Assembly (NCBI GenBank): GCA_031409495.1
Contig: JANNXI010000268.1
Span: 2,075 to 66,074, forward strand
Source of the DNA: Betaproteobacteria bacterium
GTDB lineage: Bacteria > Pseudomonadota > Gammaproteobacteria > Burkholderiales > Usitatibacteraceae
DNA length: 64,000 nt
Direction: 5' to 3'
Positions 1-64,000 of this stretch are shown piece after piece. The notes under the pieces were generated by a model. It searched no databases. It was not told where the DNA came from and saw only the letters and a program-made list of their open reading frames with translations. Both the position numbers and the translations under genes were made by a program. Every line of letters starts with the position of its first letter. The stretch's first letter is position 1.

Positions 1-1694
1 TTTGCCACCGATCGCAAGCTCACCGCGATTGCCGTATCAGGCGCTGCAAAATCACGCGCGTTATCAACCAATTTGTCGAGCATTTGCACCAGCGCATCGG
101 GCACACACACGCACTGCGCCATCGCCACGCCTGCGTGTTCAAACACCATTTTTTGCTGCGGATAGGCTTGCGCATAGCCTGTAACTGCACCATTTAATAG
201 GTCTACCAAATCAATTTTCTCTTTCTCAGATGTGCTCAAGAACCGCTCTAATTGGGTACCTTCAGACAATCTAGAAATTAAACCTGATAGGCGTGTCACG
301 CCTTCATGGGCGCGATTTACGTAGGTGGTTTGCGCCTCACCTATCTCGCTGGCTTTTAAGTTATCTAACGAGCTACGCACCACAGCTACTGGCGTGCGCA
401 GCTCGTGCGCTAGGCGGCTGCCCATGTTTTCTAAGTAGTGGTTATAGCTTGATAAGCGCGTCATGGTGTTATTTAGTGCGCGCGCTAAATCACCGATTTC
501 ATCGGGGGCGATTAAATCTTTTGCGGTATGCTTATTGTGCTGAAACGATTGTGCGACGTCTAAACGGCCTTGTGCGTCAATGGCGGCATCGGCTTGTCGC
601 GATAGGCGGCGAATGCGTTGCGTTAGGCGCGCGGCGAATAAAAATAGCGTTAAAAAGCCAACCAAAAACACCACGCCGCCAACCAATAGTAGGTTCTGCA
701 GTGCGGTCGTTTTTAACAACGCAATCGCACCCGTGGTTTCTTCCACCACGGCCGCACCTACTATTTCGCCATCAGCCCAGATGGGTTGGGCGGCTGAAAG
801 TATCACGGTTTGTTTATCAATTGCTTGCCGCCATTGGGTGGAACGATTGCCCATCAACGCACGATCGGCCTGCTGCAGCACTGTACTGGCGCGGCTTACC
901 GGGTCATCGCCCACCGGATTTGTGCCAGAACCCGTGAGGGACGGCACCACCCACGACAGCAGCCGATTTAGCCACTCTGGCGGCGTAGGCAGCACGCTGC
1001 CGCTATTGCTACTACTGCCGCGCGCACCGTAAATAACGGGCTGATTAAGACTCATTTTAAAGCTACCGACAAGCGCCCGCACCTTGCCCGTTTTATCGAA
1101 CACCCACATGCGCGAGGCGTCACGTTGCACGTGTTTTAAGATACGTTCAATTTCTTCTGACGGCACATATAAGCTACCCAACTGCGACGCGGCTTCTGGG
1201 TCATCGCTGCCAAACACCGCCAAAATTTGCGCGCGCTCATTTGCAAATTCTGCCGTGATCGTGGGGTGGGCAATCGTGACTGGAGGCTGCACAGCTTGCG
1301 TCGCAACTTCAGGCTGCGGCGTCGATTTAAGTGCTGTTACCTCCACACCTGCGACGGTGCCGTCGCTGGATGGTGTCAACGGCGTTACCAATGCAGGGGC
1401 ACTTTGTGGCTCAGTCGCAATAACATCTGGCACCGCAGTCAGCGGTGCGATAGCCGGCGCACTATTTCTAACTACAGGCAGTGCTCGCCGAGCCAATAAA
1501 TACGGGCGTTCCGACAGCGTTGCCGCGAGCAGACGACTACTATCAGTTAGGCTGCGTTCTTGCGATTCACGCAAAAACGCTTCCATGCTGGTGACAAAAC
1601 GGTAGCCCAAATAGGGAATGAGCAACAGCACCAGCGACACCGCCATTAAGCGGGTGCGGATACTGCTAAAAAAACTATTGGCGTTGATTGCCAT
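1..1694 (-). CDS. sensor histidine kinase; C-terminal end cut by the window edge
   Basis: My own minus-strand translation from ATG at 1694 stays open to position 1. It is absent from the ORF track because it has no stop in the window. It starts MAINANSFFSSIRTRLMAVSLVLLLIPYLGY (TM) and has a second TM (LLLVGGVVFLVGFLTLFLF). It shows an H-box SRLAHELRTPVAVV and an N-box DKLVDNARDF. It begins 5 nt after the response-regulator stop. Confidence 0.85.
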   Translation of the reverse strand, partial: MAINANSFFSSIRTRLMAVSLVLLLIPYLGYRFVTSMEAFLRESQERSLTDSSRLLAATLSERPYLLARRALPVVRNSAPAIAPLTAVPDVIATEPQSAPALVTPLTPSSDGTVAGVEVTALKSTPQPEVATQAVQPPVTIAHPTITAEFANERAQILAVFGSDDPEAASQLGSLYVPSEEIERILKHVQRDASRMWVFDKTGKVRALVGSFKMSLNQPVIYGARGSSSNSGSVLPTPPEWLNRLLSWVVPSLTGSGTNPVGDDPVSRASTVLQQADRALMGNRSTQWRQAIDKQTVILSAAQPIWADGEIVGAAVVEETTGAIALLKTTALQNLLLVGGVVFLVGFLTLFLFAARLTQRIRRLSRQADAAIDAQGRLDVAQSFQHNKHTAKDLIAPDEIGDLARALNNTMTRLSSYNHYLENMGSRLAHELRTPVAVVRSSLDNLKASEIGEAQTTYVNRAHEGVTRLSGLISRLSEGTQLERFLSTSEKEKIDLVDLLNGAVTGYAQAYPQQKMVFEHAGVAMAQCVCVPDALVQMLDKLVDNARDFAAPDTAIAVSLRSVA

Positions 1695-1699
1695 TTAAA

Positions 1700-2389
1700 T
1701 TAAGGCTTCCAGCGATAGCCCATTCCGTACACGGTTTCAATTTCATCAAAGCTTTGATCAACTACTTGAAATTTTTTACGGATGCGCTTCATGTGGGACG
1801 TGATGGTGTTGTCGTCCACCACCATTTCGGCTTCGCGCATCAGTTGATCGCGATTCTTTACGTGACCCGGAAACTTTACCAGCGCGTGAATCATCCAAAA
1901 TTCAGTCACTGTTAAAATCACCTGCTGGTTTTTCCATTCAATATTTAGGCGATTGATGTCGAGCACCAACTCACCCCGCAGCAGCACATCTTCGGCCTTT
2001 CGCGGTTGCGCCTGCGCGTCCACGCGACGAAACAGCGCGGCAATGCGCGCCATTAAATGCGGCAGGCTTACGTCTTTGGTTAAGTAATCATCTGCACCTA
2101 AACGCAAGCCTGAAACCACATCAAAATCACTATCGCGCGCAGATAAAAAAATAATCGGCAAACTGCTCGACAACGCCCGTAAATCGCGGCACAAGGTAAA
2201 GCCGCCATCTATTTCTTGGCCTAGCCCAATATCAATAATTGCCAGTTGCGGCAGCATGGTTTTAAAGCGGGCAAAAGCATCTAGCCGATTAGAGAATGTC
2301 TCAACCGTGTAGCCACTGCGCTTAAGCGCGTCGGCATAGTTTTCACGAATGGCGGCATCATCTTCTACTAGGGCGATATTTTTACTCAT
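1700..2389 (-). CDS. OmpR-family (winged-helix) response regulator
   Basis: Receiver domain MSKNIALVEDD...LAIIDIGL...ADDYLTKD and C-terminal winged helix ...TITSHMKRIRKKF...ETVYGMGYRW. The likely start is the internal ATG at 2389 (MSKNIAL), not the track start at 2443. Confidence 0.9.
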   Translation of the reverse strand: MSKNIALVEDDAAIRENYADALKRSGYTVETFSNRLDAFARFKTMLPQLAIIDIGLGQEIDGGFTLCRDLRALSSSLPIIFLSARDSDFDVVSGLRLGADDYLTKDVSLPHLMARIAALFRRVDAQAQPRKAEDVLLRGELVLDINRLNIEWKNQQVILTVTEFWMIHALVKFPGHVKNRDQLMREAEMVVDDNTITSHMKRIRKKFQVVDQSFDEIETVYGMGYRWKP

Positions 2390-2739
2390 GGCGATTATCT
2401 CAAGAAGTGTTTTGCTTCGATGTATGCAGTGTAGCAAAGCCAATGCCCCAATAAACTGCCACGCAAGCTAAATCATTTTTCTGCCACATTTCGCCAGCAT
2501 TAGCGCAGCATTGACTGTAATTTTGAGCAGATTGCATAGGCTAAATAGCATCTGTTCTAACCCACAACTTTTTCATGAAGGCATCCCATGAACCAAGCCC
2601 CTACTGCAACTTTTAAATTACCGTTTGTTGTTGATGCTGCAAAAATATTGCTTGGTGCTTGTGCTGCAGGCGTGGTGGCGAGTGCGGGTTTAAGTTTAGG
2701 CGTATTGGCATTGGCACAGTAGCGCGGTGCCCAAAAAAG

Positions 2740-2771
2740 CACGAAAAAAGGGCGCATATTAATATGCGCCC
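2740..2771 (-). terminator. rho-independent terminator of the flavodoxin-like gene
   Basis: Perfect palindrome GGGCGCATATTAATATGCGCCC (2750-2771). On the minus strand it is followed by a T-run (the A-run at 2744-2749 on plus). It lies about 40 nt after the stop at 2810. Confidence 0.7.
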
Positions 2772-2809
2772 GAATGACTTGCAACTGCACCTACACAAAA
2801 CCAAAAAAA

Positions 2810-3343
2810 TTAGGCCCGCAATTTTGCGGCTACTGTCAAAACTCGTTTACCGTAGGCTGACGCCGTATCCAAATCACCCTGCGGTATGCTCGCTGCTGGC
2901 TCTTGCGCTCCCACCTGCGCCATCAAACCAGAGTTGGAGCCAATTCGATTGATCGTCCCGTCGTTCATTGCGGGTTGCCCGACCCAAATCATTCCTTGCT
3001 GCATGGCTAGGGTAATGAAATATTGGATAGTGGACAATTTATCGCCGCTTGGACTGGCGGAGATCGTGAATCCACCTGCCACTTTGTCTTTCCACGCGCT
3101 CGTAAACCACCGTTTGCTTGTGGCATCTGCAAATTTTTTAAATTGCCAACTTGCCATGCCCATATAAGTAGGGCTGCCCATAATGATGGCATCAGCGGCG
3201 TCAAGACTTGCCCAATGCGAGTCGGAAATATTACCCTCTGCATCGATTTGAATAAGTTCAGCACCCGCGCCTTGCGCTACAAACTCGGCAACTCTCTGGG
3301 TATGGCCATAGCCTGAATGATATACAACGACAATTTTCGACAT
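2810..3343 (-). CDS. flavodoxin-like NAD(P)H-dependent (quinone) oxidoreductase, WrbA-type
   Basis: MSKIVVVYHSGYGHTQRVAE...IIMGSPTYMG is the flavodoxin-fold FMN-binding signature. Size is about 177 aa. Confidence 0.8.
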   Translation of the reverse strand: MSKIVVVYHSGYGHTQRVAEFVAQGAGAELIQIDAEGNISDSHWASLDAADAIIMGSPTYMGMASWQFKKFADATSKRWFTSAWKDKVAGGFTISASPSGDKLSTIQYFITLAMQQGMIWVGQPAMNDGTINRIGSNSGLMAQVGAQEPAASIPQGDLDTASAYGKRVLTVAAKLRA

Positions 3344-3362
3344 CAAATTTTTCCTAAAATAA

Positions 3363-4064
3363 TTAAGCTGCTAAATCAAACACGATTACCTCTGCGTCTA
3401 CGCCTTCATTCAAAATTAGTGCATTCTCCTGCGCAATTTTTAGCGCATCGCCCGCAGCTAGCGCGACCCCATTTACCAACAGTTGCCCGCGCACGACATG
3501 CACATAAGCAAGCCGCTTTGGGTCTAGCACCAACGAAGCGTTTTCAGCGCCGTCAAACAGCCCCGCATACATGCGCGCGTCCGCCTGAATATGCACGCTG
3601 CCGTCCACGCCGCCCAGGCTTGCAACTAGCCGTAACTGCCCGCGTTTAACGGCGGGTGCAAAAGTTTTTTGCTCGTAACTAGGCGCAATATTGTTGGTAT
3701 TGGGCTCAATCCAAATCTGTAAAAAATGCGTGGTTTTGCCCGGTGCGTGATTAAATTCAGAATGCGTAATGCCGCTGCCAGCACTCATGCGCTGTACATC
3801 ATTTGGCGGAATAGATTCGATATTACCAAGGCTATCTTTATGGCCCACTGCACCTTCCAACACATAGGTGATAATTTCCATATCGCGATGGCCATGCGTA
3901 CCGAAGCCACGTGCAGGCTCAATCTGGTCTTCGTTAATCACACGCAAATTTCCCCAGCCCATATTGGCGGCGTCGTGATAGCCCGCAAAACTGAATGAAT
4001 GGAAACTTTTTAGCCAGCCATGATCTGCATAGCCACGATCCTGCGATTTTCTGACGGTCAACAT
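3363..4064 (-). CDS. pirin family protein
   Basis: RGYADHGWLKSFHSFSFAGY...GFGTHGHRDMEIITYVLEG...THSEFN. The cupin metal-ligand His/Glu pattern is typical of pirins (YhhW-like). Confidence 0.9.
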   Translation of the reverse strand: MLTVRKSQDRGYADHGWLKSFHSFSFAGYHDAANMGWGNLRVINEDQIEPARGFGTHGHRDMEIITYVLEGAVGHKDSLGNIESIPPNDVQRMSAGSGITHSEFNHAPGKTTHFLQIWIEPNTNNIAPSYEQKTFAPAVKRGQLRLVASLGGVDGSVHIQADARMYAGLFDGAENASLVLDPKRLAYVHVVRGQLLVNGVALAAGDALKIAQENALILNEGVDAEVIVFDLAA

Positions 4065-4170
4065 TTTTGGCTTCTCCTTTAATGTCGAAATTTTAACGCC
4101 ACCAAACCATCAAAACAATCTACTATAATTGATGATTACCTTCAAATAATTTGAATAAACAGGATTCCCT

Positions 4171-5142
4171 ATGGTGCAACAAGTTCGCAATTTGCTTACC
4201 CCAGAAACCTTAACCATGCTGCAGGCCATTGCCCGCGAGGGCTCATTGGCAGGGGCTGCGCGGGTGATGGGCTTAGTGCCTAGCGCGGTGACTTATCGTG
4301 TCCGCCAGCTGGAAGAAGGTTTGGATGTATTGCTGTTTGATCGCAGCGCGCGCAAAGCCAGCCTCACAGCTGCAGGGCAAGAGCTTTTAACCGAGGGCGA
4401 CCATATTTTGGCGCAGCTTGAGGCCGTAGCGCAGCGGGTGAAGCGCGTGGCTACTGGCTGGGAGCCAAAGCTAATCATTGCGGTAGATAGCTTAATTTTG
4501 CAGCGCACCTTGCTCGAGTTATGCGAAGCATTTTTTGCCTTAAACCCACCCACGCAACTAAAACTGCAGCGCGAAACCCTCAGCGGTACATGGGAAGCGT
4601 TGGCAGAAGGCCAAGCCGATTTGGCAATCGGCGGGGTAGCCGAACAAACGGCGTCACCAAGCATCCGCATAAAACCGATGGGAGATGTGCCGTTTGTGTT
4701 TGCAGTAGCCCCGCATCATCCGCTAGCACTCGCTACCGAGCCGCTATCGGATGCCACGTTGGCGCAGCACCGCGCGGTAGCCGTAGCCGACAGCACGCGT
4801 CGCGGTAACGGTTTAAGCCTTGGGTTGCTTGCGGGGCAATCTGTGCTCACCGTGTCCGACATGCAAACGAAGCTAGATGCCCAATTGCGGGGCTTAGGCA
4901 GCGGGTTTGTACCGCTTTGCATGGCGCAGCCCTACATTAACAGCGGGCTATTAGTGGCGAAGCAAACCGAACGTGCGGCAAGGATAGTTACCGTGAGCTA
5001 TGCCTGGCGGGCGGCACAAGTAACGCTTAAAAAGTCACAGGCCAAAGATCATCCCCACGACAAAATGCCCGGACGCGCCCTCCAATGGTGGCTAGATCAG
5101 TTGGCCAACAGCACCACCCGCCATGCCTTGTTGCACGCTTAA
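4171..5142 (+). CDS. LysR-family transcriptional regulator
   Basis: N-terminal HTH (LQAIAREGSLAGAARVMGLVPSAVTYRVRQLEE) followed by a LysR substrate-binding region. It is divergent from the pirin gene. Confidence 0.9.
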   Translation: MVQQVRNLLTPETLTMLQAIAREGSLAGAARVMGLVPSAVTYRVRQLEEGLDVLLFDRSARKASLTAAGQELLTEGDHILAQLEAVAQRVKRVATGWEPKLIIAVDSLILQRTLLELCEAFFALNPPTQLKLQRETLSGTWEALAEGQADLAIGGVAEQTASPSIRIKPMGDVPFVFAVAPHHPLALATEPLSDATLAQHRAVAVADSTRRGNGLSLGLLAGQSVLTVSDMQTKLDAQLRGLGSGFVPLCMAQPYINSGLLVAKQTERAARIVTVSYAWRAAQVTLKKSQAKDHPHDKMPGRALQWWLDQLANSTTRHALLHA

Positions 5143-5242
5143 AAATATATTGCTATTGCTTTAACCCGTTTGATGGTCATGCCGCGATTAAGCTACACCA
5201 AGCGCATTTTTAGCGCAATTTCCATCCACTATTGGAGGCAAC

Positions 5243-8200
5243 ATGAACAAAAATAACAAATGGTCACGCAAGCTTTTAGCCATAGTGAGTGCTACGAGTG
5301 TAGCCAGCGCGCTCAGCGTCGTTGGTCTGGTCAGCATTGCCGCCGTACCCTCAGCCCCAGTAGTGCAGCCACTTCCGTCTTTGCTACGTCATACCCCGCC
5401 AGCATTGGGCGATGCGACCGCACCGCCGCGGCGTAAAATAATGCCCAATATTGAAATGCCGCGGCCGCCCATGCTCACTTGGCCGCGCGCGGTTGAAAGT
5501 AACCTATTACCCGCTGAATTAAAGCTTTTACGGGTGGAAGCCAGCGTACAAGGCGGCTTTGCACAAACCACTTACGACATCACGGTAAGCAACCCGAACA
5601 ATCGGCTGATGGAAGGCGAGCTCCAATTTCCGCTACAAGACGGGCAGGACATTATTAGCTTTGCAATGGAAGTAAACGGCGTGTTGCGCGAGGCCATGCC
5701 GGTGGACAAAGCCAAAGGCCAAGCGGTGTTTGAGGACATTGTGCGTCAACGCGTTGACCCGGGCTTATTGGAACGCACTCAGGGCAATAATTTCAAACTA
5801 CGCCTCTATCCAATACCCGCAAACGGTACTAAACGCGCAGTAATTCGCACTGGACAGAACCTACAATCGAGCGCCAACGGCTTGGCGCGTTTTGCCGTGC
5901 CGGTGAGTATTGGCGTTGCCGCGAAGCAGCTAGATGTAGAACTTAAAATTGCTGGCAATACACCAACGCTGTTGATCAATCCGTTCAACGATAAGCAGTT
6001 TGCAACTGCCTTCCGCTACAGCGGCACCAGCGCAGCTGCCGAGGTGCAAGGCACTGTGGTGTTAGATATTCCGGTGTTGCGCACAGCCGCAGCCACGGTA
6101 AGTACATTTGAAGGAAAGCGCTATTTCGTGGCCGACATTGTACTAAATGATGCCTTGGAGAAGCCCGTAAATAGGGCGCTGCCAAGGCATATTGGATTGC
6201 TGTGGGATAGCTCACTCAGTGCATCAAAGCGCAATGTTGCGCGTGAGCTGGCGTTGCTAGACGGCTACTTTGGGAAGATTAAAAATACTGAAATCACACT
6301 CACCATATTTCGCGATGCTGCTGAAACCAAGCAAAAATTTACCGTGCGCGATGGAAATTGGTCGCGGTTGCGCACCGTGCTCGAGGCCGCGCCGCGCGAT
6401 GGCGCAAGCAATCTCCACGCCGTTGATAACGCACAGAGCGTGAGCGAATATCTATTGTTCAGTGATGGTTTGTTCAACTACGGCGCCGCTTTTAATGCCG
6501 CACTACCGAGGTTTAACGCGCAGGTATACGCCGTCAATTCGGCATCTGAGCTCGATAGCGTGGTGCTGCGCCAAATTTCAGAAAGGTCAACTTTGGGCGG
6601 TCGCTTGGTTGATTTAAATAAGCAATCAGCGGAGGATGCCGTAGCGCAATTGATCGAAAAAGTACGCACCGTGCGCGACATTAAAATTAGTGGTGCGAGT
6701 GAAGTTGTGCTGGCATCAAACATCGTAAGTAACGGCAATTTAGTGGTGGCAGGCGTGCTGGATGATTTCGCGGTTAGCACCGCCAATGGCTCAAAAAGCG
6801 CTATTTCTATGGCTTTACAGCTAGATGGTGAAGCGATGCGCAACATCAATGTGCCTGTTACCGTTGACGCGGATAGCGACGGCAGCGCACGGCGTTGGGC
6901 GATGTTGCGGATAAACAACCTAGATGGCGAATATCAGCTTAACCGCGCTGAAATTCGTCGCTTAGGCAATAAATTTGCACTAGCCTCGCGCGAAACATCG
7001 TTAATCGTGCTCGGCACCGTGCAAGACTATGTGCGCCACGACATCACGCCACCGTTAATGCTACGCAAAGAATACGACGCGCTAAAAGCGCAAGGCCAAA
7101 CCGCTGCGCGCGCTGATAGGCAGAAGCATATTGATAACGTGATGGCGCGATTTAACGAGAAAGTGACTTGGTGGGAGCGCACTTATCCAAAATATCCGAT
7201 TAAAGTTGAAGCCGCTAAACGCGACATGCTGGAGCAATCAGCTACCCTAGGCATTCGCGGCTTAAGTGAAGCGGATGCTTCCCGCTCACCACCTCCGCCT
7301 GCATTTGCTCCGCCCGCTTCACCTATGGCGCCCGCAGCTAGAGCGAGCGCCCCAATGGAATCACTTGCCGAAGGCCGGGTAGGAAGCGCTTCAGCATCTA
7401 ATCGTATGGCGCAAAGCCCGCGCGCGGACATGGCTAAAGAAAAAAAGGCAACGACTCAGGGTCAATTTAACGAAACTACTGCGGCTATCACGCTAAAAAG
7501 CTGGCAGCCCAACGCACCGTATTCTGCACGGCTGCGCGAAGCGGAAGGCGATGCTGTCTATCGCGCCTACCTTGATGAAGCGCCGAGTTATAACAACAGC
7601 AGCGGCTTTTATCTGGATGCGGCGGAGATTTTGTTTGATAAAAAACAAACTGCATCGGCGTTACGCGTGCTGAGCAACTTGGCAGAAATGAACTTAGAAA
7701 ACCGTGGTTTGCTCCGCATTTTGGCCCAGCGTCTATTACAGGCTGGGCAACCTAAGTTGGCGATTCCAGTATTGCGTAGAGTGTTGTTGTTAGCGCCGAA
7801 CGAGCCACAATCGTATCGCGATTTAGGTCTTGCTTTAGCTGCGGATAAGCAATATCAGGCGGCCATCAATATGCTGTACGAAGTGGTAGAACGCCCGTGG
7901 CATAACCGTTTCCCAGAGATTGAATTGATTACTTTGGCGGATTTAAACGGCATTTTGGCCACTGCAAATGAGAAGCTTGATGTGAGCCGTATTGATCCGC
8001 GCTTTATAAAGAATATGGCGCTTGATTTACGCGCGGTGCTGACGTGGGATGCCGACAATACCGACATTGATTTATGGATTACTGACCCGCTGAACGAAAA
8101 GGTGTTTTACGGTAATCGCTTCGGGCGTCAAGGCGGCAGGATGAGCTTGGACTTTACTGGTGGTTACGGCCCTGAAGAGTTTTCATTGCGCGAAGCCGCA

Positions 8201-8389
8201 CCCGGCACCTATCGCATCGAAGCCCATTATTACGGTAGCCGCAGCCAAACTGCGAGTGGGCCTACTACCCTGCAAGTTGCGGTAACGACAGGATTTGGAC
8301 GTGGTAATGCGAAGCAAAAAGTGATTACCTTGCGCTTAAAAGACCGTGCTGAAAAAATTTATGTTGGGCAAATTGAAATCGGCAAATAA
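5243..8389 (+). CDS. exported VIT / vWA-like / TPR / DUF2135-like multidomain protein
   Basis: N-terminal hydrophobic signal/anchor. VIT-like segment (VQGGFAQTTYDITVSNPN...FKLRLYPIPANGTKR). vWA-like segment. TPR-like helices (about 7.5-7.9 kb). C-terminal DADNTDIDLWITDP...GGYGPEEF...YRIEAHYYG matches the DUF2135/YfaP-type domain as I remember it. Confidence 0.75.
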   Translation: MNKNNKWSRKLLAIVSATSVASALSVVGLVSIAAVPSAPVVQPLPSLLRHTPPALGDATAPPRRKIMPNIEMPRPPMLTWPRAVESNLLPAELKLLRVEASVQGGFAQTTYDITVSNPNNRLMEGELQFPLQDGQDIISFAMEVNGVLREAMPVDKAKGQAVFEDIVRQRVDPGLLERTQGNNFKLRLYPIPANGTKRAVIRTGQNLQSSANGLARFAVPVSIGVAAKQLDVELKIAGNTPTLLINPFNDKQFATAFRYSGTSAAAEVQGTVVLDIPVLRTAAATVSTFEGKRYFVADIVLNDALEKPVNRALPRHIGLLWDSSLSASKRNVARELALLDGYFGKIKNTEITLTIFRDAAETKQKFTVRDGNWSRLRTVLEAAPRDGASNLHAVDNAQSVSEYLLFSDGLFNYGAAFNAALPRFNAQVYAVNSASELDSVVLRQISERSTLGGRLVDLNKQSAEDAVAQLIEKVRTVRDIKISGASEVVLASNIVSNGNLVVAGVLDDFAVSTANGSKSAISMALQLDGEAMRNINVPVTVDADSDGSARRWAMLRINNLDGEYQLNRAEIRRLGNKFALASRETSLIVLGTVQDYVRHDITPPLMLRKEYDALKAQGQTAARADRQKHIDNVMARFNEKVTWWERTYPKYPIKVEAAKRDMLEQSATLGIRGLSEADASRSPPPPAFAPPASPMAPAARASAPMESLAEGRVGSASASNRMAQSPRADMAKEKKATTQGQFNETTAAITLKSWQPNAPYSARLREAEGDAVYRAYLDEAPSYNNSSGFYLDAAEILFDKKQTASALRVLSNLAEMNLENRGLLRILAQRLLQAGQPKLAIPVLRRVLLLAPNEPQSYRDLGLALAADKQYQAAINMLYEVVERPWHNRFPEIELITLADLNGILATANEKLDVSRIDPRFIKNMALDLRAVLTWDADNTDIDLWITDPLNEKVFYGNRFGRQGGRMSLDFTGGYGPEEFSLREAAPGTYRIEAHYYGSRSQTASGPTTLQVAVTTGFGRGNAKQKVITLRLKDRAEKIYVGQIEIGK

Positions 8390-8427
8390 ACTGTTTTAAT
8401 GCTCGGCTCAACAATGCAGCGTCACAA

Positions 8428-8459
8428 CGCGGAAAAAGTGGTTTTTTCCGCGTTTTTTC
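8428..8459 (+). terminator. rho-independent terminator
   Basis: CGCGGAAAAA-GTGG-TTTTTTCCGCG followed by TTTTTT, about 40 nt after the stop at 8389. Confidence 0.7.
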
Positions 8460-8505
8460 TATACGACCAAGCGCCGCCGCCCCGAAGCTCCGTTACACTG
8501 AGGGG

Positions 8506-9141
8506 ATGGATCAAAAACCACCTGAAGAAGCTTCATTTTTAACAGACGAATCGCTGATGTCGCGCTATATGCGCGGCGAAAATCAAGCTTTTAATTCGCT
8601 CTACACACGCCACAAACCCGCGCTGCTAGGCTTTATCGGGCATTTATGCGTAGGAAAACTACCGCATGAAAAAGTGGAAGAAATTTTTCAAGAAGTATGG
8701 CTAAACTTGATTCAGGGTGCCGAACGCTATGTGCCCAACATCAATGGCGCTAGTTTTCGCACCTATCTCTATACACTGGCGCATCGCCGAGTAGTAGATG
8801 GTTTTAGAGCGGCAGGCGCAACGGCCAAAGTGATTGCCGATGTGCAAGCGTGGGATGGTGAAGATGCAGGTTCTGATTTTGGTTCTAACGTAGCGCAAGG
8901 TATGGCCAGCCGTGTGGATGAACCCGACACACAGGCTGTAGCACAGCAACAAGGTGCGGCAATCATGCAAGCCTTGGCGGCATTACCGGCACCACAGCGC
9001 GAGGCGTTTTTGTTATCAGAAGATGCAGGAATGACAGTAGAAGCCATTGCGCAGGCAACTAACGTAAATGTAGAAACCGCAAAAAGTCGTTTGCGTTATG
9101 CAGTGGCAAAATTGCGCGATGCACTAAAGGATTACCTATGA
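8506..9141 (+). CDS. ECF-type RNA polymerase sigma-70 factor
   Basis: Region 2 (FNSLYTRHKPALLGFI...EEIFQEVWLNLI...FRTYLYTLAHRRVVD) and region 4 (LPAPQREAFLLSEDAGMTVEAIAQATNVNVETAKSRLRYA). Confidence 0.9.
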   Translation: MDQKPPEEASFLTDESLMSRYMRGENQAFNSLYTRHKPALLGFIGHLCVGKLPHEKVEEIFQEVWLNLIQGAERYVPNINGASFRTYLYTLAHRRVVDGFRAAGATAKVIADVQAWDGEDAGSDFGSNVAQGMASRVDEPDTQAVAQQQGAAIMQALAALPAPQREAFLLSEDAGMTVEAIAQATNVNVETAKSRLRYAVAKLRDALKDYL

Positions 9142-10217
9142 TGATTACCGGAGAGACTGTAGTAGCGTCGGCACATTTGCCACCACAGTTACCAGCGCTG
9201 CCGGGCGACGTGAATGACGCCTTGCGTAAGGCCTATGCGAAGTCGAAAACTGCGGTTGAACTACGCCCAGTCATTGACCAAACTATACTCAACGCCGCCC
9301 GCGAAAATGCGCGGCAGTCGATGCCGTTTTACAAAAAAATACCCTGGTACACCCAATTTAGTATGGCAGGTGCTGTGTTTGGCTCGCTTTTTTTAAGCTC
9401 CGTGGTGATCTACAAAACCGTGGTGCATAAGCATGACAAAGGTATTGAAGAGTTAGTCACAGCAGAAGTAGCCGTAAAAACCGAAGAAGCTCGTAAAAAA
9501 GCGCCGATGGTAGTCAGTATTTTGGCGGAGAATGGCGGCGCACCTATCCTTGCAGTGGCTCCCGCAGCGCCTGCTGTAGGTATAGCGGCACCACCACTGG
9601 ATGCGGCCAAGGCAACCCTGATGGCCTCTGCAGAGCCTATGATTCAAGCCAAAGTATTAGCGCAGCCCGCGCCTGCAGCAGCGCTTGGTGCGGTTACTGA
9701 GTCGGCGAAAGTCGTTGCAAAAGCTGATACTACGGCACGCCAGCAAGACCGCATTATTTTGGCTGATGCTGCGCCACTGGCAAACGAAGTGCGTAGTCGC
9801 CGCGCGGACGCTCCGGCAGACTCAAGAGCCGGAACAGTCACACTTTCCGGCTCAAAGAAAGAACTTGAGAAGGCCAAGGAGGCAAAGGAAGTAAGAGAAG
9901 CAAACATCGTTATCGCCGCCGCGGCACCAGCGCCAGCAGCCGTTGCATTGGCGCCGCCAGCACCGACTCCAGTAGTCGCACAAGGCTCAGTAACATCGGC
10001 AACAACGACGTTATCGGCCGCACCCGCAAGAGCTGCCGCACCCGCCATCGGTGCGACAACATCGCCGGCAGAAACCGCACAAGCGTGGCAAGCGCGAGTC
10101 GAAATTTTACAGCGGACTGGTAAAATAGCGCTCGCCAAAACTGAGCTAAAAGCGCTGTTAAAACGCTATCCAGACACCGTTTTGACGAACGACTTAAAAC
10201 GCTTGTTGGCGGATTAA
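9138..10217 (+). CDS. putative anti-sigma factor; single-pass membrane protein with an Ala/Pro-rich periplasmic region
   Basis: ATGA start/stop overlap with the sigma gene. One TM (FSMAGAVFGSLFLSSVVIY). Long low-complexity A/P-rich tail. The function is inferred from position only. Confidence 0.55.
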   Translation: MMITGETVVASAHLPPQLPALPGDVNDALRKAYAKSKTAVELRPVIDQTILNAARENARQSMPFYKKIPWYTQFSMAGAVFGSLFLSSVVIYKTVVHKHDKGIEELVTAEVAVKTEEARKKAPMVVSILAENGGAPILAVAPAAPAVGIAAPPLDAAKATLMASAEPMIQAKVLAQPAPAAALGAVTESAKVVAKADTTARQQDRIILADAAPLANEVRSRRADAPADSRAGTVTLSGSKKELEKAKEAKEVREANIVIAAAAPAPAAVALAPPAPTPVVAQGSVTSATTTLSAAPARAAAPAIGATTSPAETAQAWQARVEILQRTGKIALAKTELKALLKRYPDTVLTNDLKRLLAD

Positions 10218-10231
10218 GGCGAACAATAAGC

Positions 10232-10266
10232 GCCTGAAGACGCCTTTAAATAGGGCGTCTTCAGGC
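10232..10266 (+). terminator. REP-like palindromic element / terminator (family copy 1)
   Basis: GCCTGAAGACGCC-tttaaatag-GGCGTCTTCAGGC, 15 nt after the stop at 10217. The same palindrome recurs at 33184, 35101, 36310, 44868 and 63983. Confidence 0.75.
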
Positions 10267-10304
10267 AAAGTAAAATTGATGCAGCAGTATCTGAGGAGCA
10301 GCAA

Positions 10305-11528
10305 ATGGGCTTTTTTCAAGTTGTTATCGAAGCATTCCGCGCCATGAGTATGAACCGACTCCGCGCAGGCTTAACCATGCTCGGCATCATTATTGGCGTG
10401 GGGGCCGTGGTGCTGATGTTAGCCATCGGCGAATCGGTGCGCTCCGACATTAACCAGCGCATCTCCGCGATGGGCTCGAATTTATTTATCGTGTTTCCCG
10501 GCACACAAACATCCAACGGCGTCCGCGCGGGTCGCGGTGCCGCGCAAACGCTGACGCAGGCCGATGCACAGGCGCTTGCAAAAATAGACAACGTGGAGTT
10601 TAGTGCGCCAATTTTAAGCCAACCGTTTCAGCTCGCTGCGGGCAACAACAACTGGAACGCCATGGTGTGGGGCGTTACACCCGAGTATTTTTCGATTAAA
10701 ACATGGGAAACCGAACAAGGTAGTTTATTTGGTGAAGTGGAAATGCGCTCGATCTCACGCGTAGTGGTGCTTGGTCGTACGGTTGCACGCACGCTCTATG
10801 GTGAGATGAACCCCGTGGGGCAAATGCTGCGCATTCGCGGCAAGCCATTTGAAGTGGTTGGCGTGTTATCCAACAAAGGCAGTGATTTAGGCGGTAATGA
10901 TCAAGACGACGCCGTGTTCGTACCCTTAAGTGCCGCCCGCCAGCAGCTTATGCGCACCTGGTTTCCGGGCTCGGTTAATTTGATTATGGTGCAATCAGCG
11001 AACGCCGATCGCATGAAGGATGTGGAATACGACATACAGCAAACACTTAGAATTCGCCATCGCATTCGCGAAGATCAAGAAGATGATTTTACCGTGCGCG
11101 ACTTATCGGCCATCGCCGAAGCGGCCCAAGGCATCGCCACCATGCTAACCCTGCTGCTCGGCGCCATCGGCTCTATTTCATTGCTCGTTGGCGGCATTGG
11201 CATCATGAATATCATGCTGGTATCAGTGACTGAGCGCACCAGGGAAATCGGTATCAGAATGGCACTAGGCGCTAAACGCCGCGACGTGTTGCTGCAGTTT
11301 TTAACCGAAGCGATCGTCATTTGCGTTTGCGGGGGCGCGCTGGGTGTAGCGATGGCCTACGCGGGCAGCATGGCCATTACAAAACTTTCACCACTGGCAG
11401 TCACTATCACCGCGTCCGGTATCGTTATCGCGTTTACGTTTTCGGCTGCGATCGGGATATTTTTTGGATTTTATCCAGCAAAACGCGCATCAGCACTGAA
11501 GCCGGTGGAGGCGTTAAGGTATGAGTAA
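10305..11528 (+). CDS. MacB/FtsX-family ABC transporter permease (no ATPase domain or adjacent ATPase gene)
   Basis: N-terminal TM, MacB-like periplasmic core, and a C-terminal FtsX-type 3-TM bundle (GGIGIMNIMLVSVTERTREIGIRMALGAKRRDVLLQFL). Confidence 0.85.
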   Translation: MGFFQVVIEAFRAMSMNRLRAGLTMLGIIIGVGAVVLMLAIGESVRSDINQRISAMGSNLFIVFPGTQTSNGVRAGRGAAQTLTQADAQALAKIDNVEFSAPILSQPFQLAAGNNNWNAMVWGVTPEYFSIKTWETEQGSLFGEVEMRSISRVVVLGRTVARTLYGEMNPVGQMLRIRGKPFEVVGVLSNKGSDLGGNDQDDAVFVPLSAARQQLMRTWFPGSVNLIMVQSANADRMKDVEYDIQQTLRIRHRIREDQEDDFTVRDLSAIAEAAQGIATMLTLLLGAIGSISLLVGGIGIMNIMLVSVTERTREIGIRMALGAKRRDVLLQFLTEAIVICVCGGALGVAMAYAGSMAITKLSPLAVTITASGIVIAFTFSAAIGIFFGFYPAKRASALKPVEALRYE

Positions 11529-11545
11529 TGCGGGCTTGTACTTAG

Positions 11546-12358
11546 TTAAGCTAAAAATGCCTTAAACGCCCGCAAAAATGGCGCACTGATACGCAAAACA
11601 TCTGGATTGTTGCGCAACTGTATCAGTCCGGCCCCCGATTCATCGCGCTCTACCATCAACACTTCGCGCAGATTTACCACAGTAGATCGATGCACCTGCA
11701 AAAAAACCGCGGGATCGAGTTTTTGCAGTAGCGTCTTTAGTGATTCCTCAATTAAATGTTCACCGTTGCGGCTCACTACCCGCGTGTACTTGTTATCTGA
11801 CTGCAAAAAAACGACATCATCGACTGCAACTAGCTGGGTGCGGCGGCCAGCACTTGCAGCTAACCAACGTAAATAAGCGACGGGTTGCAGCTTGGGTTGG
11901 AGTTGGGGCAAGTCCCGCAACACGGGTTGCAGATCACCAGAAGGTAACGTGATCCGATTTCTCAACCGATCTATGCTGCGTTGCAGTCGTTCAGACGACA
12001 GCGGTTTCAACATATAGTCCACGGCGCCGCGATCGAACGCCGGTATTGCAAACGCATCGTAGGCAGTTACAAACACCACACGCGTTTCGTCGGGCAGTGC
12101 CTGCGCCAGCTCTAGGCCAGATTGGCCGGGAAGGTTTATATCAACAAAAGCGCAATGTGGTGCAGCGTGCGCCGCACCCTCCTGACAAGCCAATAAAGCT
12201 TCTTCCGCCGAGCCAAAAGCCCGTATTTCACCAAAGTCGGGCGCGAGTGTTGCAAGGAGCGCAACGAGCTCATCACGCAAACGTGGTTCATCCTCAACGA
12301 CTAGCACCCATCCGCCATTGCTGTGATCACCATAGTTCAGCTTTTCATCAGTTGCCAC
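11546..12358 (-). CDS. LytR/AlgR (LytTR) family response regulator
   Basis: Receiver (VLVVEDEPRLRDEL...VDYMLKP) plus a LytTR DNA-binding domain (VFLQSDNKYTRVVSRNGEHLIEESLKTL...FLQVHRSTVVNL). Confidence 0.9.
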   Translation of the reverse strand: MATDEKLNYGDHSNGGWVLVVEDEPRLRDELVALLATLAPDFGEIRAFGSAEEALLACQEGAAHAAPHCAFVDINLPGQSGLELAQALPDETRVVFVTAYDAFAIPAFDRGAVDYMLKPLSSERLQRSIDRLRNRITLPSGDLQPVLRDLPQLQPKLQPVAYLRWLAASAGRRTQLVAVDDVVFLQSDNKYTRVVSRNGEHLIEESLKTLLQKLDPAVFLQVHRSTVVNLREVLMVERDESGAGLIQLRNNPDVLRISAPFLRAFKAFLA

Positions 12359-12402
12359 GCAATTACTCCGCTAAGCGTTTAGCTATTTTCATCGTTGATA
12401 AG

Positions 12403-13665
12403 TCATTGCGTGGGTAGCCGCAACGTGGCGCGCACGCCACTTGCATCGCTACCCGTAGCGCTACTTGTATCACCACCTGCATGGCGATCTTCAATTTGCA
12501 TCTGCGCAACACCGCCATAGATTAGCAGCAACCGTTCGCGCAAGTTGCTCAATCCGCCCATGCTACCCATTCCGCGGTCTGGCAGCATCGCTAATACAGG
12601 CCCGTCATTATCAACTTCAATAACAAGTGCCGCACCATCCTGACTGCAGGTTACTGAAATTAAACCCGAACCATTGATACGTTCAATCCCGTGCTTTATT
12701 GCATTTTCAACTAGGATTAAAACACTTGCATTCGGGACCAACAGCTTGTGCAGTGACGCATCACTACTAATTACATATCGAAGGCGCTCGCCTAGCCGTA
12801 TTTGCATAATTTTTAAGTAGGCCTCAACTTTCTTTAACTCATCTGCCAGACTAATGGTTGTGCTTGCAGCAGTCTGGCTATTGGCACGCAAAAATTCGAT
12901 CAACGCATCAAGCATTGATTGCGCAACCAGCGGGCTTGCGGTGATACTAGCGCGCAAATGTGCCAAGGTATTGAATAAAAAATGCGGCTCAATCTGCGCA
13001 CGTAACAGCTGCAACTCTGCCTGCTCCGCACGCGCTCGCAATGCACCTTGTTGGTCAAGTGCATCGGCAACATCGTGTTGTGCGCGAACCCGCGTCCAAA
13101 TGGCCGCCCGCAGCGCTTCAACCTGCCGCGCACCTCGGCCCGCCTCAACCCAAAACAGCGCGTACAGCCAAGCATGCATGGGCTCGCAACTGATTTGTAA
13201 TGTGCTTCGCGTCGAAGGGTGCGCGCCGCCGTCATCCGCCGCGATAATCGTTAACTCATCGCTGCGCAACGTACGCAATCCAGTAGGCTTTACGCCACGC
13301 TCCAAAATATGTGCGGTCATTTCATTTGACGTCACGCGCTGTTCAACTGCACCAAACACAGACGTCACCGCTGCAACAGCAATTCGCATGGCTTGCGTTG
13401 CTGGTAGGTCAAGGCTCAGTGATTGGCGCTGCCCCGAAACTAGGGGGTTTGCGGTTGTTTTAGCGCCCCAAGAGGCTGCGACTAGTGACCGATATTGCAC
13501 CACTGCGGCCGCCGTGCCAATGCCGAAGGCAATCCATGGAAAAACCAGCAGCGCTGCAAGAAACGCGACGCTCATGCTAAAAATTGCCGTGATGGCCACC
13601 AACAACACCCACCACACCACGCCAATCCTTAACATCAACACGACATACGGTAACCCTACTTTCAT
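12403..13665 (-). CDS. LytS/YehU-type sensor histidine kinase
   Basis: His_kinase motif EPHFLFNTLAHLRA and ATPase motif ILVENAIKHGI. N-terminal TM pair. Confidence 0.85.
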   Translation of the reverse strand: MKVGLPYVVLMLRIGVVWWVLLVAITAIFSMSVAFLAALLVFPWIAFGIGTAAAVVQYRSLVAASWGAKTTANPLVSGQRQSLSLDLPATQAMRIAVAAVTSVFGAVEQRVTSNEMTAHILERGVKPTGLRTLRSDELTIIAADDGGAHPSTRSTLQISCEPMHAWLYALFWVEAGRGARQVEALRAAIWTRVRAQHDVADALDQQGALRARAEQAELQLLRAQIEPHFLFNTLAHLRASITASPLVAQSMLDALIEFLRANSQTAASTTISLADELKKVEAYLKIMQIRLGERLRYVISSDASLHKLLVPNASVLILVENAIKHGIERINGSGLISVTCSQDGAALVIEVDNDGPVLAMLPDRGMGSMGGLSNLRERLLLIYGGVAQMQIEDRHAGGDTSSATGSDASGVRATLRLPTQ

Positions 13666-14444
13666 TGCTGCTGCCCTTTGCTATTTTTAGACGGCGGTTG
13701 CACTGGAGGCGGCGTATTTTTACCGGCATCAAGCTCGATAGATTTCACCATTTTACCGTTGTCATCCAGTAGCTGCACACTTGGCTTACCATCGGCTGTT
13801 ACCAGCAACATCAACCGGGGTCTACCTTGCGCATCGGCTAAGCTTAGTGCGGATGCGCCATCACCGGTAGTGCCAAGCCGCACGCGATTATTGGGCAGCT
13901 GGCGCAGCTCACGCATTTGCGCGATGGCGGCGTCCCGCGCGGCTGGCTCAAGACCGCGAATAGTCTTCATGCGTTCTGCGCGTTGCATCAGGTCCAATTG
14001 CGTGCCATCTGCTTCGTCGTTGATAGCAAACATGCTAAACGCACGGCCACCGTCTTCGGCATGCAATAGCTGCATGACTTGGTCTTGTCTAAAGCGATCG
14101 AAAGTTAGACTCAAACCCGCTGACGCTTTGCCATCAGCGCCGACTGACCCTTTTTGGATCAAGCCACCATTTTCGGTGCCCTCATCATTCATAAACAGCA
14201 TGCCGGCAAATGCTTTGCGATCAGGGCGCGGTACCTCGCCGCCTTTCCAAGGTGAGCCGGGAAACTGCGCACGATTTGCAAGCACCATCCGTAAAGTACC
14301 ATCGGGCTCACGAATATTGATGCGGCCCACATCTATTTCGTCAAACTTCGTGGGTGGGGCTTTTGCAGCCATCAACAGTACGGCGGAAGTCATCACGACC
14401 ACACCTGCAGCTAATCCACATAGAAAATTGTTAGGTAGTTTCAT
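13662..14444 (-). CDS. exported/anchored hypothetical protein, first gene of the LytS/LytTR operon
   Basis: Start chosen at MKLPNNFLCGLAAGVVVMTSAVLL (GGAGAA RBS) rather than the track start at 14534. Its stop overlaps the kinase start by 4 nt. I recognise no family. Confidence 0.55.
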   Translation of the reverse strand: MKLPNNFLCGLAAGVVVMTSAVLLMAAKAPPTKFDEIDVGRINIREPDGTLRMVLANRAQFPGSPWKGGEVPRPDRKAFAGMLFMNDEGTENGGLIQKGSVGADGKASAGLSLTFDRFRQDQVMQLLHAEDGGRAFSMFAINDEADGTQLDLMQRAERMKTIRGLEPAARDAAIAQMRELRQLPNNRVRLGTTGDGASALSLADAQGRPRLMLLVTADGKPSVQLLDDNGKMVKSIELDAGKNTPPPVQPPSKNSKGQQQ

Positions 14445-14753
14445 TGGTTCTCCGATTATAAAAATGAAGTTAGCGTGGGCGTAGGCAGACTTTAGGCCTG
14501 TCAGGGGGATTAAAAGCGCAAGTAAGCGCTGCATAGTTACCCGTTCGCCGCTTCAACACTATCTGCGTTTCGGTGCGCGGCCGCGAGCCGTTTCGGACAC
14601 AGAACACCGGTTGGCAGACGAAAGCTGCGAACCAACCGATGAAATTATTTTGAAGCGCTCGGAAGAGATGGCATATTGGATCGCGACCTCACCATTTAGA
14701 AATGTGTCCAAAATATGTATTTGGTCATCGCCAGAGCACAGTTTTCAGATAAG

Positions 14754-14775
14754 ATTGTCCATAATTTCTGACAAT
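14754..14775. promoter_or_regulatory. inverted repeat ATTGTC-N10-GACAAT upstream of the multihaem operon (candidate operator)
   Basis: 6-bp perfect arms, about 100 nt upstream of ATG 14878, in the divergent intergenic region 14445-14877. Confidence 0.25.
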
Positions 14776-14877
14776 GTAGCAATTCATTCAAATAAGCTAA
14801 TACATCTATCAACGCTAGCCGCGTAGTTGACTACTGCGGGTATAGCGCTGGATACGACTGTAGCGAGGTATGATCAA

Positions 14878-15708
14878 ATGCGTCACCGCACGTTTCTTGA
14901 GTTTGCGCGTTATCGCTATCTTAAAATTGCGGCGCTCCTTGCCGCCAATTGCGCCCTCGCCTACGGCTGGTGGCGTTATCCGCTTGGGCACTATGGCGGC
15001 ACGCCGTTAGGTTATACCTTGGGCACGATTGGTGCAGTGCTCATTTTGTGGCTGATGTGGTTCGGAATTCAAAAACGCCGTTACCGCGCTACGCAAAACC
15101 TAAAAGGCTGGTTGTCTGCGCACGTGTATTTGGGCGGCGCGCTCATCGTGGTGGCGACGTTACACTCGGGTTTTCAGGTAGGTTGGAACATCCATACACT
15201 TGCCTATTTGCTGATGCTCATCGTCATCGCGTCAGGCTTTTTTGGTGTATTCACTTACCTACGCTTCCCGCGGTTGATGACTGAAAATTTGGCGGAAGAT
15301 ACCCTTGATAGCGTGGCGCTAAAAATCGCCGATATTGATCGAGAAGCCCGTAGATTAGCGCTTGGCATGCCCGACGAAATAAATAGTGTGGTGCTGCAAT
15401 CGGTGCAGGAAACGCGCATTGGCGGCGGCGTTATCGCGCAATTACGGGAACATGTGCGCAACTGCCCAACCAGCAACGCTGTGCAGATAGTCCACGCTTA
15501 TGCTGCAAACGTTAAGGGCGAAGAGGCGCAACGCCAGCAGAGTCTCTATACCCTAATGCTCCGTAAAGAACGATTAGTGGCGCGCGCACGAACCGATGTG
15601 CGCTACAAAGCCATGATGGAAATATGGCTCTATTTTCATGTACCGACGTCGTTTGCCTTACTGGCAGCGCTGACAGCGCACATCATTGCTGTATTTTTTT
15701 ACCGTTGA
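14878..15708 (+). CDS. 5-TM membrane protein with two bis-His helices (candidate di-haem cytochrome b-like)
   Basis: The track ORF starts at TTG 14827; ATG 14878 has a GAGG 9 nt upstream. TM helices carry HVYLGGALIVVATLH and HVPTSFALLAALTAH, each a His pair 14 residues apart. Confidence 0.6.
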   Translation: MRHRTFLEFARYRYLKIAALLAANCALAYGWWRYPLGHYGGTPLGYTLGTIGAVLILWLMWFGIQKRRYRATQNLKGWLSAHVYLGGALIVVATLHSGFQVGWNIHTLAYLLMLIVIASGFFGVFTYLRFPRLMTENLAEDTLDSVALKIADIDREARRLALGMPDEINSVVLQSVQETRIGGGVIAQLREHVRNCPTSNAVQIVHAYAANVKGEEAQRQQSLYTLMLRKERLVARARTDVRYKAMMEIWLYFHVPTSFALLAALTAHIIAVFFYR

Positions 15709-15727
15709 ACGTTTAGCCTAACCATCG

Positions 15728-17647
15728 ATGAAAACTACGCTCACCACGATCACACGAAATAAAAAAGGCGAAGCCACCCTAACTTCAAGAGAAGTTACCG
15801 CTGAAACCTTACGCATCGGTCGCGGCGCTGATTGCAAACTGCATTTGTCGGATGCGCGAGTATCGCTGTTTCATGCCGAAATTATGACTAATTTTGGGCA
15901 CCCAAGTTACATCGAAGCGCGCCACGGGACGATTACCGTAGATGGCAAATCCACCACTGCGGCGGCACTCGAAGTAGGCCAGAAGATACTCATCGGACCT
16001 TTTGAACTCATCGTTTTACCGAACGCGAACGATATTGATATTGCGTTAAGCGTCGAGCTAATCGACCCGCTATCAGATGATCTTGATGCGGTGAAAAGCC
16101 AAATCAAAGCTGGACTTGCGCGCACATGGCTGTCAAAGCGGGCCTTAAGCTGGATTAGCGCGGTGAGCGTGTTGATGGTGTTTTTGGCCTGGCCCGTGTG
16201 GCATGCTCTCGAACGCGAAAAAGCGCTTTTAGTAGGAGCCAGCACGATGAAAGCACCAGATGCCAACTTGGTTAAAGCCGCCAAAGTTAAACCTGCGATC
16301 CACCCTGATGGCTCGTGGGATGTAGGCCCGCTTAGTAGCGCGCACACAAGCTTTGGCAGCAACTGCAGTGCCTGCCACCAACACCCGTTTCAGTCAGTGC
16401 AAAACCAAGCTTGTGAAGACTGTCATAAAAAAATTGGCTGGCATTTCGCACTCGATACCGCCCAATCAAAAGCCGTGCACAAAACTGTCTTTAGTGATGC
16501 CTATTGCGCTGATTGCCATCGCGATCACAAGGGCGCACTGGGATTGGTGCGAGGCGATTCTAAGCTTTGTACGGATTGCCACGGCAATCTAAAAGCCAAA
16601 CATCCGCAGACGGGGGTGTTGGACGTGGCAGACTTTAGCAAAGATCATCCGCCATTTAAGGTTTCAATGCTGCTGCGCGGCGCAGATAAGAAAAGCGCCG
16701 CGGCCCTAACACAGGCTGGCGTCCCCAACGTTCATATTGAACGCATCGCTCAAACCGACAAAACCCGCTACGTCGAATCATCTGGGCTTAAGTTTCCACA
16801 CGACGTGCACATAAGTGCCAAAGGTGTGCGCAGCCCTAGCGGCCGCGTACTCATGGAGTGCAAAAATTGCCATGAATCTGACGAAACCGGCACGCGTTTC
16901 AAACTAACCACCATGGCGGCACATTGCCAATCATGCCATTCACTAGAATTTGAGCCCAATGCCACGTCGCGCCAAGTGCCGCACGGCAAAATACCCGACG
17001 TCATCGCAACCGTGCGCGAACACTATGCCTTGGCAGCCCTCGGTCCTAACGCCGTTGACAATACCCCTGCCGCCTTTAACGCCGTTGAGCAACAACGCAG
17101 CAGCAAAACCGGAGCGCCTATTACTGCGGCGCTAAAAACACTGGCGTGGGCAAATAGCAAAGCGACGAACATCACCCAAGAGATTTTTGAAGTACGGCTG
17201 TGCTTCACCTGCCATGAAATTACCAAAACTAAAGATCTCAAAGCAAGTTTAGCCGTCAATAGCGGCGCAGCCGATGCAATAGAGGCGAATAGCCCTCCGT
17301 GGCAAATCACGCCGATTGTCATCACTCAGCATTGGCTGCCGAAATCGCGCTTTCCACACTCGGCGCACGCCACGGAGACATGCAGCAGTTGCCATGATGT
17401 GGCGAAATCAAAATTAAGTAGCGAAATTTCGATACCTAAAATCGAAAGCTGTCGCGAATGCCACGGCGGCAATGTAGTCACTAAAGATAAAGCGCCAGGC
17501 ACCTGTGAAACCTGCCACGGCTTTCACACAGGCAGCCCAAAATCTGGAGTCGCACCGATATTACCGGGCGTCAATCATCCAGCTCGTCTATTCAAAGTGG
17601 GTATCGATGCGCCACCTAAAGCGCCTACTTCGAGCGCAATTAAATGA
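15728..17647 (+). CDS. FHA domain - TM - decahaem c-type cytochrome fusion
   Basis: N-terminal FHA-like LRIGRGADCKLHLSDARVSLFHAEI...GQKILIGPFELIV. One TM (ALSWISAVSVLMVFLAWPVW). Ten CXXCH motifs: CSACH, CEDCH, CADCH, CTDCH, CKNCH, CQSCH, CFTCH, CSSCH, CRECH, CETCH. Confidence 0.85.
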   Translation: MKTTLTTITRNKKGEATLTSREVTAETLRIGRGADCKLHLSDARVSLFHAEIMTNFGHPSYIEARHGTITVDGKSTTAAALEVGQKILIGPFELIVLPNANDIDIALSVELIDPLSDDLDAVKSQIKAGLARTWLSKRALSWISAVSVLMVFLAWPVWHALEREKALLVGASTMKAPDANLVKAAKVKPAIHPDGSWDVGPLSSAHTSFGSNCSACHQHPFQSVQNQACEDCHKKIGWHFALDTAQSKAVHKTVFSDAYCADCHRDHKGALGLVRGDSKLCTDCHGNLKAKHPQTGVLDVADFSKDHPPFKVSMLLRGADKKSAAALTQAGVPNVHIERIAQTDKTRYVESSGLKFPHDVHISAKGVRSPSGRVLMECKNCHESDETGTRFKLTTMAAHCQSCHSLEFEPNATSRQVPHGKIPDVIATVREHYALAALGPNAVDNTPAAFNAVEQQRSSKTGAPITAALKTLAWANSKATNITQEIFEVRLCFTCHEITKTKDLKASLAVNSGAADAIEANSPPWQITPIVITQHWLPKSRFPHSAHATETCSSCHDVAKSKLSSEISIPKIESCRECHGGNVVTKDKAPGTCETCHGFHTGSPKSGVAPILPGVNHPARLFKVGIDAPPKAPTSSAIK

Positions 17648-19584
17648 TGAAGAAAGCCGTAAATTGGGCATCTTCAGGCAGTGCTATATTGCGATTTTGG
17701 GCGCTTTCTTTAACTTCTTTCGCGTTAGTCAGCTGCGGCAGTGGGGGTGATTCTGGATCAGGCAGCCCCGCGCCCGCGTCCCTGGTGACACCTGCCATCA
17801 CGGATTTTTTAAGTATTGAAGATGTGCAACGTATTGTTGCCCAAGGTGTGGCAGAAGCCACCATCCGTAAGCAGGCGGCGACATTCGCCGTAGTTGATCG
17901 CGTGGGTAATGTATTGGCGGTGTTCCGTATGACGGGTGCGGCTACTACTTTTAAAATCACCAGCAAACAAAACAGCAGCGATGGCGCAAAACAAATCGAT
18001 GGTGGTTTAGAAAATATTGATGTGCTGCCTGACACCTTTGCGGCCATCAGCAAAGCTATCACCGGTGCTTATTTGTCATCAAACGGCAATGCGTTTTCAA
18101 GCCGCACAGCAGGGCAAATTGTGCAAGAAAATTTTAATCCGCGCGAGGCAAATCAACCTGCCGGCCCGCTTTACGGTGTGCAATTTTCGCAGCTCTCCTG
18201 CTCTGACCTTATGCGCCGGGCTGAACACGGCACAATCGGCCCTAAACGCTCCCCGTTAGGGCTTTCCGCTGACCCTGGCGGGTTGCCAATCTACAAAAAT
18301 AATCGACTCGTTGGCGGTATCGGTGTAATCTCCGACGCGGTGTATGGGCTGGATGCCGACATTAGTGATTTTGATGATAGCAGCGATGAACGCATTGCCG
18401 TGGCCGCCACCATCGGCTATGCCGCGCCAGATGATATTCGCGGCAATCGCATCAGCGTTGATGGCCGCACGTTGCGTTATATCGATTCTGAATCAACACT
18501 AAGCAACGGCGCACCCAGCAGCGGCTATGCAAATTTAGCCGGGGCAAGTATACCAGTCGGCGGCTATTTTGACGGCGCCGTGCGCGCTGGGACCAGTTTT
18601 GGTTCAATTGCATCCGGCTACCAAGCAGATGGCGGCGTATTTGCAGCACTAAATGGCTTTGTATTGACGGACAATGATGGTAAAAATCGCTACCCAATCG
18701 TTGCTGGGGGCGATGGCTTTTTAAAGTCAAATGAAGTGAGCACGATTGCTCAAGAAGCCCTAAAAGTAGCCAACCGCGCGCGCGCGCAAATTCGTCGGCC
18801 ACTGGGCTCAGCAGCACAAGTTACCATCACCGTAGTCGATACCTTAGGCAATGCGCTCGTGCTTGTGCGTACGCCTGATGCACCTGTTTTCGGTACTGAT
18901 GTTGCATTGCAAAAAGCACGCACGGCAGTCACTTTCTCGCACCCTACATTTGCCGCCGAGCTTAGCAATTTGCCAAGCTTTACCTACCTAGGCGCGAATG
19001 GCGCAACGGTTCCTGCGTTTCGTAGCTTTAACGAATACGTAGCGGCTAGCCGCACGTTTTTTAATGACCCTACCATGCTCGCTAATGGCATCGCGTTTTC
19101 AAGCCGCGCGCTTGGTAACGCATCGCGCCCGTTTTTTCCGGATGGCATCCAAAGCACTGAAGCTGGCCCGTTCAGTACCCCGTTTAAAAACTGGAGCCCG
19201 TTTCATTTGGGTTTGCAACTCGATCTGAACTACAGCGCTATTGTGGCGGCGGCGACAGGGTCAGCGAAATTTGACTGCACAGGGCTAATCCGCGCTAAAA
19301 ACGGCATTCAGATATTTGCGGGCGCTGTGCCCATTTATCGCAATGCGCAGTTGGTGGGCGCTATTGGCATATCTGGCGACGGCATTGACCAAGATGATAT
19401 GGTCGCCTTTTTAGGTTTAAGCAATGCTGGAAAGGCCCTAAATACGGGCATCGGCAATGCACCAAAGGCAATTCGTGCGGATACATTAGTACCCCGTGGC
19501 GAAGGCACGCGCTTGCGCTACGTAAATTGTCCGGTTGCGCCATTCAATGGTTCTTCGGAACAAAATGTGTGCGAGGGCATATGA
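17644..19584 (+). CDS. lipoprotein with two DUF336/GlcG(HbpS)-like domains
   Basis: Lipobox LTSFALVSCGSGG. Two copies of the GlcG-type signature: AVVDRVGNVLAVFRMTGA ... PIYKNNRLVGGIGVISD, and TVVDTLGNALVLVRTPDA ... PIYRNAQLVGAIGISGDGIDQDD. ATGA overlap with the upstream gene. Confidence 0.7.
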   Translation: MMKKAVNWASSGSAILRFWALSLTSFALVSCGSGGDSGSGSPAPASLVTPAITDFLSIEDVQRIVAQGVAEATIRKQAATFAVVDRVGNVLAVFRMTGAATTFKITSKQNSSDGAKQIDGGLENIDVLPDTFAAISKAITGAYLSSNGNAFSSRTAGQIVQENFNPREANQPAGPLYGVQFSQLSCSDLMRRAEHGTIGPKRSPLGLSADPGGLPIYKNNRLVGGIGVISDAVYGLDADISDFDDSSDERIAVAATIGYAAPDDIRGNRISVDGRTLRYIDSESTLSNGAPSSGYANLAGASIPVGGYFDGAVRAGTSFGSIASGYQADGGVFAALNGFVLTDNDGKNRYPIVAGGDGFLKSNEVSTIAQEALKVANRARAQIRRPLGSAAQVTITVVDTLGNALVLVRTPDAPVFGTDVALQKARTAVTFSHPTFAAELSNLPSFTYLGANGATVPAFRSFNEYVAASRTFFNDPTMLANGIAFSSRALGNASRPFFPDGIQSTEAGPFSTPFKNWSPFHLGLQLDLNYSAIVAAATGSAKFDCTGLIRAKNGIQIFAGAVPIYRNAQLVGAIGISGDGIDQDDMVAFLGLSNAGKALNTGIGNAPKAIRADTLVPRGEGTRLRYVNCPVAPFNGSSEQNVCEGI

Positions 19585-21431
19585 GTAAAATGCCTACAAG
19601 ACACATGCCTGCGACGACAATACCTTCAAGCAAGCCAATTTTAAAGGCAGTGGTCTTTGCGCTGCTGAGCGCGTCGCTTTCAAGCAACTACGCACAAACA
19701 CCTCCAGTACTCCCGGTACTCCCAGTTGATAGCACAGCAAGCGATGAGGCAATCGAGCGCCAACGCCCGCAAAGTAAGCCGCTCAAATACGAACTGCCAC
19801 CAATTGATCCAAATCAAGTATCGCCACCAACGCCGCTCATGCCGCGTGAGTTAGTATCCGTGCCGGATCGTTGGCGCATCGTCGATACCTTGGGCATTAA
19901 ATTCCCTTGGTACGATCCGTACAATCACAATGTGTATAAAGGCGATAAGCCGTTTGAGCCGTTTGCTAAATGGGGCAATGACTGGTTCTTAGCGCTTTCA
20001 GCAATTTCGGACTCACTCATTGAAGCGCGGCGCTTGCCTACACCCGTGGGTGCGCAATCTACGGCTGGTGCCGACGCCAGCGATGTGTTTGGTCGCCCGC
20101 GGCAAACAGGCCTAGTGCAAACACTTATTTTCTCCGTGGGCGTAACCAAAGGCAACACCACCTTTAAGCCGCCTGACTATGAGTTTCGATTTGTGCCCGC
20201 TATTCATATTAACCATGCGCGTACACGCGAAGTACGCGCAGTGCGGGTTGATCCCCGTGAAGGTTTTAATCGCACCGATTCGCACCTTGGCATACAAGAA
20301 GCCTTTGCTGATGTGCACCTGCGCAACGTATCTGAACGCTATGATTTTGATTCGCTGCGCGTGGGCATTCAGCCCTTCACATCGGATTTTCGTGGTTTTC
20401 TGTTTCAAGATGTGCCCATTGGTGTGCGCTTGTTTGGTACCCGTGATAATAATAAATTGCAATACAACTTGGCGTACTTTCGACGCATCGAAAAGGACAC
20501 CAATAGCGGCTTAAACGATATTAATCAAACCCTGCGGCGCGATCATATACTGGCTGCAAACGTCTATAAACAGGACTTCCCCGTTCTTGGCCACACCACA
20601 CAAGCTACCATCATCCACAACATCAATCGTGAATCGAGTCGTGATTACTATGACCGCAATGGCGCGCTAGTTCGTCCAGCAGTATTGGGCGATGTACGTG
20701 GCCATAACTATCGCGTAACCTATCTTGGACTCAACGGTGACGGGCATTTTGGCAAATGGAATTTAACTACCTCTCTATATGCAGCGCTCGGTCGGGATAA
20801 TCGCCATCCGCTCGCACAAAAGCCGCAAACCATTCGTGCGGGCATGGCGGCAGCTGAACTCTCGCGCGACTTTTCATGGCTGCGCGTCCGCGCGAATGCC
20901 TTGGTTGCCTCTGGCGACAAAGACCCTTTTGATAGTCGCGCCACCGGCTTTGATGCGATTTTTGAAAACCCGCAATTTGCGGGTGCCGACACTAGCTTTT
21001 TCATTCGCCAAGCCGTCCCCTTGATTGGGGGTGGTGGCGTAGCGCTTTCTGGACGCAACGGTATTTTGCCGTCGCTGCGGTCATCAAAAGACCAAGGCCA
21101 ATCTAATTTTGTAAATCCTGGTTTAACCCTGTTGGGCGTCGGCGCAGATGCCGACCTAACGCCGCAAGTTCGGGTGATTGCCAATGTATCAAAATTGCAG
21201 TTTGTAAACACATCGGTATTGGGTGTGCTGCGTAATCAGACCCCGCCGTCAAAAGACCTAGGTGTGGATGTTTCTTTGGGAGCGCAGTATCGGCCATTTA
21301 TGTCACAGAACATTGTCTTTAATGCCTCTGCGTCGGCTTTGCTACCCGGAAAAGGGCTTAAACAGCTCTATGATGAAGGCAAGCGTGGAGCGCAATACTC
21401 AGTTTTACTAAATCTAGTGCTCACATATTAA
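19581..21431 (+). CDS. putative outer-membrane beta-barrel protein
   Basis: Start at ATG 19581 (ATGA overlap with the upstream stop) gives MSKMPTRH...ILKAVVFALLSASLSSNYAQ, a signal peptide. Alternating amphipathic segments and a C-terminal ...YSVLLNLVLTY aromatic terminus. I did not recognise the family. Confidence 0.6.
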   Translation: MSKMPTRHMPATTIPSSKPILKAVVFALLSASLSSNYAQTPPVLPVLPVDSTASDEAIERQRPQSKPLKYELPPIDPNQVSPPTPLMPRELVSVPDRWRIVDTLGIKFPWYDPYNHNVYKGDKPFEPFAKWGNDWFLALSAISDSLIEARRLPTPVGAQSTAGADASDVFGRPRQTGLVQTLIFSVGVTKGNTTFKPPDYEFRFVPAIHINHARTREVRAVRVDPREGFNRTDSHLGIQEAFADVHLRNVSERYDFDSLRVGIQPFTSDFRGFLFQDVPIGVRLFGTRDNNKLQYNLAYFRRIEKDTNSGLNDINQTLRRDHILAANVYKQDFPVLGHTTQATIIHNINRESSRDYYDRNGALVRPAVLGDVRGHNYRVTYLGLNGDGHFGKWNLTTSLYAALGRDNRHPLAQKPQTIRAGMAAAELSRDFSWLRVRANALVASGDKDPFDSRATGFDAIFENPQFAGADTSFFIRQAVPLIGGGGVALSGRNGILPSLRSSKDQGQSNFVNPGLTLLGVGADADLTPQVRVIANVSKLQFVNTSVLGVLRNQTPPSKDLGVDVSLGAQYRPFMSQNIVFNASASALLPGKGLKQLYDEGKRGAQYSVLLNLVLTY

Positions 21432-21439
21432 GGCTGAAG

Positions 21440-24400
21440 ATGCGTGCGTTTATAACCCTAATTTTTTGCGTTCCGTTCCTAAGCTTAGGACTCGCTTTTA
21501 CGCTCGCCAATGCTAACGCCAACGCTACGGTTGGCCCCGTGGCCGCTGCTACGCCGCAAAAAGCGACTCACCTCAAACATCCCGCTGCGCCCGCGCGCCA
21601 AACCGCAAAAGACGCTGAGTTAAAATCTGCTGGCTGCGTAACTTGCCATACCGGCACGGATAAACACACCATGCACGCCAACCCGGCAGTGGTATTAGGT
21701 TGCACCGATTGTCACGGCGGTGATGTGGGCGTGGCTAAACCCAAAGATGCGATTTATAAGGGTGTGGGCGACGCCCAATATAGTGCCGCGATGAATCGCG
21801 CCCACGTAAATCCGACTTTTCCGAAAGCGTGGAACTATCCATCATCTGCCAATCCTGAAAGCAGCTACACCCTGCTGAACCGCGAAAATAAAGACTATGT
21901 GCGCTTTATCAACCCCGGTGATTTACGGGTCGCGCGGGAAGCCTGCGGTGCTTGCCACCTAGAAACCGTGCAAGCGGTAGAACGTAGCTTGATGTCCACC
22001 AGCGCCATGCTTTGGGGGGGGGCAGCATACAACAATGGTATCTTGCCTTATAAGCGCTATATTTTAGGCGAATCCTATACCGCCGATGGTGTGGGCGCTT
22101 CGATTAAGAACCCCGTGCCAGTGAATGAGCATATGACAAAAATGGGCATATTGCCTGCGCTTACTGCCTTACCTGCATGGGAAACCGTGGCACCCGGTGA
22201 TGTGTTCCGCGTATTTGAGCGCGGCGGGCGCGTTATTAATTCTGGCTTTCCTGAAATTGGTCTACCCAACAGCACAGGGGTACTGCAAAAGCTTGACGAA
22301 CCGGGCCGGCCGGATATTAAACAATCCAATCGTGGCCCCGCGACGGGTCAACGCATTGCCGTGCCGGTTTTAAACATCGCTAAAACGCGCTTGAATGATC
22401 CGCACCTTTGGTTTCTCGGCACCAACGACCAGCCCGGCGATTACCGCTCGTCCGGCTGCACCGCTTGCCATACCGTTTACGCTAACGATCGCGACCCGAA
22501 GCGTGCCGGGTTTTACGGCAAATACGGTAATGAAGGCAAATCAATCAGCGTTGATCCGACGATTTCCAAAACTGAGTCTGGACACCCACTAAAACACGAA
22601 TTTACCCGCGCGATACCCTCGTCGCAATGCATGGTTTGCCATATGCATCAACCCAATATTTTCGTCAATAGCTTTTACGGCACCACGATGTGGGATTACG
22701 AATCAGATGCACCGGCAATGTGGCCGAAGCAGCAAAAATATCCAACTGATACAGAGATTAGCAAAATACTTAAGCGCAACCCGGAAGAGGCGGCCACTCG
22801 GGGCTTGTGGGGAAATGCAGATTTCTCTAAAAAAGTTTCGGAACTGAACCCGACGCTTAAAGATGGCCAGTTTGCCGATTACCACGGCCACGGCTGGAAT
22901 TTTCGCTATGTGTATAAGCGCGATCGCAAAGGCACCCTGTTGGACAAAGACAGTAAACCGGTAGCCGATAATGATCCCGAAAAATTCAAAAAAGCGGTGC
23001 ATTTGACGTCCATCCATTTGGATATTGGCATGCAATGCGTTGACTGCCATTTTGTTCAGGACGCGCATGGCAATGGCCATATTTATGGCGAAGTAGCCGC
23101 TGCCGTAGAAATTGATTGCGCCGATTGCCACGGCACCGCCAATAAACTGCCGACACTGCGCACCAGCGGCCCTGCGGCAAAACCGGGTGGCCGTGATTTG
23201 CTCACCCTACGCACGCAAGATGGCCGTAAACGCTTTGAATGGAAAGATGACAAGCTCTATCAACGCTCAGCCCTTGACCCGAAACTTGAATGGCAGATGA
23301 GTTTAGTCAAAAACAGCGTGACCGAAGGCCATCCCGAATACAACGAAAAAGCGGCACGCGCTAAGCTGATGCATAGCGGACAGGCGGGCAAAGATGGCGC
23401 TTGGGGCGTGAGCAAAAACGCAGTTAATCCGAACGCGGATTATGCGCACAATGAAGACAAGATGACCTGCTATTCTTGCCATCTTTCATGGACCACATCT
23501 TGCGGCGGCTGCCACTTGCCGATTCAAGCGAACGCCAAAACCGATCGCCTGCATTATGAAGGTGGTGAGACCCGCAACTTCGCTACCTATAACCCGCAAG
23601 TTGCCAGAGATGATATGTTCCAACTGGGTAAGCACGGCACGGTAAAAGGCTCGCGCATTACGCCGGTGCGGTCTAGCTCGGCGCTAGTTTTAAGCTCAAC
23701 AAATTCAAACCGTGAAAAAATTTATATACAACAACCGCCGATAGCTTCTAGCGGATTCTCCTCCCAAGCCTTTGCCCCGCACTATCCGCATACTGAGCGC
23801 AAGACTGAAACCAAGACGTGTAGCGATTGCCACCTCAGCACCGCCAACGATAACAACGCCATCATGGCGCAGTTACTTCTGCAGGGCACTAATTTCGTCA
23901 ACTTTATCGGCTTTAATGCTTGGGTAGGCAGCGCTAAAAATATAGAAGCCGTGCAGGTTACTGAATGGGATGAACCACAATCAGTGATCGGCAGCTATCT
24001 GCAAAAATATGCTTATCCCGATTACTTTGCAAGCCACGAAAAGCGCAGCTTAGAACTGCCCGAAGCGCACGACCATTCCACAGGCGGCGCGGCGCGTTGC
24101 ATCGCTCTACGGGGCGAATATTTGTTTGTAGCCGAAGGTGAAGGTGGCTTCAGAGTTTATGACGTCGCTAACATCGCCAACAAAGGCGTATCACAACGCA
24201 TTATCACCGCGCCGTTTTCACCACTTGGTCAAGACGCCCACATCGCCAGCAAAAACGCGACTTGCATGGCGCTACCCACCAATCAACCCATCGCACCCGA
24301 GCGTAACAAGGGCGACCTAATGCGCATTACCAACGAAGAACAACCTTTCCACCCCATGTATCACTACGCCTTCATTGTCGATGCGGTTGAGGGCTTAATC

Positions 24401-25237
24401 GTCACGAATGTCGATACCTTTGCTGATGGCGAGCCGCGCAATAATTTTTTAAAGCGCAACCTAACCTGGAACGAAAACGGCGTGCTGAAAGGTGCGCGGC
24501 ACATCACCCTAGGCGGCCATTATGCGTACATAGCAACCGATATGGGCTTAGTTATTTTGAACTTAGATGATCCGCTAAAGCCCCGTATTTCAGCCACCTT
24601 GCCACTATCTGACATGCGTGATAGCGCCCTGCAGTTCCGTTATTTATTCGTCACAACAGCTGCAGGCTTACAAACAGTTGACATCACTTCACCCACGCAA
24701 CCTGAACTAATCACCTCCGCTAACATCGCACTTGGTGATGCACGCGGCGTGTATGTCGCGCGCACCTACGCCTATGTAGCAGCAGGCAAAGATGGCTTAG
24801 TTATTATTGATATTGAAAAGCCACAAACACCAAAAATTGCCACCCGTTTCACCGCCGATGGGAAGCTCAACGATGCGCAGGCCGTCGTCGTTGGGTCTAC
24901 CAATGCTTCCCTGTTTGCCTATGTAGCCGACGGCACGAACGGCTTAAAAGTAGTACAGCTGACCAGCCCTGATTCGCAGCCAAAATTTTATGGCTTTTCC
25001 CCCGAACCTAAACCGCAACTCATTGCGTGGCGCAAAACAAAATCACCTGCACTTGGAATTGCAAAAGGCCTAGATCGTGACCGTGCAGTCGATGAAACAG
25101 GCGGCCAAATCGCGGTTTTTGGGCGAATTGGTTCACGCCCGTTCAACGCCTCCGAAATGGCGAAGTTCTATAAGAATCCCGATGGTAGTTTGTGGACGGT
25201 ATCAGACGAAATAAAGAAAGTAGGCGTACAAAAATGA
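21440..25237 (+). CDS. exported decahaem c-type cytochrome with C-terminal LVIVD-repeat beta-propeller
   Basis: Signal peptide MRAFITLIFCVPFLSLGLAFTLANA. Ten CXXCH motifs: CVTCH, CTDCH, CGACH, CTACH, CMVCH, CVDCH, CADCH, CYSCH, CGGCH, CSDCH. The C-terminal 400 aa hold repeated GGFRVYDVANI / GLVILNLDDPLKP / GLQTVDITSPTQP / GLVIIDIEKPQTP / GLKVVQLTSP units, typical of LVIVD repeats. Confidence 0.85.
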   Translation: MRAFITLIFCVPFLSLGLAFTLANANANATVGPVAAATPQKATHLKHPAAPARQTAKDAELKSAGCVTCHTGTDKHTMHANPAVVLGCTDCHGGDVGVAKPKDAIYKGVGDAQYSAAMNRAHVNPTFPKAWNYPSSANPESSYTLLNRENKDYVRFINPGDLRVAREACGACHLETVQAVERSLMSTSAMLWGGAAYNNGILPYKRYILGESYTADGVGASIKNPVPVNEHMTKMGILPALTALPAWETVAPGDVFRVFERGGRVINSGFPEIGLPNSTGVLQKLDEPGRPDIKQSNRGPATGQRIAVPVLNIAKTRLNDPHLWFLGTNDQPGDYRSSGCTACHTVYANDRDPKRAGFYGKYGNEGKSISVDPTISKTESGHPLKHEFTRAIPSSQCMVCHMHQPNIFVNSFYGTTMWDYESDAPAMWPKQQKYPTDTEISKILKRNPEEAATRGLWGNADFSKKVSELNPTLKDGQFADYHGHGWNFRYVYKRDRKGTLLDKDSKPVADNDPEKFKKAVHLTSIHLDIGMQCVDCHFVQDAHGNGHIYGEVAAAVEIDCADCHGTANKLPTLRTSGPAAKPGGRDLLTLRTQDGRKRFEWKDDKLYQRSALDPKLEWQMSLVKNSVTEGHPEYNEKAARAKLMHSGQAGKDGAWGVSKNAVNPNADYAHNEDKMTCYSCHLSWTTSCGGCHLPIQANAKTDRLHYEGGETRNFATYNPQVARDDMFQLGKHGTVKGSRITPVRSSSALVLSSTNSNREKIYIQQPPIASSGFSSQAFAPHYPHTERKTETKTCSDCHLSTANDNNAIMAQLLLQGTNFVNFIGFNAWVGSAKNIEAVQVTEWDEPQSVIGSYLQKYAYPDYFASHEKRSLELPEAHDHSTGGAARCIALRGEYLFVAEGEGGFRVYDVANIANKGVSQRIITAPFSPLGQDAHIASKNATCMALPTNQPIAPERNKGDLMRITNEEQPFHPMYHYAFIVDAVEGLIVTNVDTFADGEPRNNFLKRNLTWNENGVLKGARHITLGGHYAYIATDMGLVILNLDDPLKPRISATLPLSDMRDSALQFRYLFVTTAAGLQTVDITSPTQPELITSANIALGDARGVYVARTYAYVAAGKDGLVIIDIEKPQTPKIATRFTADGKLNDAQAVVVGSTNASLFAYVADGTNGLKVVQLTSPDSQPKFYGFSPEPKPQLIAWRKTKSPALGIAKGLDRDRAVDETGGQIAVFGRIGSRPFNASEMAKFYKNPDGSLWTVSDEIKKVGVQK

Positions 25238-26637
25238 TATTACAAACAACTTTGTGGCGCATCGTCATTTGCTGTTTTTTTTGTGCCGCCACTAGCACCA
25301 TCACGGCACAAGCCACCTTACCCTATCATTCCAAAAATGAAACCTTGGGTACCGTCACCTGCGCATCCAGCTTATGCCATGGGGCGATCAAGCAGTGGAA
25401 AGAATCAAATGTCCTGCAGAACGAATACCTTACTTGGTCGCGCACGGATAAGCATGCTCGCGCCTACAGCGTGCTGCTAAACGACCGTTCTAAGCGCATC
25501 GTCAAAAATTTAAATTTGCCTCAGCCAGCGCACGAAGCCAAAATTTGCCTTGATTGCCACGCGCACGTGGTACCCGAAGATAAGCGTGGAGACCGCTTTG
25601 TACTGAGCGATGGCATAACGTGCGAAAGCTGCCACGGCCCCGCTGAAAAGTGGATAAAAACACATGTAGAACCAGCGCAAAAGGGTGTAAGTCAACACGA
25701 AAAAAATATTGCAGATGGGATGTATTCAACTTCCGACGCCGTGAGCCGCGCCAGCCTTTGTATGTCTTGCCACTTTGGCAATCAAGATAAATTCGTCAAT
25801 CACCGCATTATGGCCGCAGGCCACCCGCGCTTAAGCTTCGAGCTCGATACCTTTACTGAATTGGCGCCCAAGCACTTTGTGATTGACGACGACTATGCAG
25901 CACGCAAGCAAGTATGGGATGGTGCAAAAACCTGGGGCGTGGGCCAAGCCTTAGCGGTAGCCGAAACCATGCGGATGCTGCAAGATCCAAAACACGGGCG
26001 CGACGGTTTGTTTCCTGAACTAGTGCTGTTCGATTGTCACGCCTGCCACCACCCCATGGCTGAAAATCGCTGGCAACCAAAATCGGCGCTGGGCAATCGC
26101 GTGGCACCGGGTTTGGTACGCTTAAATGATTCCAGCATGTTGATGCTGCGGGCGATTGCGAGCGTGATTGATCCTAAATTAGGCGCTTCAGTAAGCGCGC
26201 AAACGCAAAAATTGCATCGCGCTATTGCGGGCGAAGCCAATGGCATAGCCGATGCAATGGTTGAGGCGCGCAACTTGCAAGCACTGGCCCACGCCGCCGC
26301 CCGCGTCATTGCCGAAACCAACTTTACCAGCACCACCATGCAAAATGTGCTGCAGCGCCTCGTTCAAGACGGCGCTCAAAGCGGTTATACCGATTTCGCG
26401 GTGGCCGAACAAGCAACACTTGCCATTGGTAGTATCGGTGCCTTTTTAGCCAAGCGTGGCGCGCTGCCGCAGCCGCGCGAATTTAATGCGCAGCTAAAAA
26501 AGTTAAATCTCATCTTAAAAAATGACGAGCAATTTAAGCCTGCTGAATTCGCGCATTTGCTTAAAGGCTTAAGCGTTTACGCCGCCGTAAAACTAACCAA
26601 CAAAGCGCAAGTAGCCGCAACCGGAGCTAAGCCATGA
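25234..26637 (+). CDS. exported multihaem c-type cytochrome (c554-like N-terminus)
   Basis: Start at ATG 25234 (ATGA overlap) gives the signal peptide MILQTTLWRIVICCFFCAATSTITAQA. Motifs are CLDCH, CESCH, CMSCH, CHACH plus CASSLCH (CX4CH). The C-terminal half is helical. Confidence 0.75.
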   Translation: MILQTTLWRIVICCFFCAATSTITAQATLPYHSKNETLGTVTCASSLCHGAIKQWKESNVLQNEYLTWSRTDKHARAYSVLLNDRSKRIVKNLNLPQPAHEAKICLDCHAHVVPEDKRGDRFVLSDGITCESCHGPAEKWIKTHVEPAQKGVSQHEKNIADGMYSTSDAVSRASLCMSCHFGNQDKFVNHRIMAAGHPRLSFELDTFTELAPKHFVIDDDYAARKQVWDGAKTWGVGQALAVAETMRMLQDPKHGRDGLFPELVLFDCHACHHPMAENRWQPKSALGNRVAPGLVRLNDSSMLMLRAIASVIDPKLGASVSAQTQKLHRAIAGEANGIADAMVEARNLQALAHAAARVIAETNFTSTTMQNVLQRLVQDGAQSGYTDFAVAEQATLAIGSIGAFLAKRGALPQPREFNAQLKKLNLILKNDEQFKPAEFAHLLKGLSVYAAVKLTNKAQVAATGAKP

Positions 26638-29078
26638 CCATGCAAACTGAGCCAACCGTTGAGACCTTTGATATCGCCATTATCGGCTCTGGGCCTGCAG
26701 GTATTTCTGCTGCAGGGCGCGCAGCAGAACTAAAAATCCCGCACGTGCTATTAGAAGCGCAAGCTAACCACTTTGCCGACACTATTTTTAAATACCAGCG
26801 CGGTAAACACGTGATGGCTGAGCCAGCGATTTTGCCCTTGCGTAGCCCGCTGGATTTTGGTGAGGGCAAGCGCGAAGCAATATTAGGTGTTTGGGAAACC
26901 CAGCTAAAAGCATTAGGGGTCAACCTGCAATTCAATGCGCAAGTAAGCGGCATAAAAGGTGAAAAAGGCAATTTTGAAATTTCGCTAGCAAGCGGCAAAA
27001 CCATCCGCGCCAAGCATATTGTGCTTGCCATCGGATTACAGGGAAATTTACGCAAACTAGGCGTGCCGGGTGAAGATTTGCCCAACATTCAGTACCAGCT
27101 TGATGATCCAGATGAATTTGATGATGAAACCATTATTGTGGTGGGTGCTGGTGACGCTGCGATCGAAAATGCGCTGGCTCTGACCAAGCAAAATCGGGTT
27201 ATTTTAACAAACCGTAGCGAGGAGTTTGCGCGGGTTAAAGATGGTAACGCCGCACTAATTTTAGCTGCGGACAAAGCCGATAAAGTATCAGTGCGCTACA
27301 GCACTTCGGTCGCGCGGGTAGAGGCTACCGAAATCACCGCCACAAATAAATTTCCATTGCTATTCGTTGCCAACACCCCGGCTGGTCAGGAAAACATTCC
27401 GTGTCATCGCATTATTGCGCGCTTAGGTGCGATTGCGCCGCGCAAGTTGGTTGAAAGTTTTGGGATTGCGTTTCCTAACGCCAATATGGACGCAGTGCCG
27501 GCTTTATCAGAACGCTACGAATCGAACGTACCTGGCTTGTATATTATTGGTGCATTGGGCGGCTATCCCCTAATAAAACAAGCGATGAATCAAGGCTATG
27601 AAGCCATTGAATACATACTAGGTAATAACGTTGAACCAGCTGATGAGCCGGTTTTGCGCGCAAAGTTTAAAGGCATAAAAATTGCTAGCGTTGCTGAAGC
27701 GGTACAAGGCATTCAACACAGTGTGCCACTGCTTTCAAGCCTGACACAACTGCAATTGCGCGAGCTGTTAATGGAAAGCGAAATACATGCCTTAGACGCC
27801 AATCAAGTTGTGTTCAATCGCAATGATTACACCAATTCTTTCTACTCTATTGTTAGTGGAAAAGTTACCGTTGAATTCACCGATGCTAAAGGTGTAGCGG
27901 TAAAGTTTGAACTGGGCCAGGGCGAGTTTTTTGGTGAGATGGGCCTGTTGTCGGGCCGCCGTCGCACGGCTACAATTCGCACCTGTGCCCAAACGCAACT
28001 GCTCGAAACCCCACGGCGGAGCATGTTGAAGCTGCTGGCCTCCGTTGAATCAGTACGCAAAACCCTCGACACAGTAATGATGAAGCGGGTGGTGCGGCAA
28101 ACATTATCTCAAGACTTATGGGATCACCAAGTAGAGGAACTGGTTAAAACCGCTACGCTCAAACGCTACGCCACCAATGAAGCGCTGTTTAAAGAGGGCG
28201 ATAAAGCCGATGGCTTACACCTGATTCGGCGCGGCTCAGTCACGGTATCGCGCACCATCGGCGGCAAAGAAATTGTATTATCCTATGTTGCCGCAGGAAA
28301 TTATGTGGGTGAAATGGCAATGCTTTCTAACGCACCCCGCTCAGCCACCGTGCGCGCTGCTGTGCCCACTGAAGTGATCTTGTTGGAAGCGAAAATGCTG
28401 GCCAACGTAATGTCTGATCACACCGTGATTCAAAAGCGCATGAGCGTAGAATCGATGCAGCGTATTAAAAGCAATCAAGCCATGGAGACCAAATCGGAAT
28501 CCGGCAACATTATCTCTTTCCTGATGCAGCAAGGCTTGGGCGAAGCCACCGATGTGTTGCTCATTAACGAAAGCTTGTGCATACGCTGCAACAATTGTGA
28601 AAAAGCCTGTGCCGATACGCACGATGGCACTTCACGCTTAAACCGTGAAGCCGGTCCCACATTTGCGCAAATTCACGTACCCACATCTTGTCGCCACTGT
28701 GAGCACCCGCATTGCATGAAAGATTGCCCGCCAGACGCCATTAGGCGTTCTGCAAACGGTGAAGTCTATATTGCAGATACGTGCATCGGGTGCGGCAATT
28801 GCGAGCGCAATTGCCCTTACGGCGTGATTCAAATGGCAGCGTCTGACCCAAACCCAAAACGGCCGTCGCTTATTTCTTGGCTCATGCTGGGCCTAGGGCA
28901 AGAACCGGGGGTAGCTAAGGTCAACAAAGATAAAACGCTACCGAAGAAAGCCGTTAAGTGCGACATGTGCAAAGACCAAAAAGGCGGCGCTGCGTGCGTG
29001 CGGTCGTGCCCTACCGGTGCGGCGACACGGGTAGCACCAGAGAAATTTTTGGAATATACACGCGGTGGCGCGCAGTAA
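26634..29078 (+). CDS. FAD/NAD(P)-binding oxidoreductase - 2x cyclic-nucleotide-binding domain - polyferredoxin fusion
   Basis: FDIAIIGSGPAGISAAGRAAE and IIVVGAGDAAIENA dinucleotide folds. Two cNMP signatures, FGEMGLLSGRRRTATIRT and VGEMAMLSNAPRSATVRA. Cys clusters CIRCNNCEKAC, CRHCEHPHCMKDCP, CIGCGNCERNCP, CDMC...CVRSCP. ATGA overlap with the upstream gene. Confidence 0.85.
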   Translation: MTMQTEPTVETFDIAIIGSGPAGISAAGRAAELKIPHVLLEAQANHFADTIFKYQRGKHVMAEPAILPLRSPLDFGEGKREAILGVWETQLKALGVNLQFNAQVSGIKGEKGNFEISLASGKTIRAKHIVLAIGLQGNLRKLGVPGEDLPNIQYQLDDPDEFDDETIIVVGAGDAAIENALALTKQNRVILTNRSEEFARVKDGNAALILAADKADKVSVRYSTSVARVEATEITATNKFPLLFVANTPAGQENIPCHRIIARLGAIAPRKLVESFGIAFPNANMDAVPALSERYESNVPGLYIIGALGGYPLIKQAMNQGYEAIEYILGNNVEPADEPVLRAKFKGIKIASVAEAVQGIQHSVPLLSSLTQLQLRELLMESEIHALDANQVVFNRNDYTNSFYSIVSGKVTVEFTDAKGVAVKFELGQGEFFGEMGLLSGRRRTATIRTCAQTQLLETPRRSMLKLLASVESVRKTLDTVMMKRVVRQTLSQDLWDHQVEELVKTATLKRYATNEALFKEGDKADGLHLIRRGSVTVSRTIGGKEIVLSYVAAGNYVGEMAMLSNAPRSATVRAAVPTEVILLEAKMLANVMSDHTVIQKRMSVESMQRIKSNQAMETKSESGNIISFLMQQGLGEATDVLLINESLCIRCNNCEKACADTHDGTSRLNREAGPTFAQIHVPTSCRHCEHPHCMKDCPPDAIRRSANGEVYIADTCIGCGNCERNCPYGVIQMAASDPNPKRPSLISWLMLGLGQEPGVAKVNKDKTLPKKAVKCDMCKDQKGGAACVRSCPTGAATRVAPEKFLEYTRGGAQ

Positions 29079-29138
29079 GGTAGCTACGGCATCATCAGCG
29101 CTTACAACACCGCAGCGGCTTCATCAGGTCCCGTCGTC

Positions 29139-30359
29139 TCAAAATAGTCCTAAGAATTTCTTGCGCATGGTTGCTACGTTTTGTTCGGCCATCTTTATTA
29201 GCGCGTGCATCGCTTCGGTGTTTTGTTTTTCATCAAGTGCAATCGCTTTTTGCGCAAATTCAACTGCCTTTACATACTGGTCACGCGTATCGAATTTACA
29301 GGCGACTTGGGCGCGCAAGGCGTGCAGTTCGCTTAGTTTAGTGTTGTCGCCCACCTTATATTTATAGTCACAGTAATCGGCTTCGTCTGCCCACCTCCTT
29401 GCCTGTTGCCAATTTTCAATTTGGACATTTAACCTAGCCAAGCGCATCGCAACTATAAAATTGCTGTCGGTGTAGTAGAGCTTTTCATAGTCAGCCCCCG
29501 CTCGTTTTACGTTGTTTAAGTGTTGGGCATACAGATCACCACGATTCATATACATATCTCGCACTGCTAGATCATCTATATTGTCATTACAAGCCAAGAT
29601 GCCCGCACAATAGGTCTTTTCGGCTTGTTCAAACTTGCCAAAGCAATGATAATTCCAGCCATAATTATTCCAAAGTGCAGCTTCTTTCGGCAAGCGTTGC
29701 AGTGCATTTTCAAACGTCGCGCGCATCGCTGGCCAATCGTCCATCGCGGAATACACTTCAGCTAAATCTGTCACCATGTCGGAATATTGGCGGTGCTCGC
29801 CTTGCAACGACTGTTGCGCCTTGCTAGGCAACGCCGCAAAATCGGCAAGCACTTTTTTAAGAACAATAATTGCTTCTGGGTAGCGCTCAGCCTTACGCAG
29901 GCTCTTTCCCCAAAAGCCAAAATGAAAAAATGCATCCTCCTCCTCGCACTTAAAATCGACGGCATCACCATAAACATTTGAATACGCGCTGCCGGCTTCG
30001 ACATGACGACCCAATTCATGCAGCAATCGTGCGCGACCGGTCAAGTTTTCATAAAACGCGCTGTAGCGAATACTGATTTCTTCATAGGTTAAAGCCAGCG
30101 CATAGTCCGGCTTTACGCGATTTGCACAATTGTGATGTGCCATGCCGGCGATGTGCGCATGGTTATTGACGGCACTGCCTTCGCCTTGATCTAAATAGGC
30201 TTGAAACAGTGCGCAGGCCCGTAAATAGGCCTCTCGCGCAAATACCTGATATGGCATTCCAAAATCATCTTCCCCGTCATCTTCATCACGCTCGTCAAGA
30301 AGCTCATTTATTTTTACGCCAGCGTTGTAATAGTCGTAGGCAACTCCGCCATCAAGCAT
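29139..30359 (-). CDS. TPR-repeat protein
   Basis: Helical-repeat sequence with W/Y/A spacing typical of TPR (e.g. ALWNNYGWNYHCFGKFEQAEKTY). Start placed at MLDGG (30359), downstream of the neighbouring stop at 30394. Confidence 0.6.
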   Translation of the reverse strand: MLDGGVAYDYYNAGVKINELLDERDEDDGEDDFGMPYQVFAREAYLRACALFQAYLDQGEGSAVNNHAHIAGMAHHNCANRVKPDYALALTYEEISIRYSAFYENLTGRARLLHELGRHVEAGSAYSNVYGDAVDFKCEEEDAFFHFGFWGKSLRKAERYPEAIIVLKKVLADFAALPSKAQQSLQGEHRQYSDMVTDLAEVYSAMDDWPAMRATFENALQRLPKEAALWNNYGWNYHCFGKFEQAEKTYCAGILACNDNIDDLAVRDMYMNRGDLYAQHLNNVKRAGADYEKLYYTDSNFIVAMRLARLNVQIENWQQARRWADEADYCDYKYKVGDNTKLSELHALRAQVACKFDTRDQYVKAVEFAQKAIALDEKQNTEAMHALIKMAEQNVATMRKKFLGLF

Positions 30360-30393
30360 TATCGGGAAATTAACCGGAAACGGTAAATTGGCG

Positions 30394-31341
30394 TTAATCC
30401 GAACACAAATAGCGTGCCTGATTAAACACATCGTTCGTGGCAGTTGCAAAATATTCCTCGAAAAAATGGATGCTTTTTTCTACGTTGCCTAAATTACCCC
30501 AAGCGCGCGCAAGCACTAAATTAGCGGTGCTGCAACCTGCATCAAGTACCAGCGCTTTTTCAGCCAATACGATACATTTTTGAAACAACACAGTGTCACT
30601 GCAGTCGCATAAATCAACACGCAAATAGGTGGTGTCCATATGCAACAGCGCGTAGGCCACGTACAACGTTGGATTTTCCACCTTAGCTACATTGATGGTT
30701 TGTTCAAGAAGTTCCGTGTGCAGCTGCGATGCAGCTTGGCTCTCCCACACCGCTGCGCCGTTGAAGCAGTCAGCGGCAAGATCATATCGTTGCAGCGTAA
30801 ATGCCAGTAGTCCCGTTTCGCTCAATACCTGCGCATCATCGGGCGCATGCTTAAGTGCTTCGACGTAGCATTCAAGTGCCAGCTCAGACTGATTTGATCG
30901 CTGCAAAAATCTGGCCTTCTCAGCTAGGGCGCAGCGCATTTTGGGATCAATCTCGGTTCTAGGGTGCAGCGCAGTGTTGGCGCCAGCGGTGTCAGTGGCG
31001 TAAGTGGCTGCGAATTGTGGAATCAACGCCATCCAGCGATCAAAGTACGCCAATGCCTGCGAAATGTGGCCGCACTGCTCGTGGGCTAACAGTGCAATGC
31101 CAATCGCACGCACGGACTGATCAAAGGTGGGTGACCGCCCCAGTACGTTTTCCACATCTGCGATTATCGCCGCGTAGTTTGGTGGCTCGCTTTGCGCAAA
31201 TGCTTGCGTTCGTAGAAAATAGCCCTCAAGATGATTGGGCTTTAACGCAAGAGCGGATGTTAAGTCATCCAATATAGGTCGTGCGTCAAAAATTGGGCTG
31301 TCGCCGTTTTGCCACAGCCCATACCTGCTAGCTGCACGCAA
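30394..31341 (-). CDS. TPR-repeat protein, possibly frameshifted at its 5' end
   Basis: TPR-like repeats (AYFDRWMALIP..., ALECYVEALKHAPDDA...). A 29-codon TPR-like N-terminus (VEKIIIEAEDLFDTGRFTDAIALLTPLSP*) lies upstream in another frame at 31368-31457. Confidence 0.55.
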   Translation of the reverse strand: MRAASRYGLWQNGDSPIFDARPILDDLTSALALKPNHLEGYFLRTQAFAQSEPPNYAAIIADVENVLGRSPTFDQSVRAIGIALLAHEQCGHISQALAYFDRWMALIPQFAATYATDTAGANTALHPRTEIDPKMRCALAEKARFLQRSNQSELALECYVEALKHAPDDAQVLSETGLLAFTLQRYDLAADCFNGAAVWESQAASQLHTELLEQTINVAKVENPTLYVAYALLHMDTTYLRVDLCDCSDTVLFQKCIVLAEKALVLDAGCSTANLVLARAWGNLGNVEKSIHFFEEYFATATNDVFNQARYLCSD

Positions 31342-31465
31342 ATAGTAAGCCTCGCTTTGCGACGTATTTATGGTGATAAAGGTGTTAATAGCGCGATGGC
31401 GTCAGTGAATCGACCCGTGTCGAATAAGTCTTCAGCTTCAATTATAATTTTTTCCACTTAGCTAT

Positions 31466-31709
31466 CCAGGTAGTTTGAAAGCGATGCGTGGTTTCAAGCG
31501 TACCGCAAAAATCCAGTTCAACACTTTCCGCGTAGTGCATAAGTAAGCATTGTTTGCATCTCATCATTTGTATGCCTTTCATCTAATCCAGGTAGTTTGA
31601 AAGCGATGCGTTGTTTCAAGCGTACCGCAAAAATCCAGTTCAACACTTTCCGCGTAGTGCATAAGTAAGCATTGTTTGCATCCCATCGTTTGTATGCCTT
31701 TCATCTAAT
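31466..31709 (+). repeat. tandem direct duplication, 2 x 122 bp
   Basis: 31466-31587 and 31588-31709 differ at 3 positions. The second copy ends 17 nt before ATG 31727. Confidence 0.95.
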
Positions 31710-31726
31710 TCAGAGAGATCCACCTC

Positions 31727-32650
31727 ATGAAATTTAAATCAACCCCCAGTTTTCCTAAAACCAACGCAATCAACATTCTGCTCACACCGCTATTATTGGC
31801 GCTTAGCGCCGCAAGCTATGCTCAAACCCCCGCGGTCGAGGCGACTCCGGTCAGTCCAAGCACATTTTCGTCAAAGCTATTGCTCACTGGTGGCGTTTCC
31901 AGCATTGAAGGTGCGGCAGGCGGCGGATTGACCCCATGGGCGGTGATTGGCGGCAACGGCACAAGCGATCAGTTTGGCGCAAATGTGTTCGCCACGAATG
32001 TGCGGGCTAAAGACTACAACTTGGCCGTAGTTGGGGGCTTGATCGGTATTTACGATCGTGCAGAATTGTCGTTTGCTAAACAAACCTTTGATACCCGTAA
32101 TGTGGGCGGTTTGTTAGGGCTTGGTAATGGTTATAAATTTGAACAGCAAATTATCGGCTTAAAAGTACGGGTCGCTGGCGACGCCGTACTAGAGCAAGAT
32201 AGCGCGCTGCCGCAAATTTCAGTTGGCCTACTGCATAAAAAGAATAATCGCGGCCAATTACTGAACGCCTTGGGCATTCCTAAAGACAAAGGTACGGATG
32301 TTTATGTATCGGCCACCAAGCTATTTTTAAGCACCAGCATTTTAGTCAACGGCACGGTGCGCTTCACCAAAGCGAATCAAACTGGAATTTTAGGTTTCAA
32401 CACTGGCGGCTACAAAACAAAGCTAGAAGGCTCGATTGCCTACTTGCTGCGGCGTGACTTCGCTATCGGCGCCGAGTTTCGTGCCAAGCCCGATAAACTT
32501 GGCTTCGAGGAAAACAACTGGGCAGATTTGTTTGTAGCGTGGGCGCCAACCAAGAATGTATCGGTCACTTTAGCCTATGCCGACCTTGGCAACATCGTAA
32601 TCAAAGACAAGCAGCGCGCGACGTATTTGTCTGTACAAGTTGGCTTCTAA
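31727..32650 (+). CDS. DUF3034-like exported protein
   Basis: Signal peptide ...LLLALSAASYAQ, then LLLTGGVSSIEGAAGGGLTPWAVIGG...RAELSFAKQTFDT, which resembles the DUF3034 family as I remember it. Beta-rich. Confidence 0.6.
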   Translation: MKFKSTPSFPKTNAINILLTPLLLALSAASYAQTPAVEATPVSPSTFSSKLLLTGGVSSIEGAAGGGLTPWAVIGGNGTSDQFGANVFATNVRAKDYNLAVVGGLIGIYDRAELSFAKQTFDTRNVGGLLGLGNGYKFEQQIIGLKVRVAGDAVLEQDSALPQISVGLLHKKNNRGQLLNALGIPKDKGTDVYVSATKLFLSTSILVNGTVRFTKANQTGILGFNTGGYKTKLEGSIAYLLRRDFAIGAEFRAKPDKLGFEENNWADLFVAWAPTKNVSVTLAYADLGNIVIKDKQRATYLSVQVGF

Positions 32651-32690
32651 TTTATTCAACCCTAATTTTCAGCATCGAAAGACTAATTTC

Positions 32691-33164
32691 ATGAATCTCA
32701 CCATCACCAAACGTATTTTTGCCACCTTTGCAGCCCTTGGTATTTTAATCAGCGGCACTTTTATGGCGCAAACCGCACAAGCGCAAGAGGGCGCGCGCTT
32801 ATCGGGCACAGAAACATTTAAAGATTTCGGCGGCAAAGCCGGTCTTGAAAAAATCATGGATACGTTTTGGTTAAATTTACTTGCCGAACCAAGCATGAAG
32901 CCGTTTTTTACTGAAACTGATCCCGCGCACTTTAAGAAGCAGTTGGTCGACCAAACCTGTGAAATTATGAACGGCGGCTGCGAATACCAAGGCGGCAAAA
33001 TGAAGCCGATTCATGCGGGACATTTGATTAAGCGCGAACACTTCAATGCCTTAGTTGAGCAGCTTCAAAAGGCAATGACCACCCACAGCGTGCCGTTTGC
33101 GTCGCAAAATAAGCTGTTAGCGGCCTTAGCACCGATGCACCGTGATATCGTTACTAAGCAATAG
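32691..33164 (+). CDS. group I truncated haemoglobin with N-terminal signal peptide
   Basis: Start ATG 32691 gives MNLTITKRIFATFAALGILISGTFMAQTAQAQ (Sec-type signal). The globin core is FGGKAGLEKIMDTFWLNLLAEPSMKPFF...GGKMKPIHAGHLIKREHFNALVEQL, matching trHbN helix B/E/F signatures. Confidence 0.8.
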   Translation: MNLTITKRIFATFAALGILISGTFMAQTAQAQEGARLSGTETFKDFGGKAGLEKIMDTFWLNLLAEPSMKPFFTETDPAHFKKQLVDQTCEIMNGGCEYQGGKMKPIHAGHLIKREHFNALVEQLQKAMTTHSVPFASQNKLLAALAPMHRDIVTKQ

Positions 33165-33183
33165 TTTTTAGCATAGAAATGAC

Positions 33184-33220
33184 CTGAAGACGCCCTAAAA
33201 TAGGGCGTCTTCAGTCTTTT
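33184..33220 (+). terminator. REP-like palindrome / rho-independent terminator (family copy 2)
   Basis: CTGAAGACGCCCT-aaaat-AGGGCGTCTTCAG followed by TCTTTTT, 20 nt after the globin stop. Confidence 0.8.
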
Positions 33221-33356
33221 TAAGATTGATCAGCACGACCTGCTTGCCATTTTTTCGCCACAATCTATCCTAATTTGCACTAAATTGCTGCACAAATCGC
33301 ACACGATGTAGGCCTTAAATGAAGGTGTCGCCAACCCATCATTTAAGGACAACGCC

Positions 33357-33608
33357 ATGAAAACCTTGCAATTTAATCGCTTAAACGGTTTCAATTTATT
33401 CAGCGTAGCAGCCAGCGCAGCAGTCATGGCAGCGATAGCAGTTGCAGCTTCAGTTGTTTTTGTAAGCGTAGTAAACGAGCATGGCGCAAGTAGCCAGCCG
33501 CCGGAGCATGATGTGAAGGGCGATTTATTTGCCACTATTGAATCACAAGCCGATACCGCCGCTGCAAGTTTTTCACCACGATCATCAACATTAGAAAAAT
33601 TCGATTAA
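33357..33608 (+). CDS. small membrane/secreted hypothetical protein
   Basis: 83 aa with one hydrophobic helix (FSVAASAAVMAAIAVAASVVFVSVV). It ends 9 nt before the sigma-factor ORF. No recognisable family. Confidence 0.4.
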   Translation: MKTLQFNRLNGFNLFSVAASAAVMAAIAVAASVVFVSVVNEHGASSQPPEHDVKGDLFATIESQADTAAASFSPRSSTLEKFD

Positions 33609-33617
33609 CACCTAATT

Positions 33618-34436
33618 ATGAACCTCAGCATCACGCGCGCAACGGGCAACGCAAGTTATTCAACACGTTTAGGTCAGCGCCTAAACGCGTTTATAATTAT
33701 GCGTATGAATGAGTCAAAAAAACCTCGGGTTACAAAAGTACCAAGTCGCCTCGCCGCTTGTGTGGCTACGCCCAAGTTGGGCGATACCACCCAGGCAGAG
33801 ATTGATGCCGCTGCCGCCAACGCCAAACGCGATGCCGAAAATTTAGAGCTTTTCTCTCTGGTACAGGCGATGGCGCGGCAGGAACAACCCGCGCTTTCGT
33901 GCTTTTATGATCTCACTATGCGACGCGTTTTTACCATCGCGCAACGCATTGTGCGGCTGCCTGAATTAGCCGAAGAAGTGGTATCTGATACGTATATGCA
34001 AGTATGGCGCGAAGCGACACGCTATGATGCATCGCGAGGCCGCGTGATGGCTTGGCTGCTGATTGTTGCTCGGAGCCGCGCGCTAGACTGTTTGCGGCGT
34101 CAAGACGACACGGTAGCGCACCCTGAGCCGCACCTCCTGCAAGACATGGAAAGCGATGAACACGGCGATATGCAGCAAGCTGGTGACGCACCTAGCAACG
34201 CATCACCACCCGACTTACTCGCCACCACGGAACGTAACACCGCCTTGCACCAGGCGCTGCTGACGCTCGCGCCCATCGAGCGACAACTACTGGCGCTCGC
34301 TTTTTTTCGCGGTTTAAGTCATGCCGAAATAGCCGACCACGCCAATCTTGCGCTTGGCACCGTAAAAACCCACATTCGCCGCGCGCTAGCATCCTTGCGC
34401 GTCGTTCTTGGCGACAATGCCGCCGAATACATTTAA
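33618..34436 (+). CDS. ECF-type sigma-70 factor with extended N-terminus
   Basis: Region 2 (FYDLTMRRVFTIAQRIV...VSDTYMQVWREATRYD...WLLIVARSRALDCLRR) and region 4 (LAPIERQLLALAFFRGLSHAEIADHANLALGTVKTHIRRA). The start is uncertain: 33618, 33699 or 33705. Confidence 0.85.
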   Translation: MNLSITRATGNASYSTRLGQRLNAFIIMRMNESKKPRVTKVPSRLAACVATPKLGDTTQAEIDAAAANAKRDAENLELFSLVQAMARQEQPALSCFYDLTMRRVFTIAQRIVRLPELAEEVVSDTYMQVWREATRYDASRGRVMAWLLIVARSRALDCLRRQDDTVAHPEPHLLQDMESDEHGDMQQAGDAPSNASPPDLLATTERNTALHQALLTLAPIERQLLALAFFRGLSHAEIADHANLALGTVKTHIRRALASLRVVLGDNAAEYI

Positions 34437-35010
34437 CGAGATCGCCATGCGCGCCAAGTCAAACACACTGAGCACAATATCAAAAGGCATGACTGATAGT
34501 TTGCCGCAAAACACCATCGATGCCATCGCGGAAAATTTAGCGCTGATCGACGTAGCACCAGCGCGTAGTGCGCGCGTAAAAGCGGCACTGTTAGCTTGGT
34601 CAGTAACGGCAACCAGCATGACAACTACGCGCACCACGACGGCTACGGAGACCGAAAAAAACATCAGCACGCACCACGCATTTAATGCAGCCGATAGCGG
34701 CGGTGGCGCGAAATGGCGCGTCATTAACCCTCTTGTTTCGATGCAAATATTGCACGACGATGGTGAAACCCTGTCTTGGTACGCGCGTTTCCAGCCTGGC
34801 GGCCGCCTGCCTGCACACGACCATACAGGCGACGAAGAAAGCTTAGTCATCAGCGGCTCGTGCTATTTAAACGACAAACTGATGCAAGTAGGTGACTATC
34901 AAGTTTGCCGCGCAGGGTCTCGCCACGATAATGTGCATAGTGAACATGGCTGCATGCTGTTCATTCGCACGCCCAAGGCCATGCTGCGCAGCCACGCGCA
35001 TGCTTATTGA
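34408..35010 (+). CDS. ChrR-like cupin-domain putative anti-sigma factor (no zinc-binding anti-sigma motif seen)
   Basis: C-terminal cupin WRVINPLVSMQILHDDGETLSWYARFQPGGRLPAHDHTGDEESLVISG resembles the ChrR cupin. The N-terminus has no HxxxCxxC. An alternative start lies at 34447. Confidence 0.6.
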   Translation: MATMPPNTFNEIAMRAKSNTLSTISKGMTDSLPQNTIDAIAENLALIDVAPARSARVKAALLAWSVTATSMTTTRTTTATETEKNISTHHAFNAADSGGGAKWRVINPLVSMQILHDDGETLSWYARFQPGGRLPAHDHTGDEESLVISGSCYLNDKLMQVGDYQVCRAGSRHDNVHSEHGCMLFIRTPKAMLRSHAHAY

Positions 35011-35100
35011 TTGGCGCTTTCCAAAGCATGATTTGCGCAAGTACCGAGCAACACCAGGAACAACGCATTGGAACAACAAACAAGAGAAATTAGCAGTAAA

Positions 35101-35143
35101 AATAGCCTGAAGGTGCCCTATTTTAGGGCTTCTTCAGGCTATT
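35101..35143. repeat. REP-like palindrome (family copy 3, imperfect)
   Basis: AATAGCCTGAAGGTGCCCT-atttt-AGGGCTTCTTCAGGCTATT, with two non-Watson-Crick positions in the stem. Confidence 0.8.
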
Positions 35144-35278
35144 TCTTTTAAAAAAGCAACATTTACCCACGTTGGGGGAGGATCACCGGCTAAGTGGCTT
35201 GCTCGCATCACGAAACAAATAGGGTATATTTATTTTTTCGGCTCACCATCCAACACACCAACTTAAAAAGAAAGTCTC

Positions 35279-36286
35279 ATGTCTAATACCATAGAAGTAA
35301 CCCGTGCCATATACGAACAACGTGGTCCAGTACCACAGGAATCTATTGCTGCAGTGAAGCAAACTTTACCAGCGCTCACGCCGAGCCAAGTTCTCATTGA
35401 AGTACTGGCTTCCCCTATTAACCCTTCCGACGTGCTCACCCTTACTGGCGGCTATGGCATATTGCCACCGTTGCCTGCAGTGGGTGGCAATGAAGGCGTT
35501 GGTAAAGTTGCGGCGATTGGCGATGATGTGATGAGCCTAACTGTAGGCCAAATGGTGTTGCTGCCTGTGGGCACGGGTACGTGGTCAACACACATCGTGG
35601 CAGACGCTCGCAAAGTCATGGCTGCGCCGAAGGGCGCGGATCCTGAACAATTAAGTATGTTGACGGTAAACCCACCCACGGCATCGTTGATGCTGTCTGA
35701 GTTTGTGGACTTAAAAGAGGGTGATTGGGTCATTCAAAACGCAGCTAACTCTGGTGTGGGCGCGTATTTGGTGCAGTTAGCAAAACTACGCGGCTTAAAA
35801 ACAGTGAATATCGTGCGCCGTGATAGCGCCATTGACGGCGTTAAAGCCATGGGGGGCGATGTAGTCATCACCGACGGCAAGGGCTTCGGTAAGCGGGTGG
35901 CTGAAGCAACAGGCGGCGCAAAAATAATGCTCGGCATTGACGCGGTGGGTGGCGCTGCAACCGACCGCCTAGCGTCATGCTTGGGCGAAGGCGGCACGCT
36001 GGTTAACTACGGCATGATGAGCGGCGAACCTTGCCAGGTGTCGCCAGCTAACTTCGTGTTTCGGAACATCACCTTAAAAGGTTTTTGGCTGGCGTTTTGG
36101 TTTCGGAACGCCACGCCACAACAACAAGCCGCTACGTTTGGCAGTATTGCTAAGCTGATTGCTGAAGGCAAATTACACACGGCAATTCATGCACGTTATG
36201 GCTTGAGCCAGATTAAAGAGGCCGTGGCCGCAGCAGCAGCTGGCGAGCGCAATGGTAAGATTTTGGTGGTGCCCGGTTTAGGCTAA
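35279..36286 (+). CDS. MDR-superfamily NAD(P)H-dependent enoyl/quinone reductase
   Basis: GroES-like N-terminus (INPSDVLTLTGGYG) and Rossmann motif NAANSGVGAYLVQLAK. It resembles 2-enoyl thioester reductase-type MDR enzymes. Confidence 0.8.
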   Translation: MSNTIEVTRAIYEQRGPVPQESIAAVKQTLPALTPSQVLIEVLASPINPSDVLTLTGGYGILPPLPAVGGNEGVGKVAAIGDDVMSLTVGQMVLLPVGTGTWSTHIVADARKVMAAPKGADPEQLSMLTVNPPTASLMLSEFVDLKEGDWVIQNAANSGVGAYLVQLAKLRGLKTVNIVRRDSAIDGVKAMGGDVVITDGKGFGKRVAEATGGAKIMLGIDAVGGAATDRLASCLGEGGTLVNYGMMSGEPCQVSPANFVFRNITLKGFWLAFWFRNATPQQQAATFGSIAKLIAEGKLHTAIHARYGLSQIKEAVAAAAAGERNGKILVVPGLG

Positions 36287-36309
36287 ACTTGCTGCAGCAG
36301 CACCCTACA

Positions 36310-36352
36310 AATAGGCTGTAGATGCCCGAAAATAGGGCATCTACAGCCTATT
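36310..36352. terminator. REP-like palindrome (family copy 4), bidirectional terminator between convergent genes
   Basis: Perfect 18-bp stem AATAGGCTGTAGATGCCC-gaaaata-GGGCATCTACAGCCTATT. It differs from the family consensus by paired (compensatory) substitutions. Confidence 0.8.
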
Positions 36353-36355
36353 AAT

Positions 36356-37717
36356 TTAGATGGTTTGGAATGGGTAAACGGAACCCAGCTGCAAGATTTG
36401 GGTTAGGCTATCCAGCGCCGCGCGGGATTCATCGAGCAATTGCGGATCACCCAAATCTGCCTCAGCCATACGATCCCGATAATGCTGCTTTACCCACGTC
36501 GTAAGCGTGGTGTACAGCGCCGGGGTAAGCAACACGCCAGGATTTACGGCGGCAGCTTCGGTTGCGGTTAATTCAACGCGCAGCCGGAGGCAGGCGGGGC
36601 CGCCACCGTTGCGCATGCTTTCACGTAGATCCATCACCAGCACTTTTTTAATCGGTGTCAATGCCGCTTCCGTCAGCCCTTGTAAATAATGCCAAACCCG
36701 CGCGTTATTCTTACATTCACTCGGCACCAGCAACATCATGCTGCCATCGGCTTGGCTTAATAACTGGCTATTAAACAAATAGGAACTTACGGCGTCGGCC
36801 ACACTTACCGCGTTGCTCGGCACCACAACAGCCACAAAACTGGCGCCTTGTTTTTGCTTTAGCTCCGCGATCACAGCCGCTTGATCTAAAAACGCCTGCT
36901 CATGACAAAACAATACATTACCGTTACCAACAGCAATTACGTCGTTGTGAAACACTCCTGCGTCAATCACGTCGGGATGTTGCTGTGCGTAAACCACATG
37001 CGCGTCAGAAAGCCCGTGTAGGCGTGCCACCGCCTGCGAAGCTTCAAGGGATTGCCGCGCGGGAAAGCGCTTCGGCGCAGGTTTAGAAGTATCAAAACCA
37101 TGCGCGCCATAGACAAAAAACTCTACCCCGCGTTGACCATACTCTGCACAAAACCTGGTGTGGTTAGCCGCACCCTCGTCGCCCAAGGCCGGACAGTTTT
37201 GCAGCGCGCCGTGATGCGCAAAATATTGCGCATTGGGAAACATCGCCTGCAACAATCTGCTCGTTTGCGGATGCTCCATCGCCCGATGAAATTTATTGTT
37301 TAAATTTGCCGCAGTAAAATGTACGCGGCCATCAGCCGTATTGGCCGATGGGCTCACCGTGGCGGCGTTGGCCGTCCACATAGATGAAGCACTACACACG
37401 CTATTGAATATTGCAGGTGCATTTTTTACCGCTACGCTAATCACTTGCGCATCGCTACCAACAAAGCCTAATGCCTGCAAAGCCCCTATATTCGGGCGTT
37501 CGTGGGGTGCAAATACGCCTTGCGAAAAGCCCTGATCATGCAGGGCCTTCATTTTATCAAGCCCTTGCAGCGCGGCAAGCTTAGGGTTAGCGACTGCACC
37601 CTGATTATTGCTCGACGCAATATTGCCAAAAGATAAGCCACTGTAATTATGCGTGGGCCCGACTAAACCGTCGAAGTTAAACTCAGTAGTACGTGCTTTA
37701 GGTAATGGCGTTTGCAT
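36356..37717 (-). CDS. astB: N-succinylarginine dihydrolase
   Basis: [24 protein letters not shown] is the AstB N-terminal signature. About 450 aa, in an AST operon context. Confidence 0.92.
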
Positions 37718-37728
37718 GATTTATCTTT

Positions 37729-39213
<1,485 letters not shown>

Positions 39214-39233
39214 TTATATTTAGCCGAGTCCAT

Positions 39234-39275
39234 AGCCAACAGCCATTCGCCAACAACCATTTGCCAACAACCATT
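39234..39275. repeat. 3 x 14-bp tandem repeat in the astA-astD intercistronic spacer
   Basis: AGCCAACAGCCATT / CGCCAACAACCATT / TGCCAACAACCATT, head to tail. Confidence 0.9.
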
Positions 39276-39282
39276 AGCCTAT

Positions 39283-40335
39283 TTAGGCGCGGGCAGACAG
39301 CGCAACAATTCTCGCTTGATCCCCAGCTACCAATCCTAATGCCTTCAAGATGTCCGTATTTAGGGGAATTACAGCCTGCTCTTTTATTTGCTGAGGAGTG
39401 AGCGATGATGCGAAAACACAAGCGCGAAAATCTATTTTTTTAGTGTTGGCAACTATATATCGAGTCGGCGCTGATGCAGATTCTGGCGCATTGTCAAAAG
39501 CAGCTACCGTCACGGCAAAGCTTTGCGCGACCGCGCGGACATCATCCACATTACATTCAACTGTAGGCCCCGCATCAAAAATATCCACATGCCCTTCATA
39601 GCGAAAACCTTCACTTTCCAACATGCTGCGTGCAGGCAGCGTCGCCTCGTGGGTTTTGCCAATAACCGCCTGCGCTTCGGGTGTCAAAAATGAGCTGTAA
39701 AGCGGATGCTTGGGCATCAGCTCCGCCACAAATGATTTTTGCCCGATACCTGTTAAATAGTCGGCTTGGGAGAACTCCATGGAGAAAAAGTGGCGGCCTA
39801 AACTTTCCCAAAACGGCGATGCGCCTTTTTCGTCCGATACGCCACGCAGTTCAGCAATAATTTTCTGTGAAAACAGCGCGCGGAACTGCGCGATAAACAA
39901 GAAACGACACTTTGACAACAGCGCGCCATTTTTCCCCACCCGATATTCAGGGTCTAAAAACAAAGAACAAAGCTCGGAGTGGCCGGTGTGGTCGTTTGAT
40001 AAAAATAACGTGGGCGTTTGCGTAAAAATACCGAGCTCTTTAGACGCGTGCACCACTTGACCCACACGGTAGGAATACCAAGGCTCACGCAAGCCCACGG
40101 CTGCTGCCACAGCACAAGTACCGACAATTTTGTGCTGCGCTAAGTCTTCCAGCACAAACATGTAAATTTGCTCGGCGGGTTCCGCATCACCCGAAAAAGA
40201 CGCCACCGACGCGGCAATGCGTGCTTCCAATAACTTTTCATTATTGGGCAACGTGGTTAAACCGATGCCGGTTTTAGCGGCAAGCTGCATCAGCGCTGCT
40301 AGATCATCTGTTGCAATAGGGCGAATGCACATCAT
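39283..40335 (-). CDS. astA: arginine N-succinyltransferase (beta subunit type)
   Basis: MCIRPIATDDLAALMQLAAKTGIGLTTLP...YSYRVGQVVHAS is typical of AstA/AruG. It pairs with an upstream paralogue as in Pseudomonas aruFG. Confidence 0.88.
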   Translation of the reverse strand: MMCIRPIATDDLAALMQLAAKTGIGLTTLPNNEKLLEARIAASVASFSGDAEPAEQIYMFVLEDLAQHKIVGTCAVAAAVGLREPWYSYRVGQVVHASKELGIFTQTPTLFLSNDHTGHSELCSLFLDPEYRVGKNGALLSKCRFLFIAQFRALFSQKIIAELRGVSDEKGASPFWESLGRHFFSMEFSQADYLTGIGQKSFVAELMPKHPLYSSFLTPEAQAVIGKTHEATLPARSMLESEGFRYEGHVDIFDAGPTVECNVDDVRAVAQSFAVTVAAFDNAPESASAPTRYIVANTKKIDFRACVFASSLTPQQIKEQAVIPLNTDILKALGLVAGDQARIVALSARA

Positions 40336-40359
40336 TTTTTAAGTTTGCCTCTTATTATT

Positions 40360-41481
40360 TTAGCGCGTGGTATTTGCGGGCAAATACACCGGAACTATTC
40401 GCACATCATCGCCATTGACAATTTCTAGCGCTGCCATCATTTCTTCCGACAGCACCACCGTGTCGCCTAAGCCCGCCGCTACGTTAGCCAAGGTGGCGCG
40501 GAAGCGCTCGGTTTCGGTGTTAGCGATGATACAAAGCTGGGCATTTTCAAGCGTCCGCTGGCTTGGCAAAGTACCCAGTGATGGTACGCGCGCGGCCGCT
40601 TTAGCCGCAATGTGCAGGTTCGATGCTGTCGAAGTGTCACCGGCAATCGCACGTTTTTTTATGCTATTAAATACGCTGCGAAGCCCCGAAATACGGGCCT
40701 CTACAGTCGGTCCGCCGTCAAAAATATCAATATAGGTATCGGCTTCAAAGCCTTCATCCATCAAAATGGAAAACGGCAATTCACCCACAGGATGTAATTG
40801 ACCAATAGCTAACTTTGCATCAGCCGGCAGGAGCGGGACATAAATTGGATATTGCGGCATTAGTTCAGCAATAAAGGTTTTGCTGCGCCCGCCAGACAGC
40901 TGCTCGGCTTGCGGATAACCCATGTTAAAAAAGCGTTTGCCGACGGCATTCCAAAACGGTGAATTACCTTCGTCGTCACACACGCCCGGACTTTCAGCCG
41001 CAATGCGCTCAGGAAAGCGATTCGCATGCTCCGCCATAAATAACAGCCGCGCTCTGGACAGCAACTGCGGCAGCGTGCCATCTTGGTGTTCGGGCTTGAT
41101 ATAAAAGGACGACAGCAGCGCCAAACCAGTCAAATCATGACACAAATGCAGCGAGTGAATTTTATTAGACACCCCAAGCTGTTGGGAGGCATGCACAATA
41201 ATTTCGTTGCGGTAGCTATAAAAACGATCATGAAAGCCAGCAGACGCAACAATACCACTCGTACCAATTACTTCGCCCGTAGCGGTATTTTCCAATACAA
41301 AAAAATAGGATTCCTCACCACACACATCCACTTCAGCAGCCAAAGAATGGATTGAATTGGCAATTTTATCCCGCAGCCGGTCATGGTCAGGAGGCAAGGA
41401 GGTAATACCCACCACACTCACCGCAGCAATAGCTTCTACAGCGGACAAATCGGCAAGGCGACAGGGTCTAAGTACAATCAT
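40360..41481 (-). CDS. aruF: arginine/ornithine N-succinyltransferase (alpha subunit type)
   Basis: Start at MIVLRPCRLADLSAV (41481), 10 nt after the astC stop. Paralogue of astA (YSYRNEIIVHAS). Confidence 0.85.
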   Translation of the reverse strand: MIVLRPCRLADLSAVEAIAAVSVVGITSLPPDHDRLRDKIANSIHSLAAEVDVCGEESYFFVLENTATGEVIGTSGIVASAGFHDRFYSYRNEIIVHASQQLGVSNKIHSLHLCHDLTGLALLSSFYIKPEHQDGTLPQLLSRARLLFMAEHANRFPERIAAESPGVCDDEGNSPFWNAVGKRFFNMGYPQAEQLSGGRSKTFIAELMPQYPIYVPLLPADAKLAIGQLHPVGELPFSILMDEGFEADTYIDIFDGGPTVEARISGLRSVFNSIKKRAIAGDTSTASNLHIAAKAAARVPSLGTLPSQRTLENAQLCIIANTETERFRATLANVAAGLGDTVVLSEEMMAALEIVNGDDVRIVPVYLPANTTR

Positions 41482-41491
41482 GGCGTTCTTT

Positions 41492-42859
<1,368 letters not shown>

Positions 42860-42926
42860 TGTCGGCAGCTGCGCCACCAACCAAACACTAATTATTACAC
42901 CGCCAGTGTAATCGTGAACAAAAATT

Positions 42927-42947
42927 ACGCAATTCAGTTTTGCGACA
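42927..42947 (-). promoter_or_regulatory. candidate ArgR half-site upstream of the AST operon
   Basis: The minus strand reads TGTCGCAAAACTGAATTGCGT. As I recall, the Pseudomonas ArgR consensus is TGTCGC-N8-AA-N5. It lies 140-160 nt upstream of astC. Confidence 0.4.
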
Positions 42948-42961
42948 TGCGTTTATACAAA

Positions 42962-44068
42962 TTACGTCAACCCTACTTGTTCCGCAGCGCCTGCAGGTTC
43001 GGCACGCTCAGACACAACCGCAGCACCAACGCCATTGTGCTGAAACTGGTTATCGCGCACGAAGCGTTGGTTGCGTTGTTCGCGCGGCGTTACCTCAAAG
43101 TGGGCGCGATAAGCGCTAGAAAAATGCGGTCCCGACGAAAATCCACAGCTCAAGCCAATTTGCAAAATCGATTGGCTAGTTTGTTGCAGCAATTGCCGTG
43201 AGCGATTGAGCCGCAACTGCAAATAGTAGCGCGACGGCAAACTATCAAGGTATTGCTTAAACAGCCGCTCAAGTTGCCGCCGCGATACGCCGACGAGGCG
43301 AGCAATCTCTTCAGTGGGTAGCGGCTCTTCAAAATTCGCCTCCATCAGCGCCACAGCTTCGGTTAGCTTTGGTTGCCCACCGCCGATGCGCGCAGAAATC
43401 GGCACCCGTTGATTTTCGCTACCTGCGCGGGCACGCTCAATGCCGAAGTGTTCGATCACTTCGGCAACCAAATCAGCATCGTGGCTTCTTCGCAGAATCT
43501 CTAGCAACATGTCGAGCACTGCTGCGCCATTTGGGCAGCTCGCACTAGCCCCATCTAATTCAAACAAATTACTAGACACAATCACCGTCGGAAAATCTTC
43601 TGCAAACAGGGTTGCATAAGTCCAATCAATGGTCGCACGAAGGCCGCCCAGCAGCCCTGCCCGCGCCAGTAAGTATGCCCCAGTGCCAATACCACCCAGT
43701 GTGGGGACACCCGTATTCTGATCGCGCAAAATACGGTGATTGATACCGCGTAGCCACGCAATCACATTTTCAAATCCGCGCTGTGGCAGCGGGCTAGCGC
43801 TCAATACCAGCAGGGAACCCAATGCCCCCACATTGGCCATCGCTGTATGTACAGAAATTACCAACCCGCAACTAGACGTAACAGGGGCACCAGTCTCAGA
43901 AATTAACACTACTTCATAGCTGTCAACGGCTAATAGTTGGTTGACGACGGCATAAAGTTCAGTACAACTCGCCATTGATGCCAATGAAAATTTCGGCAGC
44001 AAAAATATGCCCAGGCGCTGCACTGCAGGCGTAAGCGCTGTTGACTGCGAGTGCACCGCGATTGCCAT
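42962..44068 (-). CDS. argR: AraC/GlxA-family transcriptional regulator, ArgR-like by synteny
   Basis: C-terminal AraC HTH (IARLVGVSRRQLERLFKQYL...SILQIGLSCGFSSGPHFSSAYRAHF). N-terminal DJ-1/PfpI-like domain. Last gene of an aotJQMOP-type operon, as in P. aeruginosa. Confidence 0.75.
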   Translation of the reverse strand: MAIAVHSQSTALTPAVQRLGIFLLPKFSLASMASCTELYAVVNQLLAVDSYEVVLISETGAPVTSSCGLVISVHTAMANVGALGSLLVLSASPLPQRGFENVIAWLRGINHRILRDQNTGVPTLGGIGTGAYLLARAGLLGGLRATIDWTYATLFAEDFPTVIVSSNLFELDGASASCPNGAAVLDMLLEILRRSHDADLVAEVIEHFGIERARAGSENQRVPISARIGGGQPKLTEAVALMEANFEEPLPTEEIARLVGVSRRQLERLFKQYLDSLPSRYYLQLRLNRSRQLLQQTSQSILQIGLSCGFSSGPHFSSAYRAHFEVTPREQRNQRFVRDNQFQHNGVGAAVVSERAEPAGAAEQVGLT

Positions 44069-44071
44069 AGG

Positions 44072-44845
44072 CTACTTCAAATTACCGGACAAAAACTGTT
44101 GCAGACGCTCACTTTGCGGCCGCGCCAGCACTTCGCGCGGGTTACCCTGCTCTTCGATGAGGCCTTTATGGAGAAATACCACGTGGTTTGATACCTCGCG
44201 CGCGAAACCCATTTCATGTGTCACCACAATCATCGTGCGGCCTTCCGCGGCCAAATCGCGCATGACTTTCAGCACTTCACCAACTAACTCTGGATCAAGC
44301 GCTGAAGTTGGCTCGTCGAAAAGCATCACTTCTGGTTCCATCGCTAGCGCACGTGCAATGGCGACCCGTTGCGCCTCACCACCCGATAAATGCGCCGGAT
44401 AGGTATCCGCGCGGTGGGACACCCCAACCCGCTCCAGTAACGCTTGAGCGCGCTCAATTGCCTGCGCCTTGCTCACGCCCAGCACATGAATCGGGGCTTC
44501 GATAATATTTTCAAGCGCGGTCATGTGCGCCCATAAGTTAAAATGCTGAAACACCATCGCAAGCTTGGTGCGCATGCGCTGCAGCTGCCCCACATCCGCG
44601 GCCTTTAATGCGCCAGCTTTGTCAGAAACAAGCTTTAACTCCTCACCACACACCGTAATTTTGCCCTCGTAAGGCGCTTCGAGCATATTGATGCAGCGGA
44701 GCATGGTGCTTTTACCGGAGCCGCTTGAACCAATCACACTAATGACGCTGCCCGCATTAGCGGAAAGCGAAACGCCACGCAGCACTTCATTACTGCCGTA
44801 GCGCTTTTTTAGATTTTCAACGAGCAGTTTTTGCATAATTTTCAA
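44072..44845 (-). CDS. aotP: basic amino-acid ABC transporter ATP-binding protein
   Basis: Walker A GSSGSGKST, signature LSGGEAQRVAIARAL, Walker B MLFDEPTSALD. Confidence 0.9.
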   Translation of the reverse strand: MKIMQKLLVENLKKRYGSNEVLRGVSLSANAGSVISVIGSSGSGKSTMLRCINMLEAPYEGKITVCGEELKLVSDKAGALKAADVGQLQRMRTKLAMVFQHFNLWAHMTALENIIEAPIHVLGVSKAQAIERAQALLERVGVSHRADTYPAHLSGGEAQRVAIARALAMEPEVMLFDEPTSALDPELVGEVLKVMRDLAAEGRTMIVVTHEMGFAREVSNHVVFLHKGLIEEQGNPREVLARPQSERLQQFLSGNLK

Positions 44846-44867
44846 TCACTTTTTATCATCAAAACCA

Positions 44868-44900
44868 CCTGAAGACGCCCTATAATAGGGCGCCTTCAGG
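44868..44900. repeat. REP-like palindrome (family copy 5)
   Basis: CCTGAAGACGCCCT-ataat-AGGGCGCCTTCAGG (one mismatch), inside the operon between aotO and aotP. Confidence 0.8.
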
Positions 44901-44909
44901 GTATCAAAA

Positions 44910-46034
44910 TTAAGCACTCAACAAGTTTCCAGTTTTAAATGCTGTCGCACTCGCTACCTTTGCCAAACGCATGCCCACGGTTGCAAAGTAACGATTCTCG
45001 CGCGCGTACAACACGCCGGAAGTTTTGCAATAAAACTGTTTTACAGCACCGCTGATTGGGTCAATTACCTCAGCAATTAAATCGCCCGCCGTTACGACAT
45101 CACCCGGCTTACGCATAAACGCCACCACGCCAGCCACATCAGCTTCAAGCGCTTCCGAACCCGCAAGTGGGGTAGCGCCATGCACTAACGCTGGCAGCAC
45201 CGGTACGGCATCTGTGGCCACTGCAACAATGCCACGGTGAATCAAAAAGTCAATTATCGCGCTCGCATCTTTAGCCGCCTGATCATGCCCCACATCCGTT
45301 TGCCCACGTAATTCAACCGTTACCGCTAAACACGCCATCGCAATAGGTGCGGCAGGAAAAGCCCCCGCCAATTGCCACCATGTTTGCGAACAGGCTTCAT
45401 CAAACGGATTATCGCCACTTTCGGTCGCCAACAAAGTAGCGTGGGCACCCATGGCACGCGCCAATGGCTCACATTGCGGCCACAAAGGTGTGCCCGTATA
45501 AAGATGCAGTACAGCGTCAGAATCACAGTGCAAATCTAGTACCGCATCGGCATCACAAGCTAGGCTCATTAATACATGGCGCATGCTCGCGAGCTCACTT
45601 GCGGGCTGATTCGCCGCTAAGTGCGCGCGCATGGCGGCGCGGATAATTTTGGTGTTTTCAGCTTCACTACTGGTTAAATTAGCGGCCAATTGGTCTTTAA
45701 TAGCTAAAAATAAAGCCGGATAATGCCGATTAAAATTTTCACCCGTGGCGGCATCAAACCGCCCCAATTGGCTGCGTAACACCGTTTGCGCCAAGCCAAT
45801 CGGGTTTGCCACTGGCACCACCACAACTTCACCGCGCAACTGTTGATTGACCTCTAAATGTGCCAGCGTTTGCCGCAAATGATGGGCGACGAGCATACCG
45901 GGAAGCTCATCGGCATGCAGAGACGCCTGAATATAAATTTTTTCACCAGCACCAGGCGTGCCATAGTGAAAGCTAACAATTTCTCGCTGCGTACCAATAT
46001 AACTGCTGCTCAGCGAATGATGTTTTTTAATCAT
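44910..46034 (-). CDS. aotO: succinylglutamate desuccinylase/aspartoacylase-family protein
   Basis: IQASLHADELPG and ...DLHCD... zinc-carboxypeptidase-like motifs. It sits between the permease and ATPase genes, as aotO does. Confidence 0.7.
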   Translation of the reverse strand: MIKKHHSLSSSYIGTQREIVSFHYGTPGAGEKIYIQASLHADELPGMLVAHHLRQTLAHLEVNQQLRGEVVVVPVANPIGLAQTVLRSQLGRFDAATGENFNRHYPALFLAIKDQLAANLTSSEAENTKIIRAAMRAHLAANQPASELASMRHVLMSLACDADAVLDLHCDSDAVLHLYTGTPLWPQCEPLARAMGAHATLLATESGDNPFDEACSQTWWQLAGAFPAAPIAMACLAVTVELRGQTDVGHDQAAKDASAIIDFLIHRGIVAVATDAVPVLPALVHGATPLAGSEALEADVAGVVAFMRKPGDVVTAGDLIAEVIDPISGAVKQFYCKTSGVLYARENRYFATVGMRLAKVASATAFKTGNLLSA

Positions 46035-46070
46035 AAATTTTGGAAATAGTTACAAGGGAAAGCATAAAAT

Positions 46071-46763
46071 TTAGTGGGCTTTGCGCACTAAATGCTTCAA
46101 AAAATGCTTTTCAGCCAAACGCGCGAGACCAACCAAGGCAAATGTCATCGCCAAATAAAACAACGCACCAATAATAAAAGCCTCATACGGCAAGTAGTGT
46201 CGCGCATTCACTTCACGCGCCACGCCCGTCAAATCCATAATCGTGACGGTGCTCGCAAGGGAGGTGCCATGCAACATCATGATGACTTCATTGCTATACG
46301 CAGGCAATGCACGACGAAACGCAGCGGGCAGCAAAATACGTACAAACATTTTGACCCGCGTCATGCCCATACTTAATGCTGCTTCCACCTCACCAATGGG
46401 CGTTGCCTTGATGGCACCAGCGAGCATTTCTGTGGTGTAGGCGCAAGTATTAATCGCAAAAGCTAATACCGCACAAAACCAAGCAGATGACAAATAAGGC
46501 CACGCGAAACTCTCACGAATCAACTCAAATTGTCCGGCGCCGTAGTAAATCAAAAATAACTGCACCAGCATCGGCGTGCCGCGAATGAGATAAGTAAAAA
46601 ACCAGATAGGTTTGCTAAACCACGGGTTGTCCGCCGCGCGCAATACCGCCAGCGGCACCGCCGCCGTTAAGCCAATAAGCAAGGCCATAAATAATAGCTG
46701 CAGCGTGACCCACGCGGCGCTCCAGTACTGCGGTAAGCTGTCCCAGATTACTTCAAAGTTCAT
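46071..46763 (-). CDS. aotM: basic amino-acid ABC transporter permease
   Basis: HisM-type permease, about 230 aa, 5 TM, with an EAA-like loop (EVEAALSMGMTRVKMFVRILLP). Confidence 0.88.
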   Translation of the reverse strand: MNFEVIWDSLPQYWSAAWVTLQLLFMALLIGLTAAVPLAVLRAADNPWFSKPIWFFTYLIRGTPMLVQLFLIYYGAGQFELIRESFAWPYLSSAWFCAVLAFAINTCAYTTEMLAGAIKATPIGEVEAALSMGMTRVKMFVRILLPAAFRRALPAYSNEVIMMLHGTSLASTVTIMDLTGVAREVNARHYLPYEAFIIGALFYLAMTFALVGLARLAEKHFLKHLVRKAH

Positions 46764-47449
46764 AATACTGCCGCCCGAACACCCCTATTTACGCGCTTTT
46801 CCAGCCAATTCAAAACTAGAATTGATACGGTCGTAAACACCAAATACAGCACCGCAGCCGCCACATAAAATGTAAATGGCTCGCGCGTGGCACCCGCTGC
46901 TTGCCCCGCCTTTTGCATCATGTCAGTCAAACCAATAACTGATACGAGGGCCGTAGACTTGATCAACACCAACCAGTTATTACTAAAACCCGGCAAGGCG
47001 TAGCGCACCATTTGCGGCAGCGTAATGCGAAAGAATATTTTGCCATTTGACATGCCATAGGCCATGCCCGCCTCCCGTTGCCCCGGAGGAATTGCCATAA
47101 GTGCACCGCGAAAAGTTTCTGTTAGGTACGCACCGAATATAAAACCTATCGTGAGCACACCTGCAACAAACGGATTGATATCGATAAAATCGCCATAGCC
47201 GAGCTTAGGTGCAAGGTGATTTACTGCTGTTTGACCGCCATAAAAAATCAACAGCATCAAAATTAAATCAGGTACGCCACGAATTACGGTGGTGTAAACC
47301 GTCGCAATGCCACGTGCCGTACGAGATTTCGATAGCTTCATCGCCGCACCTTGCAGGCCCAGTATCACCGCAATAATCAGCGAGCAAAAAGCCACGCTTA
47401 ACGTAATCAGCGAGCCTTCCAAAATACTGGGCAAGTAACCGTGGAGCAT
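46760..47449 (-). CDS. aotQ: basic amino-acid ABC transporter permease
   Basis: HisQ-type permease (QREAGMAYGMSNGKIFFRITLPQM). 4-nt overlap with aotM. Confidence 0.88.
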   Translation of the reverse strand: MLHGYLPSILEGSLITLSVAFCSLIIAVILGLQGAAMKLSKSRTARGIATVYTTVIRGVPDLILMLLIFYGGQTAVNHLAPKLGYGDFIDINPFVAGVLTIGFIFGAYLTETFRGALMAIPPGQREAGMAYGMSNGKIFFRITLPQMVRYALPGFSNNWLVLIKSTALVSVIGLTDMMQKAGQAAGATREPFTFYVAAAVLYLVFTTVSILVLNWLEKRVNRGVRAAVL

Positions 47450-48321
47450 TATTTTTTAACGGCTGGAGTGGCCGGCGCTGCGGGTGTCGCTGGAGCCGCC
47501 ACTTTCGGCGGCATCACCTTAGCTTCGGTAATGGCATCGCCATACACATCAAAATCAAAGTACTTATTTTGCAGTTTGGTATACTCGCCGTTTGCGCGAA
47601 TCACTTTAATGGCGGCATTGAATTTATCCCGAAGCACCGCATCGTTTTTACGCATCGCCACGCCAGCGCCTAAGCCAAAATACTTTTCATCTTTTAACAA
47701 CGGGCCAAAAAAACTGAAGGCTTTGCCCTGCGCCGTTTTCAAAAAGCCATTTTCAGCGACGATAGCGTCTACGAGTAACGCATCAACCCGACCTGCCACC
47801 AAATCTAAAAACGCCTCATCTTGTTTGGCGTAGCGCTTAATTTCTGAGTCTTTATAGAGCTCAGTCACATAGCGATCTTGGGTAGTAGTGCGTTGAACAC
47901 CAATTTTCTTGCCTTTCATTCCTGCTGGCGTGGTTTCAAGCTTCATACCCGACTTCGCCACAAATCGTGCTGGGGTTTGATAGTACTTATCTGAAAATGC
48001 CACTTGCTTCTTACGCTCATCAGTTATGCTCATGCTCGCGATAATAGCGTCAAACTTACGAGCGTTAAGTGCTGGAATCATGCCGTCCCAGTCTTGCTGC
48101 GTCAATGTACATTCCGCTTTCATTTCCGCACACAAGGCGTTAGCCATGTCGATATCAAAACCCTTCAGCTTGCCATCGGTACCGAGTTGGCTAAAAGGCG
48201 GAAAAGCGCCTTCAACACCAATACGGATTTTTTTCCAATCTGGTGCCTGTGCAATTGCGCTTGAAGTGGCAATCAAAAACACAGCAGTCAAGAATGTTGT
48301 GGTGCAGCGGGAAGATTTCAT
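47449..48321 (-). CDS. aotJ: periplasmic arginine/ornithine(lysine)-binding protein with a Pro/Ala-rich C-terminal tail
   Basis: Signal peptide plus KIRIGVEGAFPPFS...GFDIDMANALC...WDGMIPAL...FDAIIASMSIT (ArgT/AotJ type). The extra tail is PPKVAAPATPAAPATPAVKK. Confidence 0.88.
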   Translation of the reverse strand: MKSSRCTTTFLTAVFLIATSSAIAQAPDWKKIRIGVEGAFPPFSQLGTDGKLKGFDIDMANALCAEMKAECTLTQQDWDGMIPALNARKFDAIIASMSITDERKKQVAFSDKYYQTPARFVAKSGMKLETTPAGMKGKKIGVQRTTTQDRYVTELYKDSEIKRYAKQDEAFLDLVAGRVDALLVDAIVAENGFLKTAQGKAFSFFGPLLKDEKYFGLGAGVAMRKNDAVLRDKFNAAIKVIRANGEYTKLQNKYFDFDVYGDAITEAKVMPPKVAAPATPAAPATPAVKK

Positions 48322-48346
48322 GAGTTCAGGCCTTTAAGAATGTATG

Positions 48347-49651
48347 TTAGTTTTTAGCAGGTGGGGTTATTCTGCTTTGCAAAGCGGATTCGACGATCGG
48401 TACGTAAAGCGGTAGTTTAATTTGTACCGGAACGATGTCCAGATAAATATTTGCCACCGTGTAACGTTCGCTGCCACTTGCAGCGGTGAAGTATCCCAGA
48501 CTATTTGCACCTTTGCTAAATATAAACTCAAACCCTATGTCTGGGCGCTTTTCAGCAGCACCCTTGGGATTGAACGCCAAGCCGATGATACGTTTGTGTT
48601 TGTTATCGATTAAGTTACTCATTACTGTGTAGATAGTGTTGTCCCCCAAGATGGCTGGATAGAACGTTTCGTCACTAAAATAGGGCTTAAAACCTGCCGC
48701 GGTGTGATCGATTTTGGTACCGCTCAACTTTGCCGTGGAGGGTGTGAGCACGCCGGTGCTAAAGTTGAATTTGTCGCCGCTATCGAGATAGGTAATTTTG
48801 GCATTTTTAATATTATACTCAGCAATTTTTTTATCTGCGCTTGCATCGCGAAGATCCGCGAAAATAGCGCCTTTAGCACCAATTACCTCTATGGTGTTGC
48901 CTTGAATAATAGCGGCTGAATCTTCTTCAACACCGAGGCCTAACTTGGTGTTTGCAGTTTGCATCGCGGGCAGTAAGCGACCCAATCTACCACGCTTTAA
49001 AAAATGCTGATCCACAAACATTTCAGCGCCTGCAAATCCCAACCCCACATCTAACTCACGCTCATTACCGAGACTGCCCATCCGCGCCCCGAACTTCAAC
49101 ACGTCCAGCACATCGGGTGCGTCGCGAAACATGGTTTTACTCATGATTGCAGCGCCTGCACTTGTTCCTGCAACCACACCGCCTTTATCAAATAGATTCC
49201 AAATAGCTTCGAGCACCGGCGAACGACTGCCGTCGGCATTAACCAACGCTTGGGTAATCCGCTCTTGCGATCCACCAGAAAAAAATACGCCCTGACTTTC
49301 ATTTACTTTTCGCACTAGCGTTGGGCTACGTGCAGCCGTTTTATAACCTACCTGGGAAGCGGATTCTTTCAACATCGGCGCAACCCGAATGTGTTCAGCT
49401 ACCGCGCCGTGTTTGCTCAAAGACGCAATAATTGATTGCGCTGATTTCTCCGGATTGTCGGCAGCTGTAGCGAATACCGCAAATTTACTACCCTTGCCGC
49501 CTGCCAACGCCACAATCCGTGCCCACACTTCGTCGTTGTCCGCCTTCAGCGCACCACCGATTGGTACTGCAATACCAGCGCCGCCTGCCATCGGCGTTAG
49601 CGAAAGCCAAACCAATGTGCAGCAGAGTTGTAAAATATTTTTTAAGGACAT
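48347..49651 (-). CDS. exported peptidase S51 (cyanophycinase-like) with a C-terminal extension
   Basis: Start at MSLKNILQLCCTLVWLSLTPMAGGAG (signal). VFFSGGSQERITQAL and VVAGTSAGAAIMS match the cyanophycinase GGDQ / GxSAG Ser-nucleophile motifs. Only 25 nt separate its stop from the aotJ start. Confidence 0.75.
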   Translation of the reverse strand: MSLKNILQLCCTLVWLSLTPMAGGAGIAVPIGGALKADNDEVWARIVALAGGKGSKFAVFATAADNPEKSAQSIIASLSKHGAVAEHIRVAPMLKESASQVGYKTAARSPTLVRKVNESQGVFFSGGSQERITQALVNADGSRSPVLEAIWNLFDKGGVVAGTSAGAAIMSKTMFRDAPDVLDVLKFGARMGSLGNERELDVGLGFAGAEMFVDQHFLKRGRLGRLLPAMQTANTKLGLGVEEDSAAIIQGNTIEVIGAKGAIFADLRDASADKKIAEYNIKNAKITYLDSGDKFNFSTGVLTPSTAKLSGTKIDHTAAGFKPYFSDETFYPAILGDNTIYTVMSNLIDNKHKRIIGLAFNPKGAAEKRPDIGFEFIFSKGANSLGYFTAASGSERYTVANIYLDIVPVQIKLPLYVPIVESALQSRITPPAKN

Positions 49652-49882
49652 ATTGTCAAAAATCCGAATGATAGTAACGGCACGGCGCGGCAAAAAATTA
49701 GGGTTACGGCAGTTTGTCACAGCTCATGGCTGTGCGGTGTATCGGCACAATGAATGTGTAATTTGGCGTCGCATTCAGACAAACTAAGATCAGCAATAGC
49801 GACGCTTAAAGAGTACGCAGGCCGCACACCCCAAAATGACGCGCTAAGCATCAACTTGGTGCATTTTCAACGCAAAAACCCC

Positions 49883-49934
49883 ATGCGTTGCATTTTTACG
49901 ACAAACCTGAAACGCACCTTTCAGTTTTGCGACG
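49883..49934 (-). promoter_or_regulatory. two candidate ArgR half-sites in the divergent S51-aot / TonB-receptor intergenic region
   Basis: The minus strand reads CGTCGCAAAACTGAAAGGTGC (49934-49914) and TGTCGTAAAAATGCAACGCAT (49903-49883). Both fit xGTCGY-N8-AA-N5, with starts 31 bp apart. Confidence 0.45.
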
Positions 49935-50111
49935 CGAAGTTGTACTGAAGCGACGCCCGCCTGAGTACGGCTACTTTTTCAAAAATTGAACGCCTACACT
50001 GCAATTTGGAAAAAAGTTTGCATGGCAATGCGGAAAGTCAATTTTAAGTCACTGCCCACAAGCTGTAAGAGACCCTTAGTTTTTTCACTATTTTATGGGA
50101 GCACCGTACAA

Positions 50112-52850
50112 ATGAACCATCGTCAACTCGTTTCTTCGGCAACATCGTCAGCAAGTTTCAAACTTAAGGTTTGTGCGGTTGCCGTATCTGCAGCCATTGC
50201 AGTTATTTCGCAATCCAGTTTTGCCCAAACTCCTGCCCCAACCCCAGTCGAAGTCGCGCCGGCGAAGCCCGTGACCCAAAAAGTCGAGCGTATCGAAATT
50301 ACGGGCTCCTCTATCAAGCGCCTTGAAGGCGAGACTTCGTTACCAGTTCAAATTATCAAGAAAGAAGATATTGAGCGTACCGGCGCCACGACTGCAGCTG
50401 AGTTACTGACTAAAATTTCTGCTAGTGCTGCGGCACTAACCGACGGCGCAAGTTTTTCGGATATCGCCGGACAACGTGGCTTCAGCGGCGCCAATCTGCG
50501 CGGCATTGGCGTTTCATCCACACTCATTTTGCTCAACGGCCGTCGCGTTGCTAACTTTGCATCGCCAGGTGGTGCCAGTGGCGTTGATTTGAACGCAATC
50601 CCATCAGCCGCCATTGCTCGCGTAGAAGTGTTGAAAGACGGCGCCTCGGCTATTTATGGAACTGACGCTATTGGCGGCGTAATTAACTTCATTACCAATA
50701 CCGATTACCAGGGTTTCGATGCCTCTGCCTATGTATCCGACACCCAGCATGGCGGTGCCGGCAAAAATATTTACAGCGTTTCTGCAGGTACTGGTAGCCT
50801 TGCCCGCGATGGCTTCAATATTTTTGGTGTAATTGACTATTCAGAAAATAAAACATTACGCTCAGGCCAGCGTAAGTGGATAGGCTCTGTTTTTCAACCG
50901 GATATTAACCTAGACGTCGGTAGCTCAAACACCTACCCCGCCAACGCGCGCCGTACCCGCGCCAATGGCACAGCAACGGGTTCCCGCTTAAATCCATCAG
51001 CACCCGCTTGTAATCCACCTGCAACCATCTACGCACCAGGCAGCTTTGTTGGTGCCAGCGCTTGCTTGTACGATTACATGCAAGATACCGAGATTTTCCC
51101 AGCGTCAGAGCGCCTATCCGCGATGACTCGCGCGCAATACGTTGTCAACGCTGACCACACTTTATTTGGTGAATATTTGTACAGCAGCACTAATTCAACC
51201 TATAAAATTTCACCGCTGACCGTCACCAATTTGAACTACCCTGCCAATGGTAAATATTATCCAACTAGCTTGGGTGTAACTGGCCCGCTGCGCTTAAATT
51301 TGCGTTTATCCGAAGCCGGTGGCCGTACCAATGAAGTTGAAGCGATCACTGAACGTTTAGTATTTGGTGCAAAGGGTGTTGTGGCAGGTTGGGATTACGA
51401 TGCCGGCGTAAATATTAGTCAAAGTCGCGTAGTTGATGCTTACGTCAATGGTTATGTCGCTACGGCACCGTTTGACACCGCATTCTTAACCGGTAATATC
51501 AATCCGTTTGGCCCATCAGATGCAGCTGGCTTGGCGTTACTAAACAGCACTAAAATTAGCGATAAGGCGCGTGATTCCAAAGGCAGAACTGAAATGGTGG
51601 ACATCAAAGCATCGCGTCCTTTATTTGCTTTAGCCGGTGGCGACGCTGCAGTGGCACTTGGCTTAGAAGTACGCCGTGAGTCGCTAGCCTTCACGCCGTC
51701 AACCCTACTTGCAGCAGGGCAGATTCGTGGTGATGGCGTATCCGTAGGCTTTACGGGAAAGCGCGATGTAAATGCCGCCTACGCAGAGATGAGCCTACCA
51801 TTTACCAGCGCTATCGAGGCACAAGTTGCATTGCGTTACGATGATTACAGCGATGCCGGTAGCAGCACAAACCCTAAGTTTGGTCTCCGTTATGTGCTCA
51901 ACAAACAAGTGCTATTCCGTACGTCTTACAGCACAGGTTTCCGCGCGCCAAGCTTGGCAGATTTGTACGCGCCCTCTCGTACCGGCCAAACCAACGGCAT
52001 CTATAACGATCCATTGGGTTGCATTGTACGTGGCGCCATTAACAACACCAACAACCCTGATTACTGCGGCATTCAGCCCAGCAAGCTTACCGGCGGCAAT
52101 GCTGATTTGAAGCCGGAAAAATCGAAGCAATTCTCAATCGGCACGGCCTTTGAACCGAACAATATATTGAGTGGTAGCCTGGATTACTGGCAAATTGAAA
52201 AGACAGACGTTATTTCCGCACCAGAGGGAGTGCTGTTTACTGACCCAGTCCGTTTCGCGGAGTTTTTTAATCGCGCACCAGCAGATCCAACTCTAGGCGG
52301 TATTCCAGGCTTCATCAACTCGATCGATTCACGCTTGCGTAATTTTGCAGCGCTTAAGACAACGGGCTTTGACGTTTCGGCTGATGTGCGTTTACCTAAG
52401 AACAATTTAGGCAAATTTGGCGTGAGCTTAAACGGCACCTATGTTTTAACCTACAAAACCCAGGCAGGTTCAGGCGCTAACTTTACGAACGGCGTAGGCA
52501 TATTTGTAAATGACCAAATCGTGCAACGCTGGCGCCATACCCTCGCGTTTAACTTTGACCGTGGCCCGTTTGCAGCAACACTGACGCAAACGTTTTACAA
52601 AGGCTATCAGGATCAAAACCCATTGCAAGATGGCAGTATTCGTAACGTAGAAAACTATCAGCTTTGGGACTTAACGGGTTCATACCGCATCAACCAAAAT
52701 TTCCGCGTACGCGCTGGTATTAAAAACGTAGCGGATGCAAACCCTCCTAAATCAAATCAAGTGTTTTTCTTCTTGGCCGGTTACGACCCAAGCTACACAG
52801 ACCCACGTGGCCGTACCTTCTTTGCCAGCGCTAATTACTCGTTTAAGTAA
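50112..52850 (+). CDS. TonB-dependent outer-membrane receptor
   Basis: Start at ATG 50112 (GGGAG RBS) with a signal peptide ending SSFAQ. Plug (ERIEITGSSIKR...VQIIKKEDIERTGATTAAELL...RGIGVSSTLILLNGRR). Long barrel with C-terminal ...FFASANYSFK. Confidence 0.9.
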   Translation: MNHRQLVSSATSSASFKLKVCAVAVSAAIAVISQSSFAQTPAPTPVEVAPAKPVTQKVERIEITGSSIKRLEGETSLPVQIIKKEDIERTGATTAAELLTKISASAAALTDGASFSDIAGQRGFSGANLRGIGVSSTLILLNGRRVANFASPGGASGVDLNAIPSAAIARVEVLKDGASAIYGTDAIGGVINFITNTDYQGFDASAYVSDTQHGGAGKNIYSVSAGTGSLARDGFNIFGVIDYSENKTLRSGQRKWIGSVFQPDINLDVGSSNTYPANARRTRANGTATGSRLNPSAPACNPPATIYAPGSFVGASACLYDYMQDTEIFPASERLSAMTRAQYVVNADHTLFGEYLYSSTNSTYKISPLTVTNLNYPANGKYYPTSLGVTGPLRLNLRLSEAGGRTNEVEAITERLVFGAKGVVAGWDYDAGVNISQSRVVDAYVNGYVATAPFDTAFLTGNINPFGPSDAAGLALLNSTKISDKARDSKGRTEMVDIKASRPLFALAGGDAAVALGLEVRRESLAFTPSTLLAAGQIRGDGVSVGFTGKRDVNAAYAEMSLPFTSAIEAQVALRYDDYSDAGSSTNPKFGLRYVLNKQVLFRTSYSTGFRAPSLADLYAPSRTGQTNGIYNDPLGCIVRGAINNTNNPDYCGIQPSKLTGGNADLKPEKSKQFSIGTAFEPNNILSGSLDYWQIEKTDVISAPEGVLFTDPVRFAEFFNRAPADPTLGGIPGFINSIDSRLRNFAALKTTGFDVSADVRLPKNNLGKFGVSLNGTYVLTYKTQAGSGANFTNGVGIFVNDQIVQRWRHTLAFNFDRGPFAATLTQTFYKGYQDQNPLQDGSIRNVENYQLWDLTGSYRINQNFRVRAGIKNVADANPPKSNQVFFFLAGYDPSYTDPRGRTFFASANYSFK

Positions 52851-52911
52851 TCTCATCGCTAGTTTTGCAGCAACCGTTATGAAGTAGCACAGCAGGTCAA
52901 ATTAACGCTAC

Positions 52912-52949
52912 AAAAATCCCCGCTAGGCATGTGTCTAGCGGGGATTTTT
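52912..52949 (+). terminator. rho-independent terminator of the TonB-dependent receptor gene
   Basis: AAAAATCCCCGCTAG-gcatgtgt-CTAGCGGGGATTTTT, a 15-bp perfect stem with a T-run. Confidence 0.8.
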
Positions 52950-52977
52950 ACATTTATTTTTCGGCCAATAGCGGGCA

Positions 52978-53019
52978 TGTCGCAAAACCAACATTTCATG
53001 TCGCTTTTTGCGCGGTTAG
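52978..53019 (+). promoter_or_regulatory. tandem TGTCGC boxes exactly 21 bp apart (candidate ArgR operator) upstream of the second S51 peptidase
   Basis: TGTCGCAAAACCAACATTTCA followed by TGTCGCTTTTTGCGCGGTTAG. The hexamers start at 52978 and 52999, about 120-145 nt upstream of ATG 53122. Confidence 0.5.
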
Positions 53020-53121
53020 TTTTAGCAAGTAAGCCTATATTTAATTCAAGTTCCATGGAACGAGAACAAAGCACTTGCTGCGTTGCAGCATTTTTAACAC
53101 TATTTCAATACGGATATCAAT

Positions 53122-54789
53122 ATGCGCAATCTATTTGGCAGCATTATCGACACATTTGTAAGTGTTTTCAATATAGCGGCATTCGCTACCGCACTGGGTC
53201 TCACGCTGCTTAGCAGCTCTGCTTACGCAGCTTGCCGCACAGCGGAAGCTGAACCCAACAATAGCGACACCGCGGCTAACATCGATGTGTGCGCGGGCAC
53301 CGCCATATCCGGCACCATTAGTAGTGCATCGGACTTTGACTGGTACAAACTTACCGTCACAGCCCCCGGCACAATTTCTATCAGTCTTAGCCATGCCACC
53401 GGCATAGATCTTGACTGGTACCTATACAAGGCTACTGGAGGCTATATCGCTTACGCCTCCACTTCAGCCAACCCAGAAGCAGGCAGCAAAGCGGTCACCA
53501 CTACTGGCACCTACTATATTCGCGTTAAAAACTATTCCGGCTCGGGCAACTACAGTTTAACTGTGTCGGGACCAATAGCGGCTGGTGGCGGCGGATTACC
53601 TGTACCCACATTTGGCACCTTCAGCGTACCGACTAAAAACCCTGGAGATGCCCCATTTACGGCTGTTGCACCAACTAGCAATAGCTCTGGCGCATTTAGC
53701 TTTACCAGTAGCAACACCGCTGTGGCTACTGTATCCGGCAGCACCATTACTGTCGTAGCTGCAGGAAGCTCAACCATTACTGCGAACCAAGCCGCCACGG
53801 CAACTTATGCTGCCGGCAGCACTAGCGCTACGCTAGCCGTTGGCGCCGCTGTTTGGCCTTGCACACTCCCCACTGGCGTAAACTTAGGCCGCATCGGCAG
53901 CGCAACGGACGTATCACCTGCCACTACGGGCGGCTTTGTATTAATGGGTGGTGGTTCAGATGTTGACGCGGCATTGCAATGGATGATCGGTAAATCCGGT
54001 GGCGGTGACGTACTAGTGTTGCGTTCAACCGGCACCAATGGCTATAACAGCTATCTTCAAGGCTTAGGCACCGTTAATTCTGTGCAGACTTTATTGGTCG
54101 ACAATGCCACCGAAGGCAACAATGCGTGCGTAGGTGAAACGATTAGACGCGCGGAAATGGTGTTTATAGCGGGCGGCGATCAACAAAACTATGTCGATTT
54201 TTTCAAAGGCAAAGCGGTTGGCTCAGCGCTCAACCATTTAATCAACACCAAGAGAGCACCTATCGGCGGCACCAGCGCTGGCATGGCCATCTTAGGGCAG
54301 TACTATCACCCGGGCGGGGCGGCTAATGATTCTTCTTCCCTAGCTAATCCCACTGGAGTTGCTATCGGCAATAATTTCTTGAGCAGCACGTTGCTCAATA
54401 ACGTCATCACCGACACCCACTTCAGTCAGCGCACCCGTCAAGCGCGACTAAGTGCCATGTTAGCAAGCACCATTTACAACTTTGGGGTGACATGGCAAAA
54501 CATGCGTGGCATTGCCTGCGATGAAGGTACGGCCTACGCCCTTGACGCCGCTGGCACTGGTAGAGTATTTGGCAGTAATGCTTGCTTTTTTGTGAAGCCA
54601 ACTGGGGCACCAGAAACATTGGCTGCTAACACTGCCCTCACTTGGAATTTAAACTTTTTAGCGTTAAATGTTTACCGCGTGCCGGGTACCACCACCGGCA
54701 CCAACACCTTCAACATGAACACCTTTAGCGGGACCGGTGGAACGACACAGGCATGGTCTGCTTCAAACGGCACCTTCACGATTCGTTAA
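53122..54789 (+). CDS. exported PPC-like domain - Ig-like domain - peptidase S51 (cyanophycinase-like) protein
   Basis: Signal peptide. EPNNSDTAANI...SDFDWYKLTV...YYIRVKNYSGSGNYSLTVSG resembles a bacterial pre-peptidase C-terminal-type domain. FTSSNTAVATVSGSTITVVAAGSSTITA is BIG2-like. MVFIAGGDQQNYVDFF and IGGTSAGMAILGQ are S51 motifs. Confidence 0.75.
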   Translation: MRNLFGSIIDTFVSVFNIAAFATALGLTLLSSSAYAACRTAEAEPNNSDTAANIDVCAGTAISGTISSASDFDWYKLTVTAPGTISISLSHATGIDLDWYLYKATGGYIAYASTSANPEAGSKAVTTTGTYYIRVKNYSGSGNYSLTVSGPIAAGGGGLPVPTFGTFSVPTKNPGDAPFTAVAPTSNSSGAFSFTSSNTAVATVSGSTITVVAAGSSTITANQAATATYAAGSTSATLAVGAAVWPCTLPTGVNLGRIGSATDVSPATTGGFVLMGGGSDVDAALQWMIGKSGGGDVLVLRSTGTNGYNSYLQGLGTVNSVQTLLVDNATEGNNACVGETIRRAEMVFIAGGDQQNYVDFFKGKAVGSALNHLINTKRAPIGGTSAGMAILGQYYHPGGAANDSSSLANPTGVAIGNNFLSSTLLNNVITDTHFSQRTRQARLSAMLASTIYNFGVTWQNMRGIACDEGTAYALDAAGTGRVFGSNACFFVKPTGAPETLAANTALTWNLNFLALNVYRVPGTTTGTNTFNMNTFSGTGGTTQAWSASNGTFTIR

Positions 54790-54810
54790 AGCCCGTTTTT
54801 AACACCCTCC

Positions 54811-54844
54811 AACGCCATCTTGCGCAAACAAGATGGCGTTTTTT
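54811..54844 (+). terminator. rho-independent terminator
   Basis: AACGCCATCTTG-cgcaaa-CAAGATGGCGTT followed by TTTT. Confidence 0.8.
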
Positions 54845-54990
54845 ATGGCGACCACGCTTGCGCAGCACGCTGTTTCAAACGCTATTTCCGCACATATTTT
54901 GAGCATAAAGTTGAATAAACCACGCGAGACGGTTATGCTTCCTGGTTGCCCAAAATAATCGGGCGTAAATGTGAAAAGTAGCTGCTACTT

Positions 54991-57900
54991 ATGGAATTAT
55001 CCTCAGAACTTGCGCGTTTTGCGCGCGCCCTTGAACGTGCTTTCGATCCTGCGACCCTTGCGCGCGGCTTAAAAGATGTAAACGAGGGAGCCGTCGTCAC
55101 TAGCACACCATCGCCCAACGGATCCGTCGTCAAAGTGCGTGGGGATGCTTACGCACCATATTTTTTTGTCCAAACGCAAATGAAGCCCGAGCGCTTCAAT
55201 TCCTCAACCTGTACTTGTCCCCTACATGGCAAATGTAGGCATGTCGTTGCGGCTTTAGCCTACACCCATACCCGCGGCCACAAAGCCAGCTTGCAAGCGC
55301 TAACTTCAGAATTAGCGCATGTTGTCGCGCCGGTAACCAACTCCAAAACACCACAAGAAATCGCGGAGGCATTTTTGCGCTTTAAACGCGAAACGCCGCC
55401 CAACGTAATCGAAATAGCAGTGGACAACGAGGCTGCCGTCACGACAAGAATTCCTGCGGTACTCGAAGATGGCCAACCGCGCTCTTGGGGTCCCGCCAGC
55501 GTTGAAGATGGGCTGTCATACAGCACGCAATCATGGATTGATAGCCTTGAGAAGCGCACAAAAATTTTCTCACTCGCGGCAGCGCATGCCGCTACGAGCG
55601 CTGTGCCAACGCCAAAACTCACGCGGCTATTTTTTGTTATCCATCTTGCCGCACCGGGTAATTTCGCGTTTCGGTCATGGCTTGAAATTAATGTGGCGCA
55701 GCAACGTAGCAATGGCGAATGGGGCAAGGTTAAGCAATGGGCAAACTGGCGCGGCCAGCTAGATGCCAACGCCATCACACTAGAAAATCCACAAGATGAA
55801 CGCATCGTTGAAATGCTCTTGGCAAGAGGATTGAATGAAGATTACGCCGCCGCCGACGTCCGCAATGTGGAATCAAGACTCTACGCACTACTGTTGAAAA
55901 CACTGGCTGAAACAGGGCGCCTCTTCACCCCAATGTCGCTAGGTCGGGCGCCATTACGACTCAAAAATACCGAGATAGTCCAACCTACCTGGGTACCACA
56001 AAAAGGCGACGCTACGCGCCTAGGTTTGCGCTTAGAAGATGGCAGCATGGCGTTTTTAATTAAAGACGGCGTATGGGCTATTGACAATGAAAACCATACT
56101 ATATTTGAGCTTAATGTCGCTGTGCCGCTGCCAGAAGTAGGCGCCCTATTTTCTGGGCCCGCGGTTTCGAAAAATGAGCTAGATTATTTGAAGATTCGTT
56201 GGGATAGCTATAACCTACCCCTCGTCCCCGATCCACGCGTAAGCGCGGTACAGATGGTGGATGCCGTACCTATGGTGCCTGTGCTCACTTTACAAACGCT
56301 TTCGCAGGCGGCCAACGCTTGGGCGCGTACGGGTTCACGCTCGATCACCGTTGAAACCGTCACGTTGATGTTTGACTACGCCGGCACCCAAGTCAAGCCG
56401 ATACCACCTGCGCCAAGCTTAATGCGCCTAAACACGCAAACTCAGGGCCATGAAATGCTGCCCCGAGACGGAAAAGCTGAGGCCACTGCACTCGAAACAA
56501 TGACGATCAATAATTTTATTCCCCTTATTCGTCACCCGCAATATGGTCAGGCCAGTGCCAACAGTATTGCCGACCCTGCTTCACCACATGTGTATGCTGC
56601 GGCCAACGGTGCAGCGTTAGCGCACTTTATCGAAGAGGAATTGCCGCTATTAGAAGCAGCAGGCTGGCGCATTCATATTGATCCCTCCTTTAAGCCTAAC
56701 TATGTCTCCATTGACGACTTTGAAGCTAGTCTTGAAGACACCGCTGGCGGTTGGTTTTCATTAACGCTAGGGGTGCGTATTGGCGATAAACGCGTGGACA
56801 TCGCACCGGTGTTGGTAGAGTTGCGCCAGCGCTACCCACATTTATTCCGGCCTACGCTGGCAACCGATCAGCCTGAGCGCGTACCAAAGCGCATCTACGT
56901 GACGATGCCTGATGGTGCGGTGGTAGCGCTTCCAGTTGAGCGGATGCGCAAAATCATGAGCACTGTCACCGATTTGTTGAGTGATAGCGCTGGCAAGCAG
57001 CATATTAAAATTGCCGCTACTGATTTAGGCCGTCTAGCCATATTGGAAGCGCTGCTTGAGAAAAACCTGCATGCCAGCAAAGCAGCGCGGGAGCGCTTAA
57101 CCTTGTTGAAAAGCTTTTCTGGATTGGAAGCGGTAGCCCCCCCTACAGATTTGCAAGCCACGCTGCGCAGTTATCAACAACACGGCTTAAATTGGCTCCA
57201 GTTTTTGCGGCAATATCAACTTGGCGGTTTGCTAGCCGATGATATGGGCCTAGGCAAAACGGTACAAACACTCGCACACATTGCGCTTGAAAAGCAAGCG
57301 GGTCGCCTGACCGCGCCAGTGCTGGTGATCGCACCCACATCGGTGGTGTTTAACTGGCGCGCTGAGTCGCAGCGGCTTACACCAAACCTGAAAATTTTGG
57401 TACTCCACGGCTTGTTGCGCGCAAAACAGTTTAGCGAAATCGCCCAACATGATTTAGTGATTACCTCCTACGCACTGTTGCCACGCGACATCACCGCGTT
57501 AGCAAAGATGAAGTTTTATTTAGTGGTGTTGGACGAAGCCCACTATGTTAAAAACGCCACGACCCAAGCTGCAAAAGCAGTACGGGCGCTTGATGTGCAG
57601 CATAGGCTTTGCTTAACGGGCACGCCGGTTGAGAATAATTTGTCAGAACTTTGGGCGCTATACGATTTTTTAATGCCCGGCTTCTTAGGAAGTACACAGA
57701 ACTTTAAACAGTACTACCGTAACCCGATCGAGAAGGATGGTAACTTAGATTTGCGCGCGCTGTTAGCTAAACGGGTCACGCCATTTTTGCTACGTCGTCG
57801 TAAAGAAGAAGTTGAAAAAGAGCTACCCGCACGTACCGACATGACGCGCATGGTCGAACTTAACGCTGCACAAACCGATTTATACGAGTCCATTCGAGTG

Positions 57901-58584
57901 GTGATGGACAAAAAGGTGCGCGATGCAATCTATACACGGGGTGAAGCCCGCAGCCGCATCGTAATTTTAGACGCACTGTTAAAACTACGCCAAGTATGTT
58001 GCGATCCACGATTAGTGCAGCTACCCCGCGCCCGCGAAGTCAAACATAGCGCTAAGCTTGAAGCCCTAATGGAGCTACTCGAGGAGTTGTTAGCAGAAGG
58101 TCGTCGCGTGTTGGTGTTCTCGCAATTTGCGCAGATGATTGCCCTCATTGGCGAGCGCTTAGATGAATCTAAAATCAAACATGCAGTACTCACGGGCCAA
58201 TCGACCAACCGCGAGCAAACGGTAACGGAATTCCAAGAAGGCGACGTTCCTGTGTTCCTGATTACGTTGAAGGCAGGTGGTGTTGGATTAAATCTAACGG
58301 CTGCCGACGCTGTGATTCACTACGATCCGTGGTGGAATCCAGCGGCCGAAGAGCAAGCCTCTGCCCGCGCCCACCGTATCGGTCAGACTCGACCAGTATT
58401 GGTGGTGAAATTGGTGGTGCGCGGCTCAGTTGAAGAACGGATTATTGCCATGCAGGAGAAAAAAGCGGCATTAGCGCGTGCCGTCACTGACAATGACGAT
58501 GCCGAAATTGACGCCTTAAGTGGTGACGATTTAGTGGCGCTATTTTCTAGCCCAGGCAGTCTGCCGTTAGAATCCGCCGAATGA
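54991..58584 (+). CDS. SWIM zinc-finger / SNF2-family helicase
   Basis: SWIM CTCPLHGKCRHVVAAL near the N-terminus. SNF2 motifs LADDMGLGKTVQT, VVLDEAHYVKN, LTGTPVENN. Helicase C (VLVFSQF..., FLITLKAGGVGLNLTAAD, DPWWNPAAEEQASARAHRIGQ). Confidence 0.9.
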   Translation: MELSSELARFARALERAFDPATLARGLKDVNEGAVVTSTPSPNGSVVKVRGDAYAPYFFVQTQMKPERFNSSTCTCPLHGKCRHVVAALAYTHTRGHKASLQALTSELAHVVAPVTNSKTPQEIAEAFLRFKRETPPNVIEIAVDNEAAVTTRIPAVLEDGQPRSWGPASVEDGLSYSTQSWIDSLEKRTKIFSLAAAHAATSAVPTPKLTRLFFVIHLAAPGNFAFRSWLEINVAQQRSNGEWGKVKQWANWRGQLDANAITLENPQDERIVEMLLARGLNEDYAAADVRNVESRLYALLLKTLAETGRLFTPMSLGRAPLRLKNTEIVQPTWVPQKGDATRLGLRLEDGSMAFLIKDGVWAIDNENHTIFELNVAVPLPEVGALFSGPAVSKNELDYLKIRWDSYNLPLVPDPRVSAVQMVDAVPMVPVLTLQTLSQAANAWARTGSRSITVETVTLMFDYAGTQVKPIPPAPSLMRLNTQTQGHEMLPRDGKAEATALETMTINNFIPLIRHPQYGQASANSIADPASPHVYAAANGAALAHFIEEELPLLEAAGWRIHIDPSFKPNYVSIDDFEASLEDTAGGWFSLTLGVRIGDKRVDIAPVLVELRQRYPHLFRPTLATDQPERVPKRIYVTMPDGAVVALPVERMRKIMSTVTDLLSDSAGKQHIKIAATDLGRLAILEALLEKNLHASKAARERLTLLKSFSGLEAVAPPTDLQATLRSYQQHGLNWLQFLRQYQLGGLLADDMGLGKTVQTLAHIALEKQAGRLTAPVLVIAPTSVVFNWRAESQRLTPNLKILVLHGLLRAKQFSEIAQHDLVITSYALLPRDITALAKMKFYLVVLDEAHYVKNATTQAAKAVRALDVQHRLCLTGTPVENNLSELWALYDFLMPGFLGSTQNFKQYYRNPIEKDGNLDLRALLAKRVTPFLLRRRKEEVEKELPARTDMTRMVELNAAQTDLYESIRVVMDKKVRDAIYTRGEARSRIVILDALLKLRQVCCDPRLVQLPRAREVKHSAKLEALMELLEELLAEGRRVLVFSQFAQMIALIGERLDESKIKHAVLTGQSTNREQTVTEFQEGDVPVFLITLKAGGVGLNLTAADAVIHYDPWWNPAAEEQASARAHRIGQTRPVLVVKLVVRGSVEERIIAMQEKKAALARAVTDNDDAEIDALSGDDLVALFSSPGSLPLESAE

Positions 58585-58607
58585 TCATTTCATAGAGAAT
58601 ACGAGCC

Positions 58608-59609
58608 ATGGAAACTTCGATGCAAACAATTACACAAACGGCACCCGGCGGTGTTGAAACAATGCTGCTCATCACGAATGCACCGATACCTGACCCAAAA
58701 CCTGATGAAGTATTAATCAAGGTTGCCTACGCCGGCGTAAACCGACCTGATGTCGCGCAACGCGCAGGCATGTACGCGCCCCCGCCTAACGCCTCACCCA
58801 TAATGGGCCTAGAAGTGTCCGGCCATGTGCTGGCGGTGGGCGCCAACGTTACTGAATGGTGCGTGGGTGATGCGGTGTGCGCCCTCACCCCGGGCGGCGG
58901 CTATGCGCAGTATTGCGTGGCGCTGGCAGCGCACTGTCTGCCGATTCCCGAGGGCTTAAGTTTGCTGGAGGCGGCAGCATTGCCTGAAAACTTTTTCACA
59001 GTATGGGTAAATGTATTCGACACCTGCAAACTAAAAGCTGGCGAGAGTTTGCTGGTGCATGGCGGTTCATCAGGCATTGGTTTAACGGCAATTCAGCTAG
59101 CCCGCGCTTTTGGCGCAACGGTTTACACCACAGTAGGCAATGACGCGAAAGCTGCGTTTTGCAAGGATCTTGGCGCAATTACCTTTAATTACAACACCCA
59201 AGATTGGGCGGCAGAATTAGCTACGCATACCGAAAAGCGAGGCGTTAATGTGATCCTCGATATGGTTGGCGGGTCATATATTGAAAAAAACCTACGCAAT
59301 TTAGCACTTGAAGGCCGCTACTGTTTCATCGCCTTTCTACAAGGCGGCAGCGCCCAAATTGATTTCCGCCCCCTAATGATGAAACGCCAAACCATCACCG
59401 GATCAACCTTGCGCGCACGGCCTGATGCGCACACGGCAGCGATTGCTGACGCGTTAAAATTGCAGGTGTGGCCGCTAATTGAAGCAGGTAAAATAAAGCC
59501 GACGATACACGCGACTTTTCCACTTGCTGATGTCGCGAAGGCACATGCGCTGATGGAGTCATCGGCTCATATTGGCAAGATTATGTTGCTTGTGGGCGGG
59601 GAAATATAA
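58608..59609 (+). CDS. qor: NAD(P)H:quinone oxidoreductase (PIG3/Qor type), intact
   Basis: EVLIKVAYAGVNRPDVAQRAGMYAPPP...MGLEVSGHV and the Rossmann motif VHGGSSGIGLTAIQLA. The last ~385 nt are duplicated at 63587-63969. Confidence 0.88.
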   Translation: METSMQTITQTAPGGVETMLLITNAPIPDPKPDEVLIKVAYAGVNRPDVAQRAGMYAPPPNASPIMGLEVSGHVLAVGANVTEWCVGDAVCALTPGGGYAQYCVALAAHCLPIPEGLSLLEAAALPENFFTVWVNVFDTCKLKAGESLLVHGGSSGIGLTAIQLARAFGATVYTTVGNDAKAAFCKDLGAITFNYNTQDWAAELATHTEKRGVNVILDMVGGSYIEKNLRNLALEGRYCFIAFLQGGSAQIDFRPLMMKRQTITGSTLRARPDAHTAAIADALKLQVWPLIEAGKIKPTIHATFPLADVAKAHALMESSAHIGKIMLLVGGEI

Positions 59610-59666
59610 AAAGTCCACTGAATTGGATATGCTATCTCGTTGCTATCCACAGAGTGTCTTCAGCTT

Positions 59667-60242
59667 TTAGACAAACTGCCTAGCCACTCCTGTGATTGCT
59701 AACCTGTATTTGAGCATTTTCAAACTAACGCCGTAGGTACTCGCGGCTGTTACATCATCTATCTTTAGCTTACGGATAGAAATGAGTGCTTCTCTCGGTA
59801 ATAAAATGCACGCGGAAAGCCAATCAGCCTGGCTCTCTTCTAGAATGTCATAACTCTCTATTAACATTAATCCCTCAGCAGACGTCAAGACCTGACGCGC
59901 ACTGTGCTTAAGTATTTGATGCGCGAGCTCATGCGCTAAGTCACTTGATTGACGAGCAACGCTGTGGGACGAATTTAGAACTATGAGCTTTTTATCACCC
60001 ACGACCAAGGTCACCGCGGACCAACAACTGGGTGTTTTTCCATCATTCCTCAGCAAAACTTCTAGGCACTCTTGCGACAAGTTTGGAATTTCATTGACGA
60101 GTAAAACCTTTATTTTCAAATGACGAGCAAGGCCTCTCAGATCAATTGACTTTTCTTTCGACGTTCCGAGTTCGGCGCGAATCTCACAAGCGTACTTTTC
60201 GCACCACGTCTTAAACCCATGATGGAAAGCACTAGTCGTCAA
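59667..60242 (-). CDS. ImmA/IrrE-family zinc metallopeptidase
   Basis: HEXXH motif in DLAHELAHQILKH. About 190 aa. It overlaps the stop of the upstream XRE gene by 11 nt (the classic XRE-ImmA pair). Confidence 0.8.
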   Translation of the reverse strand: MTTSAFHHGFKTWCEKYACEIRAELGTSKEKSIDLRGLARHLKIKVLLVNEIPNLSQECLEVLLRNDGKTPSCWSAVTLVVGDKKLIVLNSSHSVARQSSDLAHELAHQILKHSARQVLTSAEGLMLIESYDILEESQADWLSACILLPREALISIRKLKIDDVTAASTYGVSLKMLKYRLAITGVARQFV

Positions 60243-60594
60243 ACTGCTCGTCCATCATAAGCTTACTAGCAGAAACGATCATTGCAGCCAAAGCTGTCGC
60301 TGTGTCTTGACTTATCGTAGCGCTCTTTTTGAAGTGAACCTTGACCTTGAGGGATTCGCCAACGGATTGCGAACTTAATCCAAGGAGCAGCGCAGGGTCT
60401 TCACCGAGCCACTTACAAACTTTGCTGAAGGTTTCCAAATCTGGGATCTTGCCATTCTCAATTCGCGAAAGAGTTGCTGAACTAACTCCCACCTCAGTGG
60501 CAGCTTCCCTGATGCCTTTGCCCTCTCTTCGCATCAGAATTTTCTGGGCTAAAAGATCCATTTGGATTGAACTCATCGAACGTGTATCTTTCAT
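60232..60594 (-). CDS. XRE-family helix-turn-helix transcriptional regulator
   Basis: HTH IREAATEVGVSSATLSRIENGKIPDLETF. The start is uncertain: 60594 (MKDTRS) or 60576 (MSSIQ). The track start at 60735 is unlikely because it would run through the divergent promoter. Confidence 0.8.
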   Translation of the reverse strand: MKDTRSMSSIQMDLLAQKILMRREGKGIREAATEVGVSSATLSRIENGKIPDLETFSKVCKWLGEDPALLLGLSSQSVGESLKVKVHFKKSATISQDTATALAAMIVSASKLMMDEQFDD

Positions 60595-60608
60595 AATACA
60601 AAAAAGTG

Positions 60609-60637
60609 TTTGACATGTAAGACGATTTATTGTACAT
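60609..60637 (+). promoter_or_regulatory. near-consensus sigma-70 promoter for the Ubl operon
   Basis: TTGACA (60609-60614), a 17-nt spacer, then TACATT (60632-60637), about 80 nt upstream of ATG 60714. Confidence 0.55.
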
Positions 60638-60650
60638 TTCGTTTCACTGA

Positions 60651-60667
60651 TGAGACAGAGTGTCTCA
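60651..60667. promoter_or_regulatory. 17-bp perfect palindrome, candidate XRE operator
   Basis: TGAGACA-gag-TGTCTCA lies 14 nt downstream of the -10 hexamer, between the divergent XRE and Ubl genes. Confidence 0.5.
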
Positions 60668-60713
60668 CAGCGACGTAGTGGCGTCAATGCCACCTGCCAA
60701 AAAAGGACTAGAA

Positions 60714-60992
60714 ATGACTGCTGATTTCGAAACAAGTAAACAAGAGCATCGTAATGAAATTATCGTAATCGTTAATGGACGGCAAAAAGTAGTTTCCAAA
60801 GACACTTTCTTCTATTCAGAGATAGTGATACTCGCGTTTGAAAATGCTACTTTCAATGATACGACAGTATTTACCGTAACATTTTCTCGCGGGCATGACG
60901 CGGATAAACAAGCGGGCGTATTAGTGGCTGGCGATACGGTTAAGGTTAAGAAAGGAATGATATTTAATGTCACGTCAACTGATAAATCTTAG
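60714..60992 (+). CDS. multiubiquitin-type beta-grasp (ubiquitin-like) protein, single domain
   Basis: Start at ATG 60714 (AAGGA-containing RBS). IIVIVNGRQKVVSKDTFFYSEIVILAF...VKVKKGMIFNVTSTDKS matches the prokaryotic 'multiubiquitin' domain as I remember it (IxVNG...; C-terminal FNVTxTDKS). Confidence 0.65.
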   Translation: MTADFETSKQEHRNEIIVIVNGRQKVVSKDTFFYSEIVILAFENATFNDTTVFTVTFSRGHDADKQAGVLVAGDTVKVKKGMIFNVTSTDKS

Positions 60993-62145
60993 TCCAGATC
61001 TCAAAAGGCTATCGGACGAAGGCTACGACATAGAGATAAAAGCCGGATTTCTCTTTGTACATTCTGTCCCTTATTTGAACGCTAACCAAGAGCTTTGCAG
61101 TGGCACTTTGGTGTCAACTTTATCGCTCGCTGGCGACATTACAACAGTGCCCAGCGATCATGTAGTACATTTTATTGGCGAATATCCGCATCAAAAAGGA
61201 GGGGGCGAAATCACGCAGATAAAGCACGCGAATGAAACTAAATCTATCAGCGAAGGTACTGTAATTAACTTTTCTTTCTCCAACAAGCCGGCTGGAGGTT
61301 ACGCAAATTACCATGCAAAGATGACACGTTACATTGACATAATTACGGCCGAGGCAGAGTCAGCCTTTCCGCTGAGCCGAGTAACGGCCAAAAGTTTCAA
61401 ACCCATTGAAGGCAAGGCGGAGCACTCAGTTTTTCAATATCTTGACTCATCCTCAAGCCGCGGAGGCTTTCAGGCGAGCTCTCAAAAGCTGGTGGGGCTA
61501 AAGGTCGGAATAATCGGGTTAGGCGGAACCGGATCTTACATATTGGACTTAATTGCAAAAACGCCGATTGCTGAAATACATCTCTTCGATGATGACCATT
61601 TTCTACAACACAATGCGTTTCGATCACCTGGCGCGGCATCACTTTACGATCTCAAGGCTCAATTGATCAAGGTCGATTATTATCAAAAGGCGTATTCAAA
61701 ACTTCATAAAAATATCTTTGCACATCCCCTTAAGGTCACCGAGTCAAACGCCGCGGAAATGGCTCCCCTTGACTTCGTTTTCATTTGCGTCGATAGCGCA
61801 AGTTCAAGACAATTTTTAGTCCGCAAACTGGAAGAAATGCAGATATCGTTCATCGACGTAGGCATGGGAATAGTATCGGTGAACGATATGTTAATTGGGC
61901 AGGTGCGCACTACTATCAGCACAGCAAGCACGAGGGATAGCGCAATAAAATCGATTCCGCTCAGCGACACTGAGAACGATAATGAGTATGCCACGAACAT
62001 TCAGATTTGCGAACTAAATGCATTAAATGCGTGCATGGCAGTAATGAAATGGAAAAAGCAATACGGCTTTTATCAAGATCTCGAGAACGAGATTTGCAGC
62101 ATTTACGAGTTGAATACCAATTTGATTGTAAATTTGAACCAATGA
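60967..62145 (+). CDS. E2-like N-terminal domain fused to a ThiF/E1-type adenylyltransferase
   Basis: E1 core: VGIIGLGGTGSYILDLIAK (GxGxxG), FDDDHFLQHNAFRSP (D-x-D...N-x-x-R), DFVFICVDSASSR, FIDVGMG. The N-terminal ~150 aa carry HSVPYLNANQELCSG (HPN-like motif plus a Cys about 12 residues later). It overlaps the Ubl gene by 26 nt. Confidence 0.75.
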   Translation: MSRQLINLSPDLKRLSDEGYDIEIKAGFLFVHSVPYLNANQELCSGTLVSTLSLAGDITTVPSDHVVHFIGEYPHQKGGGEITQIKHANETKSISEGTVINFSFSNKPAGGYANYHAKMTRYIDIITAEAESAFPLSRVTAKSFKPIEGKAEHSVFQYLDSSSSRGGFQASSQKLVGLKVGIIGLGGTGSYILDLIAKTPIAEIHLFDDDHFLQHNAFRSPGAASLYDLKAQLIKVDYYQKAYSKLHKNIFAHPLKVTESNAAEMAPLDFVFICVDSASSRQFLVRKLEEMQISFIDVGMGIVSVNDMLIGQVRTTISTASTRDSAIKSIPLSDTENDNEYATNIQICELNALNACMAVMKWKKQYGFYQDLENEICSIYELNTNLIVNLNQ

Positions 62146-62606
62146 GAAAGCCAAAAAATTTACAGCACAGATTTGTGGAATTTATACCGAGCGATTTAGA
62201 CAAGGGTGTTGTATACATCTCAATCGAGTATGCAACCGCGACGCATTTATGCTGCTGCGGTTGCGGCTCCGAGGTGGTAACCCCTTTGTCGCCGACAGAC
62301 TGGGAAATAACCTTCGACGGCGCCTCTATATCTATCTCACCTTCTATTGGCAACTGGAACTTTGCCTGCAAATCACACTATTGGATTATTCGAAATTTCG
62401 TGCATTGGGCAGAGCCGTGGGAGATCCACAAGATCAAAGCAAATCGCGAGAAGGATGAGGCTAACAAAAACGCTTACTTTTTAATCAATAGCACTCAAAA
62501 AAATGGTGCTTCGCCAGACAAGCTTACGCCCAAAGCCACCCGCGCAACATGTAACTCAAAAAACACTTTTCTCGCTCGAATACGAAAATTACTCATGCTA
62601 AATTAA
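62142..62606 (+). CDS. DUF6527-like Cys-cluster protein
   Basis: Start at ATG 62142 (ATGA overlap with the E1 stop). FVEFIPSDL...YISIEYATATHLCCCGCGSEVVTPLSPTDWEI...SPSIGNWNFACKSHYWI. CxxC...CxxH spacing suggests a Zn knuckle/treble clef. The family name is from memory. Confidence 0.6.
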   Translation: MRKPKNLQHRFVEFIPSDLDKGVVYISIEYATATHLCCCGCGSEVVTPLSPTDWEITFDGASISISPSIGNWNFACKSHYWIIRNFVHWAEPWEIHKIKANREKDEANKNAYFLINSTQKNGASPDKLTPKATRATCNSKNTFLARIRKLLMLN

Positions 62607-62683
62607 GCTTATCCCCAATTTCAAATAACCGATTTGCCAATTATTTTCGGCAAGACACTTACACAACTCCTCAATATTCCAAC

Positions 62684-63583
62684 ATGAAAAAAACAACTCT
62701 TCAAATCGAAACTGGCATTGATAGCCTCGCTAAAATCACTACAAACATCGTCAAACTAGGCACCCTTATTGGTGCGTTCTTTGTAACTATGTATTGCTTA
62801 AGGATAGATCACTTTCCTCAAGATCTTTCTTTAGGCGATGGCTTGTTGCTGCTGCTGGCGGGCGGGGCGTTTGGAGCAGTGTATGTATTTTTTCTTGTCT
62901 GCCATATCGCTTTGGGGACCGCCCTTTTCCCAGTTACAAAATTCATATGTAAAGCAATTGTCGCATTGCCATTTTTACGCTTCGCGCAAAAAGAACATCT
63001 CCACCGATTCACGCCGTTTTCTTGGCAGTCGCTTCCATTTTCTTTTGTAGCAGTCCTATTGATTTATCTCATGGGAAGAAATGACCCAATCTTGTATTGG
63101 CTGTTGCCTTTGTGGGCTGTTGCGCTCCACATTTTTTATTCAGTATTTTCGTCCTGCGGAGACAAAATACGCATTCTCGAGGGCGCGCAAAACTCTATTG
63201 TGCACAACATCGTAAGAGCGCCTATCGACTGCAACCAAGACATTGAAACGCTTAAAAACACACGAATCGCTACCCTTGCAGCGATTGTGATCGCGCCACT
63301 AGTTGCGAGCGGCATCTACGGACAGATTCTTGACTCAGCCATGCGGCTTGCCAACGTCCGGTTAGAGTCGCCCACCATCTATCTGAAAGACCCTTACTTA
63401 GCGCTGCTCCCAAAAAATTTGATCACCAAGACCCAACGAATTTCAAAGGATTATGTGGCTTTTGAGGGTGCGAAGGTGTTCTTCAAGGGATTCGGAAAAA
63501 CGACAATTATCAGCTTTGCTGACGGAATGGTTCGGCGGCAGCTTGAAATCCCCAACGACCAGATCATCGTCGAGAATCGATAG
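62684..63583 (+). CDS. 5-TM membrane protein with a ~85-aa soluble C-terminus (candidate effector)
   Basis: Hydrophobic helices (LGTLIGAFFVTMYCL, LLLLLAGGAFGAVYVFFLVCHIALG, FSFVAVLLIYLMG, LYWLLPLWAVALHIFYSVF, IATLAAIVIAPLVASGIY). Last gene of the islet. No recognisable family. Confidence 0.6.
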   Translation: MKKTTLQIETGIDSLAKITTNIVKLGTLIGAFFVTMYCLRIDHFPQDLSLGDGLLLLLAGGAFGAVYVFFLVCHIALGTALFPVTKFICKAIVALPFLRFAQKEHLHRFTPFSWQSLPFSFVAVLLIYLMGRNDPILYWLLPLWAVALHIFYSVFSSCGDKIRILEGAQNSIVHNIVRAPIDCNQDIETLKNTRIATLAAIVIAPLVASGIYGQILDSAMRLANVRLESPTIYLKDPYLALLPKNLITKTQRISKDYVAFEGAKVFFKGFGKTTIISFADGMVRRQLEIPNDQIIVENR

Positions 63584-63586
63584 CCA

Positions 63587-63969
63587 CCCACACCGAAAAG
63601 CGCGCGTTAACGTCATCCTAGATATGGTCGGCGGTTCATACATTGAAAAAAGACCTACGCAATTTAGCGCTAGAAGGCCGCTATTGCTTCATCGCTTTTT
63701 TGCAAGGCGGCAGCGCCCAAATTGATTTCCGCCCCCTAATGATGAAACGCCAAACCATCACCGGATCAACCTTGCGCGCACGGCCTGATGCGCACAAGGC
63801 AGCGATTGCTGACGCGTTAAAATTGCAGGTGTGGCCGCTAATTGAAGCAGGTAAAATAAAGCCGACGATACACGCGACTTTTCCACTCGCTGAGGTCGCG
63901 AAGGCACATGCATTGATGGAATCATCGGCTCATATTGGCAAGATTATGTTGCTTGTGGGCGGCGAGTAG
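63587..63969 (+). pseudogene. displaced 3' fragment of qor (right direct repeat)
   Basis: It aligns to 59224-59609 at a constant offset of 4363. The 5' ~70 nt carry many substitutions plus a 1-nt deletion and a 1-nt insertion that create an in-frame stop. The remainder encodes the Qor C-terminus (...HALMESSAHIGKIMLLVGGE*). Track ORFs 63453-63725 and 63643-63969 are fragments of it. Confidence 0.85.
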
Positions 63970-63982
63970 CGTAATTTTAGTG

Positions 63983-64000
63983 CCTGAAGATGCCCTATTT
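63983..64000. repeat. REP-like palindrome (family copy 6), left arm only; cut by the window edge
   Basis: CCTGAAGATGCCCTATTT, 14 nt after the stop of the qor remnant. Confidence 0.7.

Follow-up and report, generated by a model that had tools for sequence, protein, structure and literature searches.

In a 64,000-nucleotide stretch of betaproteobacterial DNA (hereafter the window), two direct copies of the 3' end of the quinone oxidoreductase gene qor enclose a six-gene islet that is predicted to form a compact, horizontally mobile anti-phage defence cassette. The islet encodes no recombinase, occurs at the same site in a second, considerably diverged host, and is flanked by qor copies of mosaic ancestry. 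We consider the chances about even that it arose through an ancestral single-crossover or illegitimate event, and was then spread and reshuffled by the homologous recombination of its hosts.

Duplication of the qor 3' end

The qor gene of the window is syntenic with those of contigs L001, L081 and L082, and its homologues carry the source annotation NAD(P)H-quinone oxidoreductase. The open reading frame encodes 333 amino acids; gene calls in relatives begin at the second methionine (58620). A repeat search and pairwise alignment located the last 0.39 kb of the gene a second time beyond the islet (Table 1), at a start-to-start spacing of 4363 bp (4362 bp between two indels) and with 26 differences over 386 positions, a 93% identity that is far beyond chance. 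The differences are concentrated in the 5' part of the repeat (59218-59339; 19 of ~122 positions, counting a single-base deletion at 63603/4 and a single-base insertion at 63652 in the right copy), while the core (59340-59416) has none in 77 and the 3' part (59417-59602) has 7 in 186. A 185-bp block (59340-59524 against 63703-63887) includes a single mismatch (59434 C / 63797 A). The left copy ends in GGEI* (GAAATATAA) and the right copy in GGE* (GAGTAG), which is the qor ending in all relatives with an empty site. The right copy is composite, with two frameshifts, a foreign qor allele as its 5' third and the native stop at its end. An earlier note on this DNA had described the two copies and their 4363-bp offset, the central block with one mismatch, the two stop contexts and the diverged, broken 5' part of the right copy, all of which the alignment reproduces; it had set the start of the repeat at 59224, which is corrected here to 59218. 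Such a duplication was found in just one of 174 public genome and metagenome qor loci fetched, namely that of L081, which carries the same islet.

Table 1. Features of the qor locus and its islet (window coordinates).
Feature	Position	Strand	Evidence or remark
qor, NAD(P)H:quinone oxidoreductase, intact, ends GGEI*	58608..59609	+	Pfam ADH_N, ADH_zinc_N, ADH_zinc_N_2
Left direct repeat, 3' 0.39 kb of intact qor	59218..59609	+	repeat search, alignments
77-bp core; right counterpart 63703-63779	59340..59416	+	shared by three of four repeat copies and by L082-87
Islet proper, 3,977 bp, GC ~0.44	59604..63580	.	99.17% identity to L081 8638-12614
capP-like ImmA/IrrE metalloprotease, 191 aa, HExxH	59667..60242	-	Pfam Peptidase_M78 E=4.6e-16; PADLOC capP E=4.7e-9
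capH-like XRE helix-turn-helix repressor, 109 aa	60232..60561	-	Pfam HTH_3, HTH_31
bubA, ubiquitin-like protein, 92 aa (per L081 call)	60714..60992	+	Pfam Multi_ubiq PF14452 E=4.3e-13
bubBD, E2-E1 fusion, 392 aa	60967..62145	+	Pfam DUF6791 E=1.2e-51 and ThiF
bubE, DUF6527 serine-protease family, 154 aa	62142..62606	+	Pfam PF20137 E=1.3e-23; start codon context
Multi-pass membrane protein, 299 aa, full length	62684..63583	+	~30 homologues
Right direct repeat, displaced qor 3' fragment, codons ~204-332	63581..63969	+	alignments
REP-like host palindrome, first half, cut by window end	63983..64000	+	3' of qor in relatives

Gene content of the islet

The GC content of the islet (~0.40-0.47) is below that of its flanks (~0.50-0.58). 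The islet holds a predicted CapH/CapP-regulated Type II Bub ubiquitination-like operon and an unrelated membrane-protein gene. Type II Bub is defined by an E2-E1 fusion, BubBD (PMC11601596). In the islet, bubA is followed by such a fusion, with DUF6791 (residues 10-161) and ThiF (171-301) in one protein, and bubE lies directly downstream, its ATG overlapping the bubBD stop (ATGA) as it does in L095 and L097; a JAB/JAMM peptidase is absent, no islet ORF having a JAB domain in Pfam searches. The BubBD architecture is common to thousands of homologues and matches the PADLOC E1-E2 profiles weakly. BubE contains the pattern CCCGC...S-x8-C-x2-H, seen by eye. Divergent from the operon are adjacent XRE-type HTH and M78/ImmA genes, as in the CapH+CapP-type pairs that stand divergently in 31% of 544 catalogued Bub operons (PMC11601596). 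The length given for CapH follows the L081 gene call, the maximal ORF reaching 60735, and overlapping divergent promoter-like hexamers are found between capH and bubA at 60593-60638. The membrane protein has no Pfam or PADLOC match and belongs to no known family; its ~30 homologues (282-333 aa, most 298-303, covering 94-100%, plus one 208-aa fragment) stand alone elsewhere, away from Bub operons. The TAG stop of its gene is exactly the junction between islet and right repeat. All six genes are intact, there are no pseudogene remnants, and the two non-coding spacers outside the capH-bubA promoter region measure 57 and 77 bp.

A second carrier and empty sites

Two carriers are known in public data, both metagenome-assembled contigs. 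The second, L081, has the same islet, the same duplication and identical junctions on both sides, thus providing the cassette at qor in another genome for which the earlier note had suggested a search. The two islets differ at 33 of 3977 positions (99.17% identity), as against 880 of 4227 in the host flanks (79.2%). An islet match of 99.2% at the same site, set against 79% for the neighbouring genes, shows that the islet has been transferred between species recently; ordinary homologous recombination is the probable route. Divergence within the islet is graded, amounting to 1.8% for capP and capH, 0.1% for bubBD and bubE and 0.8% for the membrane-protein gene.

All of these sequences derive from metagenome assemblies of related stream samples and the lineages share a 77-bp identical segment, so that the islet of one population might have been joined chimerically to two host backgrounds through the shared qor repeat. 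We regard such an artefact as very improbable, given that the islet copies differ at 33 sites, that the within-genome identical runs between repeat copies (94 and 90 bp) are below typical final k-mers, and that L182, an independent assembly from another run, reproduces the right junction of L081. At the left junction, moreover, host-specific differences extend to 4 bp from the islet and islet-specific ones begin 9 bp inside it, leaving just 12 identical bases between them.

The closest host relatives are uncultured Burkholderiales or Betaproteobacteria MAGs. Three lineages (L001, L082-87 and L088-94) have a single qor followed by the same DNA as lies 3' of the right copy in the window, and represent the empty site that the earlier note had proposed to look for. 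Together with the low GC content and the contrast between islet and flank identities, they uphold its view of the cargo as foreign. The note had also held that the native qor end was displaced to the right. This agrees with the GGE* stop, with the host palindrome that follows, and with the colinearity of the right copy and the next 31 bp, where the window stops, with L082 from the end of qor into the DNA that follows (89.8% over 421 bp). The host REP terminator reported after the right copy does belong to a palindrome family, with more copies at 10225-10266, 33177-33214 and 44868-44900, but only its first half is inside the window; in L081 and L082 it forms a perfect hairpin with a 16-bp stem (-34.4 kcal/mol, z = -8.7). 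Beyond qor, gene content varies by lineage: L081 and L082 have a gene of 346 aa there and L088 has other small ORFs, whereas L001 has nothing. The further point of the note, that the element supplied the replacement end of an intact qor, also holds for ATATAA plus islet, identical in both hosts, but an origin from the element is not demonstrable for most of the 3' part of the left copy.

Mosaic repeats and a shared core

A comparison of the window with L081 gives 14 differences over the 122 positions of the right-copy 5' part and 24 over the 186 of the left-copy 3' part, against 7 over the 900 of the membrane-protein gene adjoining the right repeat. The arms, 11-13% diverged between hosts against 0.8% for the islet, were not inherited together with the cargo, and the drop in identity between the carriers falls exactly on the islet borders. 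As the two copies differ by 7% and the cargo by only 0.8% between hosts, the duplication did not arise through copying of the target during insertion. The 5' part of the window's right copy is nearest to L088 (8/122) and far from its own left copy (19/122), and at 59417-59510 each window copy resembles L088 (5-6/94). L081 shows the opposite arrangement of similar and dissimilar halves. The repeats are mosaics of qor alleles from other lineages. The segment-wise distances agree with the mosaic identity put forward in the earlier note, and the foreign 5' part of the right copy fits its crossover within the core, at a point inside or close to the 185-bp block.

The 77-bp core is identical in both window copies, in the left copy of L081 and in the empty-site lineage L082-87, and has 4 clustered differences in the right copy of L081, 2 in L088-94 and 13 in L001. 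It is the longest invariant run among three lineages that are 13-18% diverged, the next-longest being 23 bp (codon-shuffle p<5e-5). No special conservation of this segment was seen among 156 distant qor genes, and no RNA structure, palindrome or core-type inverted repeats were found in it.

The duplication and an ancestral islet could instead predate the split of the carriers, the empty sites being secondary deletions between the repeats and the cargo alone having been homogenised recently between species, through homologous exchange limited to the highly similar DNA of the islet. Such a history would suit the step in identity at the islet edges, the graded divergence, which indicates recombination among islet variants, and the many private substitutions of the right copies (~19 in L081, ~9 in the window); a deletion would occur readily between 0.39-kb repeats and yield hybrid qor ends resembling the L082 core. 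However, a right copy that had evolved neutrally since the host split (17-21% overall divergence) should exceed 14% divergence by far, and one would not expect its frame to be still open, as it is in L081. The match of the window's right 5' part to an L088 allele implies import over descent, and acquisition is favoured by the low GC of the islet and by its absence from each of the three sister lineages. We judge an old resident locus to be quite unlikely.

Origin and movement of the islet

No recombinase is encoded by the six cargo genes according to Pfam and PADLOC, as the earlier note had stated, nor was one found, as it had suggested looking for elsewhere, among ORFs of at least 150 aa at window positions 1-58584 or among the genes called on L081. 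Several element classes were rejected. An IMEX (Xer/dif) is not indicated, since even the most dif-like site in the repeats departs from the E. coli dif consensus at 13 of 28 positions, a background level; a transposon or insertion sequence would be expected to show a transposase or terminal inverted repeats, and there are none. A site-specific integrative element is disfavoured by the lack of a recombinase in the element and of att arms co-inherited with it, and a CIME formed by ICE or IME decay by the six intact genes, short spacers and absence of pseudogene remnants.

The main rival is an integrase acting in trans, in which a cargo-only rider, CIME- or satellite-like, with true attL and attR would be mobilised from a helper such as an ICE, phage or island; strands would be exchanged within the identity segment, namely the 77-bp core or, for this genome, 185 bp. 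Such integration is classically recognised by direct repeats at a gene's 3' end together with a replacement end. Three of the four repeat copies and one lineage with an empty site share the core exactly, the insertion place is the same in two diverged hosts, and CIMEs, att-flanked remnants of ICEs or IMEs without integrase, by definition keep attL/attR and lose their integration genes (PMC5704250). A fixed crossover nevertheless requires the right-copy 5' part and left-copy 3' part to travel with the cargo, at odds with their 11-13% divergence against 0.8%. The attL/attR-like label of the earlier note suggests site-specific recombination, which is not favoured, because the repeat arms are not co-inherited with the cargo. 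The would-be attP is all qor-like coding sequence that abuts a gene stop, with no non-coding arm region, and there are no inverted-repeat core-type sites, no dif-like site, no integrase remnant or decayed gene in the islet, and no viral contig among those searched with the core or a qor fragment. The shared core is equally expected from repeated homologous exchange. Mobilisation in trans seems unlikely to us.

Under the preferred reading, one founding event would account for two joins, that of qor codon ~204 to the end of the membrane-protein gene and that of the last qor codons to the left end of the islet, either by a Campbell-type single crossover of a circle bearing a qor 3' segment or by homology-facilitated illegitimate recombination. 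The carriers have exactly the same two junctions, so this happened once. At the right junction, AGAAT/TAGC microhomology and a 3-bp filler are visible (GAGAAT[CGA]TAGCC versus native CAGAAT-TAGCT); lying at the stop codon of a full-length gene, it looks like an illegitimate join and not a dedicated attP. The 0.39-kb repeats would then serve as homology arms for the host recombination machinery: a crossover between them would delete or circularise the 4,363-bp unit, one with the qor already present in a recipient, following its uptake by transformation, transduction or a comparable route, would insert it, and gene conversion between copies and exchange with incoming alleles would keep reshuffling the arms. 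From these patterns we infer RecA dependence, a circular intermediate and a cell-to-cell transfer route. Spread by homologous recombination accounts for host-like mosaic arms in place of a fixed element sequence, for a 77-bp segment identical across lineages, including an empty-site one, and for an identity break exactly at the end of homology.

Some observations count against it. The site patterns are not all explained by any one-step model: from a simple Campbell product one would expect a repeat-equivalent of element-borne sequence to remain ~99% identical between carriers, and as none does, several subsequent conversions or exchanges have to be invoked. The cross-lineage identity of the core also matches the look of an att identity segment, and homologous recombination between arms of 85-90% identity is inefficient. 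As a more tentative possibility, somewhat doubtful at present, the islet may exemplify a class of recombinase-free mobile defence cassettes that carry a portable target-gene 3' end as homology arm and hop between species by RecA-mediated Campbell integration and excision, each host rewriting the arm and the centre of the target being homogenised across lineages. If true, the frozen 77-bp core would be a footprint of cassette hopping, even at empty sites.

Comparison with known systems

The finding is solid but modest: the islet is one more variation on integrase-less islets already known. Conserved flanking genes frame the exchange of content in defence-system hotspots and minimal mobile elements, and here too the content downstream of qor varies by lineage and related Bub operons (L095, L097) lie in defence islands beside BREX or PLD/DEAD genes; typical hotspots lack duplication of a flanking gene, whereas the qor islet has one. 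Homology-facilitated illegitimate recombination during natural transformation was reportedly described by de Vries and Wackernagel in 2002, a study that PMC10770853 cites. It resembles the present case in that one islet end is anchored in qor homology and the other joined at a few bases of microhomology, but it would explain the founding event alone and not the later spread. With Type II Bub (6E.2/DUF6527; PMC11601596) the islet shares gene set and order, the absence of a JAB peptidase and the divergent HTH and M78 pair; it differs in the added stand-alone membrane-protein gene and in a BubBD whose nearest homologue beyond the two carriers is just 58% identical. Like a CIME, it is integrase-less, has direct repeats at the 3' end of its target gene and keeps that gene intact; unlike one, it shows no decayed mobility genes, and in place of short conserved att sites it has 0.39-kb repeats made of mosaic, host-like coding sequence, with element-side arms that have not been inherited along with the cargo. 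Direct copies of a host gene sequence, two in number, likewise enclose the cargo of cassettes that circularise and re-insert by homologous recombination, as in pcp-mediated movement of cfr(C) in Campylobacter coli (PMC10770853). Common to both are a cargo of ~3.7-4.4 kb between direct copies of housekeeping-type gene sequence, the lack of an encoded recombinase and transfer into DNA bearing the homologous gene, whereas the qor islet has one 3' fragment made at the insertion site, a defence cargo and a circle that is hypothetical.

The duplicated end of qor and its empty counterparts

Repeat search and pairwise alignment agree that the 3' end of qor, the NAD(P)H:quinone oxidoreductase gene, is duplicated on either side of the islet, as the earlier note had proposed. 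The repeat search matched 59284-59583 to 63647-63946 at 95% identity, together with two shorter flanking matches, at an offset of 4363 or 4362 bp; the full extents obtained by alignment are listed in the table. The 185-bp block claimed to be near-identical (59340-59524) does carry a single mismatch in the alignment, and the stop contexts differ as described, the left copy closing an intact quinone oxidoreductase of 333 aa (GGEI*) and the right copy ending in GGE*. The two copies differ at 19 of ~122 positions in the 5' part (59218-59339), at none of 77 in the core and at 7 of 186 in the 3' part, and a 1-bp deletion plus a 1-bp insertion in the 5' part of the right copy break the frame for 48 nt. 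Among 174 qor loci examined the duplication is shared by L081 alone, a second islet carrier, and a second metagenome scan with qor yielded relatives of at most 77% identity, 0 of them with a duplication. A Casimicrobiaceae MAG (L059) has the last ~42 bp of its qor and the downstream hairpin region in tandem duplicate (period ~120 bp), with no cargo separating the copies. The window also encodes a paralogous Zn-dehydrogenase that is unrelated to the qor duplication.

A scan using one genome per species placed the window among uncultured Betaproteobacteria/Burkholderiales; the window's qor, looked up with either of two start codons, had no exact match. Empty sites, with a single-copy qor and no islet, were found in three related lineages. 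In L001, whose qor protein is 88% identical and whose three upstream genes are syntenic, there is no cargo and an ABC transporter lies directly 3'; in the closer lineages L082-L087 and L088-L094, qor ends in GGE* and is followed by a strong palindromic hairpin. The right copy and the last 31 bp of the window are colinear with the qor end and hairpin of L082 (89.8% over 421 bp). Because of this colinearity, and because the hairpin belongs to the REP-like palindrome family of the window (CCTGAAGAcGCCCTA-n4-TAGGGCGTCTTCAGG, located 3' of several genes; -34.4 kcal/mol and z = -8.7 for the copy after qor), the right copy is placed on native DNA, in agreement with the proposal that the native qor end was displaced to the right and is still followed by the host REP. 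A diverged REP at the left end of the islet (59604-59672) was considered and dropped, its homology to the native palindrome not being significant (shuffle p ~0.09). Six of the seven L088-L094 contigs stop 320-350 bp past qor and the seventh (L094) 45 bp past it, and the DNA 3' of qor in this lineage, with a 38-aa ORF, is unlike that of L081 and L082. In L081 an ORF of no family follows the right copy; its L082-L087 counterpart is 93% identical and split in two, and this DNA is absent from L001. What follows the qor-REP appears to be a hotspot of strain variation at which assemblies break.

Features of the islet and related loci (window coordinates unless a locus is named; differences are between the window islet, 59604-63580, and the L081 islet, 8638-12614)
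Feature	Position	Description	Differences/positions
Left qor copy	59218-59609	3' end of intact qor
Right qor copy	63581-63969	displaced 3' fragment
Core	59340-59416; 63703-63779	77 bp
Spacer			4/63
Gene 1 (capP)		Peptidase_M78/ImmA protease; PADLOC capP match	10/576
Gene 2 (capH)		XRE helix-turn-helix protein	9/504
Gene 3 (bubA)	60714-60992	Multi_ubiq ubiquitin-like protein (BubA)	3/333
Gene 4 (bubBD)		DUF6791+ThiF fusion (BubBD)	1/1179
Gene 5 (bubE)		DUF6527 protein (BubE); ATG overlaps stop of preceding gene	1/465
Gene 6	62684-63583	299-aa membrane protein, no family	7/900
REP-like palindromes	10225-10266; 33177-33214; 44868-44900; 63983-64000; L081 13016-13053
ORF 3' of right copy	L081 13088-14128 (-)	346 aa
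Its counterpart	L082 1364-2404 (-)	ORFs of 113 aa and 223 aa
Tandem duplication	L059 10950-11180
Gene 6 homologue	L178 10001-10912	Pseudomonas leptonychotis
Cytochrome cluster	15728-26637	Cytochrome_C7/c3/c554 domains
Zn-dehydrogenase	35279-36286
AST operon	36356-49720	AstA x2, AstB, AstD-like, AstE, aminotransferase, ABC amino-acid transporter

Gene content of the islet and window

Judged by its predicted products, the islet gene set is a Type II Bub operon as defined in PMC11601596, in which BubA, BubBD and BubE form the operon and CapH+CapP are its regulator pair. Gene content also bears out the statement that none of the six cargo genes is a recombinase. As a member of the described family the cargo is new and diverged; the nearest BubBD after that of L081, in a search of 5.8 billion proteins, is 58% identical. 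Related operons (55-56% identity) are located in other defence islands, none at qor, and are therefore uninformative on how this islet was inserted. The GC content of the islet is ~0.40-0.47 versus ~0.50-0.58 in flanking genes. BubA ends in ...NVTSTDKS with no C-terminal glycine, and proteolytic processing may therefore be required before it can be conjugated. The public annotation of L081 contains no gene call for bubE. The sixth gene was rejected both as a Bub component and as a truncated gene, since its product is full length against ~30 homologues (most 298-303 aa) and homologues elsewhere stand alone in variable regions, not adjoining Bub genes. This family is small and unannotated, with most of its ~30 members ~300 aa long; the P. 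leptonychotis homologue is flanked by an SLFN-g3-type helicase and a YobI-ATPase gene, surroundings that resemble a defence island.

Elsewhere in the window, a cluster of large multihaem cytochrome c proteins, one with LVIVD repeats, is preceded by a LytTR/His_kinase two-component pair and is possibly an extracellular electron-transfer module. An operon for the arginine succinyltransferase (AST) pathway was also identified.

Recent transfer between lineages

The same cassette does occur at qor elsewhere. L081 (NCBI MAG contig JAYUOW010000318.1), found via a near-identical BubBD with one amino-acid difference, has the same islet, joined to the host DNA at the same nucleotide on each side, and the same duplication of qor. 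Of the 3977 islet positions, 33 differ between the carriers (99.17% identity), as against 880 of 4227 (79.2%) across the SNF2 gene upstream and the part of qor that is not duplicated, a disparity that vertical descent cannot produce and which, for these two carriers, both MAG contigs, indicates that the islet moved recently between their lineages. Divergence within the islet is graded (capP/capH 1.8%, bubBD/bubE 0.1%, membrane-protein gene 0.8%), suggesting recombination among several circulating islet variants. L182, assembled independently from another run, matches L081 without a difference over bubE, the gene for the membrane protein and the right junction. A chimeric assembly or other artefact is very unlikely, given the 33 differing sites and the lineage-specific differences, which approach the left junction to 4 bp on one side and 9 bp on the other.

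At the left junction ATATAA stands in place of the native TAG. The right junction falls at the TAG of the complete membrane-protein gene (GAGAAT[CGA]TAGCC versus native CAGAAT-TAGCT) and resembles a join made at microhomology rather than a dedicated, non-coding attP. The carriers have both junctions in common, base for base, which indicates that the founding event happened once.

Homology arms as a proposed route of movement

At either edge of the islet, the identity between the carriers drops sharply. Their right copies differ at 14 positions in the first 122 bp, as against 7 of 900 in the adjoining membrane-protein gene, and the 3' parts of their left copies differ at 24 of 186. On sequence comparison the repeats are not part of the travelling unit. 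One could read such edges as an older resident locus through which the cargo swept recently, which we consider improbable. A target-site duplication is out, because the divergence between the copies of one genome far exceeds that of the cargo between hosts. Models that fix the crossover point, whether in the core or at the extreme 5' or 3' end of the repeat, were likewise rejected, as each needs a pair of repeat segments ~99% identical between carriers and no pair is. The arms are mosaics: the 5' part of the right window copy is nearest to L088 (8/122) and far from the left copy (19/122), and over 59417-59510 the left and the right window copy both resemble L088 (5-6/94). L081 shows the opposite arrangement, its two copies being alike in their 5' parts (6/122) and unlike in their 3' parts (19/186). 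This pattern fits crossovers at variable positions with gene conversion between the copies, the tracts stopping where homology stops, which would explain the sharp islet edges.

Among the window, L081 and the empty-site L082, whose qor genes diverge by 13-18%, the core is an invariant run with no synonymous differences (p<5e-5 by codon-column shuffling; next longest run 23 bp). Within the core, L088 differs at 2 positions and L001 at 13, all of them synonymous. Across 156 distant qor genes the core is no more conserved than neighbouring segments, and it has no notable fold or palindrome; the core is thus DNA that was shared recently. An RNA element was excluded (z-scores 0.2-0.3). The core could be what reciprocal exchanges left behind as they recurred between resident and element-borne copies, falling most often on the middle of the arm; alternatively, it could be an att identity segment. 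The chief competing explanation, possible if doubtful, is an integrase acting in trans. Pfam scans of window 1-58584, covering all ORFs of 150 aa or more, detected no integrase or transposase, and no dif/Xer sites were found. A 38-nt core pattern had no exact match in JGI metagenome contigs or IMG/VR, and viral contigs encoded no relative of the C-terminal 130 aa of qor or of BubBD.

The likeliest mechanism, held with evenly balanced confidence, is that the islet would move without a recombinase of its own, by host homologous recombination, with the duplicated qor end providing the homology arms. As a whole, the earlier reading is supported in its essentials and its observation confirmed. Defence systems in islets without recognisable mobility genes are common, and their route of movement is often unclear. 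Here a 4.0 kb defence cargo offers a clean natural case of exchange between bacteria ~20% apart in sequence, with the same nucleotide landing positions, no recombinase in cis and long repeats that bear marks of homologous exchange. If true, movement through homology arms would explain the spread of small cargo-only islets among related species and would predict footprints, in the form of frozen cores, at empty sites. With this cargo, an uncultured freshwater betaproteobacterium contributes a diverged operon of the Type II Bub family. In its mobility architecture the islet is a variant of known integrase-less islets, namely CIMEs (PMC5704250) and gene-copy-bracketed circles (PMC10770853).

Follow-up and report, generated by a model that had tools for sequence, protein, structure and literature searches.

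A probable Type II Bub operon with a CapH/CapP switch on a 4.4-kb mobile islet, beside an unrelated orphan membrane-protein gene

The window analysed here is a stretch of 64,000 nucleotides from contig JANNXI010000268.1, and it possesses four closely spaced genes on the plus strand, the first three of which form a predicted ubiquitin-like (Ubl) conjugation cassette. The first, bubA (60714..60992, +), encodes a protein of 92 aa from an ATG with an AAGGA Shine-Dalgarno sequence and has a Multi_ubiq domain (Pfam, E-value 2.5e-13). It is followed by bubBD (60967..62145, +), coding for an E2-E1 fusion of 392 aa with DUF6791 (1.2e-51) and ThiF (3.9e-12) domains, by bubE (62142..62606, +), coding for 154 aa with a DUF6527 domain (9.7e-24), and by a membrane-protein gene (62684..63583, +) whose 299 aa product has no Pfam match. 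The list of open reading frames agrees with the placement of these genes in an earlier note on this DNA, with a 26-nt overlap of bubA and bubBD, a 4-nt ATGA overlap supplying the start codon of bubE and a 77-nt gap before the membrane gene. The Pfam domains likewise bear out its description of a multiubiquitin-type beta-grasp protein, an E2-like/E1 fusion and a Cys-cluster DUF6527 protein.

On the minus strand, a capP-like gene (59667..60242, -) encodes an ImmA/IrrE (M78) zinc metallopeptidase of 191 aa with a HELAH motif (Peptidase_M78, 4.6e-16), and a capH-like gene (60232..60576, -) encodes an XRE-family HTH repressor of about 109-114 aa (HTH_3, 6.3e-9; HTH_31, 6.7e-8), its gene call in a near-identical MAG locus giving 109 aa. 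The two genes overlap by 11 nt and are divergent from bubA, with a control region (60577..60713) lying between capH and bubA.

These six genes, namely the two regulators, the three Bub genes and the membrane gene, make up an islet of about 4-4.4 kb, flanked by a 389-bp direct repeat which was recovered in repeat families D1, D2 and D4 and by pairwise alignment. The left boundary (59218..59609, +) is the 3′ end of an intact quinone-oxidoreductase-like gene, qor (58608-59609). The right boundary (63581..63969, +) is a displaced, frameshifted duplicate of the same 3′ end (ADH_zinc_N_2, 1.2e-13), 86-99% identical to the left copy and beginning where the membrane-protein gene has its stop codon. 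A target-site duplication was ruled out as the origin of this repeat, which is too long and too diverged; it looks like a copy of the qor 3′ end borne by the element itself. The GC content of the islet is 0.40-0.47 compared with about 0.52 in the flanks, and the islet location proposed earlier is thus upheld by both repeat and composition. In a second genome the islet is 97.5-100% identical, whereas the genes flanking it there are only 72-86% identical, and this difference indicates recent transfer of the islet between diverged genomes.

The domain content and gene order of the first three genes match the published definition of the Type II Bub operon ("6E.2/DUF6527") by Ye, Gong, Chambers and Corbett (Ye et al., bioRxiv 10.1101/2024.11.21.623953), an architecture of BubA, BubBD and BubE which has been described and biochemically tested, and on this basis they are assigned to it. 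All of the residues reported as catalytic for Type II Bub are present, their conservation having been examined across 79-82 related loci, and the BubA protein is homologous to a crystallised BubA. The cassette can therefore be placed in a characterised system, which the earlier note had held to be beyond it, while its tie to Bil/Bub-type systems was correct. None of 5,426 complete E. coli genomes matched the Bub genes in a distant-mode DNA search, and hence no direct alignment to the E. coli reference operon was obtained. Taken as a whole, the locus is very probably a Type II Bub operon with a CapH/CapP switch, carried on a 4.4-kb mobile islet beside an unrelated orphan membrane-protein gene.

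BubA of the window has a single beta-grasp domain and the C-terminus ...FNVTSTDKS; single-domain Ubls account for 40% of Bub Ubls (Ye et al.). It is homologous to the beta-grasp 3 domain of PDB 9CD2 (E-value 1.1e-10), the crystallised and biochemically active BubA of E. coli ZDHYS365 (Ye et al.). The lack of a Gly-Gly terminus, pointed out earlier as a peculiarity of this locus, is real but ordinary for the family. The last residue is Ser in all 80 Type II BubA proteins examined, within an unvarying Thr-x-Lys/Arg-Ser ending, and the E. coli protein, active in vitro, shares the TDKS terminus. This invariant terminus implies that the E1 of Type II Bub would activate a terminal serine rather than a glycine. 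The last eight codons of bubA overlap the start of bubBD by 26 nt, again in 80 of 80 loci, and from this overlap the two genes are probably translationally coupled. Neither the invariant terminus nor the overlap is discussed in the main text of the preprint.

BubBD comprises an E2-like domain (residues about 1-161, DUF6791) and an E1 adenylation domain (residues about 171-392, ThiF), and matches NCBIfam PRK06153.1-4 (2.4e-160). The E1 motifs are as clear as had been noted, with a GLGGTGS nucleotide loop at residues 184-190 and R219. H65, S105, R219 and Y341 are invariant in all 82 BubBD proteins and K107 is present in 79 of these; S105, R219 and Y341 correspond to E. coli S106, R219 and Y342, which were mutated by Ye et al. 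Cys44/Ser45, singled out previously for mutation in the N-terminal domain, were ruled out as the E2 active site with neither being conserved, and Ser105 is the conserved E2 residue. The E1 part matches the Citrobacter BubCD structures 9EAV/9EA4 (1.6e-8), and the protein shares 49% identity, across 98% of its length, with one encoded on a plasmid of Runella slithyformis DSM 19594, a strain from which a BubBD appears in the alignment of Ye et al. An AF2 model of the E2-like domain (pLDDT 83) has a helix, a four-strand meander, a loop bearing S105 and then a further helix. With this model Foldseek placed many E2s (Atg10, UBC, UFC1) in its top 50, all with E > 0.1 and TM <= 0.36, and a profile of 61 E2-like domains gave chance matches only among PDB sequences; the UBC-type (E2) fold is thus a prediction resting on the literature and on the modelled topology. 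The BubBD family is very large, with at least 7,987 clusters, and Bub genes are often plasmid-borne (128 plasmid records). No match to BubBD was found in a protein search of 50,697 phage records and nothing useful in PHROGs.

BubE has a C4 cluster (C37/C39/C41/C76), S68, H79 and a C-terminal extension. These six residues are invariant in 79 of 79 BubE proteins and match the pattern C57/C59/C61/C99, S92 and H102 of Citrobacter BubE. BubE proteins are Ser-His proteases which remove BubA conjugates (Ye et al.), and the DUF6527 protein of the window is predicted from these residues to be such a deconjugase, with a C4 zinc cluster. The spacing of the residues suggests S68 as the catalytic serine, rather than the nearly invariant S78. 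As DUF6527 is BubE, the statement that the cassette has no recognisable deconjugase is out of date. Its companion, the absence of a JAB, holds, as searches of Pfam, PADLOC and NCBIfam gave no JAB/JAMM peptidase match among the islet proteins. BubE also has a hydrophobic extension for which membrane binding has been proposed.

The divergent XRE/ImmA pair matches a CapH+CapP module by sequence, with the capP-like product reaching the PADLOC capP model at 4.7e-9 and a modest 34 bits. Among the neighbours of Type II Bub operons, the most frequent is an XRE-type gene no more than three genes upstream (47 of 81 loci), and CapH+CapP are reported to adjoin 31% of Bub operons (Ye et al.). The switch recorded in the earlier note is thus present, and is of a kind already reported beside Bub operons. 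In the control region, a consensus scan identified a sigma-70-like promoter towards bubA (60610-60638, TTGACA-17-TACATT) and a weaker promoter-like site facing it towards capH (60621-60593). The region also holds a perfect 7+7 palindrome, TGAGACA-GAG-TGTCTCA (60651-60667), which may be the operator for CapH. As the promoter and terminator scan gave site counts no higher than in shuffles, both promoter and operator are put forward as suggestions only.

The membrane protein has five TM segments by hydropathy count, as had been predicted. Its AF2 model (pLDDT 76) shows about six long helices and a small C-terminal beta-barrel, the helical hydrophobic part being the N-terminal two thirds and the barrel having a weak SH3/Tudor-like resemblance. 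The protein has no match in Pfam, PADLOC, NCBIfam or PHROGs and no significant Foldseek match in PDB or BFVD (best E 0.035 and 0.047). Homologues are found in 30 close clusters, and by profile search in 446 representatives, and they lie on variable islands, prophages and plasmids among them. The gene accompanies the Bub operon in both genomes which carry the islet, and is probably co-transcribed with it. It is nevertheless not a conserved Bub component, as no homologue is present in 81 other Type II Bub loci.

A mechanism can be proposed for the locus with steps carried over from homologues whose identity is 45-58% or lower. By analogy with the regulators found beside CBASS operons, CapH would repress the divergent promoter, and ssDNA arising from DNA damage or phage replication would activate CapP to cleave CapH, so derepressing the operon. 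ATP-dependent BubA conjugation through oxyesters and its cleavage by BubE have been demonstrated with E. coli and Citrobacter proteins (Ye et al.), and the following steps would be analogous to those of E. coli ZDHYS365 and Citrobacter Bub. In a BubBD dimer, the E1 domain may adenylate the C-terminal carboxylate of BubA Ser92; as this serine is the native terminus, JAB processing would not be needed. BubA would then be moved onto the crossover-loop Tyr341 as an oxyester, be handed to Ser105 of the E2 domain as a second oxyester with the help of Lys107 and His65, and finally pass from Ser105 to target lysines. BubE, as a zinc-stabilised Ser68-His79 protease, would cut BubA conjugates and so limit or reset the pathway. 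The membrane protein would be independent cargo outside the conjugation machinery, maybe read through from the same promoter.

The reading of bubA and bubBD as a sulfur-carrier or biosynthetic pair of the ThiF/MoeB type, with a ThiS/MoaD-like small protein and an adenylyltransferase in place of protein conjugation, draws on the ThiF domain of BubBD, on weak NCBIfam matches to ThiF, MoeB and TcdA models and on database names such as 'tRNA A37 threonylcarbamoyladenosine dehydratase' for some homologues. The curated NCBIfam cut-offs are, however, far from reached (ThiF 32 vs 275 bits, MoeB 18.5 vs 266 bits, TcdA also far below), and on these scores a ThiF/MoeB sulfur-transfer enzyme was ruled out. 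No rhodanese, thiazole or molybdopterin partner and no biosynthetic neighbour genes were identified, BubA lacks a terminal Gly-Gly, the E2-like DUF6791 fusion and the DUF6527 protease are constant companions across 79-82 loci, and homologues form protein-protein conjugates in vitro (Ye et al.). Such a pair is scarcely credible here, and protein conjugation, favoured from the outset over sulfur transfer, stands. It is quite possible, if somewhat doubtful, that this same conjugation machinery serves a general DNA-damage or stress response by modifying host proteins, rather than anti-phage immunity. Ye et al. found no Bub operon which protected E. coli from phage, and as of 2026 the same authors state that phage protection is not demonstrated, and allow that Bub may act in stress responses of a more global kind. 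CapH/CapP sense DNA damage, and BubA conjugates to E. coli proteins upon heterologous expression (Ye et al.). On the other hand, the recently transferred islet, the frequency of plasmid carriage and the presence of regulators that usually go with defence systems are more in keeping with accessory, conflict-type genes than with housekeeping stress genes.

The remaining reading concerns the fourth gene, which the earlier note had included as a possible membrane effector in a four-gene form of the system. The 5-TM protein would here be a dedicated effector or target of Ubl conjugation, for instance an abortive-infection effector that disrupts membranes once BubA conjugation has activated it. In keeping with this, the gene lies on the same strand after the short gap, where the scan gave neither a terminator-like site nor a separate promoter-like site, and it was co-transferred with the Bub operon inside the islet. 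Its homologues often trail other defence-type cassettes, as would befit a reusable effector, with one on a Vibrio plasmid following a PD-(D/E)XK nuclease and a WYL regulator, and those of Pseudomonas following MazG-like and SLFN-type helicase genes. A variable same-strand gene directly follows bubE in about 16 of 70 Bub loci, these being mostly family-less genes. Against it, besides the absence of homologues from the 81 other loci, no gene family recurs downstream of bubE among Type II Bub loci, all five contexts of close homologues and two remote ones contain no Bub gene, one homologue sits between phage tail genes in a typical moron position, and published Bub operons are defined as three genes (Ye et al.). 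A dedicated effector is thus unlikely and the four-gene form is not sustained. We consider it at least as improbable that the membrane protein is coupled to Bub at this locus, read through from the CapH/CapP-controlled promoter, as the missing output of the pathway, and that more generally the variable genes just downstream of bubE (roughly a fifth of loci) are interchangeable effectors or targets. If it were coupled, the protein could be a membrane effector or anchor, its activity or stability being set by BubA conjugation and BubE deconjugation, and interchangeable downstream effectors could account for the lack of a phage phenotype in tests of three-gene Bub operons by themselves.

With Type II Bub operons already described, named and partly characterised, the identification is by itself of little weight. 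The islet is nonetheless a minimal mobile unit and as such would be a convenient construct for phenotype screens, and the slot after bubE, often occupied by family-less genes, is a place to search for effectors or targets.

Type II CBASS Cap2/Cap3 has an E2-E1 fusion architecture and CapH/CapP regulators in common with the window, and the PADLOC 'E1-E2' models match the ThiF part of BubBD (best 8e-9), over the nucleotide-binding region only (residues about 170-290). Cap2, however, uses cysteines and conjugates the CD-NTase rather than a Ubl, Cap3 is a JAB, and the locus has no cyclase or effector. The switch itself resembles CapH+CapP, ImmR-ImmA and DdrO-IrrE, for the first of which the repressor-protease mechanism was described by Lau et al. 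(bioRxiv 10.1101/2022.04.27.489752); in these, too, overlapping genes for an HTH repressor and an M78 metallopeptidase precede the regulated operon in divergent orientation, the likeness being one of sequence-family membership. Bil (BilABCD, bacterial ISG15-like) also brings together Ubl, E1 and E2 activities in a compact operon of mobile or defence islands. Its E1 and E2 are separate Cys-dependent proteins, it has a JAB deubiquitinase, and its Ubl is usually one of two domains with a Gly terminus, whereas in the window E2 and E1 are fused with no conserved Cys, no JAB is found and BubA ends in Ser; the demonstrated anti-phage mechanism of Bil, conjugation to a phage tail protein, is not among the features of the window system. 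Type I Bub of Citrobacter sp. RHBSTW-00271 (BubAB, BubCD, BubE; PDB 9EA4, 9EAV) is closer, with a homologous E1 domain (E 1.6e-8), a DUF6527 BubE and oxyester chemistry through Tyr (E1) and Ser (E2), which for the window would be read by analogy from its genes. In Type I the Ubl is joined to the E2, and the E1 to a JAB peptidase, whose cut behind a conserved Gly sets the Ubl free; the E2 serine of Type I has His and Asp beside it. The Ubl of the window is a separate protein with Ser as its last residue, E2 and E1 are fused to each other without JAB, and the serine has Lys and His beside it. Type II Bub of E. coli ZDHYS365 has the same three genes in the same order, JAB being absent from both, and shares the E2 Ser/Lys/His, E1 Arg219 and crossover-loop Tyr, the DUF6527 C4 zinc cluster with its Ser-His dyad and a BubA ending in TDKS. 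Its BubA has three beta-grasp domains (222 aa) compared with the one (92 aa) of the window, and its operon is inserted at a tRNA gene rather than at the qor 3′ end. The window, from an uncultured betaproteobacterium-like host, adds to this plan CapH, CapP and the downstream orphan membrane gene.

The ORF list bears out the four plus-strand genes proposed in the earlier note. These are a bubA-like gene (60714-60992; 92 aa, C-terminus ...FNVTSTDKS), a gene for an E2-E1 fusion (bubBD, 60967-62145; 392 aa) overlapping it by 26 nt, a DUF6527 gene (bubE, 62142-62606; 154 aa) joined to the fusion gene by an ATGA overlap, and, following a 77-nt gap, a gene for a hydrophobic protein (62684-63583; 299 aa). 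Upstream lies a divergent pair on the minus strand, consisting of an HTH gene (60232-60576) and an M78 peptidase gene (59667-60242). Pfam domains were identified in the products of all of these genes but the fourth, namely Multi_ubiq (2.5e-13) in the bubA-like product, DUF6791 (1.2e-51) and ThiF (3.9e-12) in the fusion, DUF6527 (9.7e-24) in the third protein, and HTH_3 and Peptidase_M78 in those of the divergent pair. The fusion falls in the NCBIfam model PRK06153.1-4 (2.4e-160); a sulfur-carrier system was considered and rejected, as the ThiF, MoeB and TcdA matches lie far under the NCBIfam model cut-offs. With PADLOC the fusion gave only partial "E1-E2" (Cap2-like) matches across the nucleotide-binding region, and the M78 peptidase matched capP.

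A full-text search for DUF6527 led to two preprints, one of them a companion on bacterial Ubls (10.1101/2024.11.21.623966), in which the "6E/DUF6527" operons are renamed Bub (10.1101/2024.11.21.623953; 10.1101/2024.11.21.623966). Type II Bub is defined by BubA (Ubl), BubBD (E2-E1 fusion) and BubE (DUF6527), with a JAB peptidase typically absent (10.1101/2024.11.21.623953), and this is the architecture of the window operon. According to the same preprint (Ye et al.), the pathway proceeds by oxyesters on a Tyr of the E1 crossover loop and a Ser of the E2, with Lys and His beside this Ser in Type II. BubA and BubBD of E. coli ZDHYS365 form ATP-dependent conjugates, which are abolished by R219A, Y342F and S106A, while BubE, a Ser-His protease containing zinc, strips BubA conjugates (10.1101/2024.11.21.623953).

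For comparison, 80 loci from species-representative genomes and two plasmid loci (Spirosoma, Rhizobium) were assembled, 82 in all. BubA lies upstream in 80 of these and BubE downstream in 79. The BubBD residues H65, S105, R219 and Y341 are invariant (82/82), with K107 present in 79/82, and in BubE C37, C39, C41, C76, S68 and H79 are invariant in 79/79. These invariant residues are the counterparts of those that Ye et al. mutated or drew attention to. Cys44/Ser45, which the earlier note had singled out for mutation, is not conserved among the 82 BubBD proteins. That note had also considered the cassette to lack a recognisable deconjugase and to be unassignable to any characterised system. Neither view holds, as the DUF6527 protein is the deconjugase BubE, with its residues present, and the architecture and catalytic residues are those of Type II Bub. 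Its observation is confirmed overall, its interpretation supported in part only.

BubBD belongs to a large family, of which at E ≤ 1e-10 there are at least 7,987 clusters, with PF00899 and PF20590 in all matches listed; among these, the closest relative beyond the sister MAG is 58% identical. By tblastn of plasmids, homologs were found in 128 plasmid records. One of these, from Runella slithyformis DSM 19594, aligns with 98% of the query at 49% identity, and a BubBD of this strain is included in the alignment of Ye et al. (10.1101/2024.11.21.623953). The Spirosoma and Rhizobium plasmid loci have the same three genes, annotated as [quoted passage not shown]. Residue 75 of BubBD is Cys in 77/82 proteins (motif YPC) and His in the window protein, where this near-conserved Cys would appear from the alignment to be dispensable; the family is described as being without a catalytic cysteine (10.1101/2024.11.21.623953).

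The E1 part of BubBD matches the Citrobacter BubCD structures 9EAV/9EA4 (1.6e-8). An E2 fold of the N-terminal domain is a defining trait of Type II Bub, but a 61-sequence profile of this domain found no match among PDB sequences. In an AF2 model (71 sequences, pLDDT 83) an N-terminal helix leads into a meander of four strands, after which come a long loop bearing S105 and a long helix. As modelled, this is a UBC core minus the two C-terminal helices, and BubB has been described likewise (10.1101/2024.11.21.623953). The best 50 Foldseek matches in the PDB include Atg10, UBC-type E2s and UFC1, every one at E > 0.1. Membership of Type II Bub rests on sequence homology to a structurally solved family.

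The missing Gly-Gly of the BubA C-terminus was rightly noted earlier. It is, however, no distinguishing mark, since the last residue of all 80 Type II BubA proteins is Ser, never Gly, within the end motif N-V-T-x-T-(D/N)-(K/R)-S. As all are Ser-terminal and the active E. coli BubA has the same Ser-type terminus as the window protein, the Type II E1 would most likely adenylate the native C-terminal Ser, with no prior processing. An unprocessed Ser terminus fits with the absence of a JAB peptidase; in Type I Bub, Gly229 is exposed only after JAB cleavage (10.1101/2024.11.21.623953). The coding sequences of bubA and bubBD share exactly 26 nt in 80/80 loci (within L009-L090 of the fetched comparison loci), which span many phyla of bacteria and include two archaeal MAGs. 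The shared stretch has the nucleotide consensus TTCAATGTCACAGCAACTGATAAGTCGTAGCCCnGA and is dual-coding, with the tail of BubA in one frame and the N-terminus of BubBD (M-S-x-Q-L-I-x-x-S-P-D) in the other. Neither the C-terminal Ser nor the 26-nt overlap is discussed in the main text of the preprint (10.1101/2024.11.21.623953).

The genes for CapH and CapP flank 31% of 544 Bub operons and that for CapW flanks 8% (10.1101/2024.11.21.623953). A perfect 7+7 palindrome, TGAGACA-GAG-TGTCTCA (60651-60667), lies between a promoter-like site (60610-60638) and the start of bubA in the window, and is a candidate CapH operator.

The islet is bracketed by a 389-bp direct repeat of the 3′ end of qor, a quinone-oxidoreductase-like gene. 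The upstream copy (59218-59609) is part of the intact gene (58608-59609), while the downstream one (63581-63969) is a remnant with two frameshifts whose start coincides with the stop codon of the membrane-protein gene. The copies are mosaic in identity (86-99%), with 86-88% over the first ~70 nt and ~99% over the central 200 nt. From this layout the inserted unit is 59610-63580 plus one repeat; no integrase was found within the islet. The closest public sequence, a contig of the MAG Betaproteobacteria bacterium GL106_DN_concoct_191 (JAYUOW010000318.1, L003), carries all six genes as well, at the same site. Its islet is 97.5-100% identical to that of the window (200-nt bins), whereas the SNF2-helicase and qor flanks are 72-86% identical and the repeats ~91%. 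The whole unit, membrane gene included, has therefore been recently exchanged between diverged genomes, probably by recombination at the qor 3′ repeats. The SNF2-family helicase (54991-58584; 1197 aa), immediately upstream of qor, has a counterpart in L003 with SNF2-rel_dom, ResIII and Helicase_C domains, and is a diverged chromosomal flank outside the islet.

The fourth gene encodes an orphan membrane protein with 30 close clusters; a profile search across 1.84 billion proteins gave 446 representatives, and none of these carries a name or Pfam domain. In its AF2 model (pLDDT 76) long helices precede a small beta-barrel at the C-terminus, and Foldseek gave nothing significant for it in PDB or BFVD. 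In favour of its being the effector of a four-gene system are its co-travel with the operon and the 77-nt gap, where no terminator-like site was seen. A same-strand ORF also lies within 100 nt 3′ of bubE in ~16/70 Bub loci (L012-L090). Together these leave a small probability of a local functional link. However, those ORFs are mutually unrelated, with no recurrent gene family 3′ of bubE in the loci compared; of 10 tested, nine had no Pfam family and one was an AAA_21/AAA_15 ATPase, and some may be spurious, in high-GC genomes. Moreover, a homolog of the membrane gene is absent from all 81 other Bub loci, and homologs are found in prophage, phage, plasmid and island settings (L001, L002, L005, L007, L008, L091, L092). 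In an Andreprevotia prophage the homolog sits between tail-completion and tail-tube genes, a moron position; others are carried on an Acinetobacter phage contig, on a Vibrio plasmid directly behind a PD-(D/E)XK nuclease gene whose WYL regulator is divergent, in three Pseudomonas islands behind MazG-like and SLFN-type helicase genes, and on a metagenomic contig adjoining prfA. A membrane effector is thus unlikely, and we conclude that the gene is independent mobile cargo and no Bub component; it may act in exclusion or defence by itself. The family occurs repeatedly just 3′ of other defence-type cassettes (nuclease/WYL; MazG-like/SLFN-type helicase).

In the best-supported explanation the operon would be controlled by CapH/CapP and work as published for Type II Bub, and the membrane gene would be cargo. 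That the same machinery serves a non-immune stress response is a tenable, if somewhat improbable, alternative; phage protection has not yet been demonstrated for any Bub operon (10.1101/2024.11.21.623953), as the same group also states in a 2026 EMBO J paper. The apparent novelty of the cassette falls because its DUF6527 protein is a deconjugase and the system is assignable, and the worth of the locus lies in the biology of Bub, the Ser terminus and 26-nt overlap, the fourth gene and the islet exchange. The window system is a further example of the known and named Type II Bub, and its BubA has the terminus TDKS in common with that of E. coli ZDHYS365.
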